Positions 1 through 64,000 of a DNA stretch of 64,000 nucleotides are shown here, piece after piece (within the stretch, counting starts at the first letter, position 1; the number at the start of each line of letters is the position of its first letter). Location: the NCBI GenBank assembly GCA_014728125.1, contig WJMD01000014.1, forward strand, positions 2,202 through 66,201, given 5' to 3'. The position numbers and the translations under genes were made by a program. The stretch comes from Candidatus Effluviviaceae Genus V sp. GTDB taxonomy: Bacteria > Joyebacterota > Joyebacteria > Joyebacterales > Joyebacteraceae. The notes below the pieces were generated by a model. The model had not been told where the DNA came from and searched no databases. It worked only from the letters and a program-made list of their open reading frames with translations.

Positions 1-430
1 GTGCGTCGGTCACGCGGATGTTGCGGACGATGATGTCGTGCGCCTCCTTGATGTCGAGGAGCGCACCGTAGATGCCGCCGTGCGCCGCCGTGATCGTGAT
101 GCCGGGGGCCGGCGCGTCGGTCGCGTCGATCGTCAGATGGTGTCCCGAGATCCGGAGCGTCTTCTCGAGCGGAATCGTCCCGCCCACGGCGAACGTCACG
201 ACCCGGTGCGACACCGGTCCCTCGACCGCATCCCGAAGCGTGCCGGGACCGTCGTCGGCGAGCGAGGTGACGACGTACGCCTCGCCGCCCTCGCCTCCTG
301 TCGTGTCCGAACCGAATCCCTCGATCGGTCTGTCGGGGAACGCCGCCCCGGCCGTACCGGCGACGAGGAGCGCCGCCGCCAGAGTCCATGCCGCCACGTG
401 TGTAGAGCCTCTCATCCCATTCCTCACCAT
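1..430 (-). CDS. Secreted protein, N-terminal fragment (continues beyond window start); possible right-handed beta-helix/pectate-lyase-like fold
   Basis: Reverse-strand reading from ATG (rc of 428-430) gives MVRNGMRGSTHVAAWTLAAALLVAGTAGAAF..., a typical signal peptide. GGAGGAG RBS sits 4 nt upstream. The frame stays open to position 1. Not in the ORF track because it lacks an in-window stop. Confidence 0.5.
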   Translation of the reverse strand, partial: MVRNGMRGSTHVAAWTLAAALLVAGTAGAAFPDRPIEGFGSDTTGGEGGEAYVVTSLADDGPGTLRDAVEGPVSHRVVTFAVGGTIPLEKTLRISGHHLTIDATDAPAPGITITAAHGGIYGALLDIKEAHDIIVRNIRVTDA

Positions 431-626
431 GGTGCTCCTCCCTTCGGCCTCCCGGGCGCGTCAATCTAGCGTGTCTTGTTGCGTTTTGCAAGAAGCGTTC
501 CCCGTGACAGTCTCCTCGCGGCGTCCGCTTGACCCCTGTGAGCCCCGGCCCTACACTCGGGAGACGCGCTTCGTGACGCCGCGCCCGGTCGGACGGGTCG
601 GCGCGCGGAGGAAGGGGGGAGTTCGA

Positions 627-1718
627 GTGGCCACACAGGACGCGCCGCGGCTTCCGTTCTCGAAGATCCGCAGGGCGGCGGCGATATTCGTGCTCGGGAG
701 CATCGCGATCCTCGCGGTCACGCTGGTTCTGACCACGGACGAGACCACCTGGGAAGGCGTGGTCTCGTTCGGGGCGGTGCTCATCGTCGTCCTGTTCGTC
801 GTTCAGCTCATGAGGATGGTGCTCGAGGCGCTGGGCCTTCTTGTGCTCCTCCGGGCGTCCGGAGAGCCGGGCGTGACCTTTCTCGAGTCGCTCGAACTGA
901 CGGTCGAGGGCTACTTCGTAGGTCAGCTGATCCCGTTGAGCGCGGCCGGCGTGCCGTACCAGGCCTATCTCCTGGTGCGGAAAGGAGTGAGGGCCGGATG
1001 GGCCTCGGCCGCCGTCCTCGTCAAGGGGTTCATCCCGGGGCTCTTCTTTCTCGGCGTCCTGCTTGTCGTGGCGGGGCTCCTCGCGCTGGGGTGGGAGGGC
1101 CCCCCCTCGACGCTCGCCTTCCTCAAGATCGTCGCTCCCATCTCCGCCATCCCGACGGGGCTCGTCGTCGCGCTGTTCGTGATCATGGTCAGGAAGCCGA
1201 AGCTCTTCGACAGCTTCGTGGACCACGTGACCCGGTTCCTCTCCAGGCGCTTCAAGGGACGCGGCCGGGAGAAGGTGCTCCAGGCGCGCGACGAGATCGA
1301 GGAGGAGTCGCGTATCTTCCGCAGCGCGCTCAGCACGCTCGGGCGCGAGCGGCGATGGACGCTCGTCTGGGGATCGATCCTGGTCGTCGTGGCCTTCATC
1401 TGCGAGTTCGTCGTCGGGCTCGTCATCCTCCTGGGATTCGGCTACGATGGTCCGCTCGTCGAGCCCCTGGTGCTCCAGAGCGTCCTCAAGCCGATCCTGA
1501 CGGCCTCACCGACGCCGGGCTCGCTGGCGATCGGGGAGGGCGGCTACATCGGCTTCTTCGCGGTCTACCTGCCCGAGTCGTTCGTCGGCGTCTCGCTTCT
1601 GCTCTGGCGGCTCGTGCTCTACTTCGCCCCGATGTTCATCGGCGGTCTGATGGTCGCGAAGCGTGTCGGACTCGGGAGGTTCTCGAAGAGTCCCGCGACG
1701 CCGAGCGAGCAGGAGTGA
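627..1718 (+). CDS. Flippase-like/UPF0104 (lysylphosphatidylglycerol-synthase TM-region-like) integral membrane protein
   Basis: Within ORF 72..1718. GTG at 627 is preceded by GGAGGAAGGGGGGA. The product has multiple hydrophobic helices (AIFVLGSIAILAVTLVL, LFFLGVLLVVAGLLALGW, LVWGSILVVVAFICEFVVGLVILL). The segment upstream of 627 is P/S-rich with no membrane character. Confidence 0.55.
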   Translation: MATQDAPRLPFSKIRRAAAIFVLGSIAILAVTLVLTTDETTWEGVVSFGAVLIVVLFVVQLMRMVLEALGLLVLLRASGEPGVTFLESLELTVEGYFVGQLIPLSAAGVPYQAYLLVRKGVRAGWASAAVLVKGFIPGLFFLGVLLVVAGLLALGWEGPPSTLAFLKIVAPISAIPTGLVVALFVIMVRKPKLFDSFVDHVTRFLSRRFKGRGREKVLQARDEIEEESRIFRSALSTLGRERRWTLVWGSILVVVAFICEFVVGLVILLGFGYDGPLVEPLVLQSVLKPILTASPTPGSLAIGEGGYIGFFAVYLPESFVGVSLLLWRLVLYFAPMFIGGLMVAKRVGLGRFSKSPATPSEQE

Positions 1719-1794
1719 CGGGCGCGAGAGCGGACGGTCGCCGGTCGCCGCGGCGACGAACACGGCTTTCTTGCCTCGGGAACGGGAAATCCGC

Positions 1795-1823
1795 TTGACC
1801 AGTTCAGCAAGTGGACGTATCAT
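1795..1823 (+). promoter_or_regulatory. Sigma70-like promoter (TTGACC-17nt-TATCAT) in the intergenic region upstream of rsmC-like gene
   Basis: TTGACC at 1795-1800, a 17-nt spacer, then TATCAT at 1818-1823. Confidence 0.4.
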
Positions 1824-1952
1824 CCCACACGAAGGACGGAAGTCACGGGTCGACCTCCCCGGTCGGCCTTGACATAGATTCAAGACGGTCCCATACGACC
1901 GCGTGCCGTCGACACTGCTCTCGAACGCTGGACGATCCACTCCAGCTCGCGG

Positions 1953-1988
1953 ATGCCCCGCTCAGGCAGGCGGGGCATTCTTTCTCTC
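1953..1988 (+). terminator. Intrinsic terminator-like hairpin (ATGCCCCGC/GCGGGGCAT stem, T-rich tail TCTTTCTCTC)
   Basis: A perfect 9-bp GC-rich stem with an 8-nt loop is followed by a pyrimidine/T-rich run. It lies about 130 nt downstream of the 1795 promoter and 75 nt upstream of the rsmC-like start. Confidence 0.45.
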
Positions 1989-2064
1989 GGGAGACACTCG
2001 AGCCGACGGCTGCTGACCGCACCGGTGACCGCGCGTGCGGTCTCCCGGGACTTGAGGAACCTGC

Positions 2065-3240
2065 ATGGACAGAACCTCCTACGAGATCACCGCGTCCCTG
2101 AAGCACGGCGAGAGGACCTTCCGGTCGGCCGGCGGGCTCTTCTCGAAGAACAGGATCGCCAAGTCGACATCGCTGCTCGTCAACGCCATCTCGCCCGGGC
2201 CCGGCAACCGCATCCTCGATTACGGCTGCGGCTACGGCGCCGTCGGCATCGCGCTCGCCGACTCGGCTCCCGGGCTCGACATCCAGATGGTCGACTCCGA
2301 CATCCGCGCGGTGAGACTGGCGCAGCGGAACACGCGGGCGAACGAGGTGCGCAACGCTCACGTCCTGCTCGACCACACGCTCAACCGCTTCCCCAACGGT
2401 TCGTTCAACATCGTCGCTCTGAACCCTCCCGTGGACGACGGGACCGAGCTCATCTTCGAGATGATCGAGCGGGCCCAGCCCAAGCTCCGGCACGGCGGCT
2501 TCTTCTTCCTTGTGGCCAAGTCGAGCCGCGGCGCGCGAAGCTACATGAAGAAGCTGACGCGGACGGTCGGCCCGGCAAAGGTCGTCAAGCGCAGCGGCGG
2601 CTACTGGGTGATGCGGGCGGAGCGCAGCCCCATCCGTCCTCCGGAAGTCGTCGAACTCTCTCGATACGAACACACGGTCGAGGGGATCCTCCGCGGCCGG
2701 AAGTACAGCTTCAGAACGCGCGCGGGCATCTTCTCGCGGAAGGCCATCGACGACGGCACCGCGCTCCTCATCGAGTCGATCGATGTGCGTCCGCGGCACT
2801 CCGTCATCGACATAGGCTGCGGTTACGGTCCGATCGGGATCGTGTGCGCGCACCTGGCATCGGTCGGCCGCGTCGTCATGGTCGACTGTGACGCGAGGGC
2901 GGTGGAGTACGCCGACCTCAACATCCGGTCGCACCACCTCAACCACGCGCGGAAGAACGGCAAGCCGCGGGTCGAGGCCGTCCTCGGCGACCGGTTCGAC
3001 GCGGTCCCCGGCGAGCGCTTCGACCGCGTCGTCTCGAACCCGCCGTTCCACGCGGGCGTCGACGTCCTCCATCCGCTCGTCGAGGAGGCGCACCAGCATC
3101 TCCGGATCCACGGTCGGATGTACCTGGTTCTGATGCGCTACCGCGGCGTCCTCAAGCAGATGCGGCGCGTCTTCGGGAACGCCGCGGTCGTGGCGGAGGG
3201 CGAGAAGCACGTCGTCGTGATGTCCGAGAGGACGCGCTGA
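2065..3240 (+). CDS. rsmC: rRNA (guanine-N2)-methyltransferase, RsmC/RlmG family (tandem methyltransferase small domains)
   Basis: There are two consecutive MTase small domains, each with a GCGYG SAM motif (DYGCGYGAVG and DIGCGYGPIG). The C-terminal domain has the NPPFH catalytic motif (VVSNPPFHAG); the N-terminal domain has the degenerate NPPV. Confidence 0.7.
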   Translation: MDRTSYEITASLKHGERTFRSAGGLFSKNRIAKSTSLLVNAISPGPGNRILDYGCGYGAVGIALADSAPGLDIQMVDSDIRAVRLAQRNTRANEVRNAHVLLDHTLNRFPNGSFNIVALNPPVDDGTELIFEMIERAQPKLRHGGFFFLVAKSSRGARSYMKKLTRTVGPAKVVKRSGGYWVMRAERSPIRPPEVVELSRYEHTVEGILRGRKYSFRTRAGIFSRKAIDDGTALLIESIDVRPRHSVIDIGCGYGPIGIVCAHLASVGRVVMVDCDARAVEYADLNIRSHHLNHARKNGKPRVEAVLGDRFDAVPGERFDRVVSNPPFHAGVDVLHPLVEEAHQHLRIHGRMYLVLMRYRGVLKQMRRVFGNAAVVAEGEKHVVVMSERTR

Positions 3241-3364
3241 CCGCTCCCCGCCGTCCGGCCGCCGATCGGAGACCGGAGTCCGGACCGGGATCCCTCGATC
3301 CCCGGATTCCTCTGCAGTTGTCGTCTCCCGCGGCCTGGAGCCTCTACTGAGCAGCCGTTCAGCG

Positions 3365-3393
3365 TTGACCCTCCCGACCTGCCGTGATAGACT
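3365..3393 (+). promoter_or_regulatory. Sigma70-like promoter (TTGACC-17-TAGACT) about 270 nt upstream of gdhA
   Basis: TTGACC at 3365-3370, a 17-nt spacer, then TAGACT at 3388-3393. A long GC-rich structured leader follows. Confidence 0.35.
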
Positions 3394-3660
3394 CCATCGT
3401 TACGCTCATTACCATGAGATGAACTCAGGAAACGCCCCGGGGTGGAGACATCCGGGGGCATTCCATGCCGCACCGACCCGGGACGGCGGCCGGGCCGACG
3501 ACGGCCGGAGCAGGTCCGGAATCCCGGGGTCGGTGTTCGAAAGGAGGCCCTCCGAAGCAGTACGATGTTCGACCGGTGTGGGCCCACAGCGGGCCCGGTG
3601 GCGGACGGGAGAGCCCGTCCGGTAGTTCAGTTCCTCACGTTCCAGCAGGAGGAGTGAAGA

Positions 3661-5028
3661 ATGGCGAGAGCCGCTGCGTGTGATGCCTTCCTTGATGGCG
3701 TCAAGGCGAAGAACCCGGCGCAGGACGAGTTCCACCAGGCGGTGTGCGAGGTCGTGGAGACGATCTGGCCCGTCCTCGACCAGCGCCCCGAGTACCGCAA
3801 GGCCAAGATCATCGAGCGGATCGTCGAGCCCGAGCGCATCATCATGTTCCGCGTTCCGTGGGTCGACGACTCCGGCGATGTCCATGTGAACCGTGGCTAC
3901 CGGATCGAGATGAACAGCGCGATCGGTCCCTACAAGGGCGGCCTCAGGTTCCACCCGAGCGTCAACCTCGGCATCCTCAAGTTCCTGGCCTTCGAGCAGG
4001 TTTTCAAGAACAGCCTGACGACGCTCCCGATGGGCGGCGGCAAGGGCGGTTCGGACTTCGATCCGAAGGGCAAGAGCGACACCGAGGTCATGCGCTTCTG
4101 CCAGGCCTTCATGAGCGAGCTGTTCCGTCACATCGGTCCGAACACCGACGTGCCGGCCGGTGACATCGGCGTCGGCGGCCGCGAGATCGGCTTCCTCTAC
4201 GGCCAGTACCGGAAGCTCACGAACGAGTTCACCGGCGTACTGACCGGCAAGGGCCGGAACTGGGGCGGCAGCCTCATCCGTCCCGAGGCGACGGGCTACG
4301 GCGCCGTCTACTTCGCGCAGGAGATGCTCGGAACCCGCGGCGAGGACCTCAAGGGCAAGACCTGCCTGGTCTCCGGCTCGGGCAACGTTGCGCAGTTCGC
4401 CTGCGAGAAGCTCCTCGACTTCGGCGCGAAGCCGGTCACGTTGTCCGACTCGTCCGGCTACATCTACGACGAGGAGGGCATCGACCGCGACAAGCTCGCG
4501 TTCGTCATGGAGCTCAAGAACGTCAAGCGCGGCCGCATCAAGGAGTACGCGGCGAAGTACTCGAACGCCGTCTATACCGAGCGCGATGCGAGCGCCGATC
4601 ACAACCCGCTCTGGAACCACAAGGCCGACTGCGCCTTCCCGAGCGCGACCCAGAACGAGATCAGCGAGAAGGACGCCCAGAACCTGGTCTCGAACGGCGT
4701 CTACGTCGTCTCCGAGGGCGCGAACATGCCGACGGTCCCCGAGGGCATCGAGATCTTCCTCGACAAGAAGATCCTCTACGGCCCCGGCAAGGCCGCGAAC
4801 GCCGGCGGCGTCGCCGTCTCCGGCCTCGAGATGAGCCAGAACAGCCTGAGGCTCTCCTGGACGCGCGAGGAGGTCGACAACCGCCTGCAGGGCATCATGA
4901 AGTCGATCCACTCGGCCGCCTTCGAGACCTCGAAGGAGTTCGGGGACGAGGGGAACTACGTCATGGGTGCGAACATCGCCGGCTTCATCAAGGTCGCCGA
5001 CTCGATGCTCGACCAGGGCGTCATCTAG
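3661..5028 (+). CDS. gdhA: NADP-specific glutamate dehydrogenase
   Basis: Hallmark GDH motifs are present: GPYKGGLRFHPSVN, LPMGGGKGGSDFDPKGKS, and the NAD(P) fold GSGNVAQFACEKL. AGGAGGAG RBS upstream. Confidence 0.95.
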   Translation: MARAAACDAFLDGVKAKNPAQDEFHQAVCEVVETIWPVLDQRPEYRKAKIIERIVEPERIIMFRVPWVDDSGDVHVNRGYRIEMNSAIGPYKGGLRFHPSVNLGILKFLAFEQVFKNSLTTLPMGGGKGGSDFDPKGKSDTEVMRFCQAFMSELFRHIGPNTDVPAGDIGVGGREIGFLYGQYRKLTNEFTGVLTGKGRNWGGSLIRPEATGYGAVYFAQEMLGTRGEDLKGKTCLVSGSGNVAQFACEKLLDFGAKPVTLSDSSGYIYDEEGIDRDKLAFVMELKNVKRGRIKEYAAKYSNAVYTERDASADHNPLWNHKADCAFPSATQNEISEKDAQNLVSNGVYVVSEGANMPTVPEGIEIFLDKKILYGPGKAANAGGVAVSGLEMSQNSLRLSWTREEVDNRLQGIMKSIHSAAFETSKEFGDEGNYVMGANIAGFIKVADSMLDQGVI

Positions 5029-5077
5029 CCCGTCACACCACGGCGGGTCGCGTCAATGATCCGCCGGACAACGAAGA

Positions 5078-5118
5078 GGGGGTCGGCATCCTCACTGCCG
5101 ACCCCCTTCTTCTTCTCT
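5078..5118. terminator. Bidirectional intrinsic terminator between convergent gdhA and the receiver-kinase gene
   Basis: An 11-bp stem GGGGGTCGGCA / TGCCGACCCCC with loop TCCTCAC is followed by TTCTTCTTCTCT. Confidence 0.6.
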
Positions 5119-5173
5119 GTACGTGTTGTCGGGCCGCGCCCCGGGGCAAAGCTCCCCGATCGCGCCCGCCTCC

Positions 5174-8167
5174 TCACCCGTCCGTCTTCCGTCCGTCCTT
5201 CCCCGGCTTCAGGATGACCCCGTGCCGGTCGGTGCTGTTGACGAGGATGCGGAGCGGCTCCTCGAGCCTGATGTGCCTCAGGTACCCGGTCTCCTCCTCG
5301 GCCGGCTGATTGTCGAGCCACTCGCTGTCGAGCGACGAGTGTTCGTCCTCCGGGCGCACCGTCAGGTACGCGATCCCGAACGAGGTGATGTTCTGGAAGA
5401 AGTGCGAGCCCTGGGACGGGTCGACCGCGATGTCGGGCATGTCGGTCTCGACGATCGCGCCGACCCCGGCGATCTGGCGCCAGCTGACGGGGATCCCGAG
5501 CCAGCGGTCCGCGCTTCCCCAGCGACCGGGACCGATGAGCAGGTACGTGCGCCCGGCGTCCCGGAGGGACCGGTCGAGCTTCCCGACCTCATCGGCGATC
5601 CTGACGGTCGCGTTCCGATCGAACGTGTCCGGGCGTACGTACACGATGTCGGTTATGCCCTCGGCCGCGCCGTGCCCGAGCGAGCTGCCGGACGAGCAGA
5701 GCACGTCGTCGCTGTCGATGCCGGAGAGGTCGATCTCCTCGGTCGAGGCCTCGAGGACGAGGGGCCTGATCTGGAGGAACGAGAACTCGTGGGGTCCGTC
5801 CTCGTTGAGCATGACCGCGAACTCGATCTCTACGTGGCACGTGAAGCCCGACTTCCCGACCTCCATCAGGAAAGCCAGCGTCTCCGGCAGCGGAAAACGG
5901 TCGCCCGAGAGCAGCCCGGCCATCGTGACGAGCTTGACCCCCGGCCTGCCCGAGCCGTCGTAGATGCGCTCGCTCTCCGGAACGTAGACCGAGCCGACGG
6001 GGAGGAAGGTCCCGTGTTCAGAGGCTGCCTCGACATCGAGAAGCGTCAGGTTCGCCTCCGGCTCGTCGGTCGGCTTCCGGACGGGAGCCTTCTTCGTCAG
6101 GTCGAGGGCATAGAACTGACGCTGCGCGTTGTTCAGGTAGTCGTCCGGCGTCGAGAACTGATAGAGCGCCCGGGGCTTCACCGGGGAGAACCGGATGCAG
6201 CGGCCCCCCTCGACAACGGTCTTCCCCATCCCGAGGGCGACGCAGGCGACGCCGTCCTCCGGCTCGATCCGCTTGATGGGATAGTGGTCGTACGTTCTGG
6301 CGACGCCCGCGGCGTTCGGATAGACGACGTCGCCGTGCCTCCGCCCCGTGATCTGCTGGATGACGACCGCCATCTTCTCCTCCTCGAGGCGGTTCGTCGT
6401 CGACTCGATGTAGCTCTTCGAGTCGGCCGAGTAGGTCGAGGCGTAGACCAGCCTGATCGCGCGGCAGAGTTCGTCGAGCCGCACCTCGAGGTCGTCGTGC
6501 GTGTTCGGGAGCATGTAGGTCTGGTAGATCCCGGCGAACGGCTGGTACGAGGAATCCTCGAAGAGGCTCGACGACCTGACCGCCAGGGGATACCGGACGC
6601 GCGAGAGAAAGGCCCGGAGCTCGCTGATGGTCTCCTCGGGAAGACGGGCGGCGAGGAAGGCCGCGCGGATGGTCACGTCGTCGTCCTCGGAGAGCGCCAG
6701 GGACGTGAGTCCCGACGTCTCCATGAACCGGTCGAAGACGTCGGTCGCCACGACGGCGGTCTGCGGTACCGTGATCCGAACGCCCGGAATCTTGTCCTCG
6801 ATCTCGTAGGCGTCCAGGAGCGAGTTCATGAAAGCCAGCCCTCTGCCCTTGCCTCCCAGCGACCCGCGTCCGATGCGCGTGAACGAAGTCTCTGCCTCGA
6901 AGGTCTCGCTGGAGAACTCCTCGACCAGACCGGCCCGGGCCCGGAATCTGTGTTCCTTGAGCGCTCGGAGGAGGTACTCCCGGAGTTCCTCGGAGGAGTC
7001 GAACTCGTCCGCGGCGATCGCCCGGAGCGCCTTGGCCAGGTCGAACTCGGTCCGGGCCATCAGCCAGGTCGAGAAGTCGTTGCGCCGGGCGTGGTACATG
7101 AGGGACTCGTCGGGGACGGTTCGCACCAGCTCGACGAGTCTCCTGAGGTCGCCGGCTCGCGCGACCTCCGTGCCGTCGGGCGTCCGGAAGATGAAGTCGC
7201 CGAACCCCAGATGGTCCCGCATGAAGGCGCGGACATCGTGCATCAGTGTCGGCGACGTCTTCTGAAGGAACGTGGCCCCGACGCTGAAGGCCTCCTCCGT
7301 GCAGGTCCGGGTCGTCGACTGGATGAGCACCGGCGTCGTCGGGTCGTGCTCCTTGACCATGGACGCGAAGGCTACGCCGGCCATGTCGTCCAGCTCGCCG
7401 TCCTTCGGGAATCGCGCGTCGACGATGACGCCGAGCATGTCCCCGCGGGCCTTCTCGTAGATCGCACGTCCCTCCTCGAAGGTCGTGGCGAGCAGGATCT
7501 TGGGGCGGGCCCGCATCCGCATGAGCTGCTGCATGCGGTTGACGCCCTCCGACATGAGGGCCTGCGTCTGCTCCATGATCTCGCCGTAGAGCATCGGCAG
7601 GTAGGCGGAGTAGAAGCGGACAGAGTCCTCCACGAGCAGGATGCTCATGACGCCGGCCGTCGCCGCGTCGTGCGCGCGGTTCATCCGGTCCTCGGCCCAC
7701 TTGATGATGGCGAGGAAGACCCGGGCGTCGCCGAGCCACACGAAGATGCGGTCGACGCACGAGAGGTCCTCCCGCGCCTTGAGAAGCGAGAGCTCTCTCG
7801 TGTCGTAGGCGAGGAGAACGACCGGGAGGTCGGACGAGTGGCTCTTGATGAGCCTGCCGAACTCGAAGACGTCCATGTCGCCGACGCGCGGCATCGTGAT
7901 GATGAGGTCGGGGTCGATCTCCTGTACCCGCTCGATGGCCTCGCGCGCGGTCGACACGCGGAAGATCGTCGGGGCGGAGCTCAGGTTCAGCTCCTGATAC
8001 TCGGTGAAGAGCATCTCGCCGAGGTTGCCGTCCTCCTGGAACGTGAACGAGTCGTACAGGCTCGACACCAGGAGAATGCGGCGCACGCGCCCCGGCATGA
8101 GATCGGAGAACGGCACGCGCTTACGCTCGATCGCCCCCGCGATCTCCTCGAGTGGTCTGAATCCCAC
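5174..8167 (-). CDS. Multidomain phosphotransferase: pseudo-receiver + receiver (REC) + PEP-synthase/PPDK-type ATP-grasp nucleotide-binding domain + C-terminal PEP-utilising swivelling phosphohistidine domain (PEP synthase / rifampin-phosphotransferase-like, lacks the PEP/pyruvate TIM barrel)
   Basis: REC1 (RILLVSSLYDS...DLIITMPRV) lacks the acidic pocket and the acceptor Asp. REC2 (ILLVEDS...GVIVDARFPKDGELDD...PVLIQSTT...FLQKT) is canonical. PPDK_N-type motif GRGSLGGKGRGLAFMNSL is present. The C-terminal segment GAIVETDMPDIAVDPSQGSHFFQN resembles the PEP-utilizer phospho-His segment. Start chosen is GTG 8167 (GGGGG 4 nt upstream); the alternative is ATG 8098. The ORF-track Met at 8326 would overlap the upstream gene by 150 bp. 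Confidence 0.65.
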   Translation of the reverse strand: MGFRPLEEIAGAIERKRVPFSDLMPGRVRRILLVSSLYDSFTFQEDGNLGEMLFTEYQELNLSSAPTIFRVSTAREAIERVQEIDPDLIITMPRVGDMDVFEFGRLIKSHSSDLPVVLLAYDTRELSLLKAREDLSCVDRIFVWLGDARVFLAIIKWAEDRMNRAHDAATAGVMSILLVEDSVRFYSAYLPMLYGEIMEQTQALMSEGVNRMQQLMRMRARPKILLATTFEEGRAIYEKARGDMLGVIVDARFPKDGELDDMAGVAFASMVKEHDPTTPVLIQSTTRTCTEEAFSVGATFLQKTSPTLMHDVRAFMRDHLGFGDFIFRTPDGTEVARAGDLRRLVELVRTVPDESLMYHARRNDFSTWLMARTEFDLAKALRAIAADEFDSSEELREYLLRALKEHRFRARAGLVEEFSSETFEAETSFTRIGRGSLGGKGRGLAFMNSLLDAYEIEDKIPGVRITVPQTAVVATDVFDRFMETSGLTSLALSEDDDVTIRAAFLAARLPEETISELRAFLSRVRYPLAVRSSSLFEDSSYQPFAGIYQTYMLPNTHDDLEVRLDELCRAIRLVYASTYSADSKSYIESTTNRLEEEKMAVVIQQITGRRHGDVVYPNAAGVARTYDHYPIKRIEPEDGVACVALGMGKTVVEGGRCIRFSPVKPRALYQFSTPDDYLNNAQRQFYALDLTKKAPVRKPTDEPEANLTLLDVEAASEHGTFLPVGSVYVPESERIYDGSGRPGVKLVTMAGLLSGDRFPLPETLAFLMEVGKSGFTCHVEIEFAVMLNEDGPHEFSFLQIRPLVLEASTEEIDLSGIDSDDVLCSSGSSLGHGAAEGITDIVYVRPDTFDRNATVRIADEVGKLDRSLRDAGRTYLLIGPGRWGSADRWLGIPVSWRQIAGVGAIVETDMPDIAVDPSQGSHFFQNITSFGIAYLTVRPEDEHSSLDSEWLDNQPAEEETGYLRHIRLEEPLRILVNSTDRHGVILKPGKDGRKTDG

Positions 8168-8175
8168 GACGCCCC

Positions 8176-10095
8176 CTAGGCCTTCTCCAGCAGAATGAGG
8201 CCGTTCTTCGGCGACAGCAGGCGGTCGTAGGCCGCCTTGAAGTCGGCGTACCGTTCGGGTGGAACCCGCTTCGAGAGGAACTCGATGCGCTTGGTCCAGA
8301 CGACCGAGCGCTCCTCCCGGTCCCACTCACACGCGAGTTCGAAGACGGCGTCGTCCGTCGCGACCTCGATCGGCTCGGGGATCCGGATCGGCTCGTAGCC
8401 CTCGGGAATCCGGGTCCTGAACTCGTAGATGCTCACGAGCTCGGCCGGAAGCATGAAGGAGAACTCCCGCTCCGCCAGCGACGGCTCGACGGCGACGCGC
8501 GCGAAGGCGAACGGGAACTCCGGGACGCGGAGGATCATCATGTCGCCCTGCGGCACTGCGAAATCGGGCGCGTCGATCGTCTGACGGACCCTGACCGGCT
8601 CGAGCAGGTTCTTGAGATCGGTCATGAAGTGCTCGACGTCGGTGGCTCCGGGACCGATGCTGCCGGTCGCCTCCTCGAAGAACTTCTGGACCTCGCTGTC
8701 GGTCGCGTCCTTGAGGGCGGCCCTGCACCTGCGGTCGAAGAACCCGGACACCTCGGCGTTCGCAACGAGCTCCGCCGCGCCGTCGTCGTCCAGCTCGGCG
8801 ACGATGCTGCGCTCGCTGGCGTTCTCGGACGGACTGAAGGGCGGTATCTCGACGAGCTCGCCGGAACCGTCATCCATGACGACGAGCCCCGTGTTGCCGC
8901 GACCCCAGTAGAGATAGCCGTAGTGCACGTTGTCGAGGAAGGGGTCGAGGAAGCGGTAGCCGTCGCTCGACCTGACAGCGACGAGGATACTGTCGAACTG
9001 CTCCAGCGTCGGCACGTCGTCGACGAATGTCACCGGGCCGTCGTTGACCAGCACCGGCCAGGCGTCGACGCCCGCCGCGCGCAGCATGCTGACCAGCAGC
9101 ACGGCCTTGTCACGGGTGTCGCCGTAGCGGTTCTCCATGACGAGCGACGCGTTGTTCGGCTCGTAGCCGCCGAGGCCGAGATCCAGATAGACGTTCCGGA
9201 CGTTCTCAGCAACCTCGAGGAAAACGTCACGGATGATCCCGTCGGTGTCGGCAGCCCCCTCGGTGATCTCCGCCGCGCGCGCCGCGACGTCACCGTCCGT
9301 CTCGACGTGCTTGTAGAAGACGTCGGCGAAGAAGGCCGACGGTCCCTGCCAGTCCTCGTACGAGGAGTAGACAGCGCGCGGGTAGAGCTCGGCCGTCGGG
9401 GGCATGTTCTCCTCGGGCACGAGCCCGGGCACGTCCCGTACGTGCCATGCCTGATCGTCGAAGTCGGCATCGGCATCCGCGAACCCGGCGTCGCCCTCAA
9501 CGACCGCCGTCGTCAGTGTCACGCCGTCCGGCAGCGTGAAGACGACCTCCTTGTCGAGGATCGGATCCTCTCCCCGGAAGTACTCGATCCCCGAGAAGCT
9601 GCCGTCGGGCGCGGGCTCCATGCGCGTCAGAAGCTGAAGCTCCATCGTCGAGCCCTTTCCGACGACCGGGAACGAGAACACCTTCTGGACGACGTTGGCG
9701 TAGATCGTCGCTCCCTCGAGGAACGCGGGCGTGACGTCGTTGATGGCGTCGGGCTCGATCTCGACCGTCCTGCCCGTCCGCCGGATGGTGACGCCCTTCA
9801 CAAGCTCGAGCTCCTCGCGGTCCGCGTTGTAGTAGAATGACTGGTTCGCGTAGTTCTCGCGGCCCTTGAGGGTCAGGGTCTTCGTCAGGACGTTTCTCCT
9901 TGTCGTGACGGCCCCCTCGGCGTCCACGTCGATCAACTTCTGGATCTTCAGGAACAGGGCCGAGGCGTCCGGGTACTCCTCGGCGTCCGGCGCGTTCTCC
10001 CGAAGCTCGGCCACGTCGACGTCCTGCCACTGGTCGCACCACGCGAGGGGAGCGGCCAGCGCGAGGATCAGAAGCACAGAGGCGAAGCGTCGCAT
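8176..10095 (-). CDS. Secreted DUF3857 + transglutaminase-like superfamily protein, catalytically degenerate paralog (Cys and His replaced)
   Basis: Signal peptide MRRFASVLLILALAAPLAWC. Core segment YGDTRDKAVLLVSMLRAAGVDAWPVLVN aligns to the active paralog's YGICRDKAVLMVAMLEQIGVPAWVTVIN, with Cys changed to Thr. The downstream His is lost (SILVAVRSSDGYRFLDPF versus FEHGIVAIEGENGEYVFIDPT). Its ATG directly abuts the TAG of the upstream gene (TAGATG). Confidence 0.7.
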   Translation of the reverse strand: MRRFASVLLILALAAPLAWCDQWQDVDVAELRENAPDAEEYPDASALFLKIQKLIDVDAEGAVTTRRNVLTKTLTLKGRENYANQSFYYNADREELELVKGVTIRRTGRTVEIEPDAINDVTPAFLEGATIYANVVQKVFSFPVVGKGSTMELQLLTRMEPAPDGSFSGIEYFRGEDPILDKEVVFTLPDGVTLTTAVVEGDAGFADADADFDDQAWHVRDVPGLVPEENMPPTAELYPRAVYSSYEDWQGPSAFFADVFYKHVETDGDVAARAAEITEGAADTDGIIRDVFLEVAENVRNVYLDLGLGGYEPNNASLVMENRYGDTRDKAVLLVSMLRAAGVDAWPVLVNDGPVTFVDDVPTLEQFDSILVAVRSSDGYRFLDPFLDNVHYGYLYWGRGNTGLVVMDDGSGELVEIPPFSPSENASERSIVAELDDDGAAELVANAEVSGFFDRRCRAALKDATDSEVQKFFEEATGSIGPGATDVEHFMTDLKNLLEPVRVRQTIDAPDFAVPQGDMMILRVPEFPFAFARVAVEPSLAEREFSFMLPAELVSIYEFRTRIPEGYEPIRIPEPIEVATDDAVFELACEWDREERSVVWTKRIEFLSKRVPPERYADFKAAYDRLLSPKNGLILLEKA

Positions 10096-12108
10096 CTAGC
10101 CCTCCTCTCTCTTGAGGATGATCTCGCCGCGGATCGACCGGTCCGCCATGCGGGCCGCGCGGCGCAGGTTCTTGTACTCCTCCGGCGATATCTGGAACGA
10201 GTCGACGCCGAACGACTTGGAGTAGCTGACAACACCCTCGCCTCCGGTCTCCGCGGGCGGCGAGTAGCCGTAGTCCAGGTCGAGCGACACGACACCCTGC
10301 TCGAACGTGACCGGGTCCGGCATGCTCTTGACGGTGAGTCCCTCGGGGATCGCGATTTCGGCCTCCTCGTTCAGGCCGATCGTGATGCCGAGGTGAACAG
10401 GGTGCTCCCTCTCGGGGAGCGACGTCAGTCTTCCGACCAGCAGCTGTGACATGAAGTCGAAGGCGCCGGTGGCCGACGGGACACGGAAGAGCACATATGG
10501 ATCGGCGTCGAGCAGATAGTCATCGACGGCGTAGCCGACGGTGATCGTCAGCGGCGTCGAGAGGTCCTCCGGGTCCGACGAGTCGAAGCTCGTCATCGTG
10601 GCGCCCGGATAGAGCGCCTGGACCGACTCCTCCCACATCATCTTCATCTGCTGAGGCGAGGTGGCCCTGGCGATCTGGCGGAGGATCTCCTCGTACATCC
10701 CGTTGCCCGTGACGGTCACCGTTCCGGAGATCGATCCGTCCTCGGAGAGCTCGGCCTTCTCTACGATCATTCCGGAGTTCCTGCTCGGCGGATAGTGCGG
10801 GGCCTTGAGGAGTTCCTCGCCGCCCTCCCTGAGGACCATGACCCAGCGGTCCCCGGGGTAGGTGGCGTAGACCTCGCGGCTGGTCTCCTGCGTCGGGTCG
10901 ATGAAGACGTACTCGCCGTTCTCGCCCTCGATCGCGACGATGCCGTGCTCGAACGACGTGTTCGGGACCTCGGGGTCGGTCTTCTTAGAAACGTTGATCA
11001 CCGTCACCCACGCGGGGACGCCGATCTGCTCGAGCATGGCCACCATGAGAACGGCCTTGTCGCGGCAGATGCCGTACTCCTTCTCGAGGGTGTACGCAGG
11101 CGTGTGCGGCTCGAGGAAGGCCCCGAAGTCCATCCCGATCCCCAGGTAGCGGACGTTCTCGAGAATCCAGTAGTGGATCGCGCGGATCTTCTGCTCCTTC
11201 GTCTCGAGGCCCTCCGTCAGGTCGGCGACCAGCTCGCGGACCTGATCGTCGGCGATGCACTTGTCGTCGTACATCCGCCAGAGTTTGTCGGAGAGCTCCT
11301 CCCACTCGTGGACGGTCGAGACGTTGACGCGCGTGGCGATCTGCGCCATCGGCGCCATACCGATCTCCCGCTCGATCTTCGGAACGTCCCGGGCTGTCCA
11401 TGTGTAGTACGTCCAGTCCCCGCCCTCGCCGCGGTCCGGGTCCTCGACGACAGACCGTTCCTCGAACTCGACCTCGACGTCGCCGACGACGGCGTGCTTC
11501 AGGGGCATGTCCGGCGGACCCTGGATCGTCACGCTCGACTCGAGGATCGGCTCGCTGAACTGGAGGTAGAACGTCTGTGCGAAGGCGTCCTCGATGAGCG
11601 GCTCGTAGTCGTCGTGCGTCAGGAGCTCGATGGCGTCGCCCGGCTCGAGGTTCGGGAAGACGATCGTCTTCTCCCGGAAATCGGTCTCGTAGATGTTCAT
11701 CGCAGAGAGCGAGGGAGGCGTGCCGTCCGTGACCAACTCGTCTCCGACGACGATCTCCGAACCGTCCGGCTTGATGACGCGCGCCATCAGGATCTCGTTG
11801 GTGCCGTAGCGCTGGTGGTAGACGGCCGAGTGGTCGGCGAAGTCGTCGACGCCCTCGTCTGTCAGGACTTTCGTGAGAGAGTGGCTGTACTGCTCGAACG
11901 CGCCCGTCTCGTCGAACTCGACCAGCGTACGGTCGAAGATGACCACCGCGTTCGCGTCCGGGTGCTCCTCGACGCCGCCGGCCTCGCCGATGATCCGCGC
12001 GGCCTCGTCGAGCTCGAGCGGCTCGGGGGCCGCGGCCGTCGGCACGGCGGGTGCCGTTGCGGCGACGAACACACTAAAGAGGAGTATTAGGTGTCTTCCC
12101 GCAGACAT
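10096..12108 (-). CDS. Secreted DUF3857 + transglutaminase-like cysteine-protease superfamily protein (Cys-His-Asp retained)
   Basis: Start is ATG at 12108 with AAGGAG RBS. Signal peptide MSAGRHLILLFSVFVAATAPAVPTAAAPE. Transglutaminase-like core GICRDKAVLMVAML...HGIVAIE...FIDPTQE. The long ORF-track extension to 13233 is a P/R-rich non-coding read-through and was rejected. Confidence 0.7.
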   Translation of the reverse strand: MSAGRHLILLFSVFVAATAPAVPTAAAPEPLELDEAARIIGEAGGVEEHPDANAVVIFDRTLVEFDETGAFEQYSHSLTKVLTDEGVDDFADHSAVYHQRYGTNEILMARVIKPDGSEIVVGDELVTDGTPPSLSAMNIYETDFREKTIVFPNLEPGDAIELLTHDDYEPLIEDAFAQTFYLQFSEPILESSVTIQGPPDMPLKHAVVGDVEVEFEERSVVEDPDRGEGGDWTYYTWTARDVPKIEREIGMAPMAQIATRVNVSTVHEWEELSDKLWRMYDDKCIADDQVRELVADLTEGLETKEQKIRAIHYWILENVRYLGIGMDFGAFLEPHTPAYTLEKEYGICRDKAVLMVAMLEQIGVPAWVTVINVSKKTDPEVPNTSFEHGIVAIEGENGEYVFIDPTQETSREVYATYPGDRWVMVLREGGEELLKAPHYPPSRNSGMIVEKAELSEDGSISGTVTVTGNGMYEEILRQIARATSPQQMKMMWEESVQALYPGATMTSFDSSDPEDLSTPLTITVGYAVDDYLLDADPYVLFRVPSATGAFDFMSQLLVGRLTSLPEREHPVHLGITIGLNEEAEIAIPEGLTVKSMPDPVTFEQGVVSLDLDYGYSPPAETGGEGVVSYSKSFGVDSFQISPEEYKNLRRAARMADRSIRGEIILKREEG

Positions 12109-12324
12109 GCAGGCTCCTTTCGGATTGAGTGGTGCGTCAGTTCCGCTTCTCGTTGTTACATCTGTACTTCGGGAAACGATTATGCATGGAGAAGGGTCGA
12201 AGGGCAAGTGGCTCAGGAGGAGGCGGCCGGGCAGCTTGGTGCGTCCGCCGACCTTGTGGTACCATCCGCAGGGACGCGCGGACCTCAGTCCGGGCGTCCG
12301 ACTCGATGCACAACGGGAGGCACG

Positions 12325-13716
12325 ATGAGAGAACAGAGGGCGTTGAGACCGATGATGCTGCGTCTCGTGTGGCTGACGGCGGCCGTTGTCGTTCTCGGCG
12401 GGTCGGCGGCCGCACAGGAGACCGCCCCGTACATGACGCCGACGGCTCCGCCTGAGAGCGGGTACGGTTACAACGTCCCGCTCCCTCGCTGGCTCGTCGA
12501 GTCGTCCCTGGAGCACCGTCGGGCCTTCATCGAGGGTGTTGCGGGCGAGGCGGTCACGCTCGCCGAGACGGACGAGGAGACGGGGATGGGCCTGGTTCTC
12601 GCGTCGGCCGGGGAGCTGGCGGGGGTGACCGAGCGCATCGAGTCGACGATCGCGCAGATCGGTGAGATCGACTCCGCGTTCGGGATCCGCGGCATCTCCA
12701 GACTGGTGACGGCCGAGGGCGCGGTCCGCGACACGTTGTTCGGCTTCGTCGTGTGGCACGAGTCCGCCGCGGGGGAGAGCCGGAAGATAGCGAGGGAGTT
12801 CGAGGACACCGTCGACCGCCTGCTGGCGCTCGGCCAGGCCGCCGACCGGATCGGCGGCGAGCTCTCGTCGAGCGCGCGCGCCGGCCGCCGCGCGCTGGAC
12901 AAGGGTGAGTACAGCTCGATCGCGGAGTCGGCGGTCACCATCAACCAGGCGACGGCGAACCTGGGAACCGTGGCGAACGAAGTGGTTGCGAAGGCGGACG
13001 AACTCGAGGAGATTGTGTGGGAGATTCGGGAGAGCGGCAGCACCCTTCTGGACGCCGAGTGGGACCAGGTCCTTCTGGCGACGAGCGAGGCCCGGCGGCT
13101 CGCGGCGCGGATAGTCCCGGCCCTCGAGGAGGCTCGGACATCGAGTCTCGCGTTCGGGGGCATGGCGACCGCGCTCCAGGAGATCCTCGGAACGCTGGAT
13201 ATGGTCGAGGACGCGCCTCGGCAGAACGGGCACTACGCCGTCCCGTGGAAGGTATTCCTTCGCGATCAGGAGGTCGTCGGCGATATGGTCCAGGGGATCC
13301 TCGAGATGGAGGGTCTCGATGAGATCGTCACGACCAGGGTGAGCGATCTGGCGAGACGTATCGTGATGGCCGACAGGCTGCTGGTCGAGTACGGCGTCTA
13401 CTACACGGGTAACTATGTCGCCGGCGTCAGGGACGATATCGAGGCGCGCTACAGGGAGGACGCCGGGTACAGCGACAACGACCCGCAGAGCGAACGGCTC
13501 GACGTGCTCGAGGAGGTCGACCGCCGGCTCAGGGAAGATCTGGAGCTTCAGACGGCGCTCTTCGCCGCGACCTCGATGCGGACCGCCTTCGCGTCAGGGC
13601 AGGCCGCCGAGGGCGGGGCGATCGGGTCCGAGAGGACCGCGCTCAGCCACTACAAGAACGCTTGGCTCCACGCGCTCAACGCGGGCGCGATGGTCGACCG
13701 GGCCGCCTCTGACTGA
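12325..13716 (+). CDS. Secreted alpha-helical/coiled-coil protein of unknown function
   Basis: ATG 12325 is preceded by GGGAGG. Signal peptide MREQRALRPMMLRLVWLTAAVVVLGGSAAAQ. The remainder is helical and E/R/A-rich. It is divergent from the transglutaminase-like operon. Confidence 0.5.
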   Translation: MREQRALRPMMLRLVWLTAAVVVLGGSAAAQETAPYMTPTAPPESGYGYNVPLPRWLVESSLEHRRAFIEGVAGEAVTLAETDEETGMGLVLASAGELAGVTERIESTIAQIGEIDSAFGIRGISRLVTAEGAVRDTLFGFVVWHESAAGESRKIAREFEDTVDRLLALGQAADRIGGELSSSARAGRRALDKGEYSSIAESAVTINQATANLGTVANEVVAKADELEEIVWEIRESGSTLLDAEWDQVLLATSEARRLAARIVPALEEARTSSLAFGGMATALQEILGTLDMVEDAPRQNGHYAVPWKVFLRDQEVVGDMVQGILEMEGLDEIVTTRVSDLARRIVMADRLLVEYGVYYTGNYVAGVRDDIEARYREDAGYSDNDPQSERLDVLEEVDRRLREDLELQTALFAATSMRTAFASGQAAEGGAIGSERTALSHYKNAWLHALNAGAMVDRAASD

Positions 13717-13740
13717 AACGCGCGACCATCCAGGGAGGCA

Positions 13741-14439
13741 ATGATCCGGGGCGTCTACTTCGACGCGGGCAACACGCTCATCTTTCCAGACTACGGGATC
13801 TACCGTGACGTGGCCGGCAGGCTCGGCGCTGCGATCGGCGTCGATGATGCCGTCGCGGCCGAGGCGCACGCGCGCTCGGCGTTCGATGAGGCGGTGGCTT
13901 CGTCGTCCGGGCGTGATGTAATGTCCTTCTGGGACATCTACTACACACCGTTCTACAGGCATCTCGGTCTGGCGGAGGAGAGCATCCCGGCCGCCATCGA
14001 GCTCACGCGCGACGCCAACGACGAAGGTCTCGGCATCTGGAAGGTGCCCGTCGAGGGGTACCGCGACACGATCGGGGCGCTGCGCGAGAGGGTCGATGTC
14101 ATCGGCATCGTCTCGAACTCTGACGGTCGTCTCGACGACAGGCTCAGGGGGATCGGCATCCGCGACGACTTCGACTTCGTCATCGACTCGGCGGTCGTCG
14201 GTACGAGCAAGCCCGACGTCGCGATCTTCCGGGCGGCCCTCGACCTGGGCGGGCTGTCGCCCGAGGAGGTGGTCTACGTCGGCGACTACTACGCGGTCGA
14301 CGTGGTCGGCGCGCGGGGCGCCGGCATCCGTCCCGTGCTCTTCGATCCTGTAGGGGCCTACGGTCCGGTGGACTGCGACATCATGACGACGTTCCCCGAG
14401 ATCGTCGGGCTCGTCGACGCCTGGAGGGAGGGCGCGTGA
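13741..14439 (+). CDS. HAD-superfamily hydrolase, subfamily IA
   Basis: Motif I at the N-terminus (VYFDAGNTL). Motif II IGIVSNSDG, then K in TSKPD, and motif IV YVGDYYAVDVVGARGAG. Confidence 0.75.
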   Translation: MIRGVYFDAGNTLIFPDYGIYRDVAGRLGAAIGVDDAVAAEAHARSAFDEAVASSSGRDVMSFWDIYYTPFYRHLGLAEESIPAAIELTRDANDEGLGIWKVPVEGYRDTIGALRERVDVIGIVSNSDGRLDDRLRGIGIRDDFDFVIDSAVVGTSKPDVAIFRAALDLGGLSPEEVVYVGDYYAVDVVGARGAGIRPVLFDPVGAYGPVDCDIMTTFPEIVGLVDAWREGA

Positions 14440-15185
14440 ACGTGCCGGAAGGAACGATGCGCTTCGCTCCATCCTGCCTGGCGGCGGGGCTCATGGGCGT
14501 CGGGCTCGACGAGATCCTGGCCTTGGCCAGTACGCAGACGGGGCTCGGCCTGTCGAGGCCCGTCGTCATCATCATTCAGATCGTCGTGCTCATGTTCGCC
14601 ATCATCGTGCACGAGGTCTCGCACGGGTATGCCGCTGAGCAGCTCGGCGATCCGACGGCCCGGAGAATGGGCCGGCTCACGCTCAATCCCATCCCGCACA
14701 TCGATCCGTTCGGCAGCATCCTCGTGCCCGGCATTCTCTTCCTCACGAGCCGTGTGACGGGCATGCCGCTCATCATCGGATGGGCGAAGCCGGTGCCGGT
14801 CGACATCCGGTACTTCAAGGACCCGCTCCGCGGGTTCGCCATCACCTCGGCGGCGGGCCCCGGGTCCAACTTCCTCCAGGTCATCGTCTACGCGCTCATC
14901 TTCCGCACGGCGGTGCATCTCGGCTGGCCGACGTGGGTCCAGTTCATCGGGATGCTGGGCGCGTGGTTCAACATGATCATCGCGTTCTTCAATCTCATCC
15001 CTGTGCCTCCGCTCGACGGTTCGCGCCTTGTCGCAGCCGTGCTTCCGCCCGACACGGCGGGTCGATACCTTGCCTTCGGGCGCTACGGCATGTTCGTGAT
15101 CATCGCCCTCGTCTTCTTCGGCCTTCTCGATCCCTACTTCTCGGCTATCCGACGGCTTCTGATCCTCGTTCTCGGCCTCTCATAA
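14436..15185 (+). CDS. Site-2 protease family (peptidase M50) membrane zinc metalloprotease
   Basis: HEVSHG (HExxH) sits in a TM helix. The product is multi-pass membrane. The GTG start overlaps the HAD stop (GTGA); GGAGGGAGGG upstream. Confidence 0.75.
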   Translation: MNVPEGTMRFAPSCLAAGLMGVGLDEILALASTQTGLGLSRPVVIIIQIVVLMFAIIVHEVSHGYAAEQLGDPTARRMGRLTLNPIPHIDPFGSILVPGILFLTSRVTGMPLIIGWAKPVPVDIRYFKDPLRGFAITSAAGPGSNFLQVIVYALIFRTAVHLGWPTWVQFIGMLGAWFNMIIAFFNLIPVPPLDGSRLVAAVLPPDTAGRYLAFGRYGMFVIIALVFFGLLDPYFSAIRRLLILVLGLS

Positions 15186-15285
15186 GGCGCGAATCCCGGG
15201 GCCCGTGTCGGCATCCCAAGATGTAGAACACAGAGGTGAGCACAATCGACTCGCGGGCTTCGTCTTGTTTACTGTGCGCGCATCC

Positions 15286-15300
15286 TGGCACGGGGCTCGC
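15286..15300 (+). promoter_or_regulatory. Candidate sigma54-type promoter (TGGCAC-N5-TCGC) upstream of the tusA-like operon
   Basis: TGGCACGGGGCTCGC at 15286-15300 has GG and GC dinucleotides at the correct 10-nt spacing. It lies about 28 nt upstream of the TusA-like start. No enhancer-binding protein is present in the window. Confidence 0.3.
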
Positions 15301-15327
15301 GGGTCTTCTATTTGGGGGAGGTGTTCC

Positions 15328-15573
15328 ATGTCCGAGCGACAGAACCCCGAGATCGCAGACACGCTCGACATGATCGGACAGTTCTGTCCCGAGCCCGTCA
15401 TCCGCACGAACGAGGCCGTCGAGGCGCTCGACCCTGGACAGGTGCTCGAGGTGCTCGCGGACGACCCGTCCTCGAGGTCGGACATCGAGAGCTGGGCCAG
15501 GAGGACGGGCAACGAACTGGTGTCGGTCGATGAGACCGAAGGGACATTCAGGTTCCTCATCCGTCGGAGGTAG
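15328..15573 (+). CDS. tusA: TusA-like sulfurtransferase (SirA/YedF/YeeD family)
   Basis: CPEP (CPxP) active-site motif in MIGQFCPEPVIRTNEAVEAL. The product is about 80 aa. GGGGGAGGTG RBS. Confidence 0.8.
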   Translation: MSERQNPEIADTLDMIGQFCPEPVIRTNEAVEALDPGQVLEVLADDPSSRSDIESWARRTGNELVSVDETEGTFRFLIRRR

Positions 15574-15575
15574 CC

Positions 15576-15944
15576 GTGGCAGACAGGAAGCGGATACTGT
15601 ACGTTCAGACCTCGGGCGTCGACACGCCAGAGAGGACCTACGCGCCTCTCGTCCTCGCTACGACCGCCGCATCGATGGGCATCGACGCGATCGTCTACTT
15701 CCTCGGGAAGGGCGTGACGGTCGTCAAGGCCGGAGAGGCTGAGCGGGTGCAGCTCGGGGGCTTTCCCAGGCTCTCCGACGTGCTCAGGCGGGCGGCCGAT
15801 GCTGGCGTGAAACTCCAGGCGTGCGACCAGAGCACCCAGATGCTCGGACTGTCGCGCGGCGACTACATCGGGCAGTGCGACGTCGTCGGCGCCGCCACAC
15901 TGAACGACCTCATGCTCGAGGCCGATGCCGTCATCAGCTTCTGA
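15576..15944 (+). CDS. DsrE/DsrF/TusD-like sulfur relay protein
   Basis: About 120-aa product with a DsrE-like fold signature and conserved Cys residues (LQACDQS, GQCDV). The GTG start immediately follows the tusA-like stop, with a GGAGG RBS. Confidence 0.6.
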
Positions 15945-15997
15945 CGGACGCGCGACATCTCTTGACGCGTTCTGTTGTCACAGCGAAGGGAGGATCC

Positions 15998-17230
15998 ATG
16001 CCGGAGGTTCCGGCAGCGCGAGGCTATCTGGACTACCAGTCGGGCGCGCCGGTCGACCCGCGCGTCGTCGAGGAGATGCTTCCCTACATGACGGAGCGGT
16101 TCGGAAACCCCGCCGTGCTCCATTCCGACGGCGACCCGGCCCGCGAGGCCGTCGAGACGGCCAGGGCGCGCGTCGCGTCCCTCATCGGCGGTGAGCCAAA
16201 GGAGATCGTCTTCACGTCGGGCGCCACCGAGGCATCCAATCTCGCCTTGAAGGGCGTCGCCCGGAGGATGGCCGACAAGGGCAGGCACATCGTCTCGTCG
16301 GTCATCGAGCACCGCTCGGTCATCACGCCGCTCAAGTATCTCGAGAAGCAGGGATTCGAGGTCACGTATCTCCCGGTCGACTCGGAGGCGACCGTCGATC
16401 CGGCGGCCGTGAAGGAGGCGCTCCGGGACGACACCATCCTCGTTTCCATCATGACGGCGAACGGGGAGGTCGGCACCATTCAGCCGGTCGGCGAGATCGC
16501 CACGCTCGTGAAGGACCGCGGCGTGTTGTTCCACACGGACATCGTCCAGGCCCAGGCCTGGGTCCCGGTCGACGTCTCGACGCTCCCGTTCGATCTCGTG
16601 ACCCTCTCATCGAACGACATCTACGGACCGAAGGGCGTCGGCGCCCTCTACGTCCGCAAGGGGACCCGGCTCGAGGCAGTCCTTCACGGCGGCGGGCAGG
16701 AGCGGGGGCTCCGGTCCGGCACCGAGAACGTCCCGGGTCTGGTCGGCTTCGGGAAGGCGGCCGAGCTCGCGGCCGACGAGATGGCGTCCGACGTCGAGCG
16801 CGTGAGATCGCTTCGCGACCGCCTCTTCGAGGGTATCCTCGGCTCCATCGAGGACGCGGAGGTCAACGGCTCGCGGCAGCGGCGGCTTCCGAACAACGTC
16901 AATATCCGGTTCAAGTACATCGAGGGCGAGAGCCTCATCCTGTCGCTCGACATGGAGGGCATCCGCGCCTCGACCGGGTCGGCCTGCTCCGTCAAGACGC
17001 TCGAGCCGTCGTACGTGCAGATCGCGATGGGGGTGCTCCACGAGGAGGCCCACGGGTCGCTTCAGTTAACGCTCGGCCGGTGGTCGACCGGCGAGGATGT
17101 CGACAGGACGCTTGAAACGCTCCCCGGCATCATCGAGCGGCTGAGGGCGATGTCGGCATGGAAGCCCGGCATGACCTACGATCGCGACGACTTCGGTCAC
17201 GACCACGATGGCGGGTCAGGCGAGGAATAG
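15998..17230 (+). CDS. iscS: Cysteine desulfurase (class V aminotransferase, IscS/NifS family)
   Basis: PLP-lysine region [15 protein letters not shown] and the active-site Cys loop [14 protein letters not shown] are present. GAAGGGAGG RBS before ATG 15998. Confidence 0.9.
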
Positions 17231-17314
17231 CGTTACAGTGCTTGACGGGCGTTCAGACGCCCTGCTAGTCTGCCGGCGTGTGGAGTCGGCGTGGGCCCCT
17301 GCTGGAGGTGTGAG

Positions 17315-17734
17315 ATGGGCGAGTATGCGGAGAAGCCCCAGGTTCCGGAGTCGTCCCCGGCGCCGTCGGGCGGAGACCAGATCGTCAAGGACGTCTCGAG
17401 CCCGCTCTTCGAAGCGAAGGGCTGGATGAAGTTCCTTGGCGTCCTCATGATAATCTACGGCATCATCATGATCTTCACGGTCGTCGGCATCATCGTCTGC
17501 TGGCTTCCCATCTGGCTCGGCGTGCTGTTGTTCCAGTCGGCGAGCGCCGTCGAGGGAGCGCATCAGATGGGGGACAAGCGAGAGCTCCACAAGTCGCTCT
17601 CGAAGGTCAAGACGTACTTCACCATCCAGGGCATCCTGGCGCTCATCGGCATCGTCGTGGCGATCATCTCGATGATCGTCATGGGGACGGCCGGACTCAT
17701 GGGTGCGCTGTCCTCGATGGGGAGCGGGTACTAG
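17315..17734 (+). CDS. Small integral membrane protein (DUF5362-like)
   Basis: Two long hydrophobic helices. GGAGGTG RBS before ATG 17315. A candidate promoter CTTGACG...TAGTCT lies upstream at about 17247-17280. Confidence 0.45.
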   Translation: MGEYAEKPQVPESSPAPSGGDQIVKDVSSPLFEAKGWMKFLGVLMIIYGIIMIFTVVGIIVCWLPIWLGVLLFQSASAVEGAHQMGDKRELHKSLSKVKTYFTIQGILALIGIVVAIISMIVMGTAGLMGALSSMGSGY

Positions 17735-17786
17735 AGGAAGACGAGATCGCGCCGGCTTCTCCGGAGCTGAGGCGTGTGACGACAGG

Positions 17787-17825
17787 AGGCCCCGGGACGC
17801 GATTCCCGGGGCCTCTCTGCGTTTT
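17787..17825 (+). terminator. Intrinsic terminator (AGGCCCCGGG/CCCGGGGCCT stem + CTCTGCGTTTT)
   Basis: A perfect 10-bp GC stem with an 8-nt loop is followed by a T-run. It lies downstream of the membrane-protein gene and upstream of arsR. Confidence 0.6.
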
Positions 17826-17841
17826 GAGCGGGCGCCTGCCC

Positions 17842-17878
17842 TTGCGCAAGTCTTGGCGATTTGGTAAAATGCGCAAGT
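17842..17878 (+). promoter_or_regulatory. arsR promoter (TTGCGC-17-TAAAAT) flanked by two copies of the palindrome-containing repeat TGCGCAAGT (putative ArsR operator)
   Basis: -35 TTGCGC at 17842-47 and -10 TAAAAT at 17865-70. The repeat TTGCGCAAGT is at 17842-50 and TGCGCAAGT at 17870-78, so the copies straddle the -35 and the transcription start. Confidence 0.5.
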
Positions 17879-17898
17879 GTTTGAGAAGGGAGCTTCCC

Positions 17899-18204
17899 AT
17901 GCGTTCTGAGGAGGAGGCGACGTACAGGGAGCGCGCCGAGATCATCAAGGCGATGGCCCACGCGACGCGCCTCTACATCGTGGATGTCCTCTCCGAGGGA
18001 GAGCGCTGCGTCAACGACCTGACGGAGCTCGTCGGCGCGGACATGTCGACGGTGTCGCGTCATCTTTCGGTCCTGCGCTCGGCCGGCATCGTCTCGGCCG
18101 AGAAACGCGGCTCGCACATCTACTACCATCTGCAGGTGCCGTGCGTGCTGAGGTTCTTCGAATGTGTCGAGGCCGTGCTCCGGGGAAGGAGAACCGATTC
18201 GTGA
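17899..18204 (+). CDS. arsR: ArsR/SmtB family metalloregulatory transcriptional repressor
   Basis: wHTH segment HATRLYIVDVLSEGERCVNDLTELVGADMSTVSRHLSVLRSAGIV with a metal/As-binding Cys. GAAGGGAG RBS. Confidence 0.85.
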   Translation: MRSEEEATYRERAEIIKAMAHATRLYIVDVLSEGERCVNDLTELVGADMSTVSRHLSVLRSAGIVSAEKRGSHIYYHLQVPCVLRFFECVEAVLRGRRTDS

Positions 18205-18695
18205 TGACAGGAGCCACTGCAGCGAAGCGGGGCCGATTCGGTAGATCGGTTCTGGCGCTCGTTCTCATCCTGACGTGCTTCGTCGCCGCGTGCGACAGGA
18301 GCGGCGAGGACGCAGGCGTCCGTTCGGACGGAGACGCAGGGAGGACCCGAGGGGACACGACGGCGCCGTCCTCCGGCGATGCTGTCGCGAACCGTGACCT
18401 GCCCAAGCTGATCGACCTCGGCGCCGACAAGTGCACGCCGTGCAAGATGATGGCGCCCATTCTCGAGGAGCTGCGGACGACGTACGAGGGGGATTTCGAG
18501 GTCGTCTTCATCGACGTCTGGAAGGAGCCCGAGGCCGCTCGCGAGTACGGCGTGAACGTGATCCCAACGCAGCTCTTTCTCGATGAGTCCGGCGACGAGC
18601 TCTTCCGTCACCAGGGTTTCTACTCCAGGGAGGAGATCCTGGCGAAGTGGCGGGAGCTCGGATATGAGTTCGAGCCGTCCTCACCCACAAGCTAG
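18204..18695 (+). CDS. Thioredoxin-fold lipoprotein (TlpA/ResA-like periplasmic thiol-disulfide oxidoreductase)
   Basis: Lipobox LTCFVAAC and a CxxC motif (DKCTPCKMMAP). The ATG overlaps the arsR stop (ATGA). Confidence 0.7.
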   Translation: MTGATAAKRGRFGRSVLALVLILTCFVAACDRSGEDAGVRSDGDAGRTRGDTTAPSSGDAVANRDLPKLIDLGADKCTPCKMMAPILEELRTTYEGDFEVVFIDVWKEPEAAREYGVNVIPTQLFLDESGDELFRHQGFYSREEILAKWRELGYEFEPSSPTS

Positions 18696-18731
18696 GTTCC
18701 GGACCACCTGACAGGGGAGGATGCAGGCAGC

Positions 18732-19430
18732 ATGGGTGAGCTCTTCGCGAACCTCACAAGGGCAGTTCAGGGAGCGCCGCTGGTGGCGCTCTCGGCGTCG
18801 CTCGCCTGGGGCGTGTTGAGCGTCGTCCTGAGCCCCTGTCATCTCGCCAGCATCCCGCTGATCGTCGGGTTCGTCGATGGGCAAGGGAGGATCTCCACGA
18901 GGCGCGCCTTCCTGATCTCCCTCTACTTCTCCGTGGGCATCCTCATCACCATCGCGGCCATCGGGGTCGCCACGGCCGCGGCCGGACGCATCATGGGAGA
19001 CCTCGGAAGCGTCACGACGTACGTGATAGCCGGTGTGCTCGTGCTGGTGGGTCTTCACCTCATCGGCCTTGTGCCCGCGCCGTGGTCGGGTCCGAGCGGC
19101 GTGGCCGTGAAGCGCAAGGGCGGGCTCGCGGCCTTCGTGCTCGGGCTCATCTTCGGCGTCGCGCTCGGGCCCTGCACCTTCGCCTACATGGCCCCCATGC
19201 TCGGCGTCGTGCTGGGCATCGCGGGCACGAGCCTCGCCTACAGCGTCGTTCTGCTTCTGGCGTACGGCATCGGGCACTGCGCGGTCATCGTCCTTGCGGG
19301 GACGTTCACTGAGGTCGTCCAGCGCTATCTGAACTGGACCGAGCGCTCAGGCGGCGCCATATGGCTTCGGAGGGCGTGCGGTGTGCTCGTGATCGCCGGC
19401 GGGGTCTACCTGCTGGTGACCCGCCTGTGA
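18732..19430 (+). CDS. ccdA: Cytochrome c biogenesis protein CcdA / DsbD-like transmembrane thiol-disulfide electron transporter
   Basis: Six TM helices. The two conserved Cys sit in LSPCHLASIP and LGPCTFAYMAP, as in CcdA/DsbD-beta. Confidence 0.8.
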   Translation: MGELFANLTRAVQGAPLVALSASLAWGVLSVVLSPCHLASIPLIVGFVDGQGRISTRRAFLISLYFSVGILITIAAIGVATAAAGRIMGDLGSVTTYVIAGVLVLVGLHLIGLVPAPWSGPSGVAVKRKGGLAAFVLGLIFGVALGPCTFAYMAPMLGVVLGIAGTSLAYSVVLLLAYGIGHCAVIVLAGTFTEVVQRYLNWTERSGGAIWLRRACGVLVIAGGVYLLVTRL

Positions 19431-19461
19431 CGTCCGGGCGGCTCGCTTCGGGAGAGAGACC

Positions 19462-20760
<1,299 letters not shown>

Positions 20761-20770
20761 GAGGTTGGAT

Positions 20771-21010
20771 GTGAAGGTTCAGATCCTCGGGACGGGATGT
20801 CCCAAGTGCAAGGAGCTCGCGGCGAACGCGGAGGCGGCCGCGGCCGAACTCGGCGCGGACGTCGAGATCGAGAAGGTGACCGATATCAACGAGATCATGG
20901 CGTTCGGCATCATGATGACACCGGGGCTGGCCGTCGACGGCGAGGTCAAGTCCTCCGGGGGCGTGATGACGAAGGACGAGATCGTCTCGCTGCTGAAGGA
21001 GAGCAGGTGA
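20771..21010 (+). CDS. Small thioredoxin-fold protein (redox-active disulfide protein 2 family, CPKC)
   Basis: MKVQILGTGCPKC N-terminus. AGGAGG is 6 nt upstream of GTG 20771. The ORF-track start at 20765 (TTG) is in-frame but leaves no RBS spacing. Confidence 0.75.
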   Translation: MKVQILGTGCPKCKELAANAEAAAAELGADVEIEKVTDINEIMAFGIMMTPGLAVDGEVKSSGGVMTKDEIVSLLKESR

Positions 21011-21540
21011 CGTCTCGAAGGAACATCGCCGTTCTGGCTCTGTCCGTCCTGTTCCTTACGTCGCCGGCCGGCGACGGGAGCGGCGGCGCCGACGCGTCCG
21101 CGGTGCCGTCCGTTCCGGCGGACACAGCGTCGCCCGGACCTCAGCGCGCCCCGACCGACTCGACGGCGATCGACAGTCTGAGAGCCGTGCCCGACAGGGT
21201 CGACGTCCTGTACTTCCACAGAACGGCCCGCTGCGAGAACTGTGTCAGGTTCGAGGAGTACACGGCCGGCGTTTTGGCGGACTCGCTTTCCCCGGAGCTT
21301 GAGCGCGGAACCGTCACGTGGCGGACCGTCAACCTGGACGACGAAGGCGAAGAAGGCCTCGTCGAGCGATACGACATCCTCGAGAGCTCTCTCGTGCTCT
21401 CCGTCCTCGAGGACGGAGAGGAGGTCGCGTGGTCGAAGCTCGACGGGATATGGGTGTTCGTGGAGGACGAGGCGCTGTTCAGACGGTACGTGCTCGGCGA
21501 GATGCTGAACGCCATTGATGCAGTCAGGAGGACTCAGTGA
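21007..21540 (+). CDS. Secreted CxxC-containing protein of unknown function
   Basis: The GTG start overlaps the preceding stop. Signal peptide ...[26 protein letters not shown] motif in [17 protein letters not shown]. Translationally coupled to arsC (GTGA overlap). Confidence 0.45.
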
Positions 21541-21965
21541 ACAGACCGGCCGTGCTCTTCCTGTGCACCGGCAACACGGCGAGAAGTCAGATGGCCGAGG
21601 CGTTTCTTCGGAGACACGGAGGGGACCGCTTTGAGGCGGCGAGCGCGGGCTTCGAGCCGTCAGAGATCAACCCCATGACCCGACAGGTCATGGAGGAGGT
21701 CGGATACGATCTCGCTGGACAGCGCTCGAAGAGCCTGGACGAATACCTCGGACGGAAGCACTTCGGGTACCTCGTGACCGTCTGTGGCGAGGCGGAGAAG
21801 CGTTGTCCGAAGGCGTTTCCCGGCGTCGGCCGGCGTGTTCACTGGCCGTTCGACGATCCCGCGGCGCACGAGGGCGCCGAGGAGGAGAGGCTCGAGAAGT
21901 TCCGTCAGGTACGGGACCGGATCGAAGCGAGGGTCAAGGCGTGGATCGAGGAGGTCGGGAGCTAG
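21537..21965 (+). CDS. arsC: Arsenate reductase, LMW-PTPase family (thioredoxin-coupled ArsC)
   Basis: P-loop [16 protein letters not shown] (CX5R) plus downstream Cys residues ([11 protein letters not shown]). Confidence 0.85.
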
Positions 21966-22025
21966 GTCGATCGGAGGACGGGAGCCGTCCGGCATCACCG
22001 CGTCGACAGCACGAGCTTTTCCAGG

Positions 22026-22059
22026 GGGCCGCCCTGTCAGGCGGCCCTCTCTTTTCCCC
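22026..22059 (+). terminator. Intrinsic terminator after arsC (GGGCCGCC/GGCGGCCC stem + TCTCTTTTCCCC)
   Basis: An 8-bp GC stem with a 6-nt loop and a T-rich tail, immediately upstream of the lexA promoter. Confidence 0.55.
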
Positions 22060-22104
22060 TTGACGGGTGCACATGTGTGCAGTAGTCTGGTGCACGGATG
22101 TGCA
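22060..22104 (+). promoter_or_regulatory. lexA promoter with two SOS boxes of the TGCNC-N4-GTGCA type
   Basis: TGCACATGTGTGCA at 22068-22081 is a perfect 14-bp palindrome. TGCACGGATGTGCA is at 22091-22104. They overlap a TTGACG (-35, 22060-65) ... TAGTCT (-10, 22083-88) promoter, about 80 nt upstream of lexA. Confidence 0.6.
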
Positions 22105-22181
22105 GGGGGGCTTCCAGGCTGCCCTTCTGCTGAAACGGCGGACGGGACACGCCCGCTGCGACACGCTCCGGGAGGGTGGCG

Positions 22182-22805
22182 ATGCGGCACGACCTGACAG
22201 CAACGCAGCAGAGGATCCTCGACTTCATCGTCGAGACGATCCGCGACCACGACCGGTCTCCGACGATCCGCGAGATCGGTGACGCGTTCGGGATCGCTTC
22301 GACCAACGGGGTCCGCTACCACCTCGACGCGCTCGAGGAGCGGGGATACATCCGGCGTCACAAGGGTATCTCGCGCGGGATCGAATGGCTCGAGCACCAC
22401 GCGCCCGCCGCGAGGGCCGACGTCGCCCGCATCCCGCTCGTCGGCAGCGTCGCCGCCGGCGCGCCGGTCCTCGCTATCGAGAACGTCGAGGACGAGATCG
22501 CGGTCGACGACATGTTCGTGCGGGGCGACGGCTGCTTCGCTCTTCGCGTGACCGGCGACAGCATGAGGGACGCGGGCATCCTCGACGGCGACGTCGTCGC
22601 GGTGAACCCGCAGCCGACTGCGAAGACCGGGGATGTCGTCGTCGCGCTCATCGACGACGAGGCGACGGTCAAGGTCTACACGCGTCGCAGGAAGCAGGTC
22701 GTCCTCGAGGCGCGGAACCCGGAGTACGACGACATCGTGCTCAGGGAGGGCGACGCGGAGGCGCGGATCCTCGGAACGGTCGTCGGATTGATGCGGAGAT
22801 TCTAG
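22182..22805 (+). CDS. lexA: LexA repressor (S24 peptidase)
   Basis: N-terminal wHTH (LTATQQRILDFIVETIRDHDRSPTIREIGDAFGI). Cleavage site AG in VAAGAP. Catalytic Ser in GDSMRDAGI and Lys in VVALIDDEATVKVY. Confidence 0.9.
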   Translation: MRHDLTATQQRILDFIVETIRDHDRSPTIREIGDAFGIASTNGVRYHLDALEERGYIRRHKGISRGIEWLEHHAPAARADVARIPLVGSVAAGAPVLAIENVEDEIAVDDMFVRGDGCFALRVTGDSMRDAGILDGDVVAVNPQPTAKTGDVVVALIDDEATVKVYTRRRKQVVLEARNPEYDDIVLREGDAEARILGTVVGLMRRF

Positions 22806-22886
22806 TGCGGGCCCTTCCGGATATCGCGGCGGAGAACATGTTCCGCGGCGGACACCGGAAGCGCCCCCGGAAGGAGGAGGAAGGAT

Positions 22887-23657
22887 ATGAACAACGTACG
22901 CAGAAGAGAACGACGAGGCTCGGCGACGCAGGCGTTCTCCTTTATCGCGCTCGTCATCCTCATCATGGGCGCCCTGCTCGTGCTCGACGGGCCGGCGCCC
23001 GCGAAGGAGATGGAGCGTTCGGTGGACACAGCGACCACCAATCTCTCTGCTGCGCGGGCGGTCCGGCCCGACCGGGTCGCGCTGCCGGCGCCCAGGATCA
23101 GTTCCATGCCGGTCGAGCGGGCGATCAGCGGACGGCGCTCGGTCAGGGCCTACTCGGATGCGCCGATCCCGCTCGCCGATCTCTCGCAGCTCCTCTGGGC
23201 GGCGCAGGGCGAGACCGAGGCGGGGCGGCGGGCGGCGCCGTCCGCCGGCGCGCTCTACCCCATCGAGCTCTACGTCGCGGCCGGACGCGTCACGGACCTG
23301 CCGGCGGGGCTCTATCACTACGACCCGGAGGCGCACGACCTCGCGGTCGTCGAGATCGCGGACGTGCGGCCCATGCTCTCGGACGCAGCGCTCTCGCAGG
23401 AGTGGGTCGCCGACGCGGCGGCCGTGGTCGTCATCGGCGCGGTCCCCGGGAGGACGGCGGCCAAGTACGGTGCCCGCGCGGAGCGATACGTCCACATCGA
23501 GGTCGGCGCGGTGGCGGAGAACATCTATCTGCAGTCGGAGAGCCTGGGTCTGGGGACCGTGTTCGTCGGCGCGTTCTCCGACGAGGATGTCGCCGGCGTG
23601 CTCGGCGAGCCCGAGGTCGAGCCGTTCGGACTCATGCCGGTCGGCGCGCTGCCGTAG
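22887..23657 (+). CDS. SagB-type dehydrogenase / nitroreductase-family protein with N-terminal TM anchor
   Basis: Nitroreductase-like segments RRSVRAY ... LYPIELYV ... YVHIEVGAVAENIYLQSESLGLGTV. GGAGGAGGAAGG RBS. Confidence 0.6.
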   Translation: MNNVRRRERRGSATQAFSFIALVILIMGALLVLDGPAPAKEMERSVDTATTNLSAARAVRPDRVALPAPRISSMPVERAISGRRSVRAYSDAPIPLADLSQLLWAAQGETEAGRRAAPSAGALYPIELYVAAGRVTDLPAGLYHYDPEAHDLAVVEIADVRPMLSDAALSQEWVADAAAVVVIGAVPGRTAAKYGARAERYVHIEVGAVAENIYLQSESLGLGTVFVGAFSDEDVAGVLGEPEVEPFGLMPVGALP

Positions 23658-23704
23658 GTGCGGTGGGGGACATGCGAGGGACAACAGCAAGAGGACCGGA
23701 CCAC

Positions 23705-23959
23705 ATGATCCAGGAGATCAACGAGCCCGTCACCGTGCTCACGCGGTTCAGCGGCGGCCGGCTCGACCCCCTGCGCTTCCGGTGGCGGAACCGCGTCGTC
23801 GACGTCGACCGCATCACCGGCCGCTGGGAGGTGCGCGAGGGGCAGTACAAGCACCACCATTTCTCGGTCGTCACGACCGAGGAGGATTTCTTCGAACTGG
23901 TCTACGACACCCGGACGATGGCGTGGCTCCTGACCCGGACCGATCTGGAGGGTTCCTAG
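23705..23959 (+). CDS. Small hypothetical protein (84 aa)
   Basis: In-frame ATG at 23705 within a co-directional operon. No recognisable motif. Confidence 0.3.
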   Translation: MIQEINEPVTVLTRFSGGRLDPLRFRWRNRVVDVDRITGRWEVREGQYKHHHFSVVTTEEDFFELVYDTRTMAWLLTRTDLEGS

Positions 23960-23962
23960 AGG

Positions 23963-24832
23963 ATGCCTGAACTTCCCGAGATAGCGAACAGGGCGAGCGA
24001 GATGCGAAAGCACCTGACGGGGCGGACCATCACCGGCATCGAGGTCCTGCAGCCGAAGTGCCTGAACGTCTCGAAGCGGACGTTCTCGCGACGGCTGAAG
24101 GGCTCCCGTTTCGAGGATGTGTCGCACCGCGGGAAGTGGATCGTCGCGTCCATGTCGGAGGGGTACCTTTTCATCAACCTCGGCATGGGAGGCGACCTTC
24201 TTCTTGTGCCGTCCGACGAGCTTCCCGAGAAGCGGCGGGTCACGTTCCATCTCGATGACGGTACCAGCCTCGCCGTCAACTTCTGGTGGTTCGGTCACAC
24301 GCACGTCGCGGCCCGGCTCGAAGACCACGCGCCCATCGCGAAGCTCGGCCCCGATGTGCTCGACCTCACGAAGCGGCAGTTCCGGGAGCTCGTCGGCGGC
24401 AGGCGCGGCGGGGTCAAGTCGTTCCTGCTCAATCAGGAGCGCATCGCCGGCATCGGGAACGCCTACGTGCACGACATCCTCTTTCTGGCGGGACTGCACC
24501 CGCTCCGCACGCTCGATTCACTCACCGACGAGGAGATCGACGGCCTGTGGAAAGCGATCCGGGACGGTCTGAAACCGAGTCTCAGAAAGGGCGGAGCGTT
24601 CTACGAGCGGGATCTCTTCGGCCGCCCCGGCCGCTTCTCGGTCGACGATCTCCTCGTTGCGTACCGTGAGGGGAAGGCGTGCCCCACGTGCGGCACGGCC
24701 GTCGAGAAGCTGAAGGTCGGCAGCACGACGAGCTTCATCTGCCCGACCTGCCAGCCGCGGCCCCGGGCGAAGAAGTCGCGGCGCACGAAGGCCCGGCGGG
24801 TGACGAAGAAACGGGCATCGAAGGAGAAGTGA
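23963..24832 (+). CDS. fpg: Formamidopyrimidine-DNA glycosylase / endonuclease VIII family (Fpg/Nei)
   Basis: MPELPE N-terminus (catalytic Pro2-Glu3), an H2TH region, and a C-terminal zinc finger CPTCGTAVEKLKVGSTTSFICPTC. Confidence 0.85.
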   Translation: MPELPEIANRASEMRKHLTGRTITGIEVLQPKCLNVSKRTFSRRLKGSRFEDVSHRGKWIVASMSEGYLFINLGMGGDLLLVPSDELPEKRRVTFHLDDGTSLAVNFWWFGHTHVAARLEDHAPIAKLGPDVLDLTKRQFRELVGGRRGGVKSFLLNQERIAGIGNAYVHDILFLAGLHPLRTLDSLTDEEIDGLWKAIRDGLKPSLRKGGAFYERDLFGRPGRFSVDDLLVAYREGKACPTCGTAVEKLKVGSTTSFICPTCQPRPRAKKSRRTKARRVTKKRASKEK

Positions 24833-24863
24833 CGCCCGGGAGCGATTCCCGAGAGGAACCACC

Positions 24864-26297
24864 ATGCTGGGACGCCACAGAAAGGAGGCGCGCGTCGGCT
24901 CGTCGCGCGACGAGCGCCTCGTCTTCCACATCGACATGGACGCGTTCTTCGCCTCGGTCGAGGTGATGTGCCGCCCGAAGCTCAAGGGTTTGCCGGTCAT
25001 CGTCAGCGGCAAGCCGACCACCAGGAGCGTCGTGGCGGCGGCGTCGTACGAGGCGCGCGAGTACGGGATCCACTCGGCGATGCCGACGGCGGAAGCGTTC
25101 CGGCGCTGCCCGCACGTCGTCGCCGTCGAGGGGAACCCGGGGCAGTACATCTACGTCTCGCTCGAGCTCCTCCGCATCTACAAGTCGTACTCGACCGTCG
25201 TCGAGCCGTACTCGATAGACGAGGCGTTCGTCGAGATGACCGGGACCGAGTGCACCTGGGAGAACGCGCACGAGGTCGCCCGGGAGATCAAGAGGAGGGT
25301 ACGCGAGCGCTTCGGCGGCATCACGGCCTCGATCGGGATCGGCCCGAACAAGCTCATCGCGAAGATGTGCTCAGGGATGCAGAAACCCGACGGCATGACC
25401 GTCATCTCCCCGGGCGAATTCATGAGGGTCTTCGGGGACCGACCGGTGACCGACATCTGGGGCGTCGGGACGAAGACCGCGGTCGCCCTCGGTATGATGG
25501 GCGTCACGACCATCGGCGAGCTCTCGGAGTTCCCGGTCTCCATGCTCCGGCGTCGCTTCGGCATCATGGGGGAGATCCTCCACCTGATGGCGTGCGGCCA
25601 GGACGACACGCCGGTCGTGCCCTACTACGAGGGAATGCCGGTCCGGTCGATGGGCCACGAGCACACGTTGCCGGAGGACACCTGGGACATCCGGGAGGCC
25701 GAGAAAGTGCTCCTCCGCCTGTGCGACCAGGTGGCCAGGCGCATGCGGAAGAAGGAGTACATGGGGAACGTCATCTCGATGCGTCTGAGGTTCTCGGATT
25801 TCGACTCGGTCGGTCGTCAGAGGAAGATCAGGTTCTACACCGACGAGGAGCGCGTCATCTACCGGGTCGCGCGCGATCTCATGCACCGCCACTGGCGGCC
25901 CGGTCAGGCGATCCGGCTCGTGGGGGTCAACTGCTCGGGGCTGGTGCGCGTTCCGGAGGTCATGCAGATCGACCTCTTCCGGCAGAAGGACGAGGACTCG
26001 CACCGGAAGCTCCTGAACGCTCTCGATGCGATCCGTGATAAGTTCGGGGAGGAGGCCATCACCCGCGCCCGCCTCATCTCGAGGAACGCGAAGATGTGGT
26101 ACTCGAAGCACCGTGTCTCGGAGCCGCGCTTCATGCGGATGGGCCTGGGGGAGGACCGGCCTCCGTCGATCATGGCCGGCTGGCACGACGCGGCGCCCAA
26201 CCTCGACTCCATTCCGCTCCCGCCGGGCCTCTCGTCGAGCCCGTCCGACATGCTCAGGTTCCAGGACATCGACGACGGGGGGACGCCGCGCGGCTGA
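24864..26297 (+). CDS. dinB: DNA polymerase IV (Y-family, DinB)
   Basis: HIDMDAFFASVE catalytic Asp motif and YSIDEAFVE, as in canonical DinB/UmuC. Confidence 0.9.
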   Translation: MLGRHRKEARVGSSRDERLVFHIDMDAFFASVEVMCRPKLKGLPVIVSGKPTTRSVVAAASYEAREYGIHSAMPTAEAFRRCPHVVAVEGNPGQYIYVSLELLRIYKSYSTVVEPYSIDEAFVEMTGTECTWENAHEVAREIKRRVRERFGGITASIGIGPNKLIAKMCSGMQKPDGMTVISPGEFMRVFGDRPVTDIWGVGTKTAVALGMMGVTTIGELSEFPVSMLRRRFGIMGEILHLMACGQDDTPVVPYYEGMPVRSMGHEHTLPEDTWDIREAEKVLLRLCDQVARRMRKKEYMGNVISMRLRFSDFDSVGRQRKIRFYTDEERVIYRVARDLMHRHWRPGQAIRLVGVNCSGLVRVPEVMQIDLFRQKDEDSHRKLLNALDAIRDKFGEEAITRARLISRNAKMWYSKHRVSEPRFMRMGLGEDRPPSIMAGWHDAAPNLDSIPLPPGLSSSPSDMLRFQDIDDGGTPRG

Positions 26298-26328
26298 CGG
26301 GACGTTGAGAGGACACGAGGAAGCGACC

Positions 26329-27237
26329 ATGAGAACGAACGACATGCAGGGGGACCTCTTCGGCGGTCCCGAGAAGGTGAACGGTCTGCCGGACGGGAAC
26401 GGCGCGTGGGACTCGAGCGCGAGCCCGCCCGGCGTGCGTTGGTTCGGCCGCGAGGGACGGATCCGTATCGGCACGTCGGGCTACAGCTTCGCCGACTGGG
26501 TCGGCACATTCTACCCTGCGGGCACGCGGCGCAACGGCATGCTCGAGGAATACGTCCGGCACTTCGATACCGTCGAGATCAACACGAGCTACTACCGCGT
26601 CCCGGACGCCTCGATGTTCGAACGCATGGAGCGGCGGACGCCGCCGGGGTTCGAGTTCGTGGTCAAGCTCTACAAGGGGATGACGCACGAGATCGAGGAC
26701 GAGCCCGAGCACTTCCGTTCGTTTCTCGAAGCGGTGGCGCCCTTCCGTGAAGCGGGCAAGTTCGGCGGCTTTCTGGCGCAGTTTCCATGGCGGTTCAAAA
26801 AGAACGACGACGCCCTCGCGCACCTCGAGCGGCTCCGCAACGGCTTCCCCTCGGACGAGCTCTTCGTCGAGTTCCGGCACGACTCGTGGATGGAGGATGC
26901 GACGTTCGCGTTTCTCCGGGAGCACGACATCGGCTACTGCTCGGTCGACGAGCCGTCGCTCAAGGGTCTCGTCCCGCCGCTGGCCGAGGCGACGACCGGC
27001 ACCGCCTACGTCCGGCTCCACGGTCGGAACGCGAAGAACTGGTGGGGCAGGGGCGGGGGCGACCGCTACGACTACGATTACTCGACCGAGGAGCTCTCAG
27101 AGTGGTCGCGGAAGCTCCTCGACCTCGAGACGAAGGCGAAGAAGGTCTACGCGTTCTTCAACAACTGCCACGCCGGACACGCCGCGACGAACGCTGAACT
27201 GATGATGAACCTGCTCGAGGGGGAACTCGGATCCTGA
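26329..27237 (+). CDS. DUF72 (UPF0759, YecE-like) family protein
   Basis: [19 protein letters not shown]-terminus and FRHDSW ... AYVRLHGRN motifs, typical of DUF72. Confidence 0.7.
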
Positions 27238-27256
27238 ACAGGGAAGGCTGGAGAGC

Positions 27257-27676
27257 ATGACGTCGCACCGCAAGGAACTCTGGTTCAACACGCCCGGACG
27301 ACGGGCGTTCATCAACATCACCCCGCAGGTCGAAGAGGCGCTGGAGGAGTCCGGCGTCACCGAGGGACTCGTCCTCGTGAACGCCATGCACATCACGGCG
27401 TCGGTCTTCGTGAACGACGACGAGAAAGGACTCCACGAGGACTACGAGCGCTGGCTCGAGCGGCTCGCTCCGCACGAGCCGGTCAGCTCCTATCAGCACA
27501 ACCTGACCGGTGAGGACAACGCCGACGCGCATCTCAAGCGGCAGATCATGGGACGCGGCGTGGTGGTCGCCGTGACGGCGGGGAAGCTCGACTTCGGTCC
27601 GTGGGAGCAGATCTTCTACGGCGAGTTCGACGGCGGGCGTCGCAAGCGGGTGCTCGTCAAGATCATCGGGGAGTGA
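27257..27676 (+). CDS. yjbQ: YjbQ/UPF0047 family protein (secondary thiamine-phosphate synthase-like)
   Basis: Family-typical size of about 139 aa and motifs ([36 protein letters not shown]). Confidence 0.75.
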
Positions 27677-27680
27677 GCGT

Positions 27681-30053
27681 GTGGAGATAGCCCGGTTCCT
27701 CGAGTCCCTCCGGCATCACAGGTACTACCGCGGGCAGATCGCTCACATCGAGGCCGTGCCGGCCCGCGAGGCGCGGTACGGTGAGCTTGGACGGCCGCTG
27801 CCCGGGCCGCTCGCCTCCGCCCTGTCGGCCGCCGGCATCGAGCGGCTCTACTCGCACCAGGTCGAGTCGATCGACGCGGTGCGGCGGGGGGAGAACGTCG
27901 TCGTCGTGACGGGCACAGCGTCCGGGAAGACGCTCTGCTACAACGTCCCGGTCATCGAGACGCTTCTCGAGGAGCCCTCCTCGAAGGCGCTCTACCTCTT
28001 TCCCACGAAGGCCCTCGCGCAGGACCAGCAGCGGGGGCTTCTCCGGCTGCGCGAACTCGACGCACGCATCGGAGGAGCAGTGCGGTCGGGGACCTACGAC
28101 GGCGACACCACGCGGCACACGCGACGGAAGCTCCGCGACGAGGGGAACATCATCCTCTCGAACCCCGACATGCTGCACGCGGCCATCCTCCCGTACCACG
28201 CCAAGTGGAACCGGTTCTTCAAGGACCTGAAGTACGTCGTGGTCGACGAGATCCACACGTACCGCGGCATCTTCGGCTCGAACGTCGCCAACGTCCTCAG
28301 GAGGCTCCGGCGCGTCTGTGAACACTACGGCTCGCAGCCTCAGTTCATCGCCTCGAGCGCCACGATCGCCAACCCCGGCGAGCTGGCCGAGGGTCTGACG
28401 GGCCTTCCGTTCAGGACGGTCGACACGGACGGGAGTCCCAGGGGGCGGAAGTACTTCGTGCTCTGGAATCCGCCCTTCCTCGATGAGGCCGAGATGGAGC
28501 GCAGAAGCTCGAACGTCGAGGGGCACTGGCTCATGGCCGAGCTCATCGCGGCCGGGTTCCAGACGATCGCCTTCGGCCGGGCGCGCGTGGTCGCCGAGCT
28601 CATCTACCGGTACGCCAAAGACACCCTGGCCCGGACCAAGCCCGAGTATGCCCGGAAGATCCGCCCGTACCGGGGAGGCTATCTCCCCGAGGAGCGGCGC
28701 GAGATCGAGCGGCAGCTCTTCAGTGGAGAGCTGATGGGCGTGGCGAGCACCAACGCGCTCGAGCTCGGCATCGATGTCGGGAGCTTGGACGCCGCCATCA
28801 TCGTCGGCTTCCCGGGCACGATCGCGAGTTCGTGGCAGCAGGCGGGCAGGGCCGGGCGAACCTCCGACGAGTCGCTGGCCGTCCTCGTCGGCTACAACGA
28901 CCCGATCGACCAGTACCTCATGCGCCACGGCGAGTACTTCTTCAGCCAGTCGCCGGAGAGCGCCGTCATCGACCCGGAGAACCGCTACATCCTGGCCAAG
29001 CACCTGCGGTGCGCAGCCTTCGAGCTGCCGGTGACCGGTCGTGACGCCGAGCTCTTCGGCGACCTGACGGAGCCGATCCTCGCGCTCCTGGAGGAGTTCC
29101 ATGAGGTCCGCGAGCTCGACGGACGCCACTACTGGGCATCGACCGAGTATCCGGCGCGCCAGGTGAGCCTCCGGACCATCTCGGACGACACGTACACCAT
29201 CGTCGACGTCGGCGACGAGAACCGGACGGTCGGCGTCGTCGACGGCGTGTCGGCGCTCGAACTCGTCTACCCCGAGGCCATCTACCTGCATGAGGGGGAG
29301 ACCTACTTCGTGCGCGATCTCGACCTGGAGCAGAAGATTGCGTACGTCGAGAAGAAGGAGGTCGACTACTACACGCAGCCGATCCTCGAGTCATCCATCC
29401 GCGTCGAAGGGGAACGGGAGCACACCGCACGATCGGACGGAAGGCTGGTCTTCGGGGACGCGACCGTCACGTGGATGACGGCCGCCTTCAAGAAGATCCA
29501 GTTCTACAAGATGGACTCGATCGGCTGGTCGAACCTCGACCTGCCTCCGTTCCATCTGGAGACCCACGCGCTCTGGTTCATTCCCTCGAAGGAGATGATG
29601 GCGTCGGTGCGCGAGCGGGGCAGGAACCCGGTCGAGGGGCTTGTCGGCATACGGAACATGGCGATCAGCGTGCTGCCGCTCTTCGCCATGTGCGACCGAC
29701 GGGACATCGGGGGGATCGTCGAAAGCTCCAACACCGGGGCTCCGACGATGTTCCTCTACGACCGCTACGAGGGCGGTCTCGGGTTCGTCGAGCAGGGCTA
29801 CCGCCGCTTCGACGAACTCCTTACGGGGTGTCTCGATCTCGTCGAGGAGTGTCCGTGCGAGGACGGCTGTCCGTCGTGCGTCGGGCTCCCGGTGCTCAGA
29901 CCCCCGGTGCAGCAGGACCCCGACTCGCAGGGAGGCTGGCCGATCCCCGATAAGGAGTCGGCGCGCCTTCTGCTTCGGTCCATCCTTGGGGTTACTGCTC
30001 GGGAAGCCCCTCGGCCAGGACCTGGAAGTGATGCCCGGCGATCGCCAGCGTGA
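27681..30053 (+). CDS. mrfA: DEAD/DEAH-box helicase with C-terminal DUF1998 Cys4 zinc module (MrfA/YprA-like DNA repair helicase)
   Basis: Walker A GTASGKT, DExH VVVDEIH, the helicase C domain, and C-terminal ECPCEDGCPSC. Confidence 0.8.
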   Translation: MEIARFLESLRHHRYYRGQIAHIEAVPAREARYGELGRPLPGPLASALSAAGIERLYSHQVESIDAVRRGENVVVVTGTASGKTLCYNVPVIETLLEEPSSKALYLFPTKALAQDQQRGLLRLRELDARIGGAVRSGTYDGDTTRHTRRKLRDEGNIILSNPDMLHAAILPYHAKWNRFFKDLKYVVVDEIHTYRGIFGSNVANVLRRLRRVCEHYGSQPQFIASSATIANPGELAEGLTGLPFRTVDTDGSPRGRKYFVLWNPPFLDEAEMERRSSNVEGHWLMAELIAAGFQTIAFGRARVVAELIYRYAKDTLARTKPEYARKIRPYRGGYLPEERREIERQLFSGELMGVASTNALELGIDVGSLDAAIIVGFPGTIASSWQQAGRAGRTSDESLAVLVGYNDPIDQYLMRHGEYFFSQSPESAVIDPENRYILAKHLRCAAFELPVTGRDAELFGDLTEPILALLEEFHEVRELDGRHYWASTEYPARQVSLRTISDDTYTIVDVGDENRTVGVVDGVSALELVYPEAIYLHEGETYFVRDLDLEQKIAYVEKKEVDYYTQPILESSIRVEGEREHTARSDGRLVFGDATVTWMTAAFKKIQFYKMDSIGWSNLDLPPFHLETHALWFIPSKEMMASVRERGRNPVEGLVGIRNMAISVLPLFAMCDRRDIGGIVESSNTGAPTMFLYDRYEGGLGFVEQGYRRFDELLTGCLDLVEECPCEDGCPSCVGLPVLRPPVQQDPDSQGGWPIPDKESARLLLRSILGVTAREAPRPGPGSDARRSPA

Positions 30054-31476
30054 TCGCGATCGGGTAGGCGCGCGGGCGTCTGAACAGCGTCCACCACAGC
30101 AGTCCATGGTAACGCCAGCCGTCGCGCCGGGCGAAACCCAGCTTGATGAGCGCGTTGAAGTAGGCCCGGATGTGCCAGCCCCGGAGCCTCGGAGGGCGGC
30201 GCCGAGGCGGTCGGTAGTTTCTCATGAACGTGCGGATCCTCGCGTAGTACTGGTCGGCGGAGTAGATCCTGCGCAGCAGACGGCGGTATCCGCTCCGGAG
30301 CGTGGAGGGGTCCATTCGGGTGACGACGTTCGTCAGGCCGTTGACATTGTCGCCGCTCATCTCGCCGGCAATGCGTCCCTCGTCCCTGAGCCTCTCGAAC
30401 AGCTTCGTGCCTGCAGGCGCCTGGAGCACGCCGACCATCGCCGTTGTGATGCCGCTCTGCTGGATGAAGTCGCTCATCCGTTCGAAGACGGTCGGCTCGT
30501 CGTGGTCGAACCCGACGATGAACCCGCCCGTGACCATGAGCCCGGAGCGCTGGATACGGTGAATGTCCTCGAGGAGGTCGCGATTCTGGTTCTGCCGCTT
30601 ATTGCACTCGGAGAGGCTGGCCTCGTCGACCGTCTCGATGCCGATGAAGACCGAGTCGAATCCCGCCTTGACCATCATCGCCATCAGCTCGGGGTCGTCG
30701 GCGATCTCGATGCCGATCTGTGTGCCGAACGTGAGGGGGTCCTTCCCCTTGCGCCACTCGATGAGCGCGGGGAGGAGTTCCTCCTTCAGGATGCGGGGAC
30801 GTCCGGCCAGGTTGTCGTCGACGAAGTTGATCGAGCCGCGCCACCCGGAGTCGTAGATGGCGTCGAGCTCCGCCATTACCTGCTGCGGGGTCTTCGTGCG
30901 CCACCGATGTCCGAAGAGCTGGGTGACGCTGCAGAAGTCGCAGTTGTGCGGGCAGCCTCGGGAGTACTGGATCGATCGGTTCGTGTACGCCCGGTCGTCC
31001 ACGATGTCCCACCTCGGAACCGGGGACTCCGTGATGTCGGGAAACTCATCCGACGTGTAGAGGTGCTTCGCCTCGCCGTTGGCCAGGTCTTCGAGGAAAC
31101 GGGGGAGGGTGATCTCACCCTCGTTGAGAACGAGGTGGTCGACGTCGTCGAACATCTCGGGCTCGGTCGTGAAGAGGGGACCGCCCGCGATGGTCATGAC
31201 GCCCTTGGGCTTCACGCGGTCGATGATCCGCCTGGCCGCGTCGCGCTGGATAACCATGCCGCTCAGGAGCACGGCGTCGGCCCAGTCGATGTCGGCGTCC
31301 GTCAGGTCCTCGATGTTGAGATCGACCAGCCTGAGCGACCAGTCATCGGGCAGCATGGCCGCGACAGTCGCCAGACCGAGCGGCGGCGCGGTCGCCTTCT
31401 TCCCGGCCAACGCGAGCGCGTGCTTCATGCTCCAGAAGGTGTCCGGGAACTCTGGGAAGACGAGTAGAGCGTTCAT
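29992..31476 (-). CDS. B12-binding domain radical SAM protein (with DUF4070-like C-terminus)
   Basis: CPHNCDFC (CxxxCxxC) follows an N-terminal B12-binding Rossmann domain. The start is ATG 31476 (GGGAG RBS) rather than the ORF-track 31488. Its stop overlaps the helicase 3' end convergently. Confidence 0.8.
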   Translation of the reverse strand: MNALLVFPEFPDTFWSMKHALALAGKKATAPPLGLATVAAMLPDDWSLRLVDLNIEDLTDADIDWADAVLLSGMVIQRDAARRIIDRVKPKGVMTIAGGPLFTTEPEMFDDVDHLVLNEGEITLPRFLEDLANGEAKHLYTSDEFPDITESPVPRWDIVDDRAYTNRSIQYSRGCPHNCDFCSVTQLFGHRWRTKTPQQVMAELDAIYDSGWRGSINFVDDNLAGRPRILKEELLPALIEWRKGKDPLTFGTQIGIEIADDPELMAMMVKAGFDSVFIGIETVDEASLSECNKRQNQNRDLLEDIHRIQRSGLMVTGGFIVGFDHDEPTVFERMSDFIQQSGITTAMVGVLQAPAGTKLFERLRDEGRIAGEMSGDNVNGLTNVVTRMDPSTLRSGYRRLLRRIYSADQYYARIRTFMRNYRPPRRRPPRLRGWHIRAYFNALIKLGFARRDGWRYHGLLWWTLFRRPRAYPIAITLAIAGHHFQVLAEGLPEQ

Positions 31477-31787
31477 AGGGACTCCCATATCGTGTCTGGT
31501 TCATCCGGAGTCCGCGGGGCCTTCACGGTCGTGCCGGCTGAGGAAGCCGCGGGAGGTCGTCCGAATCCGGTACAGCGCAGAGCGGTCAGGTGCGACCCGC
31601 GCCGCGCATCGTGTCCGAGGTTGCTTCACGCTCCACCATCAGATTAGCGGGCTTCATCCCGGCTGTCAAACTCTTTCGTGTACGAATAATGTCGCTCGCC
31701 CTCGGGCCGCTCCTGCGCTATAGTGGTTGTGCATGGTACCGTACGGCCCCTCGCAGCGACCACATCAAGCCCGCAGGGAGGCATCAG

Positions 31788-32468
31788 GTGGGGTGGACGC
31801 CACACAAGCTCGGAACGGACCTCACAGCAGAAAGCGCGTGTCTCGGGTTCGCCGAGGCCAACTGCTACATCGTCGGTGAGCCCGGGGGGGAGGCCGTCGT
31901 CGTCGATCCGGGGTCGTCCGAGCCCCGGGACGTCGAAGCGATCGCCTGGAGGATCAGGGAACTCGGCCTGACGGTCCGGGAGATCGTCAACACACACGGG
32001 CATCCCGATCACATGGCCGGGAACGACCTCCTCAAGCGGCGGCTCAACGCGACGGTAGCCGTTCACACGCTGGACGCCATGAAGCTGACCGACCCCGTGA
32101 AGAACGCGTCGACGCTCTTCGGTATGGAGATCTACGTCGACCCGCCCGACCGGCTTCTCGAGGACGGGGACGTCGTTCGCTTCGGCCGGCACGAGCTGGC
32201 GGTGCTTCACACGCCGGGCCACAGCGCCGGCGGGATCGCGCTTCTGGGAGACGGATTCGTTCTGACGGGCGACACGCTCTTCGCGGGGTCGATAGGGCGT
32301 TCCGATCTTCCGTGTTCGAGCGACGAGGGCTCGATCGCCTACGAGGTCCTCATGAAGTCGATCAGGGAGAGGCTCATGTCGCTTCCGGACGAGACCGTCG
32401 TGCTTCCGGGTCACGGTCCGGCGACGACCATCGGCGACGAGCGCCGCACGAACCCCTTCGTGCGGTGA
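31788..32468 (+). CDS. MBL-fold metallo-hydrolase (glyoxalase II-like)
   Basis: THGHPDH metal-binding motif plus downstream His/Asp ligands (HTPGHSAGG, GDTLFAGSIGRSD). GTG 31788 with GGGAGG RBS. Confidence 0.75.
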   Translation: MGWTPHKLGTDLTAESACLGFAEANCYIVGEPGGEAVVVDPGSSEPRDVEAIAWRIRELGLTVREIVNTHGHPDHMAGNDLLKRRLNATVAVHTLDAMKLTDPVKNASTLFGMEIYVDPPDRLLEDGDVVRFGRHELAVLHTPGHSAGGIALLGDGFVLTGDTLFAGSIGRSDLPCSSDEGSIAYEVLMKSIRERLMSLPDETVVLPGHGPATTIGDERRTNPFVR

Positions 32469-32516
32469 TGTACTGACACCGCCCCGAATCGGGGCGCTTC
32501 TCCACGGGGGAGTCCC

Positions 32517-33578
32517 TTGAAGCTGACCCACCACGTTCTGGAGGTCGTGCCGAGACACGTCTTCAGGACCGCGCGGAACACGAGCGCATCCAGCGAGATC
32601 GTCGTCGTCGAGCTTGCGTCGGGAGACCTGACGGGACTCGGCGAGGCCGCTCCCTCGCGCTTCTACGGTGAGGATGCGGGCACCGTCATCGACTGGCTGG
32701 AGCACATGCGTCCGGCGGTCGAGGACTGTCTGCACGAATCGGAGCTGATGGCCCTCCTGACGTCGCACGGCGGCACCGACCATCCGTCCGCCCGCGCCTC
32801 GCTGGAGATCGCGGCACACGACATGCTGGGCAGGCGTCTCGGCGTTCCACTCTACGAGTACTTCGAGCTCGATCCCGCGCGGACGCCGACCACGACCGTC
32901 AGTATCGGCCTCGACGAGCCGGACGAAATGGTCCGGAAGGCCCTCGAGGTCGCGGGGTTCCCACTCCTCAAGATCAAGCTCTCGTCCACGACCGGCACGG
33001 AGGTCGTACGGCGCATCCGCGAGGAGACCGGCGCGGACGTCACCGTCGACGCGAACTGCGGTTGGTCGCGCGAGGAGGCCGTCGAGCGCGCCGCGGAGCT
33101 CTCCGAGATCGGCGTGCTCTTCATAGAACAGCCGGTGGCGGCCGACGACGTCGAGGGGCTCGCCCATGTGCGGGAGCGCTCCGGTGTGCCTGTCTATGCC
33201 GACGAGAGCTGCCCGACGAGCGCCGAGCTGGAGAGAGTGTCGGGTGCCGTCGACGGCATCGTCATTAAGCTGATGAAGTGCGGAGGGCTCATTGAGGCCG
33301 TCCGGATGGCCCGTACCGCACGGGAACGCGGTCTGGGAACGATGATCGGATGCATGCTGGAGAGCTCGCTTGCCCTGACGGCGGCCGCCCACATCTCGCC
33401 GCTCGTCGACTACGCCGACCTCGACAGCGGGTTCCTACTCAGGGAGGATCCGTTCGTCGGCATGACGATCGACCACGGGACGATGAGATTGCCCGGAGGG
33501 CCCGGCCTGGGTGTGACGGCTCGGACGGGCGGATCGTACACGACCGGGGTCGATAGGGGTGACGATGCGGCCTCGTGA
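32517..33578 (+). CDS. Enolase-superfamily dipeptide epimerase (L-Ala-D/L-Glu epimerase-like)
   Basis: MR/MLE-type metal ligands and the KxK region (LLKIKLS), DANCGW, IEQP, and KLMKCGG near the C-terminus. Confidence 0.65.
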   Translation: MKLTHHVLEVVPRHVFRTARNTSASSEIVVVELASGDLTGLGEAAPSRFYGEDAGTVIDWLEHMRPAVEDCLHESELMALLTSHGGTDHPSARASLEIAAHDMLGRRLGVPLYEYFELDPARTPTTTVSIGLDEPDEMVRKALEVAGFPLLKIKLSSTTGTEVVRRIREETGADVTVDANCGWSREEAVERAAELSEIGVLFIEQPVAADDVEGLAHVRERSGVPVYADESCPTSAELERVSGAVDGIVIKLMKCGGLIEAVRMARTARERGLGTMIGCMLESSLALTAAAHISPLVDYADLDSGFLLREDPFVGMTIDHGTMRLPGGPGLGVTARTGGSYTTGVDRGDDAAS

Positions 33579-34371
33579 CGCGTTCAAGGAGAGACTCGCC
33601 TCGCTGGCGCGTCGGGAGGGAGCCGGGAAGGACCCCCGGGAGGAGCCTCCGCGGGACCTCGACGGCCTCAGGGGCAGCAGCCTCCAGAACGGCGTACTCA
33701 TCGTCGAGCGGAGCCTCGACGAACTCGCGTCGCGTGCCGAGGCGGAGGCCCTGGGGCGCCGGCTCTCGGAAGCGAGGAGCGCGGAGCGTGGACGGGACGA
33801 CCTGCACGACGAGATCCGCAGGCTCGTCCGGTGCCCCGACGAGGCGATCTTCGTCGACACGGAGACGACGGGTCTGTCGGGCAACATGGTCTTTCTCCTC
33901 GGGACGATGCGGGTCTCCGGAGGGCGGGTCACGCTCCGCCAGGTGTTCGCGAGGGACTACCGCGAGGAGCCCGCGCTTCTGGAAGAGTGGCTGCGGCTTC
34001 TCGCCGGATCATCGATGATCGTGTCGTTCAACGGAAAGTCGTTTGATCTCCCGGTCCTCCGCGACCGGTTCGCCCTGCACGGGCTCGACCCACCGGAGGA
34101 ACCGGTCCACGTCGATCTGCTGCATCACTCGCGCCGCCGGTGGCGGGGCGTTCTGCCGGACTGCCGGCTACAGACGCTCGAGTGGCGCGTGTGCGGCCGA
34201 CGCCGGACGGGAGACATCCCGGGCGACGAGATCCCGGCCGCGTACCACCGGTTCGTCAGGACGGGGGATTCTACGGACATGCTCACGGTCTTCCATCACA
34301 ACGCGCTCGATCTGGTCACGCTCGCCGACATCGCCGCCGCGCTGACGGCACCGGAGGACGGACCTGCATGA
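33559..34371 (+). CDS. mrfB: RNase H-like 3'-5' exonuclease, YprB/MrfB-like
   Basis: Exo I motif IFVDTETTGL, Exo II SFNGKSFDLPVL, and a distal HHNALD motif. The start overlaps the epimerase stop. ATG 33565 is an alternative start. Confidence 0.6.
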   Translation: MTMRPRDAFKERLASLARREGAGKDPREEPPRDLDGLRGSSLQNGVLIVERSLDELASRAEAEALGRRLSEARSAERGRDDLHDEIRRLVRCPDEAIFVDTETTGLSGNMVFLLGTMRVSGGRVTLRQVFARDYREEPALLEEWLRLLAGSSMIVSFNGKSFDLPVLRDRFALHGLDPPEEPVHVDLLHHSRRRWRGVLPDCRLQTLEWRVCGRRRTGDIPGDEIPAAYHRFVRTGDSTDMLTVFHHNALDLVTLADIAAALTAPEDGPA

Positions 34372-34550
34372 CGGCGCAGGTTGGGATCAGAGGCATACGG
34401 TTGTGGATGGATGGTGGACAAGACGCCCGAGGCCCGTGGATGAACGGTGTGCCGCACGGGGAGAAGACGTGTGCCCGGTGTGGACAACAGCGGTCCCGGT
34501 GCTCTAGGGTGTGACGGACAGACAGGGCGGGGTGCACAAGGGGAGGTTCA

Positions 34551-36212
34551 ATGGCAGGACGCGACGTGTTCACGTTTCTCGTAGGGGGTCAGGCGGGCCA
34601 GGGCGTCAAGAGCGCCGCCGGCGCGGCCTCCGAGATCATCGCAGGACTCGGGAGGGAGACCTTCCAGCTCGACGACTACCAGAGCCTGATCCGGGGCGGG
34701 CACAGCTTCTCGGTCGTCTCCTCGGCGCCCGATGCGATCTCGAGCCAGTACGGACGGGCCGATCTCGTCGTGGCGCTCGATGCCCGGAGCTACGACGAGC
34801 ACAGGGGCGACCTCGCGGAGGGCGGCGTCCTCGTGAGGAACAGCGACGAGGTCGAGGAGGGTGACGGGATCGGCGTTCCGATCACCTCGGCCGCGGAGGA
34901 GTACCCCCGGCCGATGCTCCGTTCAGGCGTGGCGGCCGTCGCCGTGCTCTGTTCGGCTCTCGGCAAGGACGAGGGCGCTCTCGCCGAGACGATCGCCCGC
35001 ATCTACTCGAAGGACTCGGAGAACAACGTCGCGTTCGCGAAGGCCGTCTACGGATCGGTCAACGACGATCTCAACGGACGGTTCGAGCTCGACGGCGACG
35101 GCAGCGCTCGGACGGTCCTCGCAGGCTCGCAGGCCGTCTGCCTCGGCGCCGCGGCGGCCGGTCTCGACGTCTATATCGCCTATCCGATGACTCCGGCGTC
35201 GCCCCTTCTGCACTTCCTGTCGGCGCACGACGAGGACCTCTCCGTGGTGACGGTCCATCCCGAGAGCGAGATCGCGGTCGCGAACATGGCCCTGGGTTGT
35301 GCGATGGCCGGGGCCCGCGCGATGGTCGGAACGAGCGGCGGCGGCTACGCCCTGATGGAGGAGGCGTTCTCGCTCGCCGGGATGTCGGAGAGCCCCTGCC
35401 TCTTCTTCCTCGGGCAGCGCTCGGGCCCCGCGACCGGCGTCCCGACCTACACGGAGCAGGGCGATCTGCGCTTCGCGATCCACGCCGGTCACGGGGAGTT
35501 CGCGCGCATCGTTGCGTCGCCCGGTGACGTCGCCGAGGCCTTCCGCCTCTCTGCCGAGCTTCTCGATCTTGCGTGGCGCTTCCAGAGTCCGGCGGTCCTG
35601 TTGTCCGACAAGCACCTGTCGGAGTGCACCGCGACCGCCGAGATCGTCCTCGACGACGCCGCGTGGGCCGAGCCCGTGATGCACGAGGGCGGCGACTACG
35701 TGCGCTACGCCGACACGAAGAACGGCGTCTCGCCGCTTCTTTTCCCGCCCTCGGGCGAGATGATCAAGTGGACGAGCTACGAGCACGACGAGCGGGGTGT
35801 CACGACGGAGGAAGCCGGGATGATCGCCCGGATGCACGAGAAGCGCCAGCGGAAGACCGAGGCGCTCGAGGAACACGTCCGGTCGCTTCATACGGTCAAC
35901 AGGTTCGGTGAGAAGGGGCCGCTCATTTTCACGTACGGCTCGACGACGATGTCCGTTCTCGAGGCCGTGCGAGCAGGCTCGCTCGAGGCGCGGGTCGTCC
36001 AGCCGATCTACCTGGAGCCGTTCCCCTCGTGGCAGCTCGAAGAGTTCCGGGGTGAGCACGCGGTCGTCGTCGAGGCCAGCGTCGGAGGTCAGTTCGCCCG
36101 CTTCCTCGAGGAGAAGGCGGGGCTCGTGGTCGACAAGGTCATCAGGCGCTACGACGGCCGTCCGTTCGATCCCGTCGAGCTCGCGGACGAGCTCGGGAAG
36201 TCGTCTGCCTGA
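34551..36212 (+). CDS. korA: 2-oxoacid:ferredoxin oxidoreductase subunit alpha (fused gamma-alpha, KorA/PorA-like)
   Basis: Gamma-domain GGQAGQGVKSAAG at the N-terminus, followed by the alpha-subunit domain. AAGGGGAGG RBS. Confidence 0.8.
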   Translation: MAGRDVFTFLVGGQAGQGVKSAAGAASEIIAGLGRETFQLDDYQSLIRGGHSFSVVSSAPDAISSQYGRADLVVALDARSYDEHRGDLAEGGVLVRNSDEVEEGDGIGVPITSAAEEYPRPMLRSGVAAVAVLCSALGKDEGALAETIARIYSKDSENNVAFAKAVYGSVNDDLNGRFELDGDGSARTVLAGSQAVCLGAAAAGLDVYIAYPMTPASPLLHFLSAHDEDLSVVTVHPESEIAVANMALGCAMAGARAMVGTSGGGYALMEEAFSLAGMSESPCLFFLGQRSGPATGVPTYTEQGDLRFAIHAGHGEFARIVASPGDVAEAFRLSAELLDLAWRFQSPAVLLSDKHLSECTATAEIVLDDAAWAEPVMHEGGDYVRYADTKNGVSPLLFPPSGEMIKWTSYEHDERGVTTEEAGMIARMHEKRQRKTEALEEHVRSLHTVNRFGEKGPLIFTYGSTTMSVLEAVRAGSLEARVVQPIYLEPFPSWQLEEFRGEHAVVVEASVGGQFARFLEEKAGLVVDKVIRRYDGRPFDPVELADELGKSSA

Positions 36213-36244
36213 CACCCCCGGACAGCGAAACCAAGGAGCCACAT

Positions 36245-37099
36245 ATGAGCCGGCAGTACACGACCGACGCAACGATCACGTGGTGCCCGGGGTGCGGCAA
36301 CTTCGGCATCAAGACGGCGTACGGGCAGGCCGTGGACAAGCTCGCCGGGAGGGGCGTTCCGACGGAACGGCTTGTCATGACGGCGGGCATCGGACAGCAC
36401 GCGAAGATGTTCGACTACGTCACGACGTCGGGGTTCTACTCCCTGCACGGACGGGCGCTCGCGACCGCCCAGGGCATCAAGATCGGCAATCCGGAGCTCA
36501 AGGTCGTCTCGTTCGTCGGGGACGGCGACTCGCTCGGCGAGGGGATCGCGCACTTCGTGTTCGCCGCGAAGCGGAACAGCGACATCACGGTCATCTGCCA
36601 CAACAACGGCGTCTACGCCCTCACGACGGGACAGCGCGCACCGACGAGTCCCCGAGGCTTCAAGGGTCCGTCGACGCCGCACGGGAACGTGGAGGAACCG
36701 CTCAACCCGCTGGTCGTGGCGTTGGAGTCGGGCGCGACCTTCGTGGCGAGAGGCTACTCAGGGAAGCTCGAGCAGCTGGCCGACCTCATCGTCGAGGGCG
36801 TGCTCCATGAGGGGTTCGCCTACATCGATGTCCTGCAGCCGTGCGTCACGTTCAACAACCTGTTCGACCACTACAACGAGAACACCTACGATCTCGAGGA
36901 ACCGGCCGACTCGTTCGGCGCGGCTCTCGAGGTCGCCCGCGAGACAGAGAAGCTCGCGACCGGCATCATCTACAGAAGGAAGGCGCCCTCGCACGAGGCC
37001 GCCCTTCTCGGTCAACGGGTCCCCGCCAGGGACCGCCCGACGAAGGCCGCCCGTCGTGAGCAGGTCGCAGGGCTGCTGAAGAGCATGGAGATCGCATGA
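36245..37099 (+). CDS. korB: 2-oxoacid:ferredoxin oxidoreductase subunit beta (TPP-binding, KorB/PorB-like)
   Basis: WCPGCGNFG and GDGD TPP-binding motifs. Confidence 0.85.
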   Translation: MSRQYTTDATITWCPGCGNFGIKTAYGQAVDKLAGRGVPTERLVMTAGIGQHAKMFDYVTTSGFYSLHGRALATAQGIKIGNPELKVVSFVGDGDSLGEGIAHFVFAAKRNSDITVICHNNGVYALTTGQRAPTSPRGFKGPSTPHGNVEEPLNPLVVALESGATFVARGYSGKLEQLADLIVEGVLHEGFAYIDVLQPCVTFNNLFDHYNENTYDLEEPADSFGAALEVARETEKLATGIIYRRKAPSHEAALLGQRVPARDRPTKAARREQVAGLLKSMEIA

Positions 37100-37665
37100 G
37101 TGTCCGGGAGCGTATAGAGGAGCGGCGCGCCTACCGCTCGCTCGACCCGGTCGAGATCAGCGATGAGACGGTGCACGAGCTCGCCCGCTGCGCGGGCCTT
37201 GCCCCCTCGTGCTTCAACAAGCAGCCGTGGCGATACGTTTTCGCCCGGGGCGACGCGCTCGAACGGCTGAAGGAGTCGCTGAACGAGGGAAACGCCTGGG
37301 CGACGCGAGCCTCGATGATCGTCGCCGTGGTGAGCAGGGTCGACCTCGACTGCAGGGTCAGGGGGCGCGACTACTACCTGTTCGACACAGGGATGGCGAC
37401 GGCCTTCCTCATTCTGCGCGCGACCGAGCTCGGGCTCGTGGCGCACCCGATCGCCGGATACGACGAGGAGAAGGCGAGGGCGGTCCTCTCCATCCCGGAT
37501 GACATGACCGTCATAACGCTCGTGATCGTGGGGAAGCACGCCGACACGATACACGACCTTCTCTCAGAACAGCAGGCGGAGGCGGAGCCGGTCCGGCCCG
37601 AACGGATGCCCCTGGAGGCGTTCGCCTTCACGGGCGCGATGCCCGATCCGGAGAAGGACGCGTGA
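37096..37665 (+). CDS. Nitroreductase-family protein
   Basis: RRAYRSL ... PSCFNKQPWRYVF ... LVAHPIAGYD motifs. The ATG overlaps the korB stop. Confidence 0.7.
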   Translation: MSVRERIEERRAYRSLDPVEISDETVHELARCAGLAPSCFNKQPWRYVFARGDALERLKESLNEGNAWATRASMIVAVVSRVDLDCRVRGRDYYLFDTGMATAFLILRATELGLVAHPIAGYDEEKARAVLSIPDDMTVITLVIVGKHADTIHDLLSEQQAEAEPVRPERMPLEAFAFTGAMPDPEKDA

Positions 37666-37750
37666 CCGGCGGCGGAAGGGGCGCGCCGGCGCCCCCGACA
37701 GCGGGGACGGGTCGCATCGGCCCGCCCCGCGTGAACGAACAGGAGAGAGC

Positions 37751-38602
37751 ATGAGACGAACGACCATCGTCATCGCGGCCCTCGTGGTCCTCGGGGCGAC
37801 CGGTGCGCTTCAGGCGCTCCCGATCGTCGGGGCGAGCGCCAACACGCTTCCGGCGGGCGCCTTCATGATGGACACGTACTTCCTGTGGCGGGATTTCACC
37901 AGGGAGTACAACAACTCCCTCTACGGCACGGGGGACGGCGGCTGGATCGACCTGCCCGAGGAGCGCGGGCTCGCCTTCATCGACCTGACACCGAGGCTCT
38001 ACTACGGAGCCACCGACTGGCTGACGATCCGGGCGTCGCTTCCTCTCGCCGACCGCTACGTAAGGAACGACCAGGTGGAGGACACGAACACCGGACTGGG
38101 CGACATCGTCGTCGACCCGAAGCTCCGGGTCTACGAGAGCGAGGACCGGGCCGTTCGTCTCTCGCTTCTGACGGGTGTCCGCTTCCCGACGGGCGATACG
38201 GACGGAACGCCGCCGCTCTCCGACGGGTCGACCGGCTATCTCGCGGGCGCTGCCCTGACCCATCCCGCCGGGTGCATGACGGTTCACTGGTGCGGAACCT
38301 ACTGGCTGAACGGCGAGAAGGAGAACGGTGTCGACGGCACGGACCTCGGTATCGGGCTGCTCTCGATCGAGAACCCGGTGACGACGGACTGGACGCTGCT
38401 TCTCGAGTTCAAGGGCTACATGGGGTTCGAGGACGCTGATTTCACCCGTCTCTACGCCTGTCCGGGTGCTCAGTGGAACGGCGACCGGCTGACGCTCGGC
38501 GTCTCGACGATGATCTCCGTCGTCGGAGAGGGCTCGACGGCCGTGTCGACCGTCGACTTCGATTGGGCGCCCTACATCCGAGCGTACTACAGGTTCTTCT
38601 GA
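37751..38602 (+). CDS. Outer-membrane beta-barrel protein (MetA-pathway/putative transporter OMP-like)
   Basis: A signal peptide, alternating amphipathic beta-strand pattern, and an aromatic C-terminus YYRFF. Confidence 0.55.
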   Translation: MRRTTIVIAALVVLGATGALQALPIVGASANTLPAGAFMMDTYFLWRDFTREYNNSLYGTGDGGWIDLPEERGLAFIDLTPRLYYGATDWLTIRASLPLADRYVRNDQVEDTNTGLGDIVVDPKLRVYESEDRAVRLSLLTGVRFPTGDTDGTPPLSDGSTGYLAGAALTHPAGCMTVHWCGTYWLNGEKENGVDGTDLGIGLLSIENPVTTDWTLLLEFKGYMGFEDADFTRLYACPGAQWNGDRLTLGVSTMISVVGEGSTAVSTVDFDWAPYIRAYYRFF

Positions 38603-38639
38603 GAGGCGGGGCGGGCTGACCGCCGCCCGGGAGGAGACG

Positions 38640-38762
38640 ATGAACGGACCGTTCGGCATGCCGTGGCTCACATTCCTGGCCCTCGTCGTCATAGGGCTGA
38701 GCATCGCGTTGTCGGTCGCGTGGGCTGCGCGAGGAGTCGACGGGGAGGGCGGCGATGAGTAA
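38640..38762 (+). CDS. 40-aa single-TM micro-protein immediately upstream of, and overlapping, the symporter gene
   Basis: ATG 38640 with GGGAGGAG RBS. The product is MNGPFGMPWLTFLALVVIGLSIALSVAWAARGVDGEGGDE. Its stop overlaps the symporter ATG by 8 nt. Not in the ORF track because of length. Confidence 0.4.
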   Translation: MNGPFGMPWLTFLALVVIGLSIALSVAWAARGVDGEGGDE

Positions 38763-40251
38763 CGGGCTCGTCTACGGCATCGTCATGACGCTCTACCTCG
38801 TGCTCCTTGTCGTCATGGGGCTCTGGATGGGCAGGCGGACGCGGAGCGCAGAGGATTTCTACATCGGCGGGCGGCAGGTGGGCCCATGGGTGACGGCCTT
38901 CTCGTTCGTCGCCGCGTATTTCAGCTCGGTCGTCATCGTCGGAGGGGGCGCGTTTGGATACCGCTTCGGTCTCTCGACGATGTGGGTCGGCGCGATGAAC
39001 GTCCTGATCGGCTGCACTCTGGTCTGGATCATCCTCGGCCGCAGGCTCTGGCAGTTCACCAAGCGCCTCGACACGATGACGATCCCGGGGTTCATCGGCA
39101 AGCGCTACGGCGCGCGCGACGCGGAGGTCTTCTCGGCGGTCATCATCTTCGCATTCATGATCGTCTACAACGTGAGCGTCCTCGTCGGGATGGGCCGCAT
39201 CATGGAAGGACTCATGGGCATCGAGTACACGACCGCCGTGCTCGTTGCCGGGCTCATCATCCTCGTGTACGTCTCGATCGGCGGATACCTGGCCGTCGTG
39301 TGGACGAGCTTCATCCAGGCCTGGATCATGATCTTCGGTCTGCTCCTGCTGTTCTTCGCGACACTCCACGCCGTGGGAGGCCTGAGCATCGCCACGGAAG
39401 GGCTGGCGGCGATCGACTCCGGCTTCGTCGAAACACCCGGGGTCTGGGGGTGGAACGGCCTCATCTCGTTCGCCCTCATCGTGAGCCTCGGGGTCTGGGG
39501 CATGCCGCAGCTCCTCGTCCGCTTCTACTCGATGAAGAACCCGCGGGTCCTCAAACTCGGCACCGTGCTGGCGACGCTCGGCGGAGCGATGGCCGTCCTT
39601 CCCTATCTCACCGGCGCGATGAGTCGCCTCCTGCTGCCCGCGCTCGAGAACCCGGACCTGGCCATTCCCCTCCTGACCGAGCAGGTTCTCCCGCCGTGGG
39701 GAGGCGCCATTTTCCTCGCGGGCGTCATGGCGGCCGGCATGTCGACCTTCGCATCGGTGCTGATCATCGTGAGTGGGGCGATCGTCGAGGACCTTCGCGT
39801 CGGGAGGAAGGTCTACGGCGGCCACGAGAAGGACGGTCCGAAGGCCGCCCGGCGCGAGGTCATGTTCGGGCGGCTCGCGAGCCTCGTGGCCGGTCTCATC
39901 GCGCTGGTGATAGCTTACCGCCCGCCCGCGCTCATCCTGGTCATCACCGCGTTCTCGTGGGCCGTCATCGCGTCGGCCTGCCTCTGGCCGGTGGTGCTCG
40001 GCGTCTACTGGAAGCGCGCGACGAGGGCCGGCGCGACGGCGTCGATGGTCGTCGGGACCACGGTCGCCCTCGGGTGGATGATCGCTGAGCGGACGTCGGG
40101 GTTCGGCTGGGGTGTGCACGGGTTCATCCCGGGTGTCGGTTCGTCGCTCGTCGTCTTCGTACTGGTGAGCCTGGCGACGAAGCCGCCCGAGCGTTCGCAC
40201 GTGGCGTACGTGTGGGGTGAGAGCGAGAGGAGCGGAGGTTCGGGCGCTTGA
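38755..40251 (+). CDS. Sodium:solute symporter family (SSF) transporter
   Basis: About 13 TM helices with SSF signature regions (FYIGGRQVGPWVTAFSFVAAYFS, GGAIFLAGVMAAGMST). Confidence 0.85.
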   Translation: MSNGLVYGIVMTLYLVLLVVMGLWMGRRTRSAEDFYIGGRQVGPWVTAFSFVAAYFSSVVIVGGGAFGYRFGLSTMWVGAMNVLIGCTLVWIILGRRLWQFTKRLDTMTIPGFIGKRYGARDAEVFSAVIIFAFMIVYNVSVLVGMGRIMEGLMGIEYTTAVLVAGLIILVYVSIGGYLAVVWTSFIQAWIMIFGLLLLFFATLHAVGGLSIATEGLAAIDSGFVETPGVWGWNGLISFALIVSLGVWGMPQLLVRFYSMKNPRVLKLGTVLATLGGAMAVLPYLTGAMSRLLLPALENPDLAIPLLTEQVLPPWGGAIFLAGVMAAGMSTFASVLIIVSGAIVEDLRVGRKVYGGHEKDGPKAARREVMFGRLASLVAGLIALVIAYRPPALILVITAFSWAVIASACLWPVVLGVYWKRATRAGATASMVVGTTVALGWMIAERTSGFGWGVHGFIPGVGSSLVVFVLVSLATKPPERSHVAYVWGESERSGGSGA

Positions 40252-40772
40252 AGAGAGACGACGCACCGGAACGTGAGCCGGAACGCGAGAGAAGCGGGTT
40301 CAGAGGACAGCCGCTCGGGCTCAAGCTGCTGCTCTTCGCGAGCCTGATCGCGATCGTCGTCGGCGTCGTGCGGTGTTCGCTCGAGCTGACGACACCGCTT
40401 CCACCGGTCGAGCGCGTCGGCGTGTCGGTCGCTTCAGACTCGTCGCTTCCGGACACTCTGAGACGCTCGATGGCCGCCCGGTTCGCACGAGAGCTCGCGG
40501 CGGCCGGGTCGCTGAACGTCGAGCTGACCGGAGCGGACGCGGCCGGGTACGACGCGCTGGCGGTGGTGCGGTCGGAGCCGCGCGATGGAGGATTGGCGGT
40601 TATCGCCGAGCTGAGCGACGTGAGAGCCCGGCGGTATCTGGGAGTGGCCGAGGCGGTCGGTCCGGAGGGCATGGTCGGCGACGTGGCGGCCCTCGCTGCG
40701 CAGCGGGCGGCTCCGATACTGGAGCTGGGGCGCCGAGTGGAGAACGAGGAAGCGGGGGAGAAGGGCGACTGA
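40248..40772 (+). CDS. Hypothetical membrane-anchored protein
   Basis: A single TM helix (LKLLLFASLIAIVVGVV). It overlaps both neighbouring genes. The start is uncertain. Confidence 0.3.
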   Translation: MKRDDAPEREPERERSGFRGQPLGLKLLLFASLIAIVVGVVRCSLELTTPLPPVERVGVSVASDSSLPDTLRRSMAARFARELAAAGSLNVELTGADAAGYDALAVVRSEPRDGGLAVIAELSDVRARRYLGVAEAVGPEGMVGDVAALAAQRAAPILELGRRVENEEAGEKGD

Positions 40773-41650
40773 TGCGCAGGCTGGGCCGCAGGGTGAGACA
40801 GCGCGGACTCTCGTGGACGCGGCCCCTCAGAAGATTGAGCGGGCGCAGCTACGGGAAGCTCGTCGACTACCACATTCATACCCACCTGTGCGGGCACGCG
40901 GTCGGCGTGCCGGTCGATTACGTCCGGTCCGCCCGCGCGCTCGGTCTCTCCGAGATCGGGTTCTCCGACCACATGCCACTCCTCAGAACGCGCGACGAGC
41001 ATCTGACGATGGCCCCCGAGGATCTGCCGGTCTACGTTGATCTCGTACGCGACATCCAGACCTCGGCCCAGGAACTCACGGTGCGTCTCGGCATCGAGAT
41101 GGACTACATCCCCGGGCAGATGGACGAGATCCATGCAGAGGCCGAGCCGTTCGGCTTCGATTACGTCATCGGCTCGGTCCACTCGCTGGGCGGGTGGGAC
41201 CTGAGCGACAGCCGCTACCTGAGCTCCTGGAAGGGGAAGGACCCGGACGAGGTCTTCCCGAGATACTTCGAGGCCTTCGTCGAGGCCGTCGAGGAGGGCG
41301 GCTTCGACTTCATGGCGCATCCCGACCTTGTGAAGAAGCACGGCATCCTCCCGAGACGGCCGATGACGCGGTGGTACGAGCTTGCGGCGGGTGCGCTGGC
41401 CGCCAACGACGTCGCCATCGAGATCAACACCTCCGGCATCAGGAAGCGGATCGGCGAACCGTACCCGACCCTTGCCTTCCTCGCCGCCTGCGTGGAGGCC
41501 GGCGTGGCCGTCACGCTCGGATCCGACGCACACGCTCCGGGGCAGGTCGGCATGGACTTCGATGTCGCGCTCAGGCTCCTGAGAAGGGCCGGGATCACGG
41601 AGATCGCGACGTTCGACGGTCGGCGGCGCGGTTCGCGCGTCCTTCCTTGA
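40772..41650 (+). CDS. PHP-domain histidinol-phosphatase family protein (HisJ/HisK-like)
   Basis: DYHIHTHLCGHA N-terminal metal motif and downstream His/Asp ligands (GSVHSLGGWD, MAHPDL, LGSDAH). The ATG overlaps the upstream stop (TGATG). Confidence 0.75.
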   Translation: MRRLGRRVRQRGLSWTRPLRRLSGRSYGKLVDYHIHTHLCGHAVGVPVDYVRSARALGLSEIGFSDHMPLLRTRDEHLTMAPEDLPVYVDLVRDIQTSAQELTVRLGIEMDYIPGQMDEIHAEAEPFGFDYVIGSVHSLGGWDLSDSRYLSSWKGKDPDEVFPRYFEAFVEAVEEGGFDFMAHPDLVKKHGILPRRPMTRWYELAAGALAANDVAIEINTSGIRKRIGEPYPTLAFLAACVEAGVAVTLGSDAHAPGQVGMDFDVALRLLRRAGITEIATFDGRRRGSRVLP

Positions 41651-41767
41651 CAGGCCGCCGGACCGGGTGTAGCCTCTCCCGAACCGGCTACCGACGGTTT
41701 CTTGAAACGCGCTGCCCCGCCTGACCGGTGCTCGAACCGCACGTGACGGGCCGGTCGTCTCCCATCA

Positions 41768-43180
41768 ATGACCAGAGCGAGTGCTATGAACGAGACTCAC
41801 GATGTTCAGGCGGCGCAGCCGCTGAATCCTCTCGCGGCGTTCACGCTCGTGCTCGTCTTCCCCCGGAGGACGTTCGAGCGTCTCATGGAGCGGCCCCACT
41901 GGATCCTGCCGCTCATCTTCGTAATCCTCTCGTCCATGATGTCGTCCGTCTACGCCTTCAAGGGCGGTTTCATGGAGTCGTACCTCGAGTCGGCCGCTCT
42001 GAGGACCGGGTTCAGCCCGGTGGAGATCGAGTCGGGGTTCGTCGCCGCCGCCGTCCTCATGTCGGTGGTGGCGGTCCCGATCATCCTGTGCATCGAGGCG
42101 CTGTTCCTGAGGCTCACGGCGCTCGCCTTCGGCGGCAGGGCGAGCTTCCGACGTGTCTTCTCGGTCGTGACGCACGCGTCGGTGCCGGTCGGCATCGGCT
42201 CGGTCCTCTTCGCCGTCCTGCTGCCTCTGACGCGGTCCCCGCAGGCGGGCGCGAACCTGGCCTTCCTCGTCGACGGGACGGCGCACTCGTTCCTGTGGGG
42301 TCTGGCGCGACAGATCGACCTTTTCTCGATATGGTTCTTCATCCTGCTGGCGATCGGCGCGGAGCCGCTCTTCGACCTGCCCAGAGGGAAGGCGCGAAGG
42401 ACCGTGCTCGTCTTCGCCGTGGCCTACGTCCTCTTGATGGCGTGGTGGGGCGGCGGCGGAGCCGGGACCTTCGACGACCCCTTGAGCGACTGGCAGAGCG
42501 CCGAGACGAGCGTCGGGACGCTCCACCACGACGGGCTGCCCGCGGAGACAGTGCGACAGGCGACGTCGGCGCTGGCGCGAGCGGTCGCCCTGTCCGACAG
42601 CGCGCTGGGGGCGCGCAGCACGCCGCGAATAGCCTGCTATGTCTATCCGTCAATCGAGCGGAAGCGCCTCATCACGGACAATCGCGAGGTGGCTCACGCG
42701 TCACCCTGGGCCGACGCGGTGCACGTCGCGTGGGTCGAGGGGGCGCCCGTGGCGCTGACGCGCGCGGTGACGAAGGTGGCTGGTGCGGCTCAGCCGACGA
42801 ACGTGTATAATCCGTTCGTCAGAACCGGCACGGCGGTGTTCGCGTCGGGGACGTGGGGAGGCCTCTCCGTCCGCGACGCGGCCGCGGGCCTCGAGGCGCG
42901 CGGGTCGCTCCCGCGGCTCGAGCAGCTGGTCGATCCGGCGCAGTACGCGGCGGTCGACCCGACGCGGTCGGAGCCGGCCGCCGGCGCTTTCATGGCGTGG
43001 GTCGCGGAGAAGCGGGGTCTCGACGCGCTTCGAGCCCTGCTCTCGTCGTCCGAGAGGAACCCGAGCGACCTCGGCAGGGTGCTCGAGGATACCTTTGCCG
43101 ACTCGCTCGGCGGGATCGAAGCGCGCTTCCGCGAGTACCTGTCGGCTGAGCCGGATACATCGAACACGGGAGAGGAGTAG
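41768..43180 (+). CDS. Yip1-domain integral membrane protein with C-terminal soluble domain
   Basis: Five TM helices typical of Yip1 (WILPLIFVILSSMMSSVYAF ...) and an alpha-rich C-terminal half. ATG 41786 is an alternative start. Confidence 0.5.
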   Translation: MTRASAMNETHDVQAAQPLNPLAAFTLVLVFPRRTFERLMERPHWILPLIFVILSSMMSSVYAFKGGFMESYLESAALRTGFSPVEIESGFVAAAVLMSVVAVPIILCIEALFLRLTALAFGGRASFRRVFSVVTHASVPVGIGSVLFAVLLPLTRSPQAGANLAFLVDGTAHSFLWGLARQIDLFSIWFFILLAIGAEPLFDLPRGKARRTVLVFAVAYVLLMAWWGGGGAGTFDDPLSDWQSAETSVGTLHHDGLPAETVRQATSALARAVALSDSALGARSTPRIACYVYPSIERKRLITDNREVAHASPWADAVHVAWVEGAPVALTRAVTKVAGAAQPTNVYNPFVRTGTAVFASGTWGGLSVRDAAAGLEARGSLPRLEQLVDPAQYAAVDPTRSEPAAGAFMAWVAEKRGLDALRALLSSSERNPSDLGRVLEDTFADSLGGIEARFREYLSAEPDTSNTGEE

Positions 43181-43185
43181 CGTTC

Positions 43186-43869
43186 GTGGACACCGGATTC
43201 CTCACCAGCGTACAGCAGTCCGGCCTTGTCGGGCAGATCATCATCGTCGCGCTCTTCGCGGTGTCGGTCTACTCCTGGGCCGTCATCTTCTATAAGGGCG
43301 CGTCGCTCAAGCGGGCGCTCAGGCGCTCGGAGGAGTTTCTTGCGAGGTTCCGCGAGGACCCGGACGCGATGATCAGCCACTACGCGGACCGCCAGCGCTT
43401 CACCCCTTCGCCGTTCGCCTCCGTCTTCGAGGGCGGCCTCGACGAACTCGCGCTCCTCATGCGGCGCGGGAGAGCGGAAGCGGGGAGGACGCTGACGATG
43501 GCTGAGATCGACAGTGTAGAGCGCAGCCTCGAGCGCGCCATCGCCGAGGAGGTCATCGAGCTCAGACGGAATCTCATCGCGCTGGCGACCACCGCGGGCG
43601 GCGCCCCGTTCGTCGGGCTCTTCGGCACGGTGTGGGGTATCATGAAGGCCTTCGCCGCGATGTCGGTCACGGGCTCGGCGAGCATCTCGAGCGTGGCACC
43701 CGGCGTGTCGGCGGCGCTCACGACGACGGTCGCCGGCCTCGCGGTGGCGATACCCGCTCTCGTCGGTTACAACTATCTCATGAACCGTGTGCGGCATCTG
43801 ACCATCCGGATGGAGAACTTCTCATCGGAGTTCCTTTCGGTCGTGGAACGGAACTTCGGATCGAGCTGA
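43186..43869 (+). CDS. tolQ: TolQ/ExbB-type proton-channel protein
   Basis: MotA/TolQ/ExbB signature TTAGGAPFVGLFGTVWGIM and 3 TM helices. GAGAGGAG RBS. Confidence 0.85.
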   Translation: MDTGFLTSVQQSGLVGQIIIVALFAVSVYSWAVIFYKGASLKRALRRSEEFLARFREDPDAMISHYADRQRFTPSPFASVFEGGLDELALLMRRGRAEAGRTLTMAEIDSVERSLERAIAEEVIELRRNLIALATTAGGAPFVGLFGTVWGIMKAFAAMSVTGSASISSVAPGVSAALTTTVAGLAVAIPALVGYNYLMNRVRHLTIRMENFSSEFLSVVERNFGSS

Positions 43870-43888
43870 TCGGGGAGCGGGTGAAGGT

Positions 43889-44299
43889 ATGCCGAGACGG
43901 CGGAAGCGCCAGTTCGATCTAGAACTTGTGAGCGACATCAACGTGACGTCGCTGGTCGACGTCATGATGACGCTGCTCATCATCTTCATCATCGTCGCCC
44001 CGATGATCGAACAGGGCATCGACGTGACGCTTCCGAGCGCCGACCCGAAGCGGATCGACGTCAGCGAGGTGGTCTCGGTGCTCGTGACGGAGAACGAGCG
44101 CGTCTATCTCGAGGGTCAGCGCGTGACGCTCGAGGAGCTCGAGGACAGACTCTCCAGCATACACGCCGCACGACCCGAGACGCCGGTGCTCGTCAAGGCG
44201 GACACCGATCTGGTCTACGGACGCGTGATCGACGTGCTGAACGCGGTCCGGGGGGCGGGCATCACAAGGCTGGCGATGGCGACGAAGCCGAGGGAGTGA
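43889..44299 (+). CDS. tolR: TolR/ExbD biopolymer transport protein
   Basis: DINVTSLVDVMMTLLIIFII TM helix with the conserved Asp. Confidence 0.85.
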   Translation: MPRRRKRQFDLELVSDINVTSLVDVMMTLLIIFIIVAPMIEQGIDVTLPSADPKRIDVSEVVSVLVTENERVYLEGQRVTLEELEDRLSSIHAARPETPVLVKADTDLVYGRVIDVLNAVRGAGITRLAMATKPRE

Positions 44300-44362
44300 C
44301 GGGTTTCGGACGGCGGCTTGTCTGGAAGGACGATGGGACCGAGGGGCGACAATGGAGCGGGA

Positions 44363-45076
44363 ATGACGCGCGTTATCGTGATATCGGCCATCGTGCACGT
44401 CGTCCTCGTGGTGCTTCTGCCGTTCGCCCCGAGACTGACGCGCGCCCCCGAGCCGGCCTACGACGTTTACTCGGTCGAGCTCGTCGAGGTCGTAGAATCC
44501 GCGCCGGCGCCGGCGGTCGAGCAGACGGTAGAGCCGCCTCCGGAGGAGGAGCCCGTCGTCGAGGAGGAGGCCCCGTCCGAGGAGCCGGAGATCCCGGAGG
44601 AGCCGGTACGGCGGTCGCGGCGCATCGTCACGACGCCTCCGCCGCGGCAGGAGCGGAGCCTGGCCGAACGACTGGCCGACCGGCTCGGCGACGACGAGGA
44701 GAGGGAGCCTGCAGCTGCATCTGCCGAGGAGCCCGTGCCGGAGCAGACGCCTACGGCGAGCACCACCGTCTCGGCCTCGCGTTTCCCGTATGCCTGGTAC
44801 CTGTCGATCGTGCAGGGGAAGGTGAAGTCGAACTGGAGGCAGCCGGGGGGTCTTCTTTTCGGGGAGCGAGAGCTCAAGGCTGTGGTATCTTTCAGGATAC
44901 GCCGGGACGGGACCGTCGGTCCCGTCACCGTGCGACGCTCGTCCGGAAGAGCGACGCTCGATCAGTCGGCGGCCAGGGCCGTCCAGGCATCAACGCCTTT
45001 CCCTCCGCTTCCGGACGACTACCGCGAGGATCATCTCGACGTGACGATCGACTTCGCGGTCACAAGGAACAACTAG
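44363..45076 (+). CDS. tolA: TolA/TonB-family energy transducer (N-terminal TM, Pro/Glu-rich linker, TonB_C domain)
   Basis: TM helix VIVISAIVHVVLVVLL. The linker is rich in P, E and A. The C-terminus YPYAWYLSIVQGKV ... GTVGPVTVRRSSG matches the TonB C-terminal fold. Confidence 0.65.
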   Translation: MTRVIVISAIVHVVLVVLLPFAPRLTRAPEPAYDVYSVELVEVVESAPAPAVEQTVEPPPEEEPVVEEEAPSEEPEIPEEPVRRSRRIVTTPPPRQERSLAERLADRLGDDEEREPAAASAEEPVPEQTPTASTTVSASRFPYAWYLSIVQGKVKSNWRQPGGLLFGERELKAVVSFRIRRDGTVGPVTVRRSSGRATLDQSAARAVQASTPFPPLPDDYREDHLDVTIDFAVTRNN

Positions 45077-45119
45077 AACCGTGCCCGCGACGGACCGTGG
45101 ACTGCGAAAGGAAGAACGC

Positions 45120-46454
45120 GTGACCAACGCATTCGGAGGACGCACGACACGAGGCGCGGCAAGGACCTCTCTCGCAGCGGCGCTGCTCCTCCTTCTCACC
45201 CCGGCGGCCCTCTGGGCCCCCGAGGTCAGACTGAGCGTCCAGAAGGGATTCGGCGAGAAGGTCGTCATCGCGCTCCCGCTGTTCACGGGAGAGGGGCGGG
45301 GCGGCATCGACCCGGCAGGGGTCCGGGACGTCCTCGGCTTCGACCTGGCGAACTCCGGCTACTTCAGCCTCGTCGAGAACACTGAGTTCGTCGACGATGT
45401 CGAGAGCGACGACCGCGCCACGGGCGACATCGACTTTCCGGAGTGGGTAGCGATCGGTGCCGAGGTTCTCGTCAAGGGGAGCATCGACGTCGGACTCACA
45501 GAGTTCCGGGTCGAGGCGTCGGTCTACGATCTCGCCCGGGGACAGCCTATCTTCGGCCGCCGCTATACGGGGGAGCCGGATCGGTGGCGTCGGGCCGTCC
45601 ACAGACTCTCGGACGACATCGTCCGCCAGCTGACCGGAGAGCCGGGCGTGGCGTCGACGCAGATCGCCTACGTATCCAACGAGACGGGGACGAAGGTGAT
45701 CTACGTGATGGACTACGACGGCGCCAACCAGCGGCGAGTGACGCGCGACGGAACACTGTCTATCTACCCGGACTGGTTCCCCGGGGGGGAGGCCGTCATC
45801 TGCACGCGGTTTCGCGGCAAGCGGCAGGAGACCTATCGCGCGGACGTGTCGAGCGGCGCGCTCGATGTCGTGACGTCGTTCCCGGGGCTCAACGCCTTCC
45901 CGGCGGTCTCGCCCGACGGAGATGAGATCGCCCTCTCGCTGTCGCGAGACGGCAACACCGAGATCTACCGGGTCCGTGCCGACGGAACGAGCCCGAGGCG
46001 TCTGACCTTCGGCCGGAGTACCGAGTCGTCCCCGCGGTGGTCGCCCGACGGGAGACGCATCGTGTTCGTTTCGGACCGGGCGGGAACGCCGCAGCTCTAC
46101 ACGATGAGCGCCAACGGCGGCAGTCCCGACCGCCTGACGTATCGTGGTTCGTACAACACGTCGCCCGACTGGTCGCCGAAGGGCGACCTCGTAGCGTACA
46201 CGTCGAGGGTGGAGGGGGTGTTCCAGATCTGCACGGTCGACGTTGAGACCAAGGAGGTCGTCAGGATCACGGCGGGCCCCGGGCACAAGGAGGACCCGTC
46301 GTGGGGTCCGGACGGGCGGCATGTCGTCTACAGCATGACGTCCGGCGGGAGCGCGGATCTCTACATGATCGACATCTATGATCTTGAACCGGTGAAGCTC
46401 ACGAGTGGAACGAGTGACTATTCGAGTCCGGCGTGGTCGGGCAGGCTTGAGTAA
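45120..46454 (+). CDS. tolB: TolB beta-propeller periplasmic protein
   Basis: Signal peptide, then the TolB N-terminal domain and repeated PD40-like blades (SPDGDEIALS, SPRWSPDGRRIVFVSDRAG, SPDWSPKGDLVAYTS). GTG 45120 with AAGGAAG RBS. Confidence 0.85.
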   Translation: MTNAFGGRTTRGAARTSLAAALLLLLTPAALWAPEVRLSVQKGFGEKVVIALPLFTGEGRGGIDPAGVRDVLGFDLANSGYFSLVENTEFVDDVESDDRATGDIDFPEWVAIGAEVLVKGSIDVGLTEFRVEASVYDLARGQPIFGRRYTGEPDRWRRAVHRLSDDIVRQLTGEPGVASTQIAYVSNETGTKVIYVMDYDGANQRRVTRDGTLSIYPDWFPGGEAVICTRFRGKRQETYRADVSSGALDVVTSFPGLNAFPAVSPDGDEIALSLSRDGNTEIYRVRADGTSPRRLTFGRSTESSPRWSPDGRRIVFVSDRAGTPQLYTMSANGGSPDRLTYRGSYNTSPDWSPKGDLVAYTSRVEGVFQICTVDVETKEVVRITAGPGHKEDPSWGPDGRHVVYSMTSGGSADLYMIDIYDLEPVKLTSGTSDYSSPAWSGRLE

Positions 46455-46487
46455 GGGGACCTGAGAGCCCTCTTAAGGAGGAGAGCG

Positions 46488-47024
46488 ATGCGGAGGTTCT
46501 TTGGAGTTCTTGTTGTGGCCGCTCTTGCGGCGGCGCTGGTGCTGACGATGGCGGGATGTGGGTCGAAGCCTGAGGTGGAGACGGACGTGACGGACATGGG
46601 GGAGACGGAGGACGATACCTCGGCGCTGACCGGTGAGGACATTCCTCTCTCGGAGACGCCCGATGACATCGTCTACGTCGAGCCGACGAATCCCGAGTTC
46701 CAGAACATCCACTTCGAGTTCGACCGGTACGTCATCCGCGACGTCGACAAGCCGACGCTGGAGCGTATTTCCGGCTGGATGCAGGACCACGAGGGTACGT
46801 ATCTGCTGATCGAGGGACACTGCGACGAGCGGGGCACGAACGAGTACAATATGGCGCTGGGCGAGCAGCGGGCGCTCGCTGCGCGCCGCTACCTTGTTGG
46901 CCTCGGCGTCGACGCCGGCCGCATCACCACCGTCAGCTACGGCGAGGAGCGTCCGATCGATCCGAGGAGCACTGAGGAGGCCTGGGCGAAGAACCGCCGG
47001 GCGCACTTCAACATCTCCCAGTAG
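46488..47024 (+). CDS. pal: Peptidoglycan-associated lipoprotein Pal (OmpA-like domain)
   Basis: Lipobox LTMAGC. OmpA-C motifs FEFDRYVIRD ... LLIEGHCDERGTNEYNMALGEQRALAARRYL. Confidence 0.85.
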   Translation: MRRFFGVLVVAALAAALVLTMAGCGSKPEVETDVTDMGETEDDTSALTGEDIPLSETPDDIVYVEPTNPEFQNIHFEFDRYVIRDVDKPTLERISGWMQDHEGTYLLIEGHCDERGTNEYNMALGEQRALAARRYLVGLGVDAGRITTVSYGEERPIDPRSTEEAWAKNRRAHFNISQ

Positions 47025-47054
47025 CCTCGAACGACGCTCGAGCGGGAGGTTACC

Positions 47055-47687
47055 ATGCGCAGAACCGAGCCCACCACTCGACGTCCGTCCAGGTTCTGTC
47101 TCCTCGCGGTGGCGTTTGTGCTGACCGCGGTGCTCGCCGGCTGCGGTACCGGTGGGCTGGCGGTGAAGCAGGATGTGTGGGAGGCGCAGGACGAGTTCGA
47201 GAGGCGGCAGGCCGGCCTCTCCGAGAAGGTCCTCTCCCTCGAGGGCAGGGTCGGAGCGCTCGAGGAGGAGGTCGGGGCGCTCCGCTTCGAGATCGATCGC
47301 CTCTCGACCCAGATGGGCGAGATGGAATCGGATTTCTCGAGGGGCCTCGAGTCGATCCGCGCAGGTCTTGAGCAGATCGGCATCGAGCTGGAGGACCGCA
47401 TCCGGGACGTCGACCAGGCCCGTCAGGAGGACCGCCGCGAGCAGCTGGAACGGCTCGAGATCGTTCTCGAGGAGGTGACGCGCGAGAACGAGGCGCTCCG
47501 CGAGGAGATCGAGGCGATCCGCTCGTCGGTGGCCGAGGGCTACGAGCATACGGTGCAGCGCGGCGAGACGCTGGCGACGATCGCCTCCCAGTACGGCGTG
47601 ACGGTGCAGTCGATCGTTCAGGCGAACGGGATCAGCGACCCGAACCGGATCGCCGTGGGGCAGAAGCTCATCATCCCGGCGAACTGA
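47055..47687 (+). CDS. Lipoprotein with long coiled-coil and C-terminal LysM domain (occupies the cpoB/ybgF position)
   Basis: Lipobox VLAGC. The middle is rich in heptad-like E/L/R repeats. The C-terminus [44 protein letters not shown] is a LysM domain. Confidence 0.6.
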
Positions 47688-47722
47688 GGGGCACGCGGCA
47701 CGCCCCTGCCGGCCGGACGACA

Positions 47723-47761
47723 GAAGACCCTCCCCGACGAAGGGAGGGTCTTCTCTTTCCC
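47723..47761. terminator. Bidirectional intrinsic terminator (GAAGACCCTCCC/GGGAGGGTCTTC + TCTTTCCC)
   Basis: A perfect 12-bp stem between convergent genes. Confidence 0.6.
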
Positions 47762-47792
47762 GCTGCGCTCCCAATCTGCTCTTCGAGAGCGC

Positions 47793-48596
47793 CTACGAGG
47801 GGGGATTGAACTCGAAGGACGGATCGTACCGGCGGAGACGCTCCGCCTTCTCCATGAGCTTGTCGCGGAGCTCGGGGACGCCGGTCCGGCGCCACTCGTT
47901 GTACGTGTCGAGGAACTCATCGCGCATCTTCTCGATCTCGAGGTCCCGCTCGATCTGCTCGATCGACCGCTCGAGATGGAAGAGCTCGCCCGGGGAGTAC
48001 CGTCTGATGAAGTCGAGGTACTCTCCACGCATGTAGGACAGGATGCGGACGTAGCTCTCGATGCCCTCGGAGAGTTTGGCGAGCGTGGCGGCGATGGCGC
48101 AGCGTCCGCGGTTGAGCTTCGTGGCATAGGATGACGCGAGGCCGTAATAGACCGAGGCCCTGCGCACATAGAACGCCTTGGAGATCACGAGGGCCGGGTG
48201 GTGCGCGTGGTGCCGGTCCTCGAAGATGTCGAAGACGCTGGTGCCCATGAGAAGGTAATCGGCCGTCGCCCTGTAGATCGTGTACCGGTCGCGGTCGTCG
48301 TGCGCCTCCTCGAGAAGCTGATGAAGGTGCGCTTCGTCTGTGGCGACGTGCTCCGAAACGCGCTCGATATGCTTCGGGTCGATGTGTGAGTTCAGGAGAT
48401 GGGCGAGGTAGACGTTGACGTCCTCGTCGTAGAACTCGGAGTTCGACTCGATGCCGGTGTTGACCCTCGAGTGAAGCAGGCAGTTAAGCATGAAGAAGTA
48501 CGAGGTCTCAACGTCGGTCCCGAGGTCGAGCTTCCGCCGCCGCTGTCGGTTCCTGCTGGCGCGGCGCCGGGTGTTGTGGTTGAGTCGTCTCGACAT
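47793..48596 (-). CDS. Hypothetical alpha-helical protein with highly basic N-terminus
   Basis: ATG 48596 with GAGAGG RBS. N-terminus MSRRLNHNTRRRASRNRQRRRKL. No recognisable family. The ORF-track extension to 48833 was rejected. Confidence 0.45.
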   Translation of the reverse strand: MSRRLNHNTRRRASRNRQRRRKLDLGTDVETSYFFMLNCLLHSRVNTGIESNSEFYDEDVNVYLAHLLNSHIDPKHIERVSEHVATDEAHLHQLLEEAHDDRDRYTIYRATADYLLMGTSVFDIFEDRHHAHHPALVISKAFYVRRASVYYGLASSYATKLNRGRCAIAATLAKLSEGIESYVRILSYMRGEYLDFIRRYSPGELFHLERSIEQIERDLEIEKMRDEFLDTYNEWRRTGVPELRDKLMEKAERLRRYDPSFEFNPPS

Positions 48597-48856
48597 GGTT
48601 CCTCTCTTGGTGGCTTCACCCTGAAGATTCCGGGGCTCAGAAAGCAAAATCCGTTCCACCGAACGGGGCTCCAGGGTCGTCCGGGGACGTCGGCGACCGG
48701 ACCGGTTCCCGTTGTGGCTTGTCGCCCTGCGAATGCAAGAACTACGCCACGGTCCGTCAGCGGAGGAGCGGCCCGTTCCACGGGCATTGCCCGCGCGGTT
48801 ACTTCCTGCTACTTTGTGTACATTGTGTGTCACCGGCGGTTTGGCTGGAGGAGAGC

Positions 48857-49666
48857 ATGAAGGTCGCTGCGATTCAGTTCTGTCCCGAGTTCGGCGCCAT
48901 GGAGCACAATCTCGGTCGAATGGAGGAACTCGTCGCCCGGGAGCGCGCCGATCTCTACGTCCTTCCCGAGCTTGCCGTCTCGGGGTACCTCTTCGAGTCG
49001 GAGTCGGAGGCGAGGGCGCTGGCCCAGCCGCCGGACTCGCGCGCCTTCAACGGACTGTCGGACCTCGCGGACAGGCAGTCCGCCGCAGTGGTCGTTGGGT
49101 TCGCGGAGGTGTCGAACGGGGAGCTCTACAACTCCTCACTGATCATCTCCCCGGACGGAGGCAGGGCCGTGTACAGGAAGATCCACCTGTTCGCCGACGA
49201 GAAGGACATCTTCGCGCCGGGCGACCGGCCCCCGGAGGTCCACGACATCGGCGGGGTGAGACTGGGGCCGATGATCTGCTTCGACTGGATCTTCCCCGAA
49301 ACGGCGCGCTCGCTGGCCGTTCTCGGCGCCGACATCCTCTGTCACTCGGCAAACCTCGTGCTGCCTTACTGCCAGGAGGCCACCGTCACGCGGTGCATCG
49401 AGAACCGCGTCTTCGCGGTCCTCTCCAACCGGACGGGCACGGAGGAGCGCGGCGACCGTCGCCTCCGCTTCACCGGCATGTCGGAGATCGTGACGCCGTC
49501 AGGACAGATCCTGGTCCGGGCCGACGAGGAGGGCGACGAGGTGGTCGTCGCCGACATCGACCCCACGGAGGCGCGGAACAAGTTCGTGACCCCGAAGAAC
49601 GACGTCATGGCGGACCGGAGGCCCGAGCTCTACTGCCTCGGAGATGAGCACAGGCCCGGCGACTGA
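48857..49666 (+). CDS. Carbon-nitrogen hydrolase family (nitrilase/amidase-like) protein
   Basis: The Glu-Lys-Cys triad context is present: the catalytic Glu region (VLPELAVSGY), Lys in YRKIHLF and Cys in GPMICFDWIFPE. GGAGGAGAG RBS. Confidence 0.75.
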   Translation: MKVAAIQFCPEFGAMEHNLGRMEELVARERADLYVLPELAVSGYLFESESEARALAQPPDSRAFNGLSDLADRQSAAVVVGFAEVSNGELYNSSLIISPDGGRAVYRKIHLFADEKDIFAPGDRPPEVHDIGGVRLGPMICFDWIFPETARSLAVLGADILCHSANLVLPYCQEATVTRCIENRVFAVLSNRTGTEERGDRRLRFTGMSEIVTPSGQILVRADEEGDEVVVADIDPTEARNKFVTPKNDVMADRRPELYCLGDEHRPGD

Positions 49667-49779
49667 GCCGGGACGGCGGGCCTGTGGCATATTCCTTGCA
49701 GTCCGGGAAAGCGGACGAACGCGCCCGCGTCCTCCGGAGGCGCGGGAGGCGACCGCGAAGTCATGCAGGGGGGAGCGGA

Positions 49780-50733
49780 GTGAACCGGACGGGCCTGAGC
49801 ATCGAGATGAAGATCGTGCTCCTCCTCGTGAGCACGCTGCTCATCCAGGACGCTATCCTGGTCGCGATGTTCCTCGCCGGTGCGCGACCGACCGCCATCC
49901 TGATCACGCTGGGAGTCACGCTCCTCTTCGCTGTCGCGATAGCGGCCGGCTGGGCCGGCGGCGTCGCGCGCGCCATCGACGCGCTGACGCGCGCCTGCTT
50001 TGCGGCGAAGAAGGGCGACACGCGCGTCCTGACGGTCCTGCCGAGGAGCGATGAACTCCGCGCCCTCAATGACGAGATCAACGAGCTTGTCGGCCTTGTG
50101 CAGCAGGCTGACGAGCTTCGGAAGCGTGTGGAGCTGGAGGGCGCCTTCGCGGACCGCGCCGAGGAAGCCGCACCGGGTCTGCTGCACGCCTCGCACGAGC
50201 TCCTCGTCTCGATGAAGGAGCTGAGCGAGGGAGCGGCGGCGCAGAAGGACATCCTCCGCCGCACTGCCGGGGCGCTCGCTGAGGCGCGCGCCGTCCTTCA
50301 GAGTGCGTCGTCCTCGGACGGACGTGATGAGGGAACGGGCGACGTGGCGGAGAAGCTCAGGGCCCTGAGCACGCTCTCGCGTGAGGTGGAGCTTCTGGCC
50401 GATGGCCTGATGGACGAGGTCACGCGGCCGTCGTTCGACGAGGCTGCGATCGCGAGGGCGGTGAACGGTATGCGGGACGCCGCACGGACGATGGCCGAGG
50501 TGGGCCTGCAGGCGGCTCCTCCTCTGGAGCGACGACGGTCCGAGCTCGACGCGGCATCCCGTGCTCTGGAGGCCGTCGAGCGTGGCGAGGTCGCGAGGGC
50601 CGACGCAGCGCGGGTGGCCCAGTTGATGGACAGGAGCGCCGGAGGCGGGATGCGCACCGCGACGCGTATGGCGACGCTGCTCCGGAAGCTGGGCATCGAG
50701 ATCGAGGCCCGAAAGCGGATCCGCGGCAGCTGA
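49780..50733 (+). CDS. Membrane protein with 2 TM helices, HAMP domain and coiled-coil tail (no output domain)
   Basis: TM1 IVLLLVSTLLIQDAILVAMFLAGA and TM2 LITLGVTLLFAVAIAAGWAGG. HAMP-like segment ARAIDALTRACFAAKKGDTRVLTVLPRSDELRALNDEINELV. Start at GTG 49780 (GGGGGAG RBS) is uncertain. Confidence 0.45.
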   Translation: MNRTGLSIEMKIVLLLVSTLLIQDAILVAMFLAGARPTAILITLGVTLLFAVAIAAGWAGGVARAIDALTRACFAAKKGDTRVLTVLPRSDELRALNDEINELVGLVQQADELRKRVELEGAFADRAEEAAPGLLHASHELLVSMKELSEGAAAQKDILRRTAGALAEARAVLQSASSSDGRDEGTGDVAEKLRALSTLSREVELLADGLMDEVTRPSFDEAAIARAVNGMRDAARTMAEVGLQAAPPLERRRSELDAASRALEAVERGEVARADAARVAQLMDRSAGGGMRTATRMATLLRKLGIEIEARKRIRGS

Positions 50734-50769
50734 CCGACTGCTCACAGGACTGCCAACACAGTGGACAAC

Positions 50770-50795
50770 GGGGTGTCACCGACGGGTGACACCCC
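50770..50795 (+). terminator. GC-rich perfect hairpin (GGGGTGTCACC-loop-GGTGACACCCC) downstream of the HAMP protein gene; no U-tract
   Basis: An 11-bp perfect inverted repeat with a 4-nt loop. It may act as a terminator or RNA-stability element. Confidence 0.35.
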
Positions 50796-51029
50796 GCTTC
50801 AGTTGAGGGGCGAAACACCCTGTAACTGTCCGTCTCGCGGCGACTTTCGCGGAGCGGCGCCGGGTCCGGAGCCCCGGTGGCACACCGGATGCTCGTGTGG
50901 AGGATGCGGTGCACGAGGGTCCGGGGGGCACGGGGCGCGGGCGACGGGAGGCCCGCGCGCGGTTCGGAGGACGGGATGTGAGGAGGCCCGAGCGCTCCCC
51001 GGCGGACTCCCCCTGCGAGGCGACACCAG

Positions 51030-51365
51030 ATGGAAACGCGCCGGAACGCGCTCGGCGTCCTGAGACGCGGCGGACGGCCGCCCTCGCTGACCCGTGATCT
51101 GGCCAGGATCAACCGGTCGCTTCGGGACGACCTCAGCGTGAGCGTCGTGACGGGGCCGTCGGTGCCGGGCCGAGCTCCGCGCCGGGAGGGCACGAGCGTC
51201 GTGCTCTCGTACCGACTGCCGGACGGTCGCCTCAGGAGCGTCAGCAGCCCGCTGGCGAGAGGTCGCCACGACCGGCGGCGGAGGCTCGCGCTCGCAGCAT
51301 CGGTCGCCGAGTGCGCCATGACGCTCGGCCTCGGAGCGGGGATCTACCGGCCCGGAATGACTTGA
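51030..51365 (+). CDS. Possible small protein (111 aa) within an otherwise non-coding 730-bp gap
   Basis: High-GC3 open frame with a weak RBS. No recognisable motif. May be spurious. Confidence 0.25.
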   Translation: METRRNALGVLRRGGRPPSLTRDLARINRSLRDDLSVSVVTGPSVPGRAPRREGTSVVLSYRLPDGRLRSVSSPLARGRHDRRRRLALAASVAECAMTLGLGAGIYRPGMT

Positions 51366-51465
51366 GGGGGCCGCACGCCTGTGGAACAATGATGGGGCGA
51401 CGTACCCGGAGGACCGCACACCACGTCCCGGGATTCCGATCACCCCCATTCCACAGGAGGCCGAC

Positions 51466-53115
51466 ATGGCCGGCACGCTGGACGGACTGGTCGACCGTTA
51501 CATACAGACCGTCTCGGAGGACTATCCGACGTGGGCGACGTTCCTCGGGCTCCACGAGAGGGACGGGGAGTTCGGCGACTACTCCACGGACGGCATCGCA
51601 GAGAAGCGCGGACATCTCGAGGATCTCGCCTCGGAGCTCAGAACGCTTCCCTCGGACGGCATGAGCAGGGATGAGCTCGTCGACGCGGCGCTCCTCGGCG
51701 CCACACTGGCCTCCGCGCTCTTCGAGTACGACAAGGTCCGTCCCCACGTGCGCAGGCCGGCCATGTACCTCCAGACCGCGCTCTCCGGATGCAATCTGCT
51801 CGTCTCTCGCGAGTTCGCTCCGGTCGTCGATCGGGCCGGGAGTCTCCTGTCCCGTCTGAAGGCCGTGCCGGCTCTTCTCCTCCACATGGAGGAGAACATC
51901 GAGAACCCGCCCAGGGTCTTCGCCGCGGTCGGCGCCGAGATCGCGCACGGGGGCGCGGCCTTCGTCAGAACCACGATACCGGGCATAGCCGAGAAGGTCC
52001 CGGGGCTCGCGTCCGATCTGGACACGGCGGCGAGCCACGCCATCGAGTCATTCGAACGGGCTGCGGCGCACCTCTCGAAACTGGCTGAGGACGCGGACGC
52101 CGACTTCGCGCTCGGCCGTGAGGGCTTCGAGTGGATGCTGAGGAACGACCACATGCTCGACCTCGATGCCGACGGGCTCGAGGAGATCGGCCGGGAGGTG
52201 CTCGAGGAGACGAAGTCGGAGCTCGCGCGCGCAGCGCAGGAGATCGACCCGGACGGGACGTGGGAGGAGATCATCGACCGCCTGAAGAACGAGCATCCGG
52301 AGAAGGGCGAGGTGCGCGAGACCTACGCCTCCTGGATGGAGCGCTCGCGCGAGTTCATCAGGAAGGAGGGGCTGGTTCGCGTCCCGGAGACCGAGGAACT
52401 CGAGGTCGTCGACACGCCGGTGTTCATCCGTTCGATCATTCCGTACGCGGCCTACCTGCCTCCGGGACCGTTCGAGACGAATCAGTGCGGGCAGTTCTAC
52501 GTCACGCCCGTGAACGAGGAGCTTCCACCCGAGGAGCAGGAGCGCCAGCTCAGAGGCCACGGCCTTCAGGCGATACCCGCCACGGCCGTGCATGAGGGGT
52601 ATCCCGGACACCACCTGCAGCTCGTCAGGGCGAATCAGTGCCGGCGGAAGCTCCGCCGGATGACCCAGAGCACCGTGTTCTGTGAGGGGTGGGCGCTCTA
52701 CTGCGAGGATATGATGTGGGAGGCCGGGTTCTACACGGACCCACGCATCAGGATCTTCCAGCTCAAGGACGCGCTCTGGCGGGCGGCGCGGGTGGTCGTC
52801 GACGTCGGCCTCCACGTGCGGGGCATGTCGATTGATGACGGCGTCGACTTCATGGTGAACGAGGCCGGTCTCGAGCGGGTCCACGCCGTGGCCGAGGTCA
52901 AGCGATACGCCGGCAGCCCGACACAGCCGATGAGCTACACGATGGGGAAGCGGGCCATCCTCGACATCAGGCGGCGTCGGGAGGCGTCGGACGAGCGCTT
53001 CAGGCTCGCCGACTTCCACAACGAGCTTCTGGACCTGGGCAACATGCCCCCGCTCCTCGCGGAGGTCTGCCTGGGACTCAGGGATTCGAAGGACGTCCAC
53101 GCGTGGACAAGCTGA
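51466..53115 (+). CDS. DUF885 family protein (putative metallopeptidase-like, HExxxH)
   Basis: AGGAGG RBS. The HEGYPGHH motif sits in a DUF885-typical context. Confidence 0.7.
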   Translation: MAGTLDGLVDRYIQTVSEDYPTWATFLGLHERDGEFGDYSTDGIAEKRGHLEDLASELRTLPSDGMSRDELVDAALLGATLASALFEYDKVRPHVRRPAMYLQTALSGCNLLVSREFAPVVDRAGSLLSRLKAVPALLLHMEENIENPPRVFAAVGAEIAHGGAAFVRTTIPGIAEKVPGLASDLDTAASHAIESFERAAAHLSKLAEDADADFALGREGFEWMLRNDHMLDLDADGLEEIGREVLEETKSELARAAQEIDPDGTWEEIIDRLKNEHPEKGEVRETYASWMERSREFIRKEGLVRVPETEELEVVDTPVFIRSIIPYAAYLPPGPFETNQCGQFYVTPVNEELPPEEQERQLRGHGLQAIPATAVHEGYPGHHLQLVRANQCRRKLRRMTQSTVFCEGWALYCEDMMWEAGFYTDPRIRIFQLKDALWRAARVVVDVGLHVRGMSIDDGVDFMVNEAGLERVHAVAEVKRYAGSPTQPMSYTMGKRAILDIRRRREASDERFRLADFHNELLDLGNMPPLLAEVCLGLRDSKDVHAWTS

Positions 53116-55703
53116 CACGCCGCACGGTCCTTCCCAACGGCGTCAGACTGCTCGTTCGGGAGCTTCGTACGGCGCCCGTCGTCACCCTCAATCTCTGGGT
53201 CGGAACGGGATCGGTCGACGATCCGGAGGGACGGGCCGGCGCCGCGCACTTCATCGAGCATCTTCTCTTCGGAGGCCGCGGCTCGGGAGGCGCGGGCGGG
53301 AGGCTCGTTCGCGAGGTGCTCGACGCCGGCGGTCAGCTCAACGGCGAGACGGGGTGCGACGGGACGAACTTCTACCAGGTCGTCCCGAGCAGCGCCTGGA
53401 GCGACGTGCTCAGGCGGCAGGTCTCCGCCGTGACGGAGGCGGAGTTCGCTCCCGGAGACGTCGAGGCCGAGCGGTCGGTGATCATCGAGGAGGCGCGGGG
53501 GGCGGAGCGCCACCCGCAGTCCTTCCTGTGGCACCGGCTGATGGAGCACGCCTTCCCCGACCATCCGTGCCGTCGCCCGGTACTCGGGACCGAGGACTCG
53601 CTGGCGGCCATGACGCCCCGTGATCTCGTGTCGCACTTCTCCCGCCACTACAGGGGCTCGAACCTCGTCCAGGTCGTCGTCGGGGATGTGGACGCGGACA
53701 GGGTCGTCGAGGAAGCGTCGTCGCTCCTCGAGGGGCTTCCCTCCGGCGACCGGCCGCGGCGCCCCTCTCTTCCTGGGACCACCGACACGGTCGTCCGCGG
53801 GCACGGCTACCCGGGGCGCCTCGACCGCGCCTACATCCTCATCGGTCACCGGGTTCCCGATGCGCTCCACGACGACCTCCCCGCACTCGACGTGCTGTCC
53901 GGCCTGCTCGGGATGGGACGGAGCTCCAGACTGAGGCAGAGGCTGCAGCTCGACGCCGGACTCGTGTCGAGCATCGATTCGGGCGTGGTCTCGCTTCGGG
54001 ATGGCGGACTGCACGTCGTGCGGGCCGTGACGAGCGCCGAGTCCGTCAAGGCTGTCGTCGAGGCGACGCTGGCGGAGTTCCGGCGCGTCGCCCGCTCGGG
54101 TGTGAGCGAGGAAGAGATGGAGAAGGGCGTCAGAAGACTCGAGTCGGCATATGCGCTGGAGCACGAGACGTCTGATTCGATCGCCCGGACGCTCGGGTAC
54201 TACGAGACACTGGGCGACTTCGAACTGGCGGAGCAGTACGTCGACCGCCTGGCGTCAGTGACGGCGGTCGACGTGCGGCGCGCGGCGGAGTCCTACCTGT
54301 GCGAGGGGGAGGGCACGGTCGTCTCGTACGCCCCCGAGGGGACGGGTGCCCCGGAAGGTGCCTGGTCGCCTCCGTCGGCGGGACGGACGGTTCGCCCGAG
54401 GGCGGACCGCATCGCCGAGCCGCCTGCGGCGCGAACCCGATCGGCCCGGTTCGAGCGACCGATGCTCGCGGCGGAGTCATCGGCCCCGGTCTGCCGCAGG
54501 AGGGAGCTTCCGAACGGGGCCGTCATCGTCGAGTGTGCATCGCGGGCTGTGCCGGTCGCATCGGTCGCCGTCGCGTTCCGCGGCGGTCACAGCGAGGAAC
54601 CGCGGGGCTCGGGCGGGCTGACGTATCTGACCCAGAAGGCGCTGCTTCGCGGAACGAAGCGGCTCCCCGCGGCACGCCTGGCGCAGGAGATCGAGAGCCT
54701 CGGAAGCGGCATGGGAATCGCCGTCGACCGCGATGGGTTCGGCGTAGGGCTGACGGTCCTGTCGTCACGCCTCGAGAGAGCGGTGGCGCTCCTGTCGGAG
54801 GTCATATCGGAGCCCGCGTTCGACCCCGCGCAGGTGCGGCTCGTGCGGGAAGAGGTTCTTGCGGAGATCGGCCAGTCCGAGGACGATCCGATGCACCGCG
54901 CCCTCGTGGCGGTCCTTCCGCTCGTGTTCGGGGAGCATCCGTACGGACGCTCCGTGCGGGGGGACAGAACGACGGTCACCGGCCTTGCGTCCGAGAACCT
55001 CGCGGAGTGGCACGCGGACCGCTACGGGGGGGCGCGGATGGTCGTGTGCGGGGCCGGCGACCTCCCGCCTGGGGAAGTCGCGGCGGTGGCAGAGAACGTG
55101 TCCGATGCGTCCCCGGCACCCGAGGTGCCCCCGCCGGAGACCCGTCCCGATGGGCGGACGGTCATCGAGACGCCCGACTCCCGCCAGTCCACGGTGCTTG
55201 TCGCGTTCAAGGGGCCGGCGGCGGGGACCGACGAGGCCGTTGCGGCGAGGGTCGCGGCACGCGGCCTCGGCATGATGGGCGGGCCGCTCTGGAGGAGACT
55301 CAGGGAACGCCCGCCGCATGCCTATTCCGTTGGGGCGAACGTCTTTCAGTTCGGAAGGGCGTCGATCGTTGTCGCCCACGCGACGTCGCAGCCGGGCAGC
55401 GAGGAGAAGGTGCGCGAGGCCCTCATCGAGACATTCGACGGTCTGGCCGCCGGCGGAATGGACACCGCGGATCTCGGGAGGGCGCGACGGTCGGCTGCGG
55501 GCGCGTACGAGATCGCGCTCCAGCGGGGGGCGGCGAGAGCGGTTGCGTGCTCGATGGCCGAGATCCTCGGTACGGGCTACGAGCGCGTCTTCAGGACCGC
55601 CGACCTGCTGCGCGGGGTGACGTCCGACTGCGTCGCCGACGTCGCCCGGAGGTACCTGACGGCCGAACGCGGCGCCGCCTCGGTCATCGTCAAGGGCGCC
55701 TGA
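53103..55703 (+). CDS. Peptidase M16 family zinc protease, tandem (two M16 N/C pairs in one 866-aa polypeptide)
   Basis: Inverted zinc motif HFIEHLLF in the first unit. A second M16-like unit starts around residue 470 (LPNGAVIVECASRAV...). The GTG start overlaps the DUF885 stop by 13 bp. Confidence 0.75.
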   Translation: MDKLTRRTVLPNGVRLLVRELRTAPVVTLNLWVGTGSVDDPEGRAGAAHFIEHLLFGGRGSGGAGGRLVREVLDAGGQLNGETGCDGTNFYQVVPSSAWSDVLRRQVSAVTEAEFAPGDVEAERSVIIEEARGAERHPQSFLWHRLMEHAFPDHPCRRPVLGTEDSLAAMTPRDLVSHFSRHYRGSNLVQVVVGDVDADRVVEEASSLLEGLPSGDRPRRPSLPGTTDTVVRGHGYPGRLDRAYILIGHRVPDALHDDLPALDVLSGLLGMGRSSRLRQRLQLDAGLVSSIDSGVVSLRDGGLHVVRAVTSAESVKAVVEATLAEFRRVARSGVSEEEMEKGVRRLESAYALEHETSDSIARTLGYYETLGDFELAEQYVDRLASVTAVDVRRAAESYLCEGEGTVVSYAPEGTGAPEGAWSPPSAGRTVRPRADRIAEPPAARTRSARFERPMLAAESSAPVCRRRELPNGAVIVECASRAVPVASVAVAFRGGHSEEPRGSGGLTYLTQKALLRGTKRLPAARLAQEIESLGSGMGIAVDRDGFGVGLTVLSSRLERAVALLSEVISEPAFDPAQVRLVREEVLAEIGQSEDDPMHRALVAVLPLVFGEHPYGRSVRGDRTTVTGLASENLAEWHADRYGGARMVVCGAGDLPPGEVAAVAENVSDASPAPEVPPPETRPDGRTVIETPDSRQSTVLVAFKGPAAGTDEAVAARVAARGLGMMGGPLWRRLRERPPHAYSVGANVFQFGRASIVVAHATSQPGSEEKVREALIETFDGLAAGGMDTADLGRARRSAAGAYEIALQRGAARAVACSMAEILGTGYERVFRTADLLRGVTSDCVADVARRYLTAERGAASVIVKGA

Positions 55704-55729
55704 ACCGCGCGCACGAGGCCGGAACGAGG

Positions 55730-55768
55730 AAGGGGTCCGCCGTCCGGCGGGCCCCTTCTGATTCCCCC
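55730..55768. terminator. Bidirectional terminator hairpin between convergent M16 peptidase and DUF2723 genes
   Basis: AAGGGGTCCGCC / GGCGGGCCCCTT stem (one G-U pair) with loop GTCC, then CTGATTCCCCC. Confidence 0.5.
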
Positions 55769-55780
55769 GACGCTCCCGTC

Positions 55781-58468
55781 CTAGCCCTGCTCTCCTCTGT
55801 CGGGAGCGGCGCTTCCCATCGCTCTCTCGAGTCCCTCGGGATCGTATCGCTGCCACAGCCCGAGCAGCCAGTCGACCCGGTCCTGCATCCCGAGCTCCTC
55901 GTAGATCGTCAGGACCGCCGGGTAGATCTCGCTTCGTTCGGGCTCGCGCCGGAGCGCTTCCTCGTAGGACTCGAGCGCGGTCCGGTAGTTCGGTCGGGCC
56001 TCCTCCATGCGTCCGGCACGCTTCAGGTCCTCGGCCACCATGAGGTAGACGCCGCCGTGGCGTACCCACGACTCCGTGTTCTCCGGCTGAGCCTCGAGCA
56101 GCCTGTCGGCCAGCGGCATCGCCCTCTCCGGCTGATAGAGCCGGACGGCGTAGATGGCGATAAGGCCGTTCAGCGCGGGACCGTAGGTCGGCGCGAACTT
56201 GAGGGCGATCTCGTAGAGCTTGACGGCCTCCTCGATGTCGGGCGGCGGGTTCTGCATCTCGTGGAAGGCGAGGCGTGAGAACCCCGCGGCGTAGTTCGTG
56301 ATAAGCCGCCGGTAGGTCTGATTCTTGTAGACCTCGTCGATGACGCGCCAATTGTCGTCCTTGTCGACGATGCTGTCGTACCGGTAGTTCTCAAAGCAGT
56401 TCTCGCGGGTCTTCTCCACGTCGATCTGGTAGCGGCCTTCGGACCGGACAAGCTGAAAGACCATCCCCTCGAGTTCGAGGTGGTCGTCGTAGCCCATGAA
56501 GTTGTCGACCGTCACGGCGAAGTAGACCGGCCGCTCCAAGTTGTTTTCCCGAATGAGGTCGTGGATCGTGATGTCCCTGAGCGTGACAAGTCGAAGCTGT
56601 CCCGTGTCGGGGTCGCGGGCCCAGTAGGGATGCATCTCGTCGATCTGCTCGTAGGTGAAGCTGAGCGGGAGCCCTCGCTCCTTGAGCTGGCGTACGTACC
56701 AGTTGATCTGCACGAGCGACAGGTTGACGATCTCGACGTCTTTCCTCACGCCCTCAACCTCCTGGAGATACCAGAGCGGGAACGTATCGTTGTCCCCGTT
56801 GGTAATGAGGATCGCGTCCTCCTCGAGGAAGCTGAGCAGGTTCCATGCGTAGTAGTGCGCCACGTAGTTGTCGCTCCGGTCCTGCTCGAAGTAGTGATGC
56901 TGGAGCGGCCAGAGCGAGATGAGAATGAGCGCTCCGGCTGCCGCGTAGAGTCCCGCCTTGCCCAGCTTCTTCGCCCATCTGACGATCTGGCCGCTGCCGA
57001 TGCCCATCCAGAGCGCCAGTCCGACGTACATCGGGACCCAGAAGTACTCACGCGACCGCACCTCATTGGCCGAGATGTTCAGGTAGAGGAGGAGCCCGAC
57101 CGACGCCGCGGCGAACGCGATGGCCATCATCACGAAGGTGCGCCTGTCGCGCCTGGCATGCACGATGGCGCCCCAGACCGCGAGGAGGAGCGGCCACACA
57201 GTGAACTGCGGGGCCAGGTACGACCAGAGGATGCGGAACTGATTCGAGAACGGCGTACGTCTCGGGAAGAAGTGCATCGGCTCGTACTGCTTCCGCCGCA
57301 TGACGTCGAAGACGAGCTTCCAGGTGTGCGGATTCGACTCGTTGATCGGCGGATTGAGCCTCGCGCGGATCAGGAGATAAGCGTGCACCGAGAGGGCGAG
57401 AAGCCCCAGCACGACCGCCCCGAAGACCATCCGCGCCGGTATCTCGGGACGGTCGATGTGCTCGGTGCGGATCAGGTAAGCGTAGAGAACCACGGCCCCC
57501 GCCGAGATGATGAGCGACAGCAGGAACCACCCGACGGCGAGTCCGCCGTTGTTCGTTCCGCTGGCGATCAGCGCCACGAGCTCGATGACCACGAGGGTCC
57601 AGAGCATGGCGGGCGGCATCATGGCCGCAGGGTGCGCCGCCGCGACGCTCTTCTTTCCCTGCTTCTTCATACGCCTGCGCTCGCCGCGTCCGGGTCGCGC
57701 GCCGGCGTCGTGCCACATCGCCGGCACCGCGTAGTAGAGCGTGGTCAGAAGCCACAGGAGACCGATGCCGTACGCCCCCCACATGACGCCCTTCGACAGC
57801 AGGAAGAACGTCATCCCGAACGGAAGGGCGAGCAGGAAGAGACCGATGTAGCGCGTCTCGAAGAGAATGATGAAGACAAGGAAGGCCGGTGCCCAGAGCA
57901 GGCACCCCATGTGAACGCCGACGCCGAGCGCCAGCAGGTAGATGATCAGGAAGAGGAGTCGTCGGTCCCTCGGCGTTTCCCTGAGTTCAGACCACTTGAG
58001 CACCATCCACAGGGTGACCGCCATGATGAAGATGTTGGTCGCGTAGACCTCGGCCTCGAGGGCGTTCTCCCAGAAACTGAACGAGAAGGCCATGAAGAGG
58101 CACGCCGTAATGCCGGTGACGTAGGTGGGCAGGCCCTCCTCGAAGGACTCGATGCGGCCCTCCCAGCGCTTCCTCATCTTCACGAGCGCGAGGTAGAAGA
58201 AGACGATCGCCAGCGTCGCGGCGACGATCGACGTGAAGTTGACCGCCTGCACGACGTTCGGGAAGGGCAGGAGGGAGAAGAGCCTCGAGATCAGCGTGTA
58301 GATGGGAGAGCCCGGCGGGTGGCCGACGCCCAGGATCGCGCCGACCGCGACGAACTCGCCGTTGTCCCAGAACGAGACGACCGGGCATGTCGTCATCATG
58401 TAGACCGTGAACGCCACGGCCCCCAGCACCCACGCGATGATCATGTTCGTTCGTTGGTGGCGGTACAT
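55781..58468 (-). CDS. DUF2723-domain (PMT/GT39-like glycosyltransferase fold) polytopic membrane protein with C-terminal TPR repeats
   Basis: Start is ATG 58468 (AGGAG RBS; frame verified); the ORF-track start 58714 was rejected. N-terminal DUF2723 helices run through the membrane region. C-terminal TPR-like repeats (YEIALKFAPTYGPALNGLIAIY ...). Confidence 0.7.
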   Translation of the reverse strand: MYRHQRTNMIIAWVLGAVAFTVYMMTTCPVVSFWDNGEFVAVGAILGVGHPPGSPIYTLISRLFSLLPFPNVVQAVNFTSIVAATLAIVFFYLALVKMRKRWEGRIESFEEGLPTYVTGITACLFMAFSFSFWENALEAEVYATNIFIMAVTLWMVLKWSELRETPRDRRLLFLIIYLLALGVGVHMGCLLWAPAFLVFIILFETRYIGLFLLALPFGMTFFLLSKGVMWGAYGIGLLWLLTTLYYAVPAMWHDAGARPGRGERRRMKKQGKKSVAAAHPAAMMPPAMLWTLVVIELVALIASGTNNGGLAVGWFLLSLIISAGAVVLYAYLIRTEHIDRPEIPARMVFGAVVLGLLALSVHAYLLIRARLNPPINESNPHTWKLVFDVMRRKQYEPMHFFPRRTPFSNQFRILWSYLAPQFTVWPLLLAVWGAIVHARRDRRTFVMMAIAFAAASVGLLLYLNISANEVRSREYFWVPMYVGLALWMGIGSGQIVRWAKKLGKAGLYAAAGALILISLWPLQHHYFEQDRSDNYVAHYYAWNLLSFLEEDAILITNGDNDTFPLWYLQEVEGVRKDVEIVNLSLVQINWYVRQLKERGLPLSFTYEQIDEMHPYWARDPDTGQLRLVTLRDITIHDLIRENNLERPVYFAVTVDNFMGYDDHLELEGMVFQLVRSEGRYQIDVEKTRENCFENYRYDSIVDKDDNWRVIDEVYKNQTYRRLITNYAAGFSRLAFHEMQNPPPDIEEAVKLYEIALKFAPTYGPALNGLIAIYAVRLYQPERAMPLADRLLEAQPENTESWVRHGGVYLMVAEDLKRAGRMEEARPNYRTALESYEEALRREPERSEIYPAVLTIYEELGMQDRVDWLLGLWQRYDPEGLERAMGSAAPDRGEQG

Positions 58469-58476
58469 CTGTGCTC

Positions 58477-59244
58477 CTAGCTTCCGGTGGTCTCGGTTGT
58501 CTCGGGCCTCAGAAGCTGCTCCAGTCGCTCCCTCAGCGCCTGCGGCGTCAACCCCCTGGAGATCTGCCCGGCGAGGGCCAGCGAGATCTGTCCGGTCTCC
58601 TCGGAGACGACGACGACGACGGCGTCCGTCTCCTCCGTCAGGCCGACTGCGGCGCGGTGACGCGTCCCCAGCGTGTGCACGAAGTACGGGTTCTGCGAGA
58701 GCGGCAGCGTGCACCGTGCCGCGATGATCCTGTCAGCGTTGATGATGACCGCCCCGTCGTGAAGCGGCGTCAGCGGCGTGAAGATCGAGACGATCAGCGA
58801 CGAGACGACGGGAGAGCCCAGCAGGACCCCGGTCTGGTAGTAGTTGGTGAGCCTCGCCGAACGCTCGATGACGACGAGCGCCCCCGTCTTCTTCTGTGCG
58901 AGCGTCTTCGCCGCCGTCACGACAGCCTCGATGGCCTCGTGCTCCTCGACCTTGACGAACGGCCTGAAGAGCCGGCTCTGACCGACCTGTCCCAGCAACC
59001 GCCGGAGCTCCTGCTGGAAGAGGATGACGAAGATGATCGCCCAGACGCCGCGGAGGCCGGACATCAGCCAGTTCAGAGCGTCGAGCTGAAGCCATCGGGC
59101 GACGAAACCGATGACGACGATGACGATGAGCGAGATGAGCATCTGCATCGCCCGCCGGCCCCGCATGAGCAGCAGAAGCTGATAGACGATGAACGCCATG
59201 ATGGAGACGTCGATGATGTCGATGAGGATCCGCCATCCTGTCAT
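58477..59244 (-). CDS. cdaA: Diadenylate cyclase CdaA (membrane-anchored DAC domain, c-di-AMP synthase)
   Basis: Three N-terminal TM helices. DAC motifs LHDGAVII and GTRHRAAVGLTEETDAVVVVVSEETG. The ATG overlaps the folP stop (ATGA). Confidence 0.85.
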   Translation of the reverse strand: MTGWRILIDIIDVSIMAFIVYQLLLLMRGRRAMQMLISLIVIVVIGFVARWLQLDALNWLMSGLRGVWAIIFVILFQQELRRLLGQVGQSRLFRPFVKVEEHEAIEAVVTAAKTLAQKKTGALVVIERSARLTNYYQTGVLLGSPVVSSLIVSIFTPLTPLHDGAVIINADRIIAARCTLPLSQNPYFVHTLGTRHRAAVGLTEETDAVVVVVSEETGQISLALAGQISRGLTPQALRERLEQLLRPETTETTGS

Positions 59245-60476
59245 GGCATGCGCTCCTCCCGCCGCCCCGAGACGAGGCAGGCATCGACCATGCTCACGGT
59301 CCTGACGGCCGGGCGCACGTCGTGTACCCGGACGATGCGGGCGCCCTGGGCGACCGCGTAGGCGCACGTAGCGAGGGTCCCCTCGATGCGGTCCTCGACC
59401 GGCAGGTCGAGCACCCGGCCGATGAAGCCCTTCCGTGAGGGACCAACGAGCACCGGCCTCCCGAGCGAGGCGAGCTCCGGCAGCCTCCGCAGCAGCTCGA
59501 GGTTGTCCTCCGTAGTCTTCCCGAAGCCCAGCCCCGGGTCAACGATGATCTGGCCGGGGCCGACACCGGCATCACACGCCCTTCGGACGGCGCCGTCGAG
59601 CACGCCGGTGACCTCGCCGACAAGATCGTCGTACGACGGGTCGTGCTGCATGGTCTCCGGGTCGCCCCGCATGTGCATGAGAACGCACGCGGCGCCGGCC
59701 GAGGCCACCGTGTCGGCCATCGCGTCATCACCTCTGAGTGCCGTGACGTCGTTGATGATGACGGCGCCCTCATCGAGGCAGGCCTTCGCTACGGGTGCGC
59801 GGAACGTGTCGACCGAGATCGGTCCCTGCCACCGGTCCGCCAGGCGCTCGACGACCGGGACGATCCGGTCGAGCTCCTCCGGTTCGGTGCAGGGACTCGA
59901 CCCCGGCCGGGTCGAGAGGCCGCCGATGTCGATGATGTCCGCACCCTCGTCCACCATTTCGAGGGCCCGGTCGACGGCCGCCGTGGGGGTGGGATAGCTG
60001 CCTCCGTCGGAGAAGGAGTCGGGCGTCACGTTCAGAATGCCCATAACGTGCACGTGGTCGCCCAGGTCGAGCTCGAACCGGCCGGCGCGAACCGTACAGC
60101 CGCCGCCTCCCGCCACGGCGTCGAGAAGGGCCGCGATGCGCTCTCCGAGGCGGGGGAGATCGAACGGCTGCCAGGACAGCTTCTCGGACAGGAGCCTGAG
60201 CTGGGCGAAGGTCCCGAAGATGATGATATCGGTGCTGTCGACGCCGTGTGTCAGAACGTCCCGGGCGACGGCAGCCTCGCCGCCGATCGAGAGCATCTGC
60301 TGCTTGATGATGTGAGCCGCCGGGACACAGGCCCCCGCGACCTTGACGGCCAGGTACCGGCCCTTGGGCGTCATCGCGTCGATGCCGCCCTCGGAGACGT
60401 CGATGGCGCGCATCTCGCGCGCCGCGTCCTCGAGGGTCTCGATCAGGATGATCCTGGGTGAGAGAACGTCAGCCAT
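59241..60476 (-). CDS. folP: Dihydropteroate synthase with about 130-aa N-terminal extension domain
   Basis: Pterin-binding DHPS motifs ILNVTPDSFSDGG, DIIDIGG, GPSRKGFIG. The N-terminal 130 aa have no assigned function. Confidence 0.8.
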   Translation of the reverse strand: MADVLSPRIILIETLEDAAREMRAIDVSEGGIDAMTPKGRYLAVKVAGACVPAAHIIKQQMLSIGGEAAVARDVLTHGVDSTDIIIFGTFAQLRLLSEKLSWQPFDLPRLGERIAALLDAVAGGGGCTVRAGRFELDLGDHVHVMGILNVTPDSFSDGGSYPTPTAAVDRALEMVDEGADIIDIGGLSTRPGSSPCTEPEELDRIVPVVERLADRWQGPISVDTFRAPVAKACLDEGAVIINDVTALRGDDAMADTVASAGAACVLMHMRGDPETMQHDPSYDDLVGEVTGVLDGAVRRACDAGVGPGQIIVDPGLGFGKTTEDNLELLRRLPELASLGRPVLVGPSRKGFIGRVLDLPVEDRIEGTLATCAYAVAQGARIVRVHDVRPAVRTVSMVDACLVSGRREERMP

Positions 60477-60501
60477 GGTCCCCGGCCGATCCTCGCGCTG
60501 T

Positions 60502-62544
<2,043 letters not shown>

Positions 62545-62579
62545 TCAACCGGCTCCCCGCGGCGCGGCCGCGGTGCTGT

Positions 62580-63119
62580 CTAAGGGACCTCCTCGTCCTC
62601 GACGACGGCGATGTGGGGCAGGTTCCTGTACTTCTGCGCGAGGTCGAGGCCGTAACCGACGACGAAGCGGTCCGGCACGACGAACCCGACGTAGTCGAGG
62701 TCGAGCTCGACCTCGCGTCGCCCCCGGCGATCGAGCAGCGTGCAGATCTTCACGCTCTTCGGGTGGCGCGTCTCGAGGTTCTCGATCAGGTAGCCCAGCG
62801 TGCGTCCTGTGTCGACGATGTCCTCCACGATGATGACGTGGCGTCCCTCGACCGACTCCGAGAGGTCCTCCAGGATCCTGACGACCCCGGAGCTCGTCAT
62901 TCCGTCCCCGTAGCTCGAGACCTCCATGAAGTCGACCTCGACGGGGAGGTCGATGGCGCGGACCAGGTCGGCGAGGAACACGAAGCCGCCCTTGAGGACG
63001 TTCACCAGGATCGGCGGATCGTCGGCGTAGTCCTCCGTGATGACGCGACCCAGCTCCTCGACGCGCTCGCGTATCTGCTTCTCAGAGAGAAGGACGCTTC
63101 CGAACCTCTTCTGCTCCAT
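62580..63119 (-). CDS. hpt: Hypoxanthine-guanine phosphoribosyltransferase
   Basis: PRPP-binding motif VIIVEDIVDTGRTL and the typical Hpt N-terminus (EKQIRERVEELGRVITEDY). Confidence 0.9.
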   Translation of the reverse strand: MEQKRFGSVLLSEKQIRERVEELGRVITEDYADDPPILVNVLKGGFVFLADLVRAIDLPVEVDFMEVSSYGDGMTSSGVVRILEDLSESVEGRHVIIVEDIVDTGRTLGYLIENLETRHPKSVKICTLLDRRGRREVELDLDYVGFVVPDRFVVGYGLDLAQKYRNLPHIAVVEDEEVP

Positions 63120-64000
63120 CGAGTTTCTCCGCCGTGACCCTGAGCACGCGCCGCGTCGCCTCTGTCACAGGCGCCGCCGCGCTTCGCCTCACACCGACGA
63201 CCCAGCAGAGGTCGCCGGCAGCATCGCAGACGATCGGCAGTGCGTCCCGCAGACCGAACGGGATCTTCTCGTCGATCATGAGTTCCTTGAGGCTCTTCGT
63301 GCCGTCCATGCCGAACGGCCGGATGCGGTCGCCCGGACGCCTCGGCCGGACGGACAGCGGGAGCTCGACGGCGTCGAGGTCGAAGACCGTGACACCCTCT
63401 CCCGGATCGGACGCGTCGATCGCGCTCGCTCCATGCGGAGCGACATCCGCCGTGATTCTGAGACGCGCCTCCGGAAACTCGACAGAGCCGGGGACGTCCA
63501 GCCGCGCCTCGGCGAAGGTCGGCGGTCCGTCGCCCTCTGAGACCACAAGACGCCCGTGCTCCAATCTGGCGCGGGCGCCGCCCGGAAGCTCGACCGATGC
63601 CCCGACATCGTCCCTTCTCAGAAGCTCGAGCAAGTTGTCCACGTGGCGGGACGCAAGCGGTGCCAGATCGGGGCGCAGGGACGCGAAGACCCTCCGAAAC
63701 AGGCTCCTCTGCAGTGCCTCATCGTAGTGGGCGAGTTGTGCCGAATCAAGGGCGAAGAGGCCCCGTCGCGTCGACTGAATGACCGAGGGAAGGGCCTCAT
63801 CCGTGGCGCGTTCAAGATGGGCGGCGACGTCGGTCATGATGGCGCCCGTGCGCACCAGCGCGTCGCGGATGGAGGGGTTGTACTCCTCGAGGACTGGCAT
63901 GAGCTCGAGTCGGATGCGGTTCCGCGTGTAGTCGGAGGTCAGGTTCGATGAATCGGTGCGCCAGGCGGCACCGCGTCCTCCAAGCCAGGCTTCGACCTCC
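63082..64000 (-). CDS. tilS: tRNA(Ile)-lysidine synthetase TilS (5' end beyond window)
   Basis: The reading frame stays open past the ORF-track Met 63900 to the window end (...AWRTDSSNLTSDYTRNRIRLELMPVLEEY...). The TilS substrate-binding and C-terminal domains are recognisable. Conserved tilS-hpt-ftsH order. Confidence 0.7.
   Translation of the reverse strand, partial: EVEAWLGGRGAAWRTDSSNLTSDYTRNRIRLELMPVLEEYNPSIRDALVRTGAIMTDVAAHLERATDEALPSVIQSTRRGLFALDSAQLAHYDEALQRSLFRRVFASLRPDLAPLASRHVDNLLELLRRDDVGASVELPGGARARLEHGRLVVSEGDGPPTFAEARLDVPGSVEFPEARLRITADVAPHGASAIDASDPGEGVTVFDLDAVELPLSVRPRRPGDRIRPFGMDGTKSLKELMIDEKIPFGLRDALPIVCDAAGDLCWVVGVRRSAAAPVTEATRRVLRVTAEKLDGAEEVRKRPSL

Follow-up and report, generated by a model that had tools for sequence, protein, structure and literature searches.

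A widespread REC-PPDK protein with tandem receivers, a PPDK_N-type ATP-grasp and an unannotated C-terminal domain, frequently encoded next to glutamate dehydrogenase

The characterised bacterial dikinases known to phosphorylate small molecules come with a large domain for substrate binding, either built in or recruited, be it a TIM barrel, a rifampin-binding domain or the HpeH subunit. In rifampin phosphotransferase (RPH), the ATP-grasp is separated from the swivel domain by a rifampin-binding domain of ~430 aa, and there are no receivers. Receivers are likewise lacking from Enzyme I of the PTS, which takes its phosphate from PEP by way of a TIM barrel rather than from ATP by way of an ATP-grasp. 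A stem composed of a receiver and a pseudo-receiver, situated ahead of an enzymatic output, is found in PleD, where dimerisation through the stem upon phosphorylation is an established mechanism. HpeHI is a His-dependent two-component dikinase; a His on its swivel domain takes up phosphate at the ATP site and carries it to the site of the substrate (PMC12167813). In enzymes of the HpeHI/phenylphosphate synthase type, which are catabolic and have no receivers, swivel and substrate-binding domain are fused in a subunit of their own (HpeH). The combination of the two themes is represented in a census of response regulators, which includes a "REC-PPDK" class (Galperin, 2018). As far as the entry for this class goes, the census offers no function, analysis of the C-terminal domain, pseudo-receiver or linkage to glutamate dehydrogenase (GDH), and our literature search found no functional or experimental study of the family.

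The protein described here fits that class, in that receivers are fused to a PPDK-type nucleotide-binding domain. It is encoded in a 64,000-nucleotide stretch of contig WJMD01000014.1 from Candidatus Effluviviaceae Genus V sp. (the window), by an ORF of 997 aa at 5174..8167 on the minus strand. These are the coordinates given by an earlier, sequence-only reading, with whose four-part domain order the ORF, its translation and the domain searches agree; both motifs that it quoted, GGKGRGLAFMNSL and SQGSHFFQN, are found in the translation. The gene starts with GTG at 8167, with GGGGG ahead of it as the ribosome-binding site, and 8 nt separate this start from the stop of the upstream gene. An ORF on the plus strand at 5123..8179, with a low-complexity, Arg/Gly-rich translation, was dismissed as a shadow of the minus-strand gene. 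An identical protein at NCBI (P0001) is named "MAG: histidine kinase [Candidatus Eisenbacteria bacterium]". Neither HisKA/DHp nor HATPase_c is present in the 997-aa protein (Pfam and NCBIfam, E<=1), and the name therefore has no domain basis. The complete protein, for which the AlphaFold model has a pLDDT of 81.6, has five domains in the order pseudo-receiver (REC1), receiver (REC2), DUF5752-like domain, PPDK_N and C-terminal His-domain; the DUF5752-like domain had been overlooked in the earlier list, otherwise correct in its order. On balance, we place the protein, as an enzyme of the response-regulator class, in the PEP-synthase/PPDK/RPH "dikinase" superfamily.

Comparison with the described systems brings out what is particular to this anatomy. 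The earlier description of it as the architecture of rifampin phosphotransferase does not hold, since there is no domain of the rifampin-binding type and the score with the NCBIfam model for RPH (NF041857) is 30.5 (cutoff 999), over residues 459-629 only. Compared with RPH (PDB 5hv1), the protein has two additional receivers and has neither the rifampin-binding domain nor a canonical TSH motif. It differs from PpsA and PPDK in lacking both the PEP/pyruvate TIM barrel and a PF00391 match, and in its additional REC-REC-DUF5752 N-terminal extension; NCBIfam models for PpsA give 17.5-54.5 bits against cutoffs of 598-1063, one pair being 25.4 against 739.75. Unlike Enzyme I, to be compared through its N-terminal domain, it has an ATP-grasp and receivers. 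The likeness to HpeHI lies in the ATP-grasp, for which HpeI, the ATP-grasp component of that enzyme, is the best structural match, and that to PleD lies in the stem. Compared with PleD, however, the two receivers stand in inverted order, with the pseudo-receiver ahead of the phosphorylatable one, and the output module is dikinase-like rather than GGDEF.

The Response_reg profile (PF00072) matches two stretches of the whole protein with 34.9 bits (Pfam cutoff 30.2), whereas either receiver scanned singly reaches just ~21-22 bits. The model of the tandem resembles the REC-REC portion of PleD (Foldseek E 5e-9). REC1 (residues 28-171, 7655..8086, minus strand; 21.7 bits alone) has the (beta-alpha)5 fold, in agreement with its secondary structure and Foldseek matches, with Met92 in place of the phospho-acceptor and S35/S36 where the acidic pair belongs. 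Among 58 homologues, spanning 39-66% identity to the window protein, the acceptor-equivalent column is occupied by M, T, L, V or A and never by Asp. We regard REC1 as a pseudo-receiver because it has a receiver-like fold without the acceptor Asp and acidic pocket, just as had been read from the sequence. REC2 (residues 173-320, 7208..7651, minus strand; 21.2 bits alone) is a CheY-like receiver with a strictly conserved phospho-acceptor pocket. E180/D181, the acceptor D250 (codon 7418-7420), S284 and K303 are all located on predicted strands; E180 and K303 are present in 58/58 homologues, and D181 and D250 in 57/58. Its canonical nature, with ED pair, acceptor Asp and Lys, was thus correctly recognised from the outset, except that the supposed conserved Thr is Ser284, with Ser at this position in 55 of the 58 homologues and Thr in the other 3. 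REC2 has columns that are invariant in the family alignment, and it also contains a strongly conserved helical insertion of ~40 residues after beta1.

REC2 is joined to the ATP-grasp by a DUF5752-like domain of ~90 aa (residues 323-410, 6938..7201, minus strand), in which a beta-hairpin is followed by a five-helix bundle. PF19027 matches residues 337-407 with 36 bits (Pfam cutoff 23), and gives sub-threshold scores of 21-22 bits in two shorter homologues, P0385 and P0413. A literature search on DUF5752 found no paper. The ATP-grasp that follows (residues 428-803, 5759..6886, minus strand) is of the PPDK_N type, as previously proposed, and has the Lys, Arg and Glu/Gln/Arg catalytic residues of the dikinase superfamily. 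PF01326 matches residues 436-807 (E 1.3e-37) over positions 3-313 of the 328 in its profile, and the motifs align to those of HpeI and RPH. All 58 homologues share K440 (in GGKG), R531-S-S-S, E537/D538, E780/E782 and Q799/R801, and F544-A-G is also among the conserved residues. The top structural match of the domain is HpeI (9goj; Foldseek E 3.6e-10).

Beginning ~15 residues past the ATP-grasp is a C-terminal domain of ~190 aa, unannotated, the core of which (residues 820-990, 5198..5710, minus strand) is predicted to have a swivelling beta/beta/alpha-like fold. Its invariant motifs are GPGRWGSxD (879-887) and PSQG[ST]HFF[QH]N; the latter has SQG[ST]HFF in place of the canonical GG-x-TSH motif and contains the strictly conserved His922 (codon 5402-5404), which is preceded by a longer loop of low model confidence (pLDDT 59-67). 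The modelled fold and its topology suggest a swivelling phospho-His-like domain, and to this extent alone they support the original assignment as a PEP-utilizer domain of that kind. It is not borne out by any sequence match: Pfam gives no PEP-utilizers (PF00391) match in the domain at E<=10, the domain profile finds nothing among PDB sequences at E<=10, and hhalign comparison of family alignments of 15 and 169 sequences with six PDB-verified PEP-utilizers domains returns probabilities of 0.2-0.5%. The sole aligned stretch, LGIPV, covers 5 columns at 0.5% probability and was set aside as noise. A Foldseek search of the PDB with the model of the domain likewise gave no match at E<=0.001. Candidates for a stand-alone form of the domain were rejected, short matches being contig-end fragments; one of 219 aa (P0189) directly follows a 756-aa REC-PPDK_N ORF and is therefore taken to belong to a gene that is split or frameshifted. 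The TIM barrel is indeed missing, as had also been anticipated: the protein ends at residue 997, ~190 aa past the ATP-grasp, and Pfam detects no PEP-utilizers_C (PF02896) in it, nor an RPH-type rifampin-binding or other recognisable substrate domain.

The gene had been singled out as the most unusual in the window. It is no rarity, however: the REC-PPDK architecture is census-listed and was counted in at least 595 species genomes and at least 2220 clusters at 50% identity. Its hundreds of species represent over a dozen phyla, and some archaea have it as well. It was conceded at the time that a common, well-characterised architecture of known function would count against the proposal, and this applies by half, because the architecture is common yet the family uncharacterised. 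The length of ~1000 aa is kept in 54 of the 68 loci from which the motif ORF was recovered, the shorter ORFs being mostly cut by contig ends. Relatives that have no receivers exist, in the form of two tandem copies of the ATP-grasp plus C-terminal domain, from which we infer that the catalytic pair is self-standing and the receivers regulatory. Matches of ~720-770 aa that also appeared to lack receivers start within REC2, are probably truncated gene calls and were not counted among these relatives.

Although the architecture itself was already known from the census, the gene neighbourhood is a new result. In the window, the convergent neighbour of the REC-PPDK gene is gdhA (3661..5028, plus strand), encoding an NADP-specific GDH of 455 aa that is identified by Pfam ELFV_dehydrog and by NCBIfam PRK09414 (752 bits, cutoff 536). 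A bidirectional terminator-like hairpin, with a stem of 12-13 bp on the two strands, lies between the two genes at 5076..5108; two such sites were observed against 0.2 expected from shuffles. Across 84 REC-PPDK loci, GDH is encoded within the fetched flanks of 44, and about half of the flanks are without it. It adjoins the REC-PPDK gene directly in 38, on the same strand in 25, divergently in 7 and convergently in 6, and the gap in some of the same-strand pairs is 4-7 bp. The GDH-linked loci come from Bacteroidota, Ignavibacteria, Acidobacteria, Desulfobacterota, Myxococcota, Gemmatimonadales, Fibrobacteres, Eisenbacteria, Calditrichaceae, Thermoleophilia and Hyphomicrobiales, and in MG-II archaea GDH is encoded ~2.1 kb from the REC-PPDK gene. 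The next commonest real neighbour is found in no more than 5 of the 84 loci, and the minor neighbours include other enzymes of the glutamate node, namely Glu_synthase-like proteins and saccharopine dehydrogenase with ALDH. The DUF3857/transglutaminase genes upstream in the window were rejected as functional partners, being conserved in only 4 other loci of the Eisenbacteria type. GDH is thus the sole conserved gene neighbour of the family across many phyla, and gdhA adjoins it far more frequently than chance allows. No literature pairing a REC-PPDK-type protein with GDH was found.

A functional link between REC-PPDK and GDH is probable, and since GDH is the only conserved neighbour, the family may control nitrogen assimilation. 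The adjacency in itself is compatible with GDH as the target, as a co-regulated gene or as a pathway-mate. The acceptor, for which the sequence-only reading had simply allowed an unknown substrate, can nevertheless be narrowed, because the family is so strongly linked to GDH genes. Control of the ATP-grasp and His-domain module by the receivers is the most reasonable reading of the anatomy, and we predict, with somewhat more confidence than doubt, that the protein is a receiver-regulated ATP-dependent phosphotransferase. In our best reading, which we hold to be slightly more likely than not, it would act in this way, through a His, on the GDH node. Asp250 of REC2 would be phosphorylated by a small phosphodonor or by an unlinked histidine kinase; neither an H-box/G-box scan nor Pfam searches of 20 ORFs found a cognate kinase in the window, and none is linked to REC-PPDK in the other loci examined. 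REC1 may serve as a PleD-like adaptor or dimerisation partner, the two receivers jointly switching the catalytic module on or off. In the dikinase reaction proposed to follow, the ATP-grasp would move phosphate from ATP onto His922, in the mobile C-terminal domain, with release of AMP + Pi, and the phospho-His domain would hand it on to an acceptor. With no TIM barrel or RPH-type substrate domain in the protein, this acceptor would be external, and the gene neighbourhood would place it at the glutamate/2-oxoglutarate node. The likeliest candidate would be GDH itself, making REC-PPDK a GDH-modifying enzyme that governs ammonia assimilation, with a glutamate-node metabolite less likely. Direct phosphorylation of GDH is nonetheless speculative, and we would sooner bet against it than for it; equally doubtful, or slightly more so, is the full proposal that REC-PPDK proteins form an unrecognised class of receiver-controlled protein phosphotransferases that switch hexameric GDH by His-mediated transfer from ATP.

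Were the phosphorylated substrate a metabolite or xenobiotic, as it is for RPH, HpeHI, phenylphosphate synthase and PpsA, the receivers would set the activity of a small-molecule dikinase, much as the sequence-only reading had it, and the DUF5752-like domain, or an interface between domains, could bind a glutamate-node metabolite. All of the characterised bacterial ATP-grasp relatives known to us (PpsA, PPDK, RPH, HpeHI and PigC/RedH) do use small molecules, the DUF5752-like domain is conserved with no assigned role, and the neighbours (GDH, Glu_synthase-like, saccharopine dehydrogenase) are metabolic enzymes. Against this, the sizeable substrate-binding domain typical of such enzymes is missing here, a catabolic kinase regulated by a REC-REC front end would be unusual, and there are no other conserved pathway genes to consume a phosphorylated product. 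We consider this reading unlikely. To a similar degree unlikely is that the C-terminal domain, with its swivelling-like fold and its want of a PEP-utilizers sequence match, is not a phosphoryl carrier at all. His922 and the GPGRWGS loop would in that case bind a ligand or partner, and the protein would be an ATP-grasp ligase, a nucleotide sensor or a non-catalytic regulator with binding, for example to GDH, as its output.

The phosphate might also never leave the protein, if ATP-grasp and His922 made up an autokinase that donates to Asp250 of its own REC2, the receivers then signalling by protein contact, for example with GDH. Such an ATP-grasp-type "histidine kinase" fused to its own receiver would employ the His-to-Asp transfer that is standard two-component chemistry, would account for the lack of both a linked kinase gene and a substrate-binding domain, and could use the conserved helical insertion of REC2 for docking another domain. 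Many members are, moreover, named "histidine kinase" by NCBI, but HisKA and HATPase_c are absent from the window protein, for which the name has no basis in its domains. Receivers are C-terminal in hybrid kinases but N-terminal in REC-PPDK, an arrangement shared with response regulators that have output domains. The tandem catalytic pairs show that the module functions without a receiver, orphan response regulators are common, and we are aware of no case in which a phospho-His of the PEP-utilizer type passes its phosphate to the Asp of a receiver. A self-contained phosphorelay of this kind seems quite improbable.

Receiver-controlled transfer to an external acceptor, if correct, would extend the PEP-synthase/RPH superfamily to signalling, with a new and unannotated type of His-domain, and would add to two-component signalling an enzymatic output class that has so far been a census entry only. 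To our knowledge, Bacteroidota and many of the other phyla carrying the family are without the classical NtrBC/GlnE paradigm, and the regulation of ammonia assimilation in them is poorly understood. The intact receiver pocket and ATP site, together with adjacency to gdhA above chance, make REC-PPDK a testable candidate for the missing regulator. Modification of GDH would then amount to a post-translational control of ammonia assimilation common to Bacteroidota (including abundant gut Phocaeicola), Acidobacteria, Desulfobacterota, Eisenbacteria and others. If GDH and REC-PPDK are linked by nothing more than co-regulation, what is left is a well-defined domain family whose function has yet to be assigned.

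Members of the family abound in Phocaeicola of the human gut, where a single protein variant occurs in 1446 index blocks and where REC-PPDK and GDH genes are laid out likewise. For B. thetaiotaomicron, supplementary tables yielded no identity for BT_1972; they list BT_1969 as malic enzyme, BT_1970 and BT_1973 as GDH and BT_1971 as catalase, and synteny makes BT_1972 a putative REC-PPDK orthologue.

Because the G+C content of the window is about 66%, long open reading frames occur on both strands across 5.1-8.3 kb. The plus-strand reading, whose translation is Arg/Gly-rich and of low complexity, was rejected; the minus-strand translation holds the two motifs, GGKGRGLAFMNSL and SQGSHFFQN, noted in a sequence-only reading of the stretch. 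The REC-PPDK gene (5174..8167, minus strand) encodes 997 aa; GGGGG stands before its GTG start codon, which 8 nt separate from the stop codon of the gene upstream. The coordinates and size proposed in that reading are correct, and an identical protein is deposited (P0001 among our homologues) as 'MAG: histidine kinase [Candidatus Eisenbacteria bacterium]'.

Pfam recognizes Response_reg in two stretches of the protein (34.9 bits; cutoff 30.2), DUF5752 at residues 337-407 and PPDK_N at residues 436-807 (E 1.3e-37). Scanned one by one, the receivers REC1 and REC2 each reach merely 21-22 bits, and the DUF5752 region scanned separately gives 36 bits (cutoff 23). In an AlphaFold2 model with 48 homologues as input (pLDDT 81.6), two successive (beta-alpha)5 units lead to a beta-hairpin and five-helix bundle, after which come the ATP-grasp and a separate C-terminal alpha/beta domain. 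Foldseek against the PDB places HpeI, which supplies the ATP-grasp in a two-component dikinase, at the top (E 3.6e-10), followed by the REC-REC' tandem of the response regulator PleD (E 5e-9). Beyond the ATP-grasp there is neither a TIM barrel nor another substrate domain, and the protein ends ~190 residues farther on. The original observation of a gene with both motifs, receivers, PPDK_N and no TIM barrel is confirmed.

Conservation was assessed in 58 full-length homologues out of species genomes (39-66% identity). REC2 keeps E180, S/T284 and K303 in all 58 and D181 and D250 in 57 each. The acceptor-equivalent position of REC1 is M, T, L, V or A in these proteins, never Asp; judged by its residues, REC1 is a conserved pseudo-receiver. 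The invariant residues of the ATP-grasp are K440, R531-S-S-S, E537/D538, E780/E782 and Q799/R801, which we take to correspond to the ATP/Mg ligands of PPDK, and its RSS-ED-FAG and ExE...QxRP blocks align with HpeI and rifampin phosphotransferase (RPH).

The C-terminal His domain was the weakest point of the sequence-only reading: fold and topology speak for it, but sequence searches came back empty. There was no Pfam match at E<=10, no match of the family profile to any PDB sequence, and no relationship by hhalign to six PEP-utilizers domains (sequences verified against the PDB), a result repeated when the family alignment comprised 169 sequences. Nor did Foldseek find a significant PDB match for a model built for this domain (pLDDT 85.4). 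The values listed for this domain are 6.8 for the PEP-utilizer-like C-terminal domain of B. stearothermophilus pyruvate kinase, 6.8 for maize PPDK, 6.4 for RPH, and 6.1, 5.7 and 5.6 for Enzyme I. In its predicted order, strand YLLIGP is followed by a loop and a short helix, strand GAIVETD, a flexible loop, a helix with His922 in its first turn, and strand AYLTV; this is the order of PPDK (VILVR - helix - GILTV - GGMTS-H-helix - CCVSG), and the sequence at the end, EIVVDxxxGxGVxxKPG, is similar to the VxVDGxxGxV with which PEP-utilizers end. All 150 of 150 profile-found representatives (<=50% mutual identity) keep S918, G920 and His922. The glycine-rich GPGRWGSxD loop, invariant in the family, has no counterpart in the six aligned canonical domains. 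On the models, the domain is probably best read as a divergent phospho-His swivel domain; an alternative is that it has a role other than phosphotransfer.

The sequence-only reading had considered the architecture unusual. It is in fact common, the two C-terminal motifs occurring in at least 595 species genomes, and is already catalogued. The family profile collects 2220 clusters at 50% identity (E<=1e-3), 603 of them at E<=1e-30. Bacterial carriers include Eisenbacteria, Holophagae, Thermoanaerobaculia, Myxococcota, Desulfobacterales, Ignavibacteria, Fibrobacteres, Gemmatimonadales, Actinomycetes and, among Bacteroidota, Prevotella, Bacteroides/Phocaeicola, Paludibacter and the cultured Thermophagus xiamenensis. 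Thalassarchaeaceae archaea also carry it, and the homologues at three Thalassarchaeaceae / Marine Group II loci (L023, L058 and L076) have the full architecture in ~975 aa. Our literature search found Galperin et al. as the sole source on REC-PPDK, and no functional study of the family.

Homologues are nearly always 975-1100 aa long. Rare relatives of 1500-1650 aa (representatives P0364, P0365 and P0367) carry a tandem duplicate of the ATP-grasp and C-terminal His domain, with no Pfam match to Response_reg, which shows that this catalytic pair is an autonomous module and the receivers an add-on. P0367 has an additional C-terminal NTP_transf_2/Pol-beta-type nucleotidyltransferase domain, a fold shared with GlnE/GlnD, the protein-nucleotidylyl transferases that act in nitrogen control. 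On the 1.26-Mb contig of locus L005 two ORFs make up the gene, one of 756 aa for REC-PPDK_N (3675-5945) and one of 219 aa for the C-terminal domain only (6001-6660), with glutamate dehydrogenase (GDH) immediately upstream; the split is either an assembly frameshift or a genuine break at the domain boundary.

All ORFs from 84 non-redundant loci were clustered, antisense shadow ORFs being set aside, and GDH emerged as the one widely recurring neighbor family. It is present in 44 loci and an immediate neighbor (<400 bp) in 38, on the same strand in 25 of these (13 downstream, 12 upstream), divergent in 7 and convergent in 6, with gaps as small as 4-7 bp. Two loci have GDH on both sides, and two more have a second, farther copy on one side. 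The next real neighbor families occur in at most 5 of the 84 loci each; glutamate-node enzymes among them are a Glu_synthase (PF01645)-like protein and a saccharopine dehydrogenase with an aldehyde dehydrogenase. A GDH gene is expected at one or two copies. Adjacency in half of the loci, over a wide phylogenetic range and in every orientation, is explained neither by inherited synteny nor by chance, and REC-PPDK is quite likely to be functionally linked to GDH. In the three archaeal loci GDH is found upstream on the opposite strand, at a distance of ~2.1-2.3 kb that leaves space for one gene, a layout suggesting that the pair was transferred horizontally. What gives the finding its value is the whole family, a widespread, uncharacterised signalling enzyme whose His domain is currently unannotated and whose GDH association is strong and previously unreported. 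Sigma-54-dependent activators (NtrC-family AAA+) lie a few kb from the family gene at L003 / L004 and L026, L013 and L078, a recurrence of four loci, all without adjacent GDH.

The earlier idea of a receiver-gated dikinase-like module is partly supported as an interpretation; its analogy to RPH is loose. Phosphorylation of Asp250 would gate the catalytic module, with REC1 as a PleD-like partner, and the ATP-grasp would charge His922 through dikinase chemistry. The phospho-His domain would then hand on to an acceptor, which must be external since the protein has no substrate domain. In Enzyme I a swivel-type His gives its phosphate to a protein, HPr, which makes a protein acceptor credible, and PSRP (ydiA) adjoins its target ppsA, so that a regulatory phosphotransferase beside its metabolic target would be a known pattern. 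By these two analogies GDH itself would be the leading candidate, if a doubtful one. A glutamate-node metabolite could be the acceptor instead, or the phosphate could pass from His to Asp in an intramolecular relay.

In the window, NADP-specific gdhA (3661..5028; NCBIfam 752 bits) is convergent with the REC-PPDK gene, and a bidirectional terminator-like hairpin (5076..5108) lies between them. The REC-PPDK gene is the third and last of three co-directional genes. Directly upstream (8-nt gap) are two paralogous minus-strand genes for DUF3857 and transglutaminase-core proteins, of 639 aa (8176-10095; signal-peptide-like N terminus) and 1045 aa (10096-13233), which are probably co-transcribed with it. 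The pair recurs in four other loci only (L007, L012, L014 and L015), three labelled Eisenbacteria-group and one unclassified bacterium. Ordinary neighbors on the plus strand are an LPG_synthase_TM membrane protein (72-1718), a methyltransferase with two MTS-type domains (RsmC/RlmG-like; 2065-3240) and a HAD hydrolase (13741-14439). No histidine kinase was seen in the window by an H-box/G-box motif scan or among 20 ORFs run against Pfam, and the remainder looks like housekeeping genes: a DinB/IMS polymerase (24864-26297), an MrfA-type DEAD helicase with an MZB domain (27681-30053), a 2-oxoacid:ferredoxin oxidoreductase subunit (34551-36212), an M16 peptidase (53103-55703) and a TMEM260-like O-mannosyltransferase with TPR repeats (55781-58714).

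In gut Phocaeicola, malic enzyme and GDH are followed by two to four variable genes, then by REC-PPDK and a divergent second GDH. In B. thetaiotaomicron, BT_1969 is a malic enzyme, BT_1970 and BT_1973 are glutamate dehydrogenases and BT_1971 is a catalase; synteny with Phocaeicola makes BT_1972 the predicted orthologue of REC-PPDK. In earlier work by Baggio & Morrison in 1996, a ~3-kb fragment was reportedly required. The short divergent gdh/REC-PPDK intergenic region of three Phocaeicola loci (L086-L088) contains a called 38-aa ORF (6828-6944), which may encode a leader peptide or may have been called in error.

Follow-up and report, generated by a model that had tools for sequence, protein, structure and literature searches.

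A fixed tandem of predicted exported transglutaminase-fold proteins abuts a receiver/ATP-grasp gene in one branch of Eisenbacteria

Organization of the locus

We analyzed a stretch of 64,000 nucleotides (the window) from a contig of Candidatus Eisenbacteria, within a comparison of ~170 related loci. Three genes are packed head to tail on its minus strand, two of them encoding transglutaminase-fold paralogues (TG1 and TG2) and the third a receiver/ATP-grasp protein (hereafter, the receiver protein), with a glutamate dehydrogenase (GDH) gene, gdhA, convergent to the latter (Table 1). This packing had been recorded in a preliminary description of the sequence, as had the TAGATG motif in which the TAG of TG1 directly abuts the ATG of TG2, and both were recovered here. 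The stop codon of TG2 (TAG, 8178-8176) is followed by GGGGG-CGTC-GTG, which places the start of the receiver gene at GTG 8167, after a gap of 8 bp, and translation from this GTG gives 997 amino acids identical to the NCBI protein. A purine run resembling a ribosome-binding site overlaps the TG2 stop codon, again in agreement with what had been described.

Table 1. Features of the locus and their positions in the window
Feature	Position	Strand	Description
gdhA, NADP-specific glutamate dehydrogenase	3661-5028	plus	Assigned by Pfam and NCBIfam PRK09414 (752 bits versus a cut-off of 536)
Hairpin	5076-5108	both	Stem of 12-13 bp with 9 G-C pairs and T-rich tails; bidirectional terminator-like site between receiver gene and gdhA
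Receiver/ATP-grasp gene	5174-8167	minus	997 aa, GTG start; predicted cytoplasmic; NCBI name 'histidine kinase'
TG2	8176-10095	minus	639 aa; predicted Sec-exported paralogue of TG1 whose active site is degenerate; likely non-catalytic partner
TG1	10096-12108	minus	670 aa; predicted Sec-exported DUF3857 and transglutaminase-core protein, Cys348-His388-Asp404 intact
Sigma-70-like promoter match	12179-12207	minus	TTGCCC-17-CATAAT; lies within the divergent intergenic region (216 bp), ~70 nt before the TG1 ATG
Divergent gene	12325-13716	plus	463-aa predicted exported protein, no family match

Since the three genes share a strand, are separated by gaps of 0 and 8 bp, and showed no terminator-like site between them in a consensus scan, they are likely to be read as a single transcript in the window. 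Between positions 3400 and 14000 the two strands gave a single promoter-like match, the sigma-70-like site upstream of TG1; it is a consensus match that may not represent the promoter type of Eisenbacteria. At the other end of the three genes, 145 bp lie between the stop codons of the receiver gene and gdhA.

Localization was judged by a hydrophobicity heuristic, not by a dedicated predictor. By this measure signal-peptide features mark the N termini of TG1, TG2 and the product of the divergent gene, in the window as well as in orthologues, whereas the receiver protein shows neither a signal peptide nor a membrane segment, in line with the earlier description of exported TG proteins, a secreted divergent product and a cytoplasmic receiver protein. 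A lipoprotein reading of TG2, based on its 'LAWC' sequence, was ruled out: Trp at position -1 is unfit for a lipobox, and the orthologues have no Cys there. The divergent gene product had no Pfam or NCBIfam match and was not homologous to the unannotated proteins encoded beside the TG pair in other lineages. Its homologues lie divergent to TG1 in three related loci (L001, L002 and L081) and in 19 metagenome loci, and in Eisenbacteria-like loci the gene goes with the TG pair both where the receiver gene occurs and where it is missing.

The TG1-TG2 tandem

TG1 matched the Pfam families DUF3857 (PF12969, E 5e-21) and Transglut_core (E 1e-11), and its AlphaFold model (pLDDT 88.8) found PDB entry 3KD4 as its best structural match (Foldseek E 1e-35, TM 0.80 on target). 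Across 41 homologues C348 and H388 never vary and conservation of D404 is at least 90%, so that TG1 carries the Cys-His-Asp triad of the transglutaminase-core/papain-like thiol enzymes, as had been claimed for it. TG2 is a full-length paralogue (26% identity, E 1e-53) that matched DUF3857 just as clearly (PF12969, E 7e-20), matched Transglut_core at the borderline (23.5 bits versus a cut-off of 23) and matched 3KD4 by phmmer (E 3e-12). Its active site is a different matter. In the window the catalytic Cys is replaced by Thr and the His by Ser, with the Asp kept; an alignment with the TG2 proteins of L081 and L084 showed Cys replaced by Thr or Trp and His by Ser, Arg or Ala, the Asp being retained throughout, and the TG2 of L090 has the same Cys-to-Trp motif. 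TG2 thus lacks the catalytic triad and is likely a conserved, non-catalytic pseudoenzyme. The preliminary description had presented the two proteins as paralogous (trans)peptidases, of which the paralogy stands; the notion of two active enzymes does not, since TG2 has lost the catalytic Cys and His. The triad itself had been claimed for TG1 only.

Of 50 assessable metagenome loci, 34 had the tandem order TG1-TG2, and the gap between the two genes was 0-25 bp in 9/9 Eisenbacteria loci. Across lineages, TG1 proteins scored 350-530 bits against one another (1022 bits for the closely related L084 and L090) and TG2 proteins 284-387 bits (~960 for L084 and L090), with TG1-TG2 comparisons at 140-210 bits; the TG2 proteins of four lineages are accordingly closer to one another than to any TG1. 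The pair occurred without the receiver gene and followed by M16 peptidase genes in L084/L085 and L090, and likewise without it and followed by prolyl isomerase genes in L089; every other lineage sampled also had the pair but no receiver protein with it. As judged from these comparisons, TG1-TG2 is an old, independent unit that comprises a predicted exported enzyme and a predicted catalytically dead paralogue.

We propose that the two proteins would act jointly in an extracytoplasmic setting and would probably form a heteromer, in which TG1 uses its thiol to hydrolyse, deamidate or transamidate proteins or peptides and TG2 serves in binding or regulation. The fixed tandem therefore offers a concrete biochemical hypothesis, namely a heteromer with one catalytic subunit, and shows this exported DUF3857/transglutaminase-fold family to be arranged as an ancient, fixed enzyme-pseudoenzyme tandem. 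The literature searched contained no description of such a fixed active/dead pairing, no characterized close homologue of TG1 or TG2, and no functional study on DUF3857 or DUF3858.

The receiver/ATP-grasp protein and glutamate dehydrogenase

The receiver protein consists, in order, of a pseudo-receiver domain, a receiver domain, DUF5752, an ATP-grasp domain (PPDK_N, rifampin-phosphotransferase-like) and a conserved C-terminal domain. Among 104 homologues, the second receiver domain retains E180 in 103 and D181 in 88 (Asn in the rest), while D250, S284 and K303 are invariant; it therefore presents the acidic pocket, phospho-acceptor Asp, Ser/Thr and Lys of a response regulator. The first receiver-like domain does not, having Ala/Ser/Cys-Ser in place of the acidic pair and Met92 at the Asp position. 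Pfam found neither HisKA nor HATPase_c in the protein, and so the deposited name 'histidine kinase' is, by domain content, a misnomer; no cognate histidine kinase is encoded near the gene.

The catalytic Lys, Arg, Glu and Asp residues of the ATP-grasp domain are invariant in the homologues, and the domain is closest to those of rifampin phosphotransferase and HpeI, with further matches to the PigC/RedH and PEP-synthase models. In the Pfam scan the protein showed no PEP/pyruvate-binding TIM barrel (PF02896) and no rifampin-binding domain, and all NCBIfam equivalogs scored far below their cut-offs; on this evidence it is neither a PEP synthase nor a PPDK nor a rifampin phosphotransferase. The C-terminal 191 amino acids had no Pfam match even at E 10, PEP-utilizers (PF00391) included, but they contain an invariant G[ST]H922FFQN motif, from which we infer that this region may be a divergent phospho-histidine swivel domain. 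No functional study on DUF5752, on PF19027, on PPDK_N combined with a receiver, or on GDH combined with a pyruvate-binding domain was found in the literature searched.

We surveyed the neighbourhood of the receiver gene at 80 species-level loci from many bacterial phyla and from archaea, drawn from at least 590 matches. The family occurs in Eisenbacteria, Gemmatimonadota, Zixibacteria, Acidobacteriota, Myxococcota, gut and environmental Bacteroidota, and Thermoplasmatota archaea. Among cultured bacteria, Bacteroides cellulosilyticus DSM 14838 (L077) and B. timonensis (L076) carry homologues. A close GdhA homologue (>50% identity) was encoded within 10 kb in 44/80 loci and at a distance of 600 bp or less in 30/80, in all four orientations; a distant Glu/Leu/Phe/Val dehydrogenase lay directly downstream in three more, bringing the totals to 47/80 and 33/80. 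GDH was the only other family widely shared in the flanks of these 80 loci, and the receiver-gene/GDH pair was duplicated in L026 and L029, with two of each in L067. These data demonstrate that the receiver gene has a conserved genomic partner in many bacterial phyla and in archaea, namely the gene for glutamate dehydrogenase; the literature searched gave no mention of this link. The gdh locus BT1970-1973 of Bacteroides thetaiotaomicron, considered as a possible characterized example, was set aside, since a published study gives BT1971 as a catalase.

We take the receiver protein to be a cytoplasmic response regulator with an enzymatic output. Some sensor kinase would phosphorylate Asp250 and thereby switch a phosphotransfer that depends on ATP, perhaps by way of the invariant His922, a role taken from the motif; the target would belong to the glutamate/2-oxoglutarate node and could be GDH itself. 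A possible but doubtful alternative is that the receiver protein acts as a dikinase for small molecules, in the manner of PEP synthase, rifampin phosphotransferase or HpeI, and does not regulate GDH; gdhA would then lie nearby by virtue of a shared metabolite, such as a 2-oxo acid or amino acid, that the receiver protein phosphorylates. The affinities of the ATP-grasp domain and its invariant catalytic residues are consistent with such a role; set against it are the missing TIM barrel and rifampin-binding domain and the lack of a PEP-utilizer His domain recognizable to Pfam, and the one-to-one duplication of receiver gene and GDH fits a protein-specific partnership at least equally well.

A more far-reaching reading, which is rather unlikely as a whole, is that this family of ~1000-amino-acid proteins is a dedicated, two-component-controlled regulator or modifying enzyme of GDH, whose expression has in one Eisenbacteria branch become hard-wired to the exported TG pair. 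If true, the family would act after translation at a previously undescribed point of control, where carbon and nitrogen metabolism meet, and in that one branch would couple the processing of extracellular proteins to the handling of glutamate. Since the receiver-GDH linkage includes cultured Bacteroides, what may be a new layer in the control of GDH and nitrogen is open to experiment.

Adjacency of the two units and comparison with known systems

The three-gene order TG1-TG2-receiver gene was verified directly in nine Eisenbacteria loci (L001-L003, L081, L108, L109, L111, L121 and L127). Nineteen further pairs of TG1 and receiver-protein matches come from contigs of equal length, indirect evidence that the genes lie together. 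Counted from the tandem, the receiver gene follows it in 4 of 24 assessable cases, all four with a TG1 at least 50% identical to that of the window; this corresponds to 4/7 loci inside the close Eisenbacteria clade and 0/17 outside it. Counted from the receiver gene, the tandem was found at only three of the 80 species-level loci, all of them Eisenbacteria, and was absent from the other 77. The adjacency is confined to an Eisenbacteria sub-branch in which the receiver protein is at least ~64% identical, and receiver genes devoid of the tandem occur in a more distant member of Eisenbacteria (L086) and in L087 and L088, with receiver proteins 58-62% identical. Even within the clade the arrangement varies: in L101 the interval from TG2 to the methyltransferase gene contains neither the receiver gene nor gdhA, L112 is without the receiver gene and keeps gdhA beside the tandem, and in L132, likewise devoid of the receiver gene, a distant Glu/Leu/Phe/Val dehydrogenase gene adjoins the tandem.

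The preliminary description had proposed that the TG pair is functionally coupled to the receiver-kinase and had named neighbourhood conservation across genomes as the check. The proposal was not borne out, as the adjacency is not conserved beyond close genomes and the conserved neighbour of the receiver gene is GDH.

The junction between TG2 and the receiver gene also differs among the loci that share the three-gene order. In seven of the nine relatives a spacer of 68-118 bp holds a strong GC hairpin after the TG2 stop codon (12-14 bp, without U-tracts), which, lacking U-tracts, may stabilize the RNA instead of terminating transcription. In the window and in L001 the spacer has shrunk to a few bases. 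By this comparison the loss of the spacer in the window appears to be a local, derived arrangement, and the shrunken spacer suggests that transcripts starting at the TG promoter probably run on into the receiver gene here; an 8-bp junction makes co-transcription likely.

We consider it probable that the 6.9-kb stretch consists of two evolutionarily independent units, the TG pair and the receiver/ATP-grasp gene, which abut in one Eisenbacteria branch and do not form a conserved functional module. Several observations run counter to this interpretation: the three-gene order is common within the sub-clade, the 8-bp junction makes co-expression, and hence some physiological link, possible, and the retention of a dehydrogenase beside the tandem in L112 and L132 could hint at a common theme of TG proteins and glutamate metabolism. 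The role proposed for His922 is a reading of its motif, with no PEP-utilizer domain found there by Pfam.

Such a common theme would be a loose metabolic link, in which TG1/TG2, the receiver protein and GdhA serve nitrogen or peptide scavenging, the exported enzyme processing or deamidating proteins and peptides outside the cell to yield glutamate and ammonium for a receiver-controlled GDH. We regard it as quite improbable. The transglutaminase fold includes protein-glutaminases, the M16 peptidases encoded after the tandem in other lineages fit protein or peptide processing, and the dehydrogenases of L112 and L132 adjoin the tandem even without the receiver gene. However, the 17 assessable TG pairs from beyond the Eisenbacteria clade all lacked a nearby GDH, L101 has the tandem with neither GDH nor the receiver gene, inherited synteny explains the neighbourhood within the clade, and the substrate role assigned to the TG proteins is conjectural.

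A genuine Eisenbacteria module, in which envelope or peptide remodelling by the exported TG proteins is coupled to a cytoplasmic receiver/ATP-grasp output, is less probable still: the gene order kept in nine inspected loci and 19 indirect pairs, the tight, terminator-free junction and the single promoter-like site speak for it, but the whole 20-kb region (M50, HAD, divergent gene, TG1, TG2, receiver gene, gdhA, methyltransferase) is syntenic in the clade, so that adjacency there is not independent evidence of function, and against it stand the receiver gene missing from 3/7 in-clade loci and 17/17 out-of-clade pairs, the TG genes missing from 77/80 receiver loci, the hairpin spacer of 7/9 relatives, and the differing compartments with no transmembrane partner encoded in the unit. 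The three-gene finding is, on the two-unit interpretation, a lineage-specific juxtaposition and not a new signalling module, which makes the arrangement itself of modest importance.

Both units resemble known proteins in part. BDI_1141 of Parabacteroides distasonis (PDB 3KD4, a 'putative protease') has the same three-part DUF3857/transglutaminase-like/DUF3858 fold as TG1 and, like the TG proteins, is exported; it shares with TG2 the lack of a catalytic Cys at the aligned position (YGTPLE versus YGDTRD) and differs from TG1, which has the full Cys-His-Asp triad; sequence identity is only ~15%. The core motif GVCRD of 3ISR, a transglutaminase-like putative cysteine protease from Cytophaga hutchinsonii, aligns with GICRD of TG1, yet 3ISR is of a single-domain type of ~290 amino acids without DUF3857.

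The receiver protein shares its PPDK_N ATP-grasp domain with rifampin phosphotransferase and the PEP synthase/PPDK dikinases (PDB 5HV6 and 5HV1), but unlike these it has two N-terminal receiver domains and DUF5752 and no TIM barrel or rifampin-binding domain. With PleD-type response regulators (Foldseek E ~1e-9 to 1e-10) it has in common tandem receivers ahead of an enzymatic output, one of them with the acid pocket, Asp, Ser/Thr and Lys and the other without; unlike in PleD, the pseudo-receiver comes first, reversing the order, and the output is an ATP-grasp domain instead of GGDEF.

Layout of the three-gene run and anatomy of the receiver protein

TG1, TG2 and the receiver gene had been described as minus-strand genes packed head to tail, and both ORF calls and coordinates bore this out, as did the first junction, where the TG1 stop and the TG2 start are contiguous (TAGATG). 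The TG2 stop (TAG) is followed by GGGGG-CGTC-GTG, giving an 8-bp spacer before the receiver gene. GC content of the window is ~66%; a single sigma-70-like site was found upstream of TG1, and no terminator-like site was found between TG1 and the end of the receiver gene. Classical signal-peptide features, assessed heuristically, were seen in TG1, TG2 and the divergent gene product and were absent from the receiver protein, in agreement with the proposed contrast between exported TG proteins and a cytoplasmic third protein, and with a secreted divergent product. The receiver protein has a 100% identical NCBI counterpart of equal length (997 aa), which comes from a metagenome-assembled genome of Candidatus Eisenbacteria, and TG1 is likewise 100% identical to a deposited Candidatus Eisenbacteria protein.

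Features around the TG pair and the receiver gene (window positions)
Feature	Position	Strand	Remarks
gdhA	3661-5028	+	NADP-specific glutamate dehydrogenase
Bidirectional hairpin	5076-5108		T-rich tails; 3' of receiver gene
Receiver gene	5174-8167	-	997 aa; GTG start 8167 backed by homology; Pfam Response_reg, DUF5752, PPDK_N
TG2	8176-10095	-	ORF; Pfam DUF3857, borderline Transglut_core
TG1	10096-12108	-	ORF; Pfam DUF3857, Transglut_core
Sigma-70-like site	12207-12179		upstream of TG1
Divergent gene	12325-13716	+	signal-peptide features in product
Genes after divergent gene	13741-17230	+	HAD hydrolase, M50 peptidase, TusA-like, DsrE-like, class-V aminotransferase (cysteine desulfurase-like)

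Residue conservation in the receiver protein was assessed over 104 homologues. In its first receiver-like domain the acidic pair is missing and Met occupies the phospho-acceptor position; the second retains E180, D181, D250, S284 and K303; and virtually no variation is seen at the ATP-grasp residues K440, R442, R531, E537, D538, E597, E780 and E782. Two invariant motifs, GxGRWG[ST]xD and G[ST]-H922-FFQN, lie in the C-terminal domain, and His922 may act as a phospho-carrier. Pfam found neither HisKA nor HATPase_c, no PEP/pyruvate TIM barrel and no detectable swivel domain, which excludes both a histidine kinase and a PEP synthase; the name 'histidine kinase', which NCBI gives to it and to many homologues, is not supported, since HisKA and HATPase_c are missing. 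JGI labels its homologues 'CheY-like' or 'NarL/FixJ response regulator'. In a profile comparison, the DUF5752 segment (residues ~337-404) weakly resembled PDB 4CSO ('ORFY protein, transcription factor'; E 0.009). No study of this unit's function was found in the literature searched.

Pairing of the receiver gene with glutamate dehydrogenase

One genome per GTDB species was scanned with the receiver protein, and the best 80 of at least 590 relatives were kept; these came from Eisenbacteria, Acidobacteriota, Myxococcota, Gemmatimonadota, Krumholzibacteriia, Zixibacteria, Aegiribacteria, Bacteroidota (including cultured Bacteroides), Spirochaetia and Thermoplasmatota archaea. In at least 44 of these best 80, a homologue sharing more than 50% identity with the window's GdhA lies within 10 kb of the receiver gene, and in at least 30 it lies within 600 bp, in all four orientations; both counts are lower bounds because flanks are truncated at many loci. 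By our own estimate, chance alone would put a single-copy gene inside that 10-kb range, on one side or the other, in roughly 0.5% of cases. When flanking ORFs were clustered all against all, GDH was the sole widely shared family, antisense artefacts aside. Two loci (L026, L029) each contain two convergent receiver-GDH units, and a third (L067) reads GDH, receiver gene, receiver gene, GDH. The receiver/ATP-grasp family is thus linked to GDH in archaea as well as in many phyla of bacteria, and no description of this link was found in the literature searched.

In the window, gdhA (NADP-specific; PRK09414, 752 bits) is convergent to the receiver gene at a distance of 145 bp, and the two share the hairpin between them. 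At three loci from Krumholzibacteriia and a related uncultured bacterium (L017, L018, L020), a distant Glu/Leu/Phe/Val dehydrogenase, 31-32% identical to GdhA, stands directly downstream in its place, and so what is linked may be the dehydrogenase superfamily rather than a single orthologue.

Two tandem full-length receiver/ATP-grasp paralogues occur in 23 of the best 80 loci (L006, L008, L026, L029, L033, L035-L037, L043, L046-L049, L052, L053, L058-L060, L062, L067, L070, L073, L075). At L081 (2.2-Mb ENA contig, 12985-17570), the receiver gene and gdhA are split into several frames among intact neighbours, probably through indel error in a long-read assembly, though pseudogenisation may also account for it. 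Judged by eye, putative 2-oxoacid:ferredoxin oxidoreductase alpha/beta ORFs (clusters 10 and 11) recur near the receiver gene in ~10 Bacteroidales loci among L033-L075, which may be plain Bacteroidales synteny or a further 2-oxoglutarate link.

Two units abutting in one Eisenbacteria branch

The preliminary description had further proposed that the exported TG enzymes are functionally coupled to the receiver protein, a claim that the comparison across genomes did not support. TG1 and TG2 lie upstream of the receiver gene in only 3 of the best 80 of at least 590 relatives (L001-L003, all Eisenbacteria), and the receiver gene occurs without the TG pair in a more distant Eisenbacteria locus (L086, 61% identity) and in L087 and L088 (58-62%). 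A metagenome scan seeded by a TG1 alignment yielded 80 loci; a TG2-type paralogue directly follows TG1 in 34 of 50 assessable loci, and of the 24 pairs that could be assessed only 4 have the receiver gene after TG2. These four cases are confined to the clade whose TG1 shares at least 50% identity with that of the window (4/7, against 0/17 elsewhere). Elsewhere in this clade TG2 is followed by gdhA (L112), by a distant dehydrogenase (L132), or, with receiver gene and gdhA both missing, by the methyltransferase gene found next to gdhA in the window (L101).

Within the clade some 20 kb are syntenic (M50 peptidase, HAD hydrolase, divergent gene, TG1, TG2, receiver gene, gdhA, methyltransferase), and conserved adjacency of TG2 and the receiver gene is therefore expected from descent alone. 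That 19 TG1 matches sit on contigs of the same length as receiver-protein matches suggests, indirectly, that the arrangement is common there. The genes after the divergent gene keep their order in L081, so synteny reaches well past the three-gene stretch.

At nine Eisenbacteria loci that share the three-gene order, TG1 and TG2 are always 0-25 bp apart; the gap before the receiver gene is 68-118 bp in seven (L002, L003, L081, L108, L109/L111, L121, L127) and 2-8 bp in the other two, L001 and the window. All seven longer spacers carry a perfect 12-14 bp GC hairpin directly 3' of the TG2 stop (z-scores against shuffles -1.3 to -4.1), constant in position and type and varying in sequence; it is absent from L001 and the window. 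These hairpins, which have no U-tracts, may serve either transcription termination or RNA stabilisation. The window's tight coupling is therefore the exception, and since the usual hairpin spacer is lost, the TG pair and the receiver gene are probably co-transcribed here.

Taken together, the stretch holds two independent units that abut in one Eisenbacteria branch: an ancient exported tandem, apparently a TG enzyme with a pseudoenzyme partner plus a clade-specific divergent neighbour, and a predicted response regulator with ATP-grasp output, paired with GDH. A nitrogen- or peptide-scavenging theme might, as a less likely reading, loosely join both.

TG1 and its paralogue TG2

No study of the TG pair's function was found in the literature searched. 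In lineages other than Eisenbacteria, genes for M16 peptidases (L084/L085, L090, L091) or prolyl isomerases (L089) come after the pair. Two M16 zinc peptidase genes follow it in L084/L085 (13084-16654) and L091 (12038-15606), and one called M16 gene in L090 (5894-8002), after 1.6 kb without a called gene. Anti-sigma (zf-HC2/HEAT) family matches lie near the pair in L084/L085 and L090, as does an ECF-type sigma factor gene in L084/L085; such M16/anti-sigma surroundings hint at a setting of extracytoplasmic protein processing.

The two TG proteins are paralogous over their full length (26% identity, E 1e-53). Across four lineages, with the closely related L084/L090 pair left out, TG1-TG1 scores were 350-530 bits and TG2-TG2 scores 284-387 bits, against 140-210 bits for TG1-TG2; each thus groups with its own kind, and the duplication is therefore old. 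The Cys-His-Asp triad claimed for TG1 held up: in an alignment of 41 sequences (identity down to 19%), Cys348 and His388 are invariant and Asp404 is at least 90% conserved. In the window's TG2, Cys is replaced by Thr and His by Ser; in counterparts from distant lineages Thr or Trp stands in for the Cys, and in the two aligned ones Arg or Ala for the His. TG2 would thus be a dead copy kept since the duplication.

The AlphaFold model of TG1 (pLDDT 88.8, pTM 0.84) matched the 'putative protease' BDI_1141 (PDB 3KD4; E 1e-35, TM 0.80 on the target). For TG2, a sequence match to 3KD4 was obtained (E 3e-12), and the catalytic Cys is missing from 3KD4 too.

Follow-up and report, generated by a model that had tools for sequence, protein, structure and literature searches.

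Eight co-directional genes run from lexA to a helicase gene (22182-30053, intergenic gaps of 3-81 nt) in the window, the whole 64,000-nucleotide stretch of DNA that was analyzed. Two short inverted repeats, referred to below as box 1 and box 2, lie in the promoter region before the first of these genes (Table 1). The LexA protein matched TIGR00498 at 202.8 bits (curated cut-off 110.95), PF01726, the N-terminal winged-helix DNA-binding domain, at 71 bits, and PF00717, the C-terminal S24 peptidase, at 112 bits. Its translation contains the recognition helix S40-T-N-G-V-R45 and the self-cleavage apparatus, with A92-G93 in VAAGAP, Ser127 in GDSM and Lys164 in ATVKVY. The gene beginning 77 nt past box 2 is thus a bona fide lexA, and the LexA protein and the gene synteny point to Candidatus Eisenbacteria. 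The position of the GGAGG sequence favors the ATG at 22182 over a GTG at 22176 as the start codon, and the distance from box 2 agrees with the spacing of about 80 nt given in an earlier note on this DNA.

Table 1. Features of the lexA promoter region and the gene cluster behind it, with positions in the window.
Feature	Position	Strand	Basis and remarks
Terminator-like hairpin (intrinsic type)	22023-22050	+	11-bp G+C stem, then UCUCUUUUCCCC
-35 hexamer TTGACG	22060-22065	+	Read directly; TTGAC 3 bp before the box also in relatives and more distant phyla
LexA operator 1 (predicted; box 1)	22068-22081	+	TGCACATGTGTGCA = TGCAC-ATGT-GTGCA; fills the 17-bp -35/-10 spacer
-10 hexamer TAGTCT (form TAnnnT)	22083-22088	+	1 bp past operator 1
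LexA operator 2 (predicted; box 2)	22091-22104	+	TGCACGGATGTGCA = TGCAC-GGAT-GTGCA; begins 2 bp past the -10
Shine-Dalgarno GGAGG	22171-22175	+	Read directly; 6 nt before the ATG
lexA, 207 aa	22182-22805	+	Pfam LexA_DNA_bind and Peptidase_S24; TIGR00498
SagB-type nitroreductase-family gene	22887-23657	+	Profile matches; second in cluster
Small ORF, 84 aa, DUF6504-like	23705-23959	+	PF20114, 22.4 bits (gathering score 24.2)
Fpg/Nei-family DNA glycosylase	23963-24832	+	Profile matches
dinB (DNA polymerase IV, Y family)	24864-26297	+	Pfam IMS and IMS_C; NF002677, 313 bits (cut-off 256)
DUF72-family gene	26329-27237	+	Profile match; syntenic in L004, L184, L201/L202
UPF0047/YjbQ-family gene	27257-27676	+	Profile match and synteny
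DEAH/DECH-box helicase with MrfA-type zinc-binding domain	27681-30053	+	Pfam DEAD, WHD_HRQ1, MZB; last in cluster

Cluster synteny was retained in the related loci L001-L004, L181, L184 and L201-L204. The SagB-type gene was found behind lexA in L002, L115, L181 and L201-L204 and was absent in L001, L003 and L004, and the helicase, which scored 761 bits against TIGR03817 and so fell under the curated cut-off of 874.1, was syntenic in L110, L118, L184 and L201/L202. In L184 the cluster is split, with dinB carrying its own box. Terminator-like hits within the cluster were at chance level and no convincing internal terminator was seen; a conserved hairpin lies between lexA and the second gene. A window scan with mismatches allowed found no box ahead of any of the genes inside the cluster, and recA, uvrA/B and imuB/dnaE2 were not found among the large ORFs tested in the window. 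The genes from lexA to the helicase would probably be co-transcribed as one SOS operon under the boxed promoter. Overlooked earlier was the position of lexA at the head of a conserved repair cluster of eight genes, and it means that the boxes probably control far more than lexA. E. coli lexA, unlike the gene here, is not known to have a long repair cluster of this kind behind it.

Sequence, geometry and rarity of the boxes

Both boxes fit TGCNC-N4-GTGCA exactly, with 5-bp inverted arms and a 4-bp spacer, and as read from the sequence they are separated by a gap of 9 bp (23 bp center to center). Their coordinates, sequences and 9-bp spacing in the earlier note were exact. Its description of box 1 as a perfect 14-bp palindrome did not hold, because the central T·G pair is asymmetric: six of the seven position pairs are complementary, T7/G8 is not, and the reverse complement reads TGCACACATGTGCA. 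Symmetry in box 2 is limited to the 5+5 arms.

The motif is rare in the window. Over its 64 kb the pattern occurs at these two sites only (4 strand hits), and 100 dinucleotide-preserving shuffles gave a mean of 0.33 and a largest count of 3, none reaching 4. Allowing one mismatch added a single site, at 14904 within an ORF predicted at 14436-15185, and allowing two gave 18 sites against 18.5 expected, which is chance level.

The CTGT-N8-ACAG dyad of the gammaproteobacterial SOS box is absent from 22000-22181, so the boxes are distinct from the E. coli type, as had been claimed. They are likewise not of the Gram-positive type, having C/G in place of A/T at arm position 3 and T/A in place of C/G at the outer position. 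In work of Mazon et al. from 2004 and 2006, the LexA box of Fibrobacter succinogenes is reportedly TGCNC-N4-GTGCA, and that of Acidobacterium capsulatum is said to be the alphaproteobacterial direct repeat GTTC-N7-GTTC. The label of Fibrobacter/Acidobacteria type that had been given to the boxes can be kept for Fibrobacter, whose reported consensus they fit, and is not supported for Acidobacteria, since GTTC is absent from 22000-22181 and no GTTC-N7-GTTC repeat can therefore lie there upstream of lexA. The latter repeat is a direct-repeat LexA box (PMC8565304, PMC4951493); the 2004 paper (Mazon et al., Microbiology 150:3783-3795) is cited in PMC3091678.

Promoter, upstream terminator and leader

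The boxes overlap a TTGACG/TAGTCT promoter, as had been proposed: the two hexamers are 17 bp apart, box 1 lies inside this spacer, box 2 lies just past the -10, and the hexamer positions are conserved in relatives. A scan of 21800-22400 for E. coli-consensus sigma-70 promoters and simple terminators called nothing. The promoter went uncalled because 3 of the 6 bases in its -10 depart from TATAAT; this hexamer is too weak for a generic rule, so the assignment relies on conservation. Transcription would start at about 22094-22097, inside box 2.

The hairpin at 22023-22050 folded with a dG of -23.8 kcal/mol (z -3.3), and relatives carry a G+C hairpin and a T-run at the same place, their sequences differing. 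As a predicted terminator, it would close the thiol/arsenic-type operon that lies upstream and keep the lexA promoter insulated from it. Searches with Rfam at gathering thresholds gave no hits in the window or in L001-L003, and relaxed E-values on the L001 leader returned chance microRNA matches only. A conserved structured leader RNA is predicted before lexA in sister lineages, with instances in L001, L002, L003, L167 and L200. Downstream of lexA, the palindrome GAACATGTTC at 22834-22843 was considered as a Gram-positive-type half-operator but set aside, since relatives do not keep it and palindromes of 10 bp are plentiful (139 perfect ones in the window).

Conservation in related lexA loci

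Loci L001-L080 were fetched by LexA similarity, and these together with L201-L207 were chosen independently of the box; no Fibrobacter locus was among the 80 kept. The exact box pattern was present in 4 of the 80 (L001, L002, L003 and L011), in each case immediately upstream of lexA. The arms of box 1 were invariant in ten related loci (L001, L002, L003, L115, L167, L200 and L201-L204). The 47-bp core, from the -35 to box 2, was identical at 46 of 47 positions in L202 and L115 and at 40-41 of 47 in L001, L167 and L200 (85-98%), and the ungapped 40-bp flanks of the core were identical at just 12-26 of 40 positions in those relatives. Substitutions in the core were confined to the N3, the N4 and the interior of the -10. 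The arms were spared, and this among relatives whose LexA proteins are 64-90% identical and whose flanks diverge. In these alignments of orthologous lexA promoters the boxes stand out as a phylogenetic footprint.

Conservation was less even for box 2. It was found with an identical 9-bp gap in L001, L115/L181, L167, L200 and L201-L204, with the L200 copy degraded (TGCACGGATGGGCA), and it was absent from L002 and L003 (LexA 66-69% identical), where box 1 is kept and unrelated sequence takes the place of box 2. Box 2 is therefore not essential for the lineage. These losses, and the single box carried by most metagenomic promoters that have one, are what would be expected if only box 1 worked and box 2 were an additional copy peculiar to some lineages that regulates little or nothing, so that no 'strong' tandem repression took place. 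However, the box 2 arms and the exact 9-bp gap are kept in the window, L001, L115/L181, L167 and L201-L204 while the N4 and the leader change, the pattern expected from selection on the box 2 arms. Box 2 also lies over the predicted start, the classical position for a repressor, and tandem sites in lexA promoters of other phyla bind cooperatively (PMC4951493). We regard a silent box 2 as unlikely and favor the reading in which both boxes act as operators.

The box before other SOS genes

Metagenomes were scanned with the pattern TTGAC-N3-TGCAC-N4-GTGCA. A TAnnnT hexamer stood exactly 1 nt past the box in 48 of 116 metagenomic box sites, compared with 0-11 at the 17 other offsets tested. Of the unique sites, 49 carried a -10 at this position, and the first gene downstream of these was lexA at 13, a DUF6504-like ORF at 7 (usually followed by dinB), a Hel308-like helicase at 7, dinB at 3, and an AlkZ-like glycosylase and an HD-domain gene at 1 each; at the 68 box sites lacking that -10, none of these genes was found at 56. 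In metagenomes and relatives the preferred spacer of the box was NNAT, and the preferred base following the box was G.

Further loci were retrieved through identity to homologues of the small ORF, without use of the box, and Candidatus Eisenbacteria RBG_16_71_46 is among them. Each such locus has a single box in ~12 kb, located 28 nt upstream of an operon with the order DUF6504, Y-family (IMS), unknown, DnaE2-like. Mutagenesis cassettes of the imuA-imuB-dnaE2 type are LexA-regulated (PMC4951493, PMC8565304).

In a minority of cases the site was found within promoters of genes that have no SOS link, namely DUF134 genes at three loci (L096, L129, L179) and an ArsR-like gene at one (L170). The palindrome may thus be a target of other regulators as well, or lineages may differ in their regulon. 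TGCAC-N4-GTGCA is a simple palindrome, and an ArsR-family gene lies at 17776-18204, 4 kb upstream in the window; the boxes could on these grounds be assigned to another factor, such as a repressor of phage type or an ArsR-family protein that regulates the upstream operon. Against such a factor, the site tracks lexA amid quite different neighbors and does not track the upstream genes, a predicted terminator hairpin stands between the boxes and the upstream operon, and different types of box go with different LexA recognition helices. The remaining boxed genes are, moreover, overwhelmingly of SOS type (dinB, the dnaE2 cassette, repair helicases, glycosylases), and we consider a regulator other than LexA very unlikely here.

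A still smaller probability attaches to the pairing of box 1 with box 2 as a hairpin or cruciform that would act as attenuator, terminator or recombination site. The single-strand fold of 22060-22110 is stable (dG -21.6 kcal/mol, z -3.45), but this is an automatic by-product, since a palindrome present twice can always pair with its own copy. The predicted start inside box 2 would leave box 1 outside the RNA, the bases after box 2 are GGGGGG and not a T-run, and where an N4 spacer has changed in one box, the other box shows no compensatory change. Single-box relatives and most other promoters, furthermore, cannot form such a hairpin.

Palindromes as short as the 139 counted above do arise freely, and two of them could in principle lie before lexA by chance and without function. 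Three results already refute this reading for practical purposes: none of 100 shuffles reached the observed pattern count, the arms are conserved at 64-90% LexA identity beside diverging flanks, and TAnnnT has a strongly preferred offset from the box. The probability of a chance origin is close to nil.

Box type and the LexA recognition helix

The arrangement TTGAC-N3-box-N-TAnnnT recurs across phyla with a graded box sequence: TGCAC..GTGCA in Eisenbacteria-like loci, TG[A/C]AC..GT[G/T]CA in Latescibacterota and TGAAC..GTTCA in Ignavibacteria, with grading toward TGAAC-N4-GTTCA seen in Latescibacterota, Zixibacteria and Ignavibacteria. LexA helix-3 of the form STNGVR pairs with TG[C/A]AC-N4-GT[G/T]CA boxes, and the helix S[S/T]S[T/S]VH of Firmicutes and Actinobacteria pairs with CGAAC-N4-GTT[C/T]G. 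For the metagenome loci this association is partly circular, because they were selected by the box and the -35. The motif was found on contigs of 36-74% GC; with this span and the grading into TGAAC-N4-GTTCA in other phyla, it is a weak phylogenetic marker, and the use proposed for it in placing this high-GC organism is not supported.

The DUF6504-like protein

Although the 84-aa ORF itself scored just under the PF20114 gathering threshold (Table 1), 12 of 13 of its homologues match that family. DUF6504-like ORFs recur with LexA-boxed promoters and Y-family polymerase genes. In several uncultured phyla the gene lies directly behind lexA or a LexA box, and it usually precedes a Y-family polymerase gene, this being dinB in some loci and, in others, an ImuB-like gene with dnaE2 behind it. 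An all-beta fold was predicted for the protein (pLDDT 94). Foldseek found nothing in the PDB that matched the model of this protein with E below 0.1, PDB sequences searched by profile likewise gave nothing significant, and a literature search found no paper mentioning DUF6504. We offer, as a tentative possibility, a compact SOS module in which the boxes would act as master switch and the DUF6504-like protein would be a core component. Because of its position beside lexA or a LexA box and a Y-family gene, the protein could be a subunit of translesion polymerases that has so far escaped recognition, with an accessory or regulatory function comparable to that of UmuD, YolD or ImuA.

Discussion

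The two TGCAC-N4-GTGCA inverted repeats are very probably operators for the LexA encoded 77 nt downstream, which would repress its own promoter. Assignment of the boxes to the TGCNC-N4-GTGCA class of LexA operators at an autoregulated lexA promoter had been put forward in the earlier note, and it finds support in the identity of lexA, the phylogenetic footprint, the co-variation with the recognition helix and the association with SOS genes, all of it evidence from sequence comparison.

The following course of regulation may be proposed. One LexA dimer would sit on box 1 between the -35 and the -10, and a second on box 2 over the predicted start; between them they would bar RNA polymerase from the promoter and hold lexA under repression, and the co-directional genes behind it would probably be repressed along with it. 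Upon DNA damage, RecA filaments would stimulate self-cleavage of LexA at Ala92-Gly93 by way of Ser127 and Lys164, freeing the promoter, which fresh LexA would then close again in negative autoregulation. From the sequence we infer LexA binding, cooperativity of the two dimers and damage inducibility.

To our knowledge, the TGCNC-N4-GTGCA motif has been shown experimentally to bind LexA only in Fibrobacter. A full-text literature search for the Fibrobacter motif string returned nothing usable, and no paper linking LexA to Eisenbacteria, Latescibacteria or Zixibacteria was found in a literature search. The arrangement of the operators is textbook biology and will not surprise a specialist; it is seen here in an uncultured, Eisenbacteria-like host. 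The present findings would extend the LexA-binding motif to the uncultured candidate phylum Eisenbacteria and its neighbors. The operator model TTGAC-N3-TGCAC-NNAT-GTGCA-G-TAnnnT is usable for reconstruction of SOS regulons in such MAGs. The box sequences form a smooth path from the Gram-positive GAAC-N4-GTTC to TGCAC, along which the LexA helix changes correspondingly, and this bears on models of LexA motif evolution. Two by-product leads are the linkage of a DUF6504-like protein to LexA-controlled Y-family polymerases and the predicted structured lexA leader RNA.

Several known systems resemble the locus in part. The Fibrobacter succinogenes box, in its reported consensus, is like the boxes here in its 5-N4-5 dyad and its operator role at the lexA promoter; it differs in host, Eisenbacteria-like in the present case, where both arms are fully TGCAC/GTGCA, the NNAT spacer is preferred and a G follows the box. 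The Gram-positive LexA/DinR box CGAAC-N4-GTTCG (PMC4951493) shares the geometry, the inner xxxAC-N4-GTxxx core and the frequent tandem occurrence in lexA promoters, whereas position 3 (C/G here, not A/T), the outer position (T/A, not C/G) and the helix (STNGVR, not S[S/T]S[T/S]VH) are different. The tandem SOS boxes of E. coli lexA, described by Brent in 1982 and taken here from the account in PMC4951493, are likewise two close operators over the promoter and start that mediate negative autoregulation, but the motif there is CTGT-N8-ACAG, of 16 bp or more, which is absent here.

Tandem LexA sites 1-10 bp apart are common in lexA promoters and are cooperatively bound (PMC4951493). A parallel to a boxed lexA-headed cluster is found in Verrucomicrobia, where the TGTTC-N4-GAACA box (PMC4951493) shares the 5-N4-5 dyad, the tandem sites in the lexA promoter and a lexA-headed translesion/repair operon; Opitutus terrae, for example, has a lexA-imuA-imuB-dnaE2 operon with tandem LexA sites (PMC4951493). 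The arms of that box are, however, a mirror image of those here, its sites are 1-2 bp apart and not 9 bp, and the operon content is different. Lastly, the imuA-imuB-dnaE2 cassette (PMC4951493, PMC8565304) has a counterpart in Eisenbacteria RBG_16_71_46, in which the same box precedes the operon with Y-family (IMS) and DnaE2-like genes. That operon differs from the cassette in beginning with a DUF6504-like ORF and having no recognizable imuA; the window, from which the cassette is absent, has its DUF6504-like ORF and dinB in the cluster behind the boxed lexA promoter.

Results

Two TGCNC-N4-GTGCA sites, box 1 and box 2, and the hexamers of a promoter were read from the sequence as an earlier note had described them (see the table), with a gap of 9 bp between the boxes and a centre-to-centre distance of 23 bp. 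Box 1 is not the perfect 14-bp palindrome described in that note; its reverse complement is TGCACACATGTGCA, with the symmetry broken at the central T·G pair, and the symmetry of box 2 is confined to the 5+5 arms. The motif gave 4 strand hits in the window, namely each box on both strands; in 100 dinucleotide-preserving shuffles the mean was 0.33 hits, and 0/100 reached 4. The boxes were the only exact matches in the 64-kb window. Allowing one mismatch added a single site, at 14904 within a predicted ORF (14436-15185), and allowing two gave 18 sites versus 18.5 expected. The E. coli LexA box was absent from 22000-22181, and the alphaproteobacterial/Acidobacterium direct repeat was also absent from this interval, which leaves the proposed Acidobacteria label unsupported.

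Features of the lexA locus in the window, and copies of the lexA leader element in related loci
Feature	Position	Strand	Remarks
Thiol/arsenic-type co-directional cluster	17776-21965	+	upstream of lexA promoter
Terminator-like hairpin	22023-22050		11-bp G+C hairpin + U-rich tract
-35 hexamer	22060-22065		TTGACG
Box 1	22068-22081		TGCACATGTGTGCA
-10 hexamer	22083-22088		TAGTCT
Box 2	22091-22104		TGCACGGATGTGCA
Shine-Dalgarno-type GGAGG	22171-22175	+	5' of lexA ORF
lexA	22182-22805	+	207 aa; Pfam LexA_DNA_bind + Peptidase_S24
Inverted repeat CTTCCGG…CCGGAAG	22813-22862	+	between lexA and nitroreductase gene
Palindrome within centre of repeat	22834-22843		GAACATGTTC
SagB-type nitroreductase	22887-23657	+	
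DUF6504-like small ORF	23705-23959	+	84 aa
fpg/nei	23963-24832	+	
dinB	24864-26297	+	
DUF72	26329-27237	+	
UPF0047/YjbQ	27257-27676	+	
DECH-box, MrfA-like helicase	27681-30053	+	
Leader element, L001	2808-2916		
Leader element, L002	1441-1548		
Leader element, L003	2871-2976		
Leader element, L167	1547-1652	-	
Leader element, L200	90-206	-	

Against the NCBIfam lexA equivalog TIGR00498 (cut-off 110.95), the lexA product scored 202.8 bits; in the translation the scissile bond can be read at Ala92-Gly93, and Ser127 (in GDSM) and Lys164 are present. With its domains, equivalog score, scissile bond and Ser/Lys pair, the protein has the full set of features of a cleavable SOS repressor. The upstream cluster encodes an ArsR-family regulator, thioredoxin, a DsbD-like protein, an ArsP-type permease, Thioredoxin_3, an unknown ORF and an LMW phosphatase (ArsC-like). 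It ends in a predicted terminator-like hairpin (dG -23.8 kcal/mol, z -3.3), so that the lexA promoter stands apart as a unit of its own. Part of this cluster was syntenic with lexA in L003, L200 and L201-L204; within this lineage the thiol/metalloid-stress operon has thus stayed next to the SOS cluster.

Relatives were obtained by a LexA scan of one genome per species, with 80 loci selected on protein alone (L001-L080), and closer relatives came from a metagenome scan and exact-protein look-ups. In the one-genome-per-species scan, the closest LexA proteins (66-70% identical) belonged to MAGs labelled Candidatus Eisenbacteria or unclassified, followed by Latescibacterota (about 54%), Zixibacteria and Ignavibacteria. 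Exact TGCNC-N4-GTGCA was found in only 4/80 protein-selected loci, always immediately 5' of lexA, where the common architecture in relatives was TTGAC-N3-box-N-TAnnnT. The boxes were TGCAC..GTGCA in Eisenbacteria-like lexA promoters, TGAAC..GTGCA, TGAAC..GTTCA or TGCAC..GTGCA in Latescibacterota, and TGAAC..GTTCA in Ignavibacteria. Both boxes were kept in L115 and L181 (LexA 90% identical) and in the close relatives L201-L204 (small ORF 95% identical). Over the 47-bp core from the -35 through box 2, L202 and L115 matched the window at 46/47 positions and L001, L167 and L200 at 40-41/47, against only 12-26/40 for the 40-bp flanks; core substitutions fell in N3, N4 and the -10 interior, and none in the box arms. 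This core-versus-flank pattern is a classic phylogenetic footprint.

L001 had two boxes with the identical 9-bp gap, and L002 and L003 had one each; box 2 would thus be an enhancement rather than a requirement. The two boxes could instead act as a functional nucleic-acid structure, a box 1-box 2 hairpin (dG -21.6 kcal/mol), but this fold is the automatic outcome of two palindromes, has no T-tract and is impossible in single-box relatives.

Sorting all retrieved LexA proteins by recognition helix split the box types cleanly. Helix-3 STNGVR accompanied T-G-[C/A]-A-C…G-T-[G/T]-C-A boxes, STFGVK (Ignavibacteria) TGAAC/TGCAC forms, and S[S/T]S[T/S]VH (Firmicutes, Actinobacteria) CGAAC-N4-GTT[C/T]G, often in tandem. 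The association is box-independent for L001-L080 and partly circular for the metagenome loci, because the box was their selection criterion.

Metagenomes were scanned with TTGAC-N3-TGCAC-N4-GTGCA, and all counts are among the matches listed. TAnnnT lay exactly 1 nt 3' of the box at 48/116 unique sites with enough sequence, and at 0-11 sites for each of 17 other offsets tested. Chance palindromes were excluded by this offset peak, the shuffle counts and the core-versus-flank conservation. The first gene that could be recognised 3' of the box at the 49 promoter-like sites was lexA (13), the DUF6504-like small ORF, usually followed by dinB (7), a Hel308-like helicase (7), dinB (3), a DUF134 gene (3), an AlkZ-like glycosylase (1) or an HD-domain gene (1); 5 had another or no gene, and downstream sequence was too short at 9. 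Where no -10 was aligned, 56/68 sites preceded none of these genes.

The boxes might serve a regulator other than LexA, as a few metagenomic boxed sites precede DUF134 or ArsR-like genes. This is unlikely, given that the box follows lexA through unrelated neighbourhoods, its type co-varies with the LexA helix, and a terminator lies between the boxes and the upstream operon. The LexA-operator reading is supported by the rarity of the motif, the footprint, the helix co-variation and the association with SOS genes. The near-identical promoter TTGACTTTTGCACTTATGTGCATTATATT before DUF134 genes (sigma-70 region-4-like) on low-GC metagenome contigs (L096, L114, L129, L179) reflects either LexA control of the DUF134 regulator in those organisms or another factor on the same palindrome. 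Non-promoter short tandem arrays of the TGCAC…GTGCA palindrome, with a period of 20-30 nt, were seen in L097 (944-1020, TGCACATGTGTGCAAAAGGGACCTACACACGTGTGCAAAAGAGACC…), L119, L131, L194 and L198.

Seven same-strand genes follow lexA, with successive gaps of 81, 47, 3, 31, 31, 19 and 4 nt; terminator-like hits across the cluster were at chance level, and the window motif scan found no second box inside it. L001-L004, L181 and L201-L204 kept the gene order. L184 has a divided cluster, with a separate box for dinB, and L110 and L118 have the order lexA-dinB-helicase. In a box-independent test of the regulon, loci were chosen for their identity to homologues of the small ORF. Candidatus Eisenbacteria RBG_16_71_46 (GCA_001780165.1) was among them; there, as on two other contigs, the sole box in about 12 kb lay 28 nt 5' of a four-gene operon (DUF6504, Y-family (IMS), unknown, DnaE2-like). 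Mutagenesis cassettes of the Y-family/DnaE2 kind are LexA-controlled in many phyla (PMC4951493, PMC8565304). The window thus groups behind lexA genes that are preceded elsewhere by a LexA box of their own, an arrangement which argues that box 1 and box 2 together control a compact SOS operon, probably of eight co-transcribed genes.

In other lineages, LexA-boxed promoters also preceded Hel308/Ski2-like helicases of 800-913 aa (L090, L095, L111, L113, L130, L137, L164, L190), often with a short ORF between; helicases appear to recur in the regulon, though this family differs from the MrfA-like one of the window. The inverted repeat behind lexA has a G+C-rich variable centre, and its outer arms, not its centre, were kept in L115, L201 and L202. 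It may be an mRNA processing/stability hairpin or a partial terminator within the putative operon. In the closest relatives, L201 (14012-15593) and L202 (14437-16019), two added genes that are absent in the window lie between YjbQ/UPF0047 and the helicase; one encodes an unknown protein (284-286 aa) and the other a DUF5131 protein. A DUF3795 gene is present as well in L202. Cluster content therefore varies even between relatives whose LexA proteins are about 90% identical.

The small ORF scored 22.4 bits on PF20114 (DUF6504; gathering score 24.2), with no family above threshold, and 12/13 of its homologues matched PF20114. It had 434 representative clusters at E <= 1e-3, all stand-alone, about 83 aa and annotated hypothetical. 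Homologues adjoin lexA or a LexA box directly 3' in several candidate phyla, usually 5' of dinB or an ImuB-like/dnaE2 cassette. Its AlphaFold model is of high confidence (pLDDT 94.3) and has six beta strands; Foldseek against the PDB gave nothing with E below 0.1, and DUF6504 was not mentioned in the literature searched.

Some Eisenbacteria-like relatives carry a conserved structured element, about 105 nt long, between lexA and its LexA-boxed promoter. The consensus structure is predicted to contain 31 pairs, of which 5 show compensatory changes, and includes one loop, GGAAAYGGUCAGCUCGC, that is strongly conserved. The L200 copy was found by a covariance model from the other four (62 bits), and no Rfam family matched. 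The window, L115, L181 and L201-L204 have a 77-nt short leader without the element, which may act in cis as a regulatory leader RNA of lexA.

Discussion

Our analysis supports reading the site, in this uncultured lineage, as a tandem pair of LexA operators whose motif class is already known. Box 1 fills the -35/-10 spacer and box 2 covers the predicted start (about 22094-22097), positions at which two LexA dimers would exclude RNA polymerase. RecA-stimulated LexA self-cleavage would free the promoter, and newly made LexA would close the loop. The DUF6504-like SOS gene and, in sister lineages, the structured leader of lexA are more novel leads than the operators themselves.

The NCBI taxonomy lists Eiseniibacteriota with the unplaced candidate phyla, and it assigns Latescibacterota to the FCB group. 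An FCB-like neighbourhood agrees with the motif, which is alone not diagnostic, so its proposed use as a phylogenetic marker was not borne out. The F. succinogenes LexA box of Mazon et al. 2004 is reportedly the same motif. The GAAC-N4-GTTC-derived family includes it (PMC4951493), and box 1 and box 2 are unlike the alphaproteobacterial/Acidobacterium direct repeat and the E. coli box. Tandem lexA operators elsewhere lie 1-10 bp apart and bind cooperatively, and the 23-bp spacing of box 1 and box 2 resembles theirs (PMC4951493).
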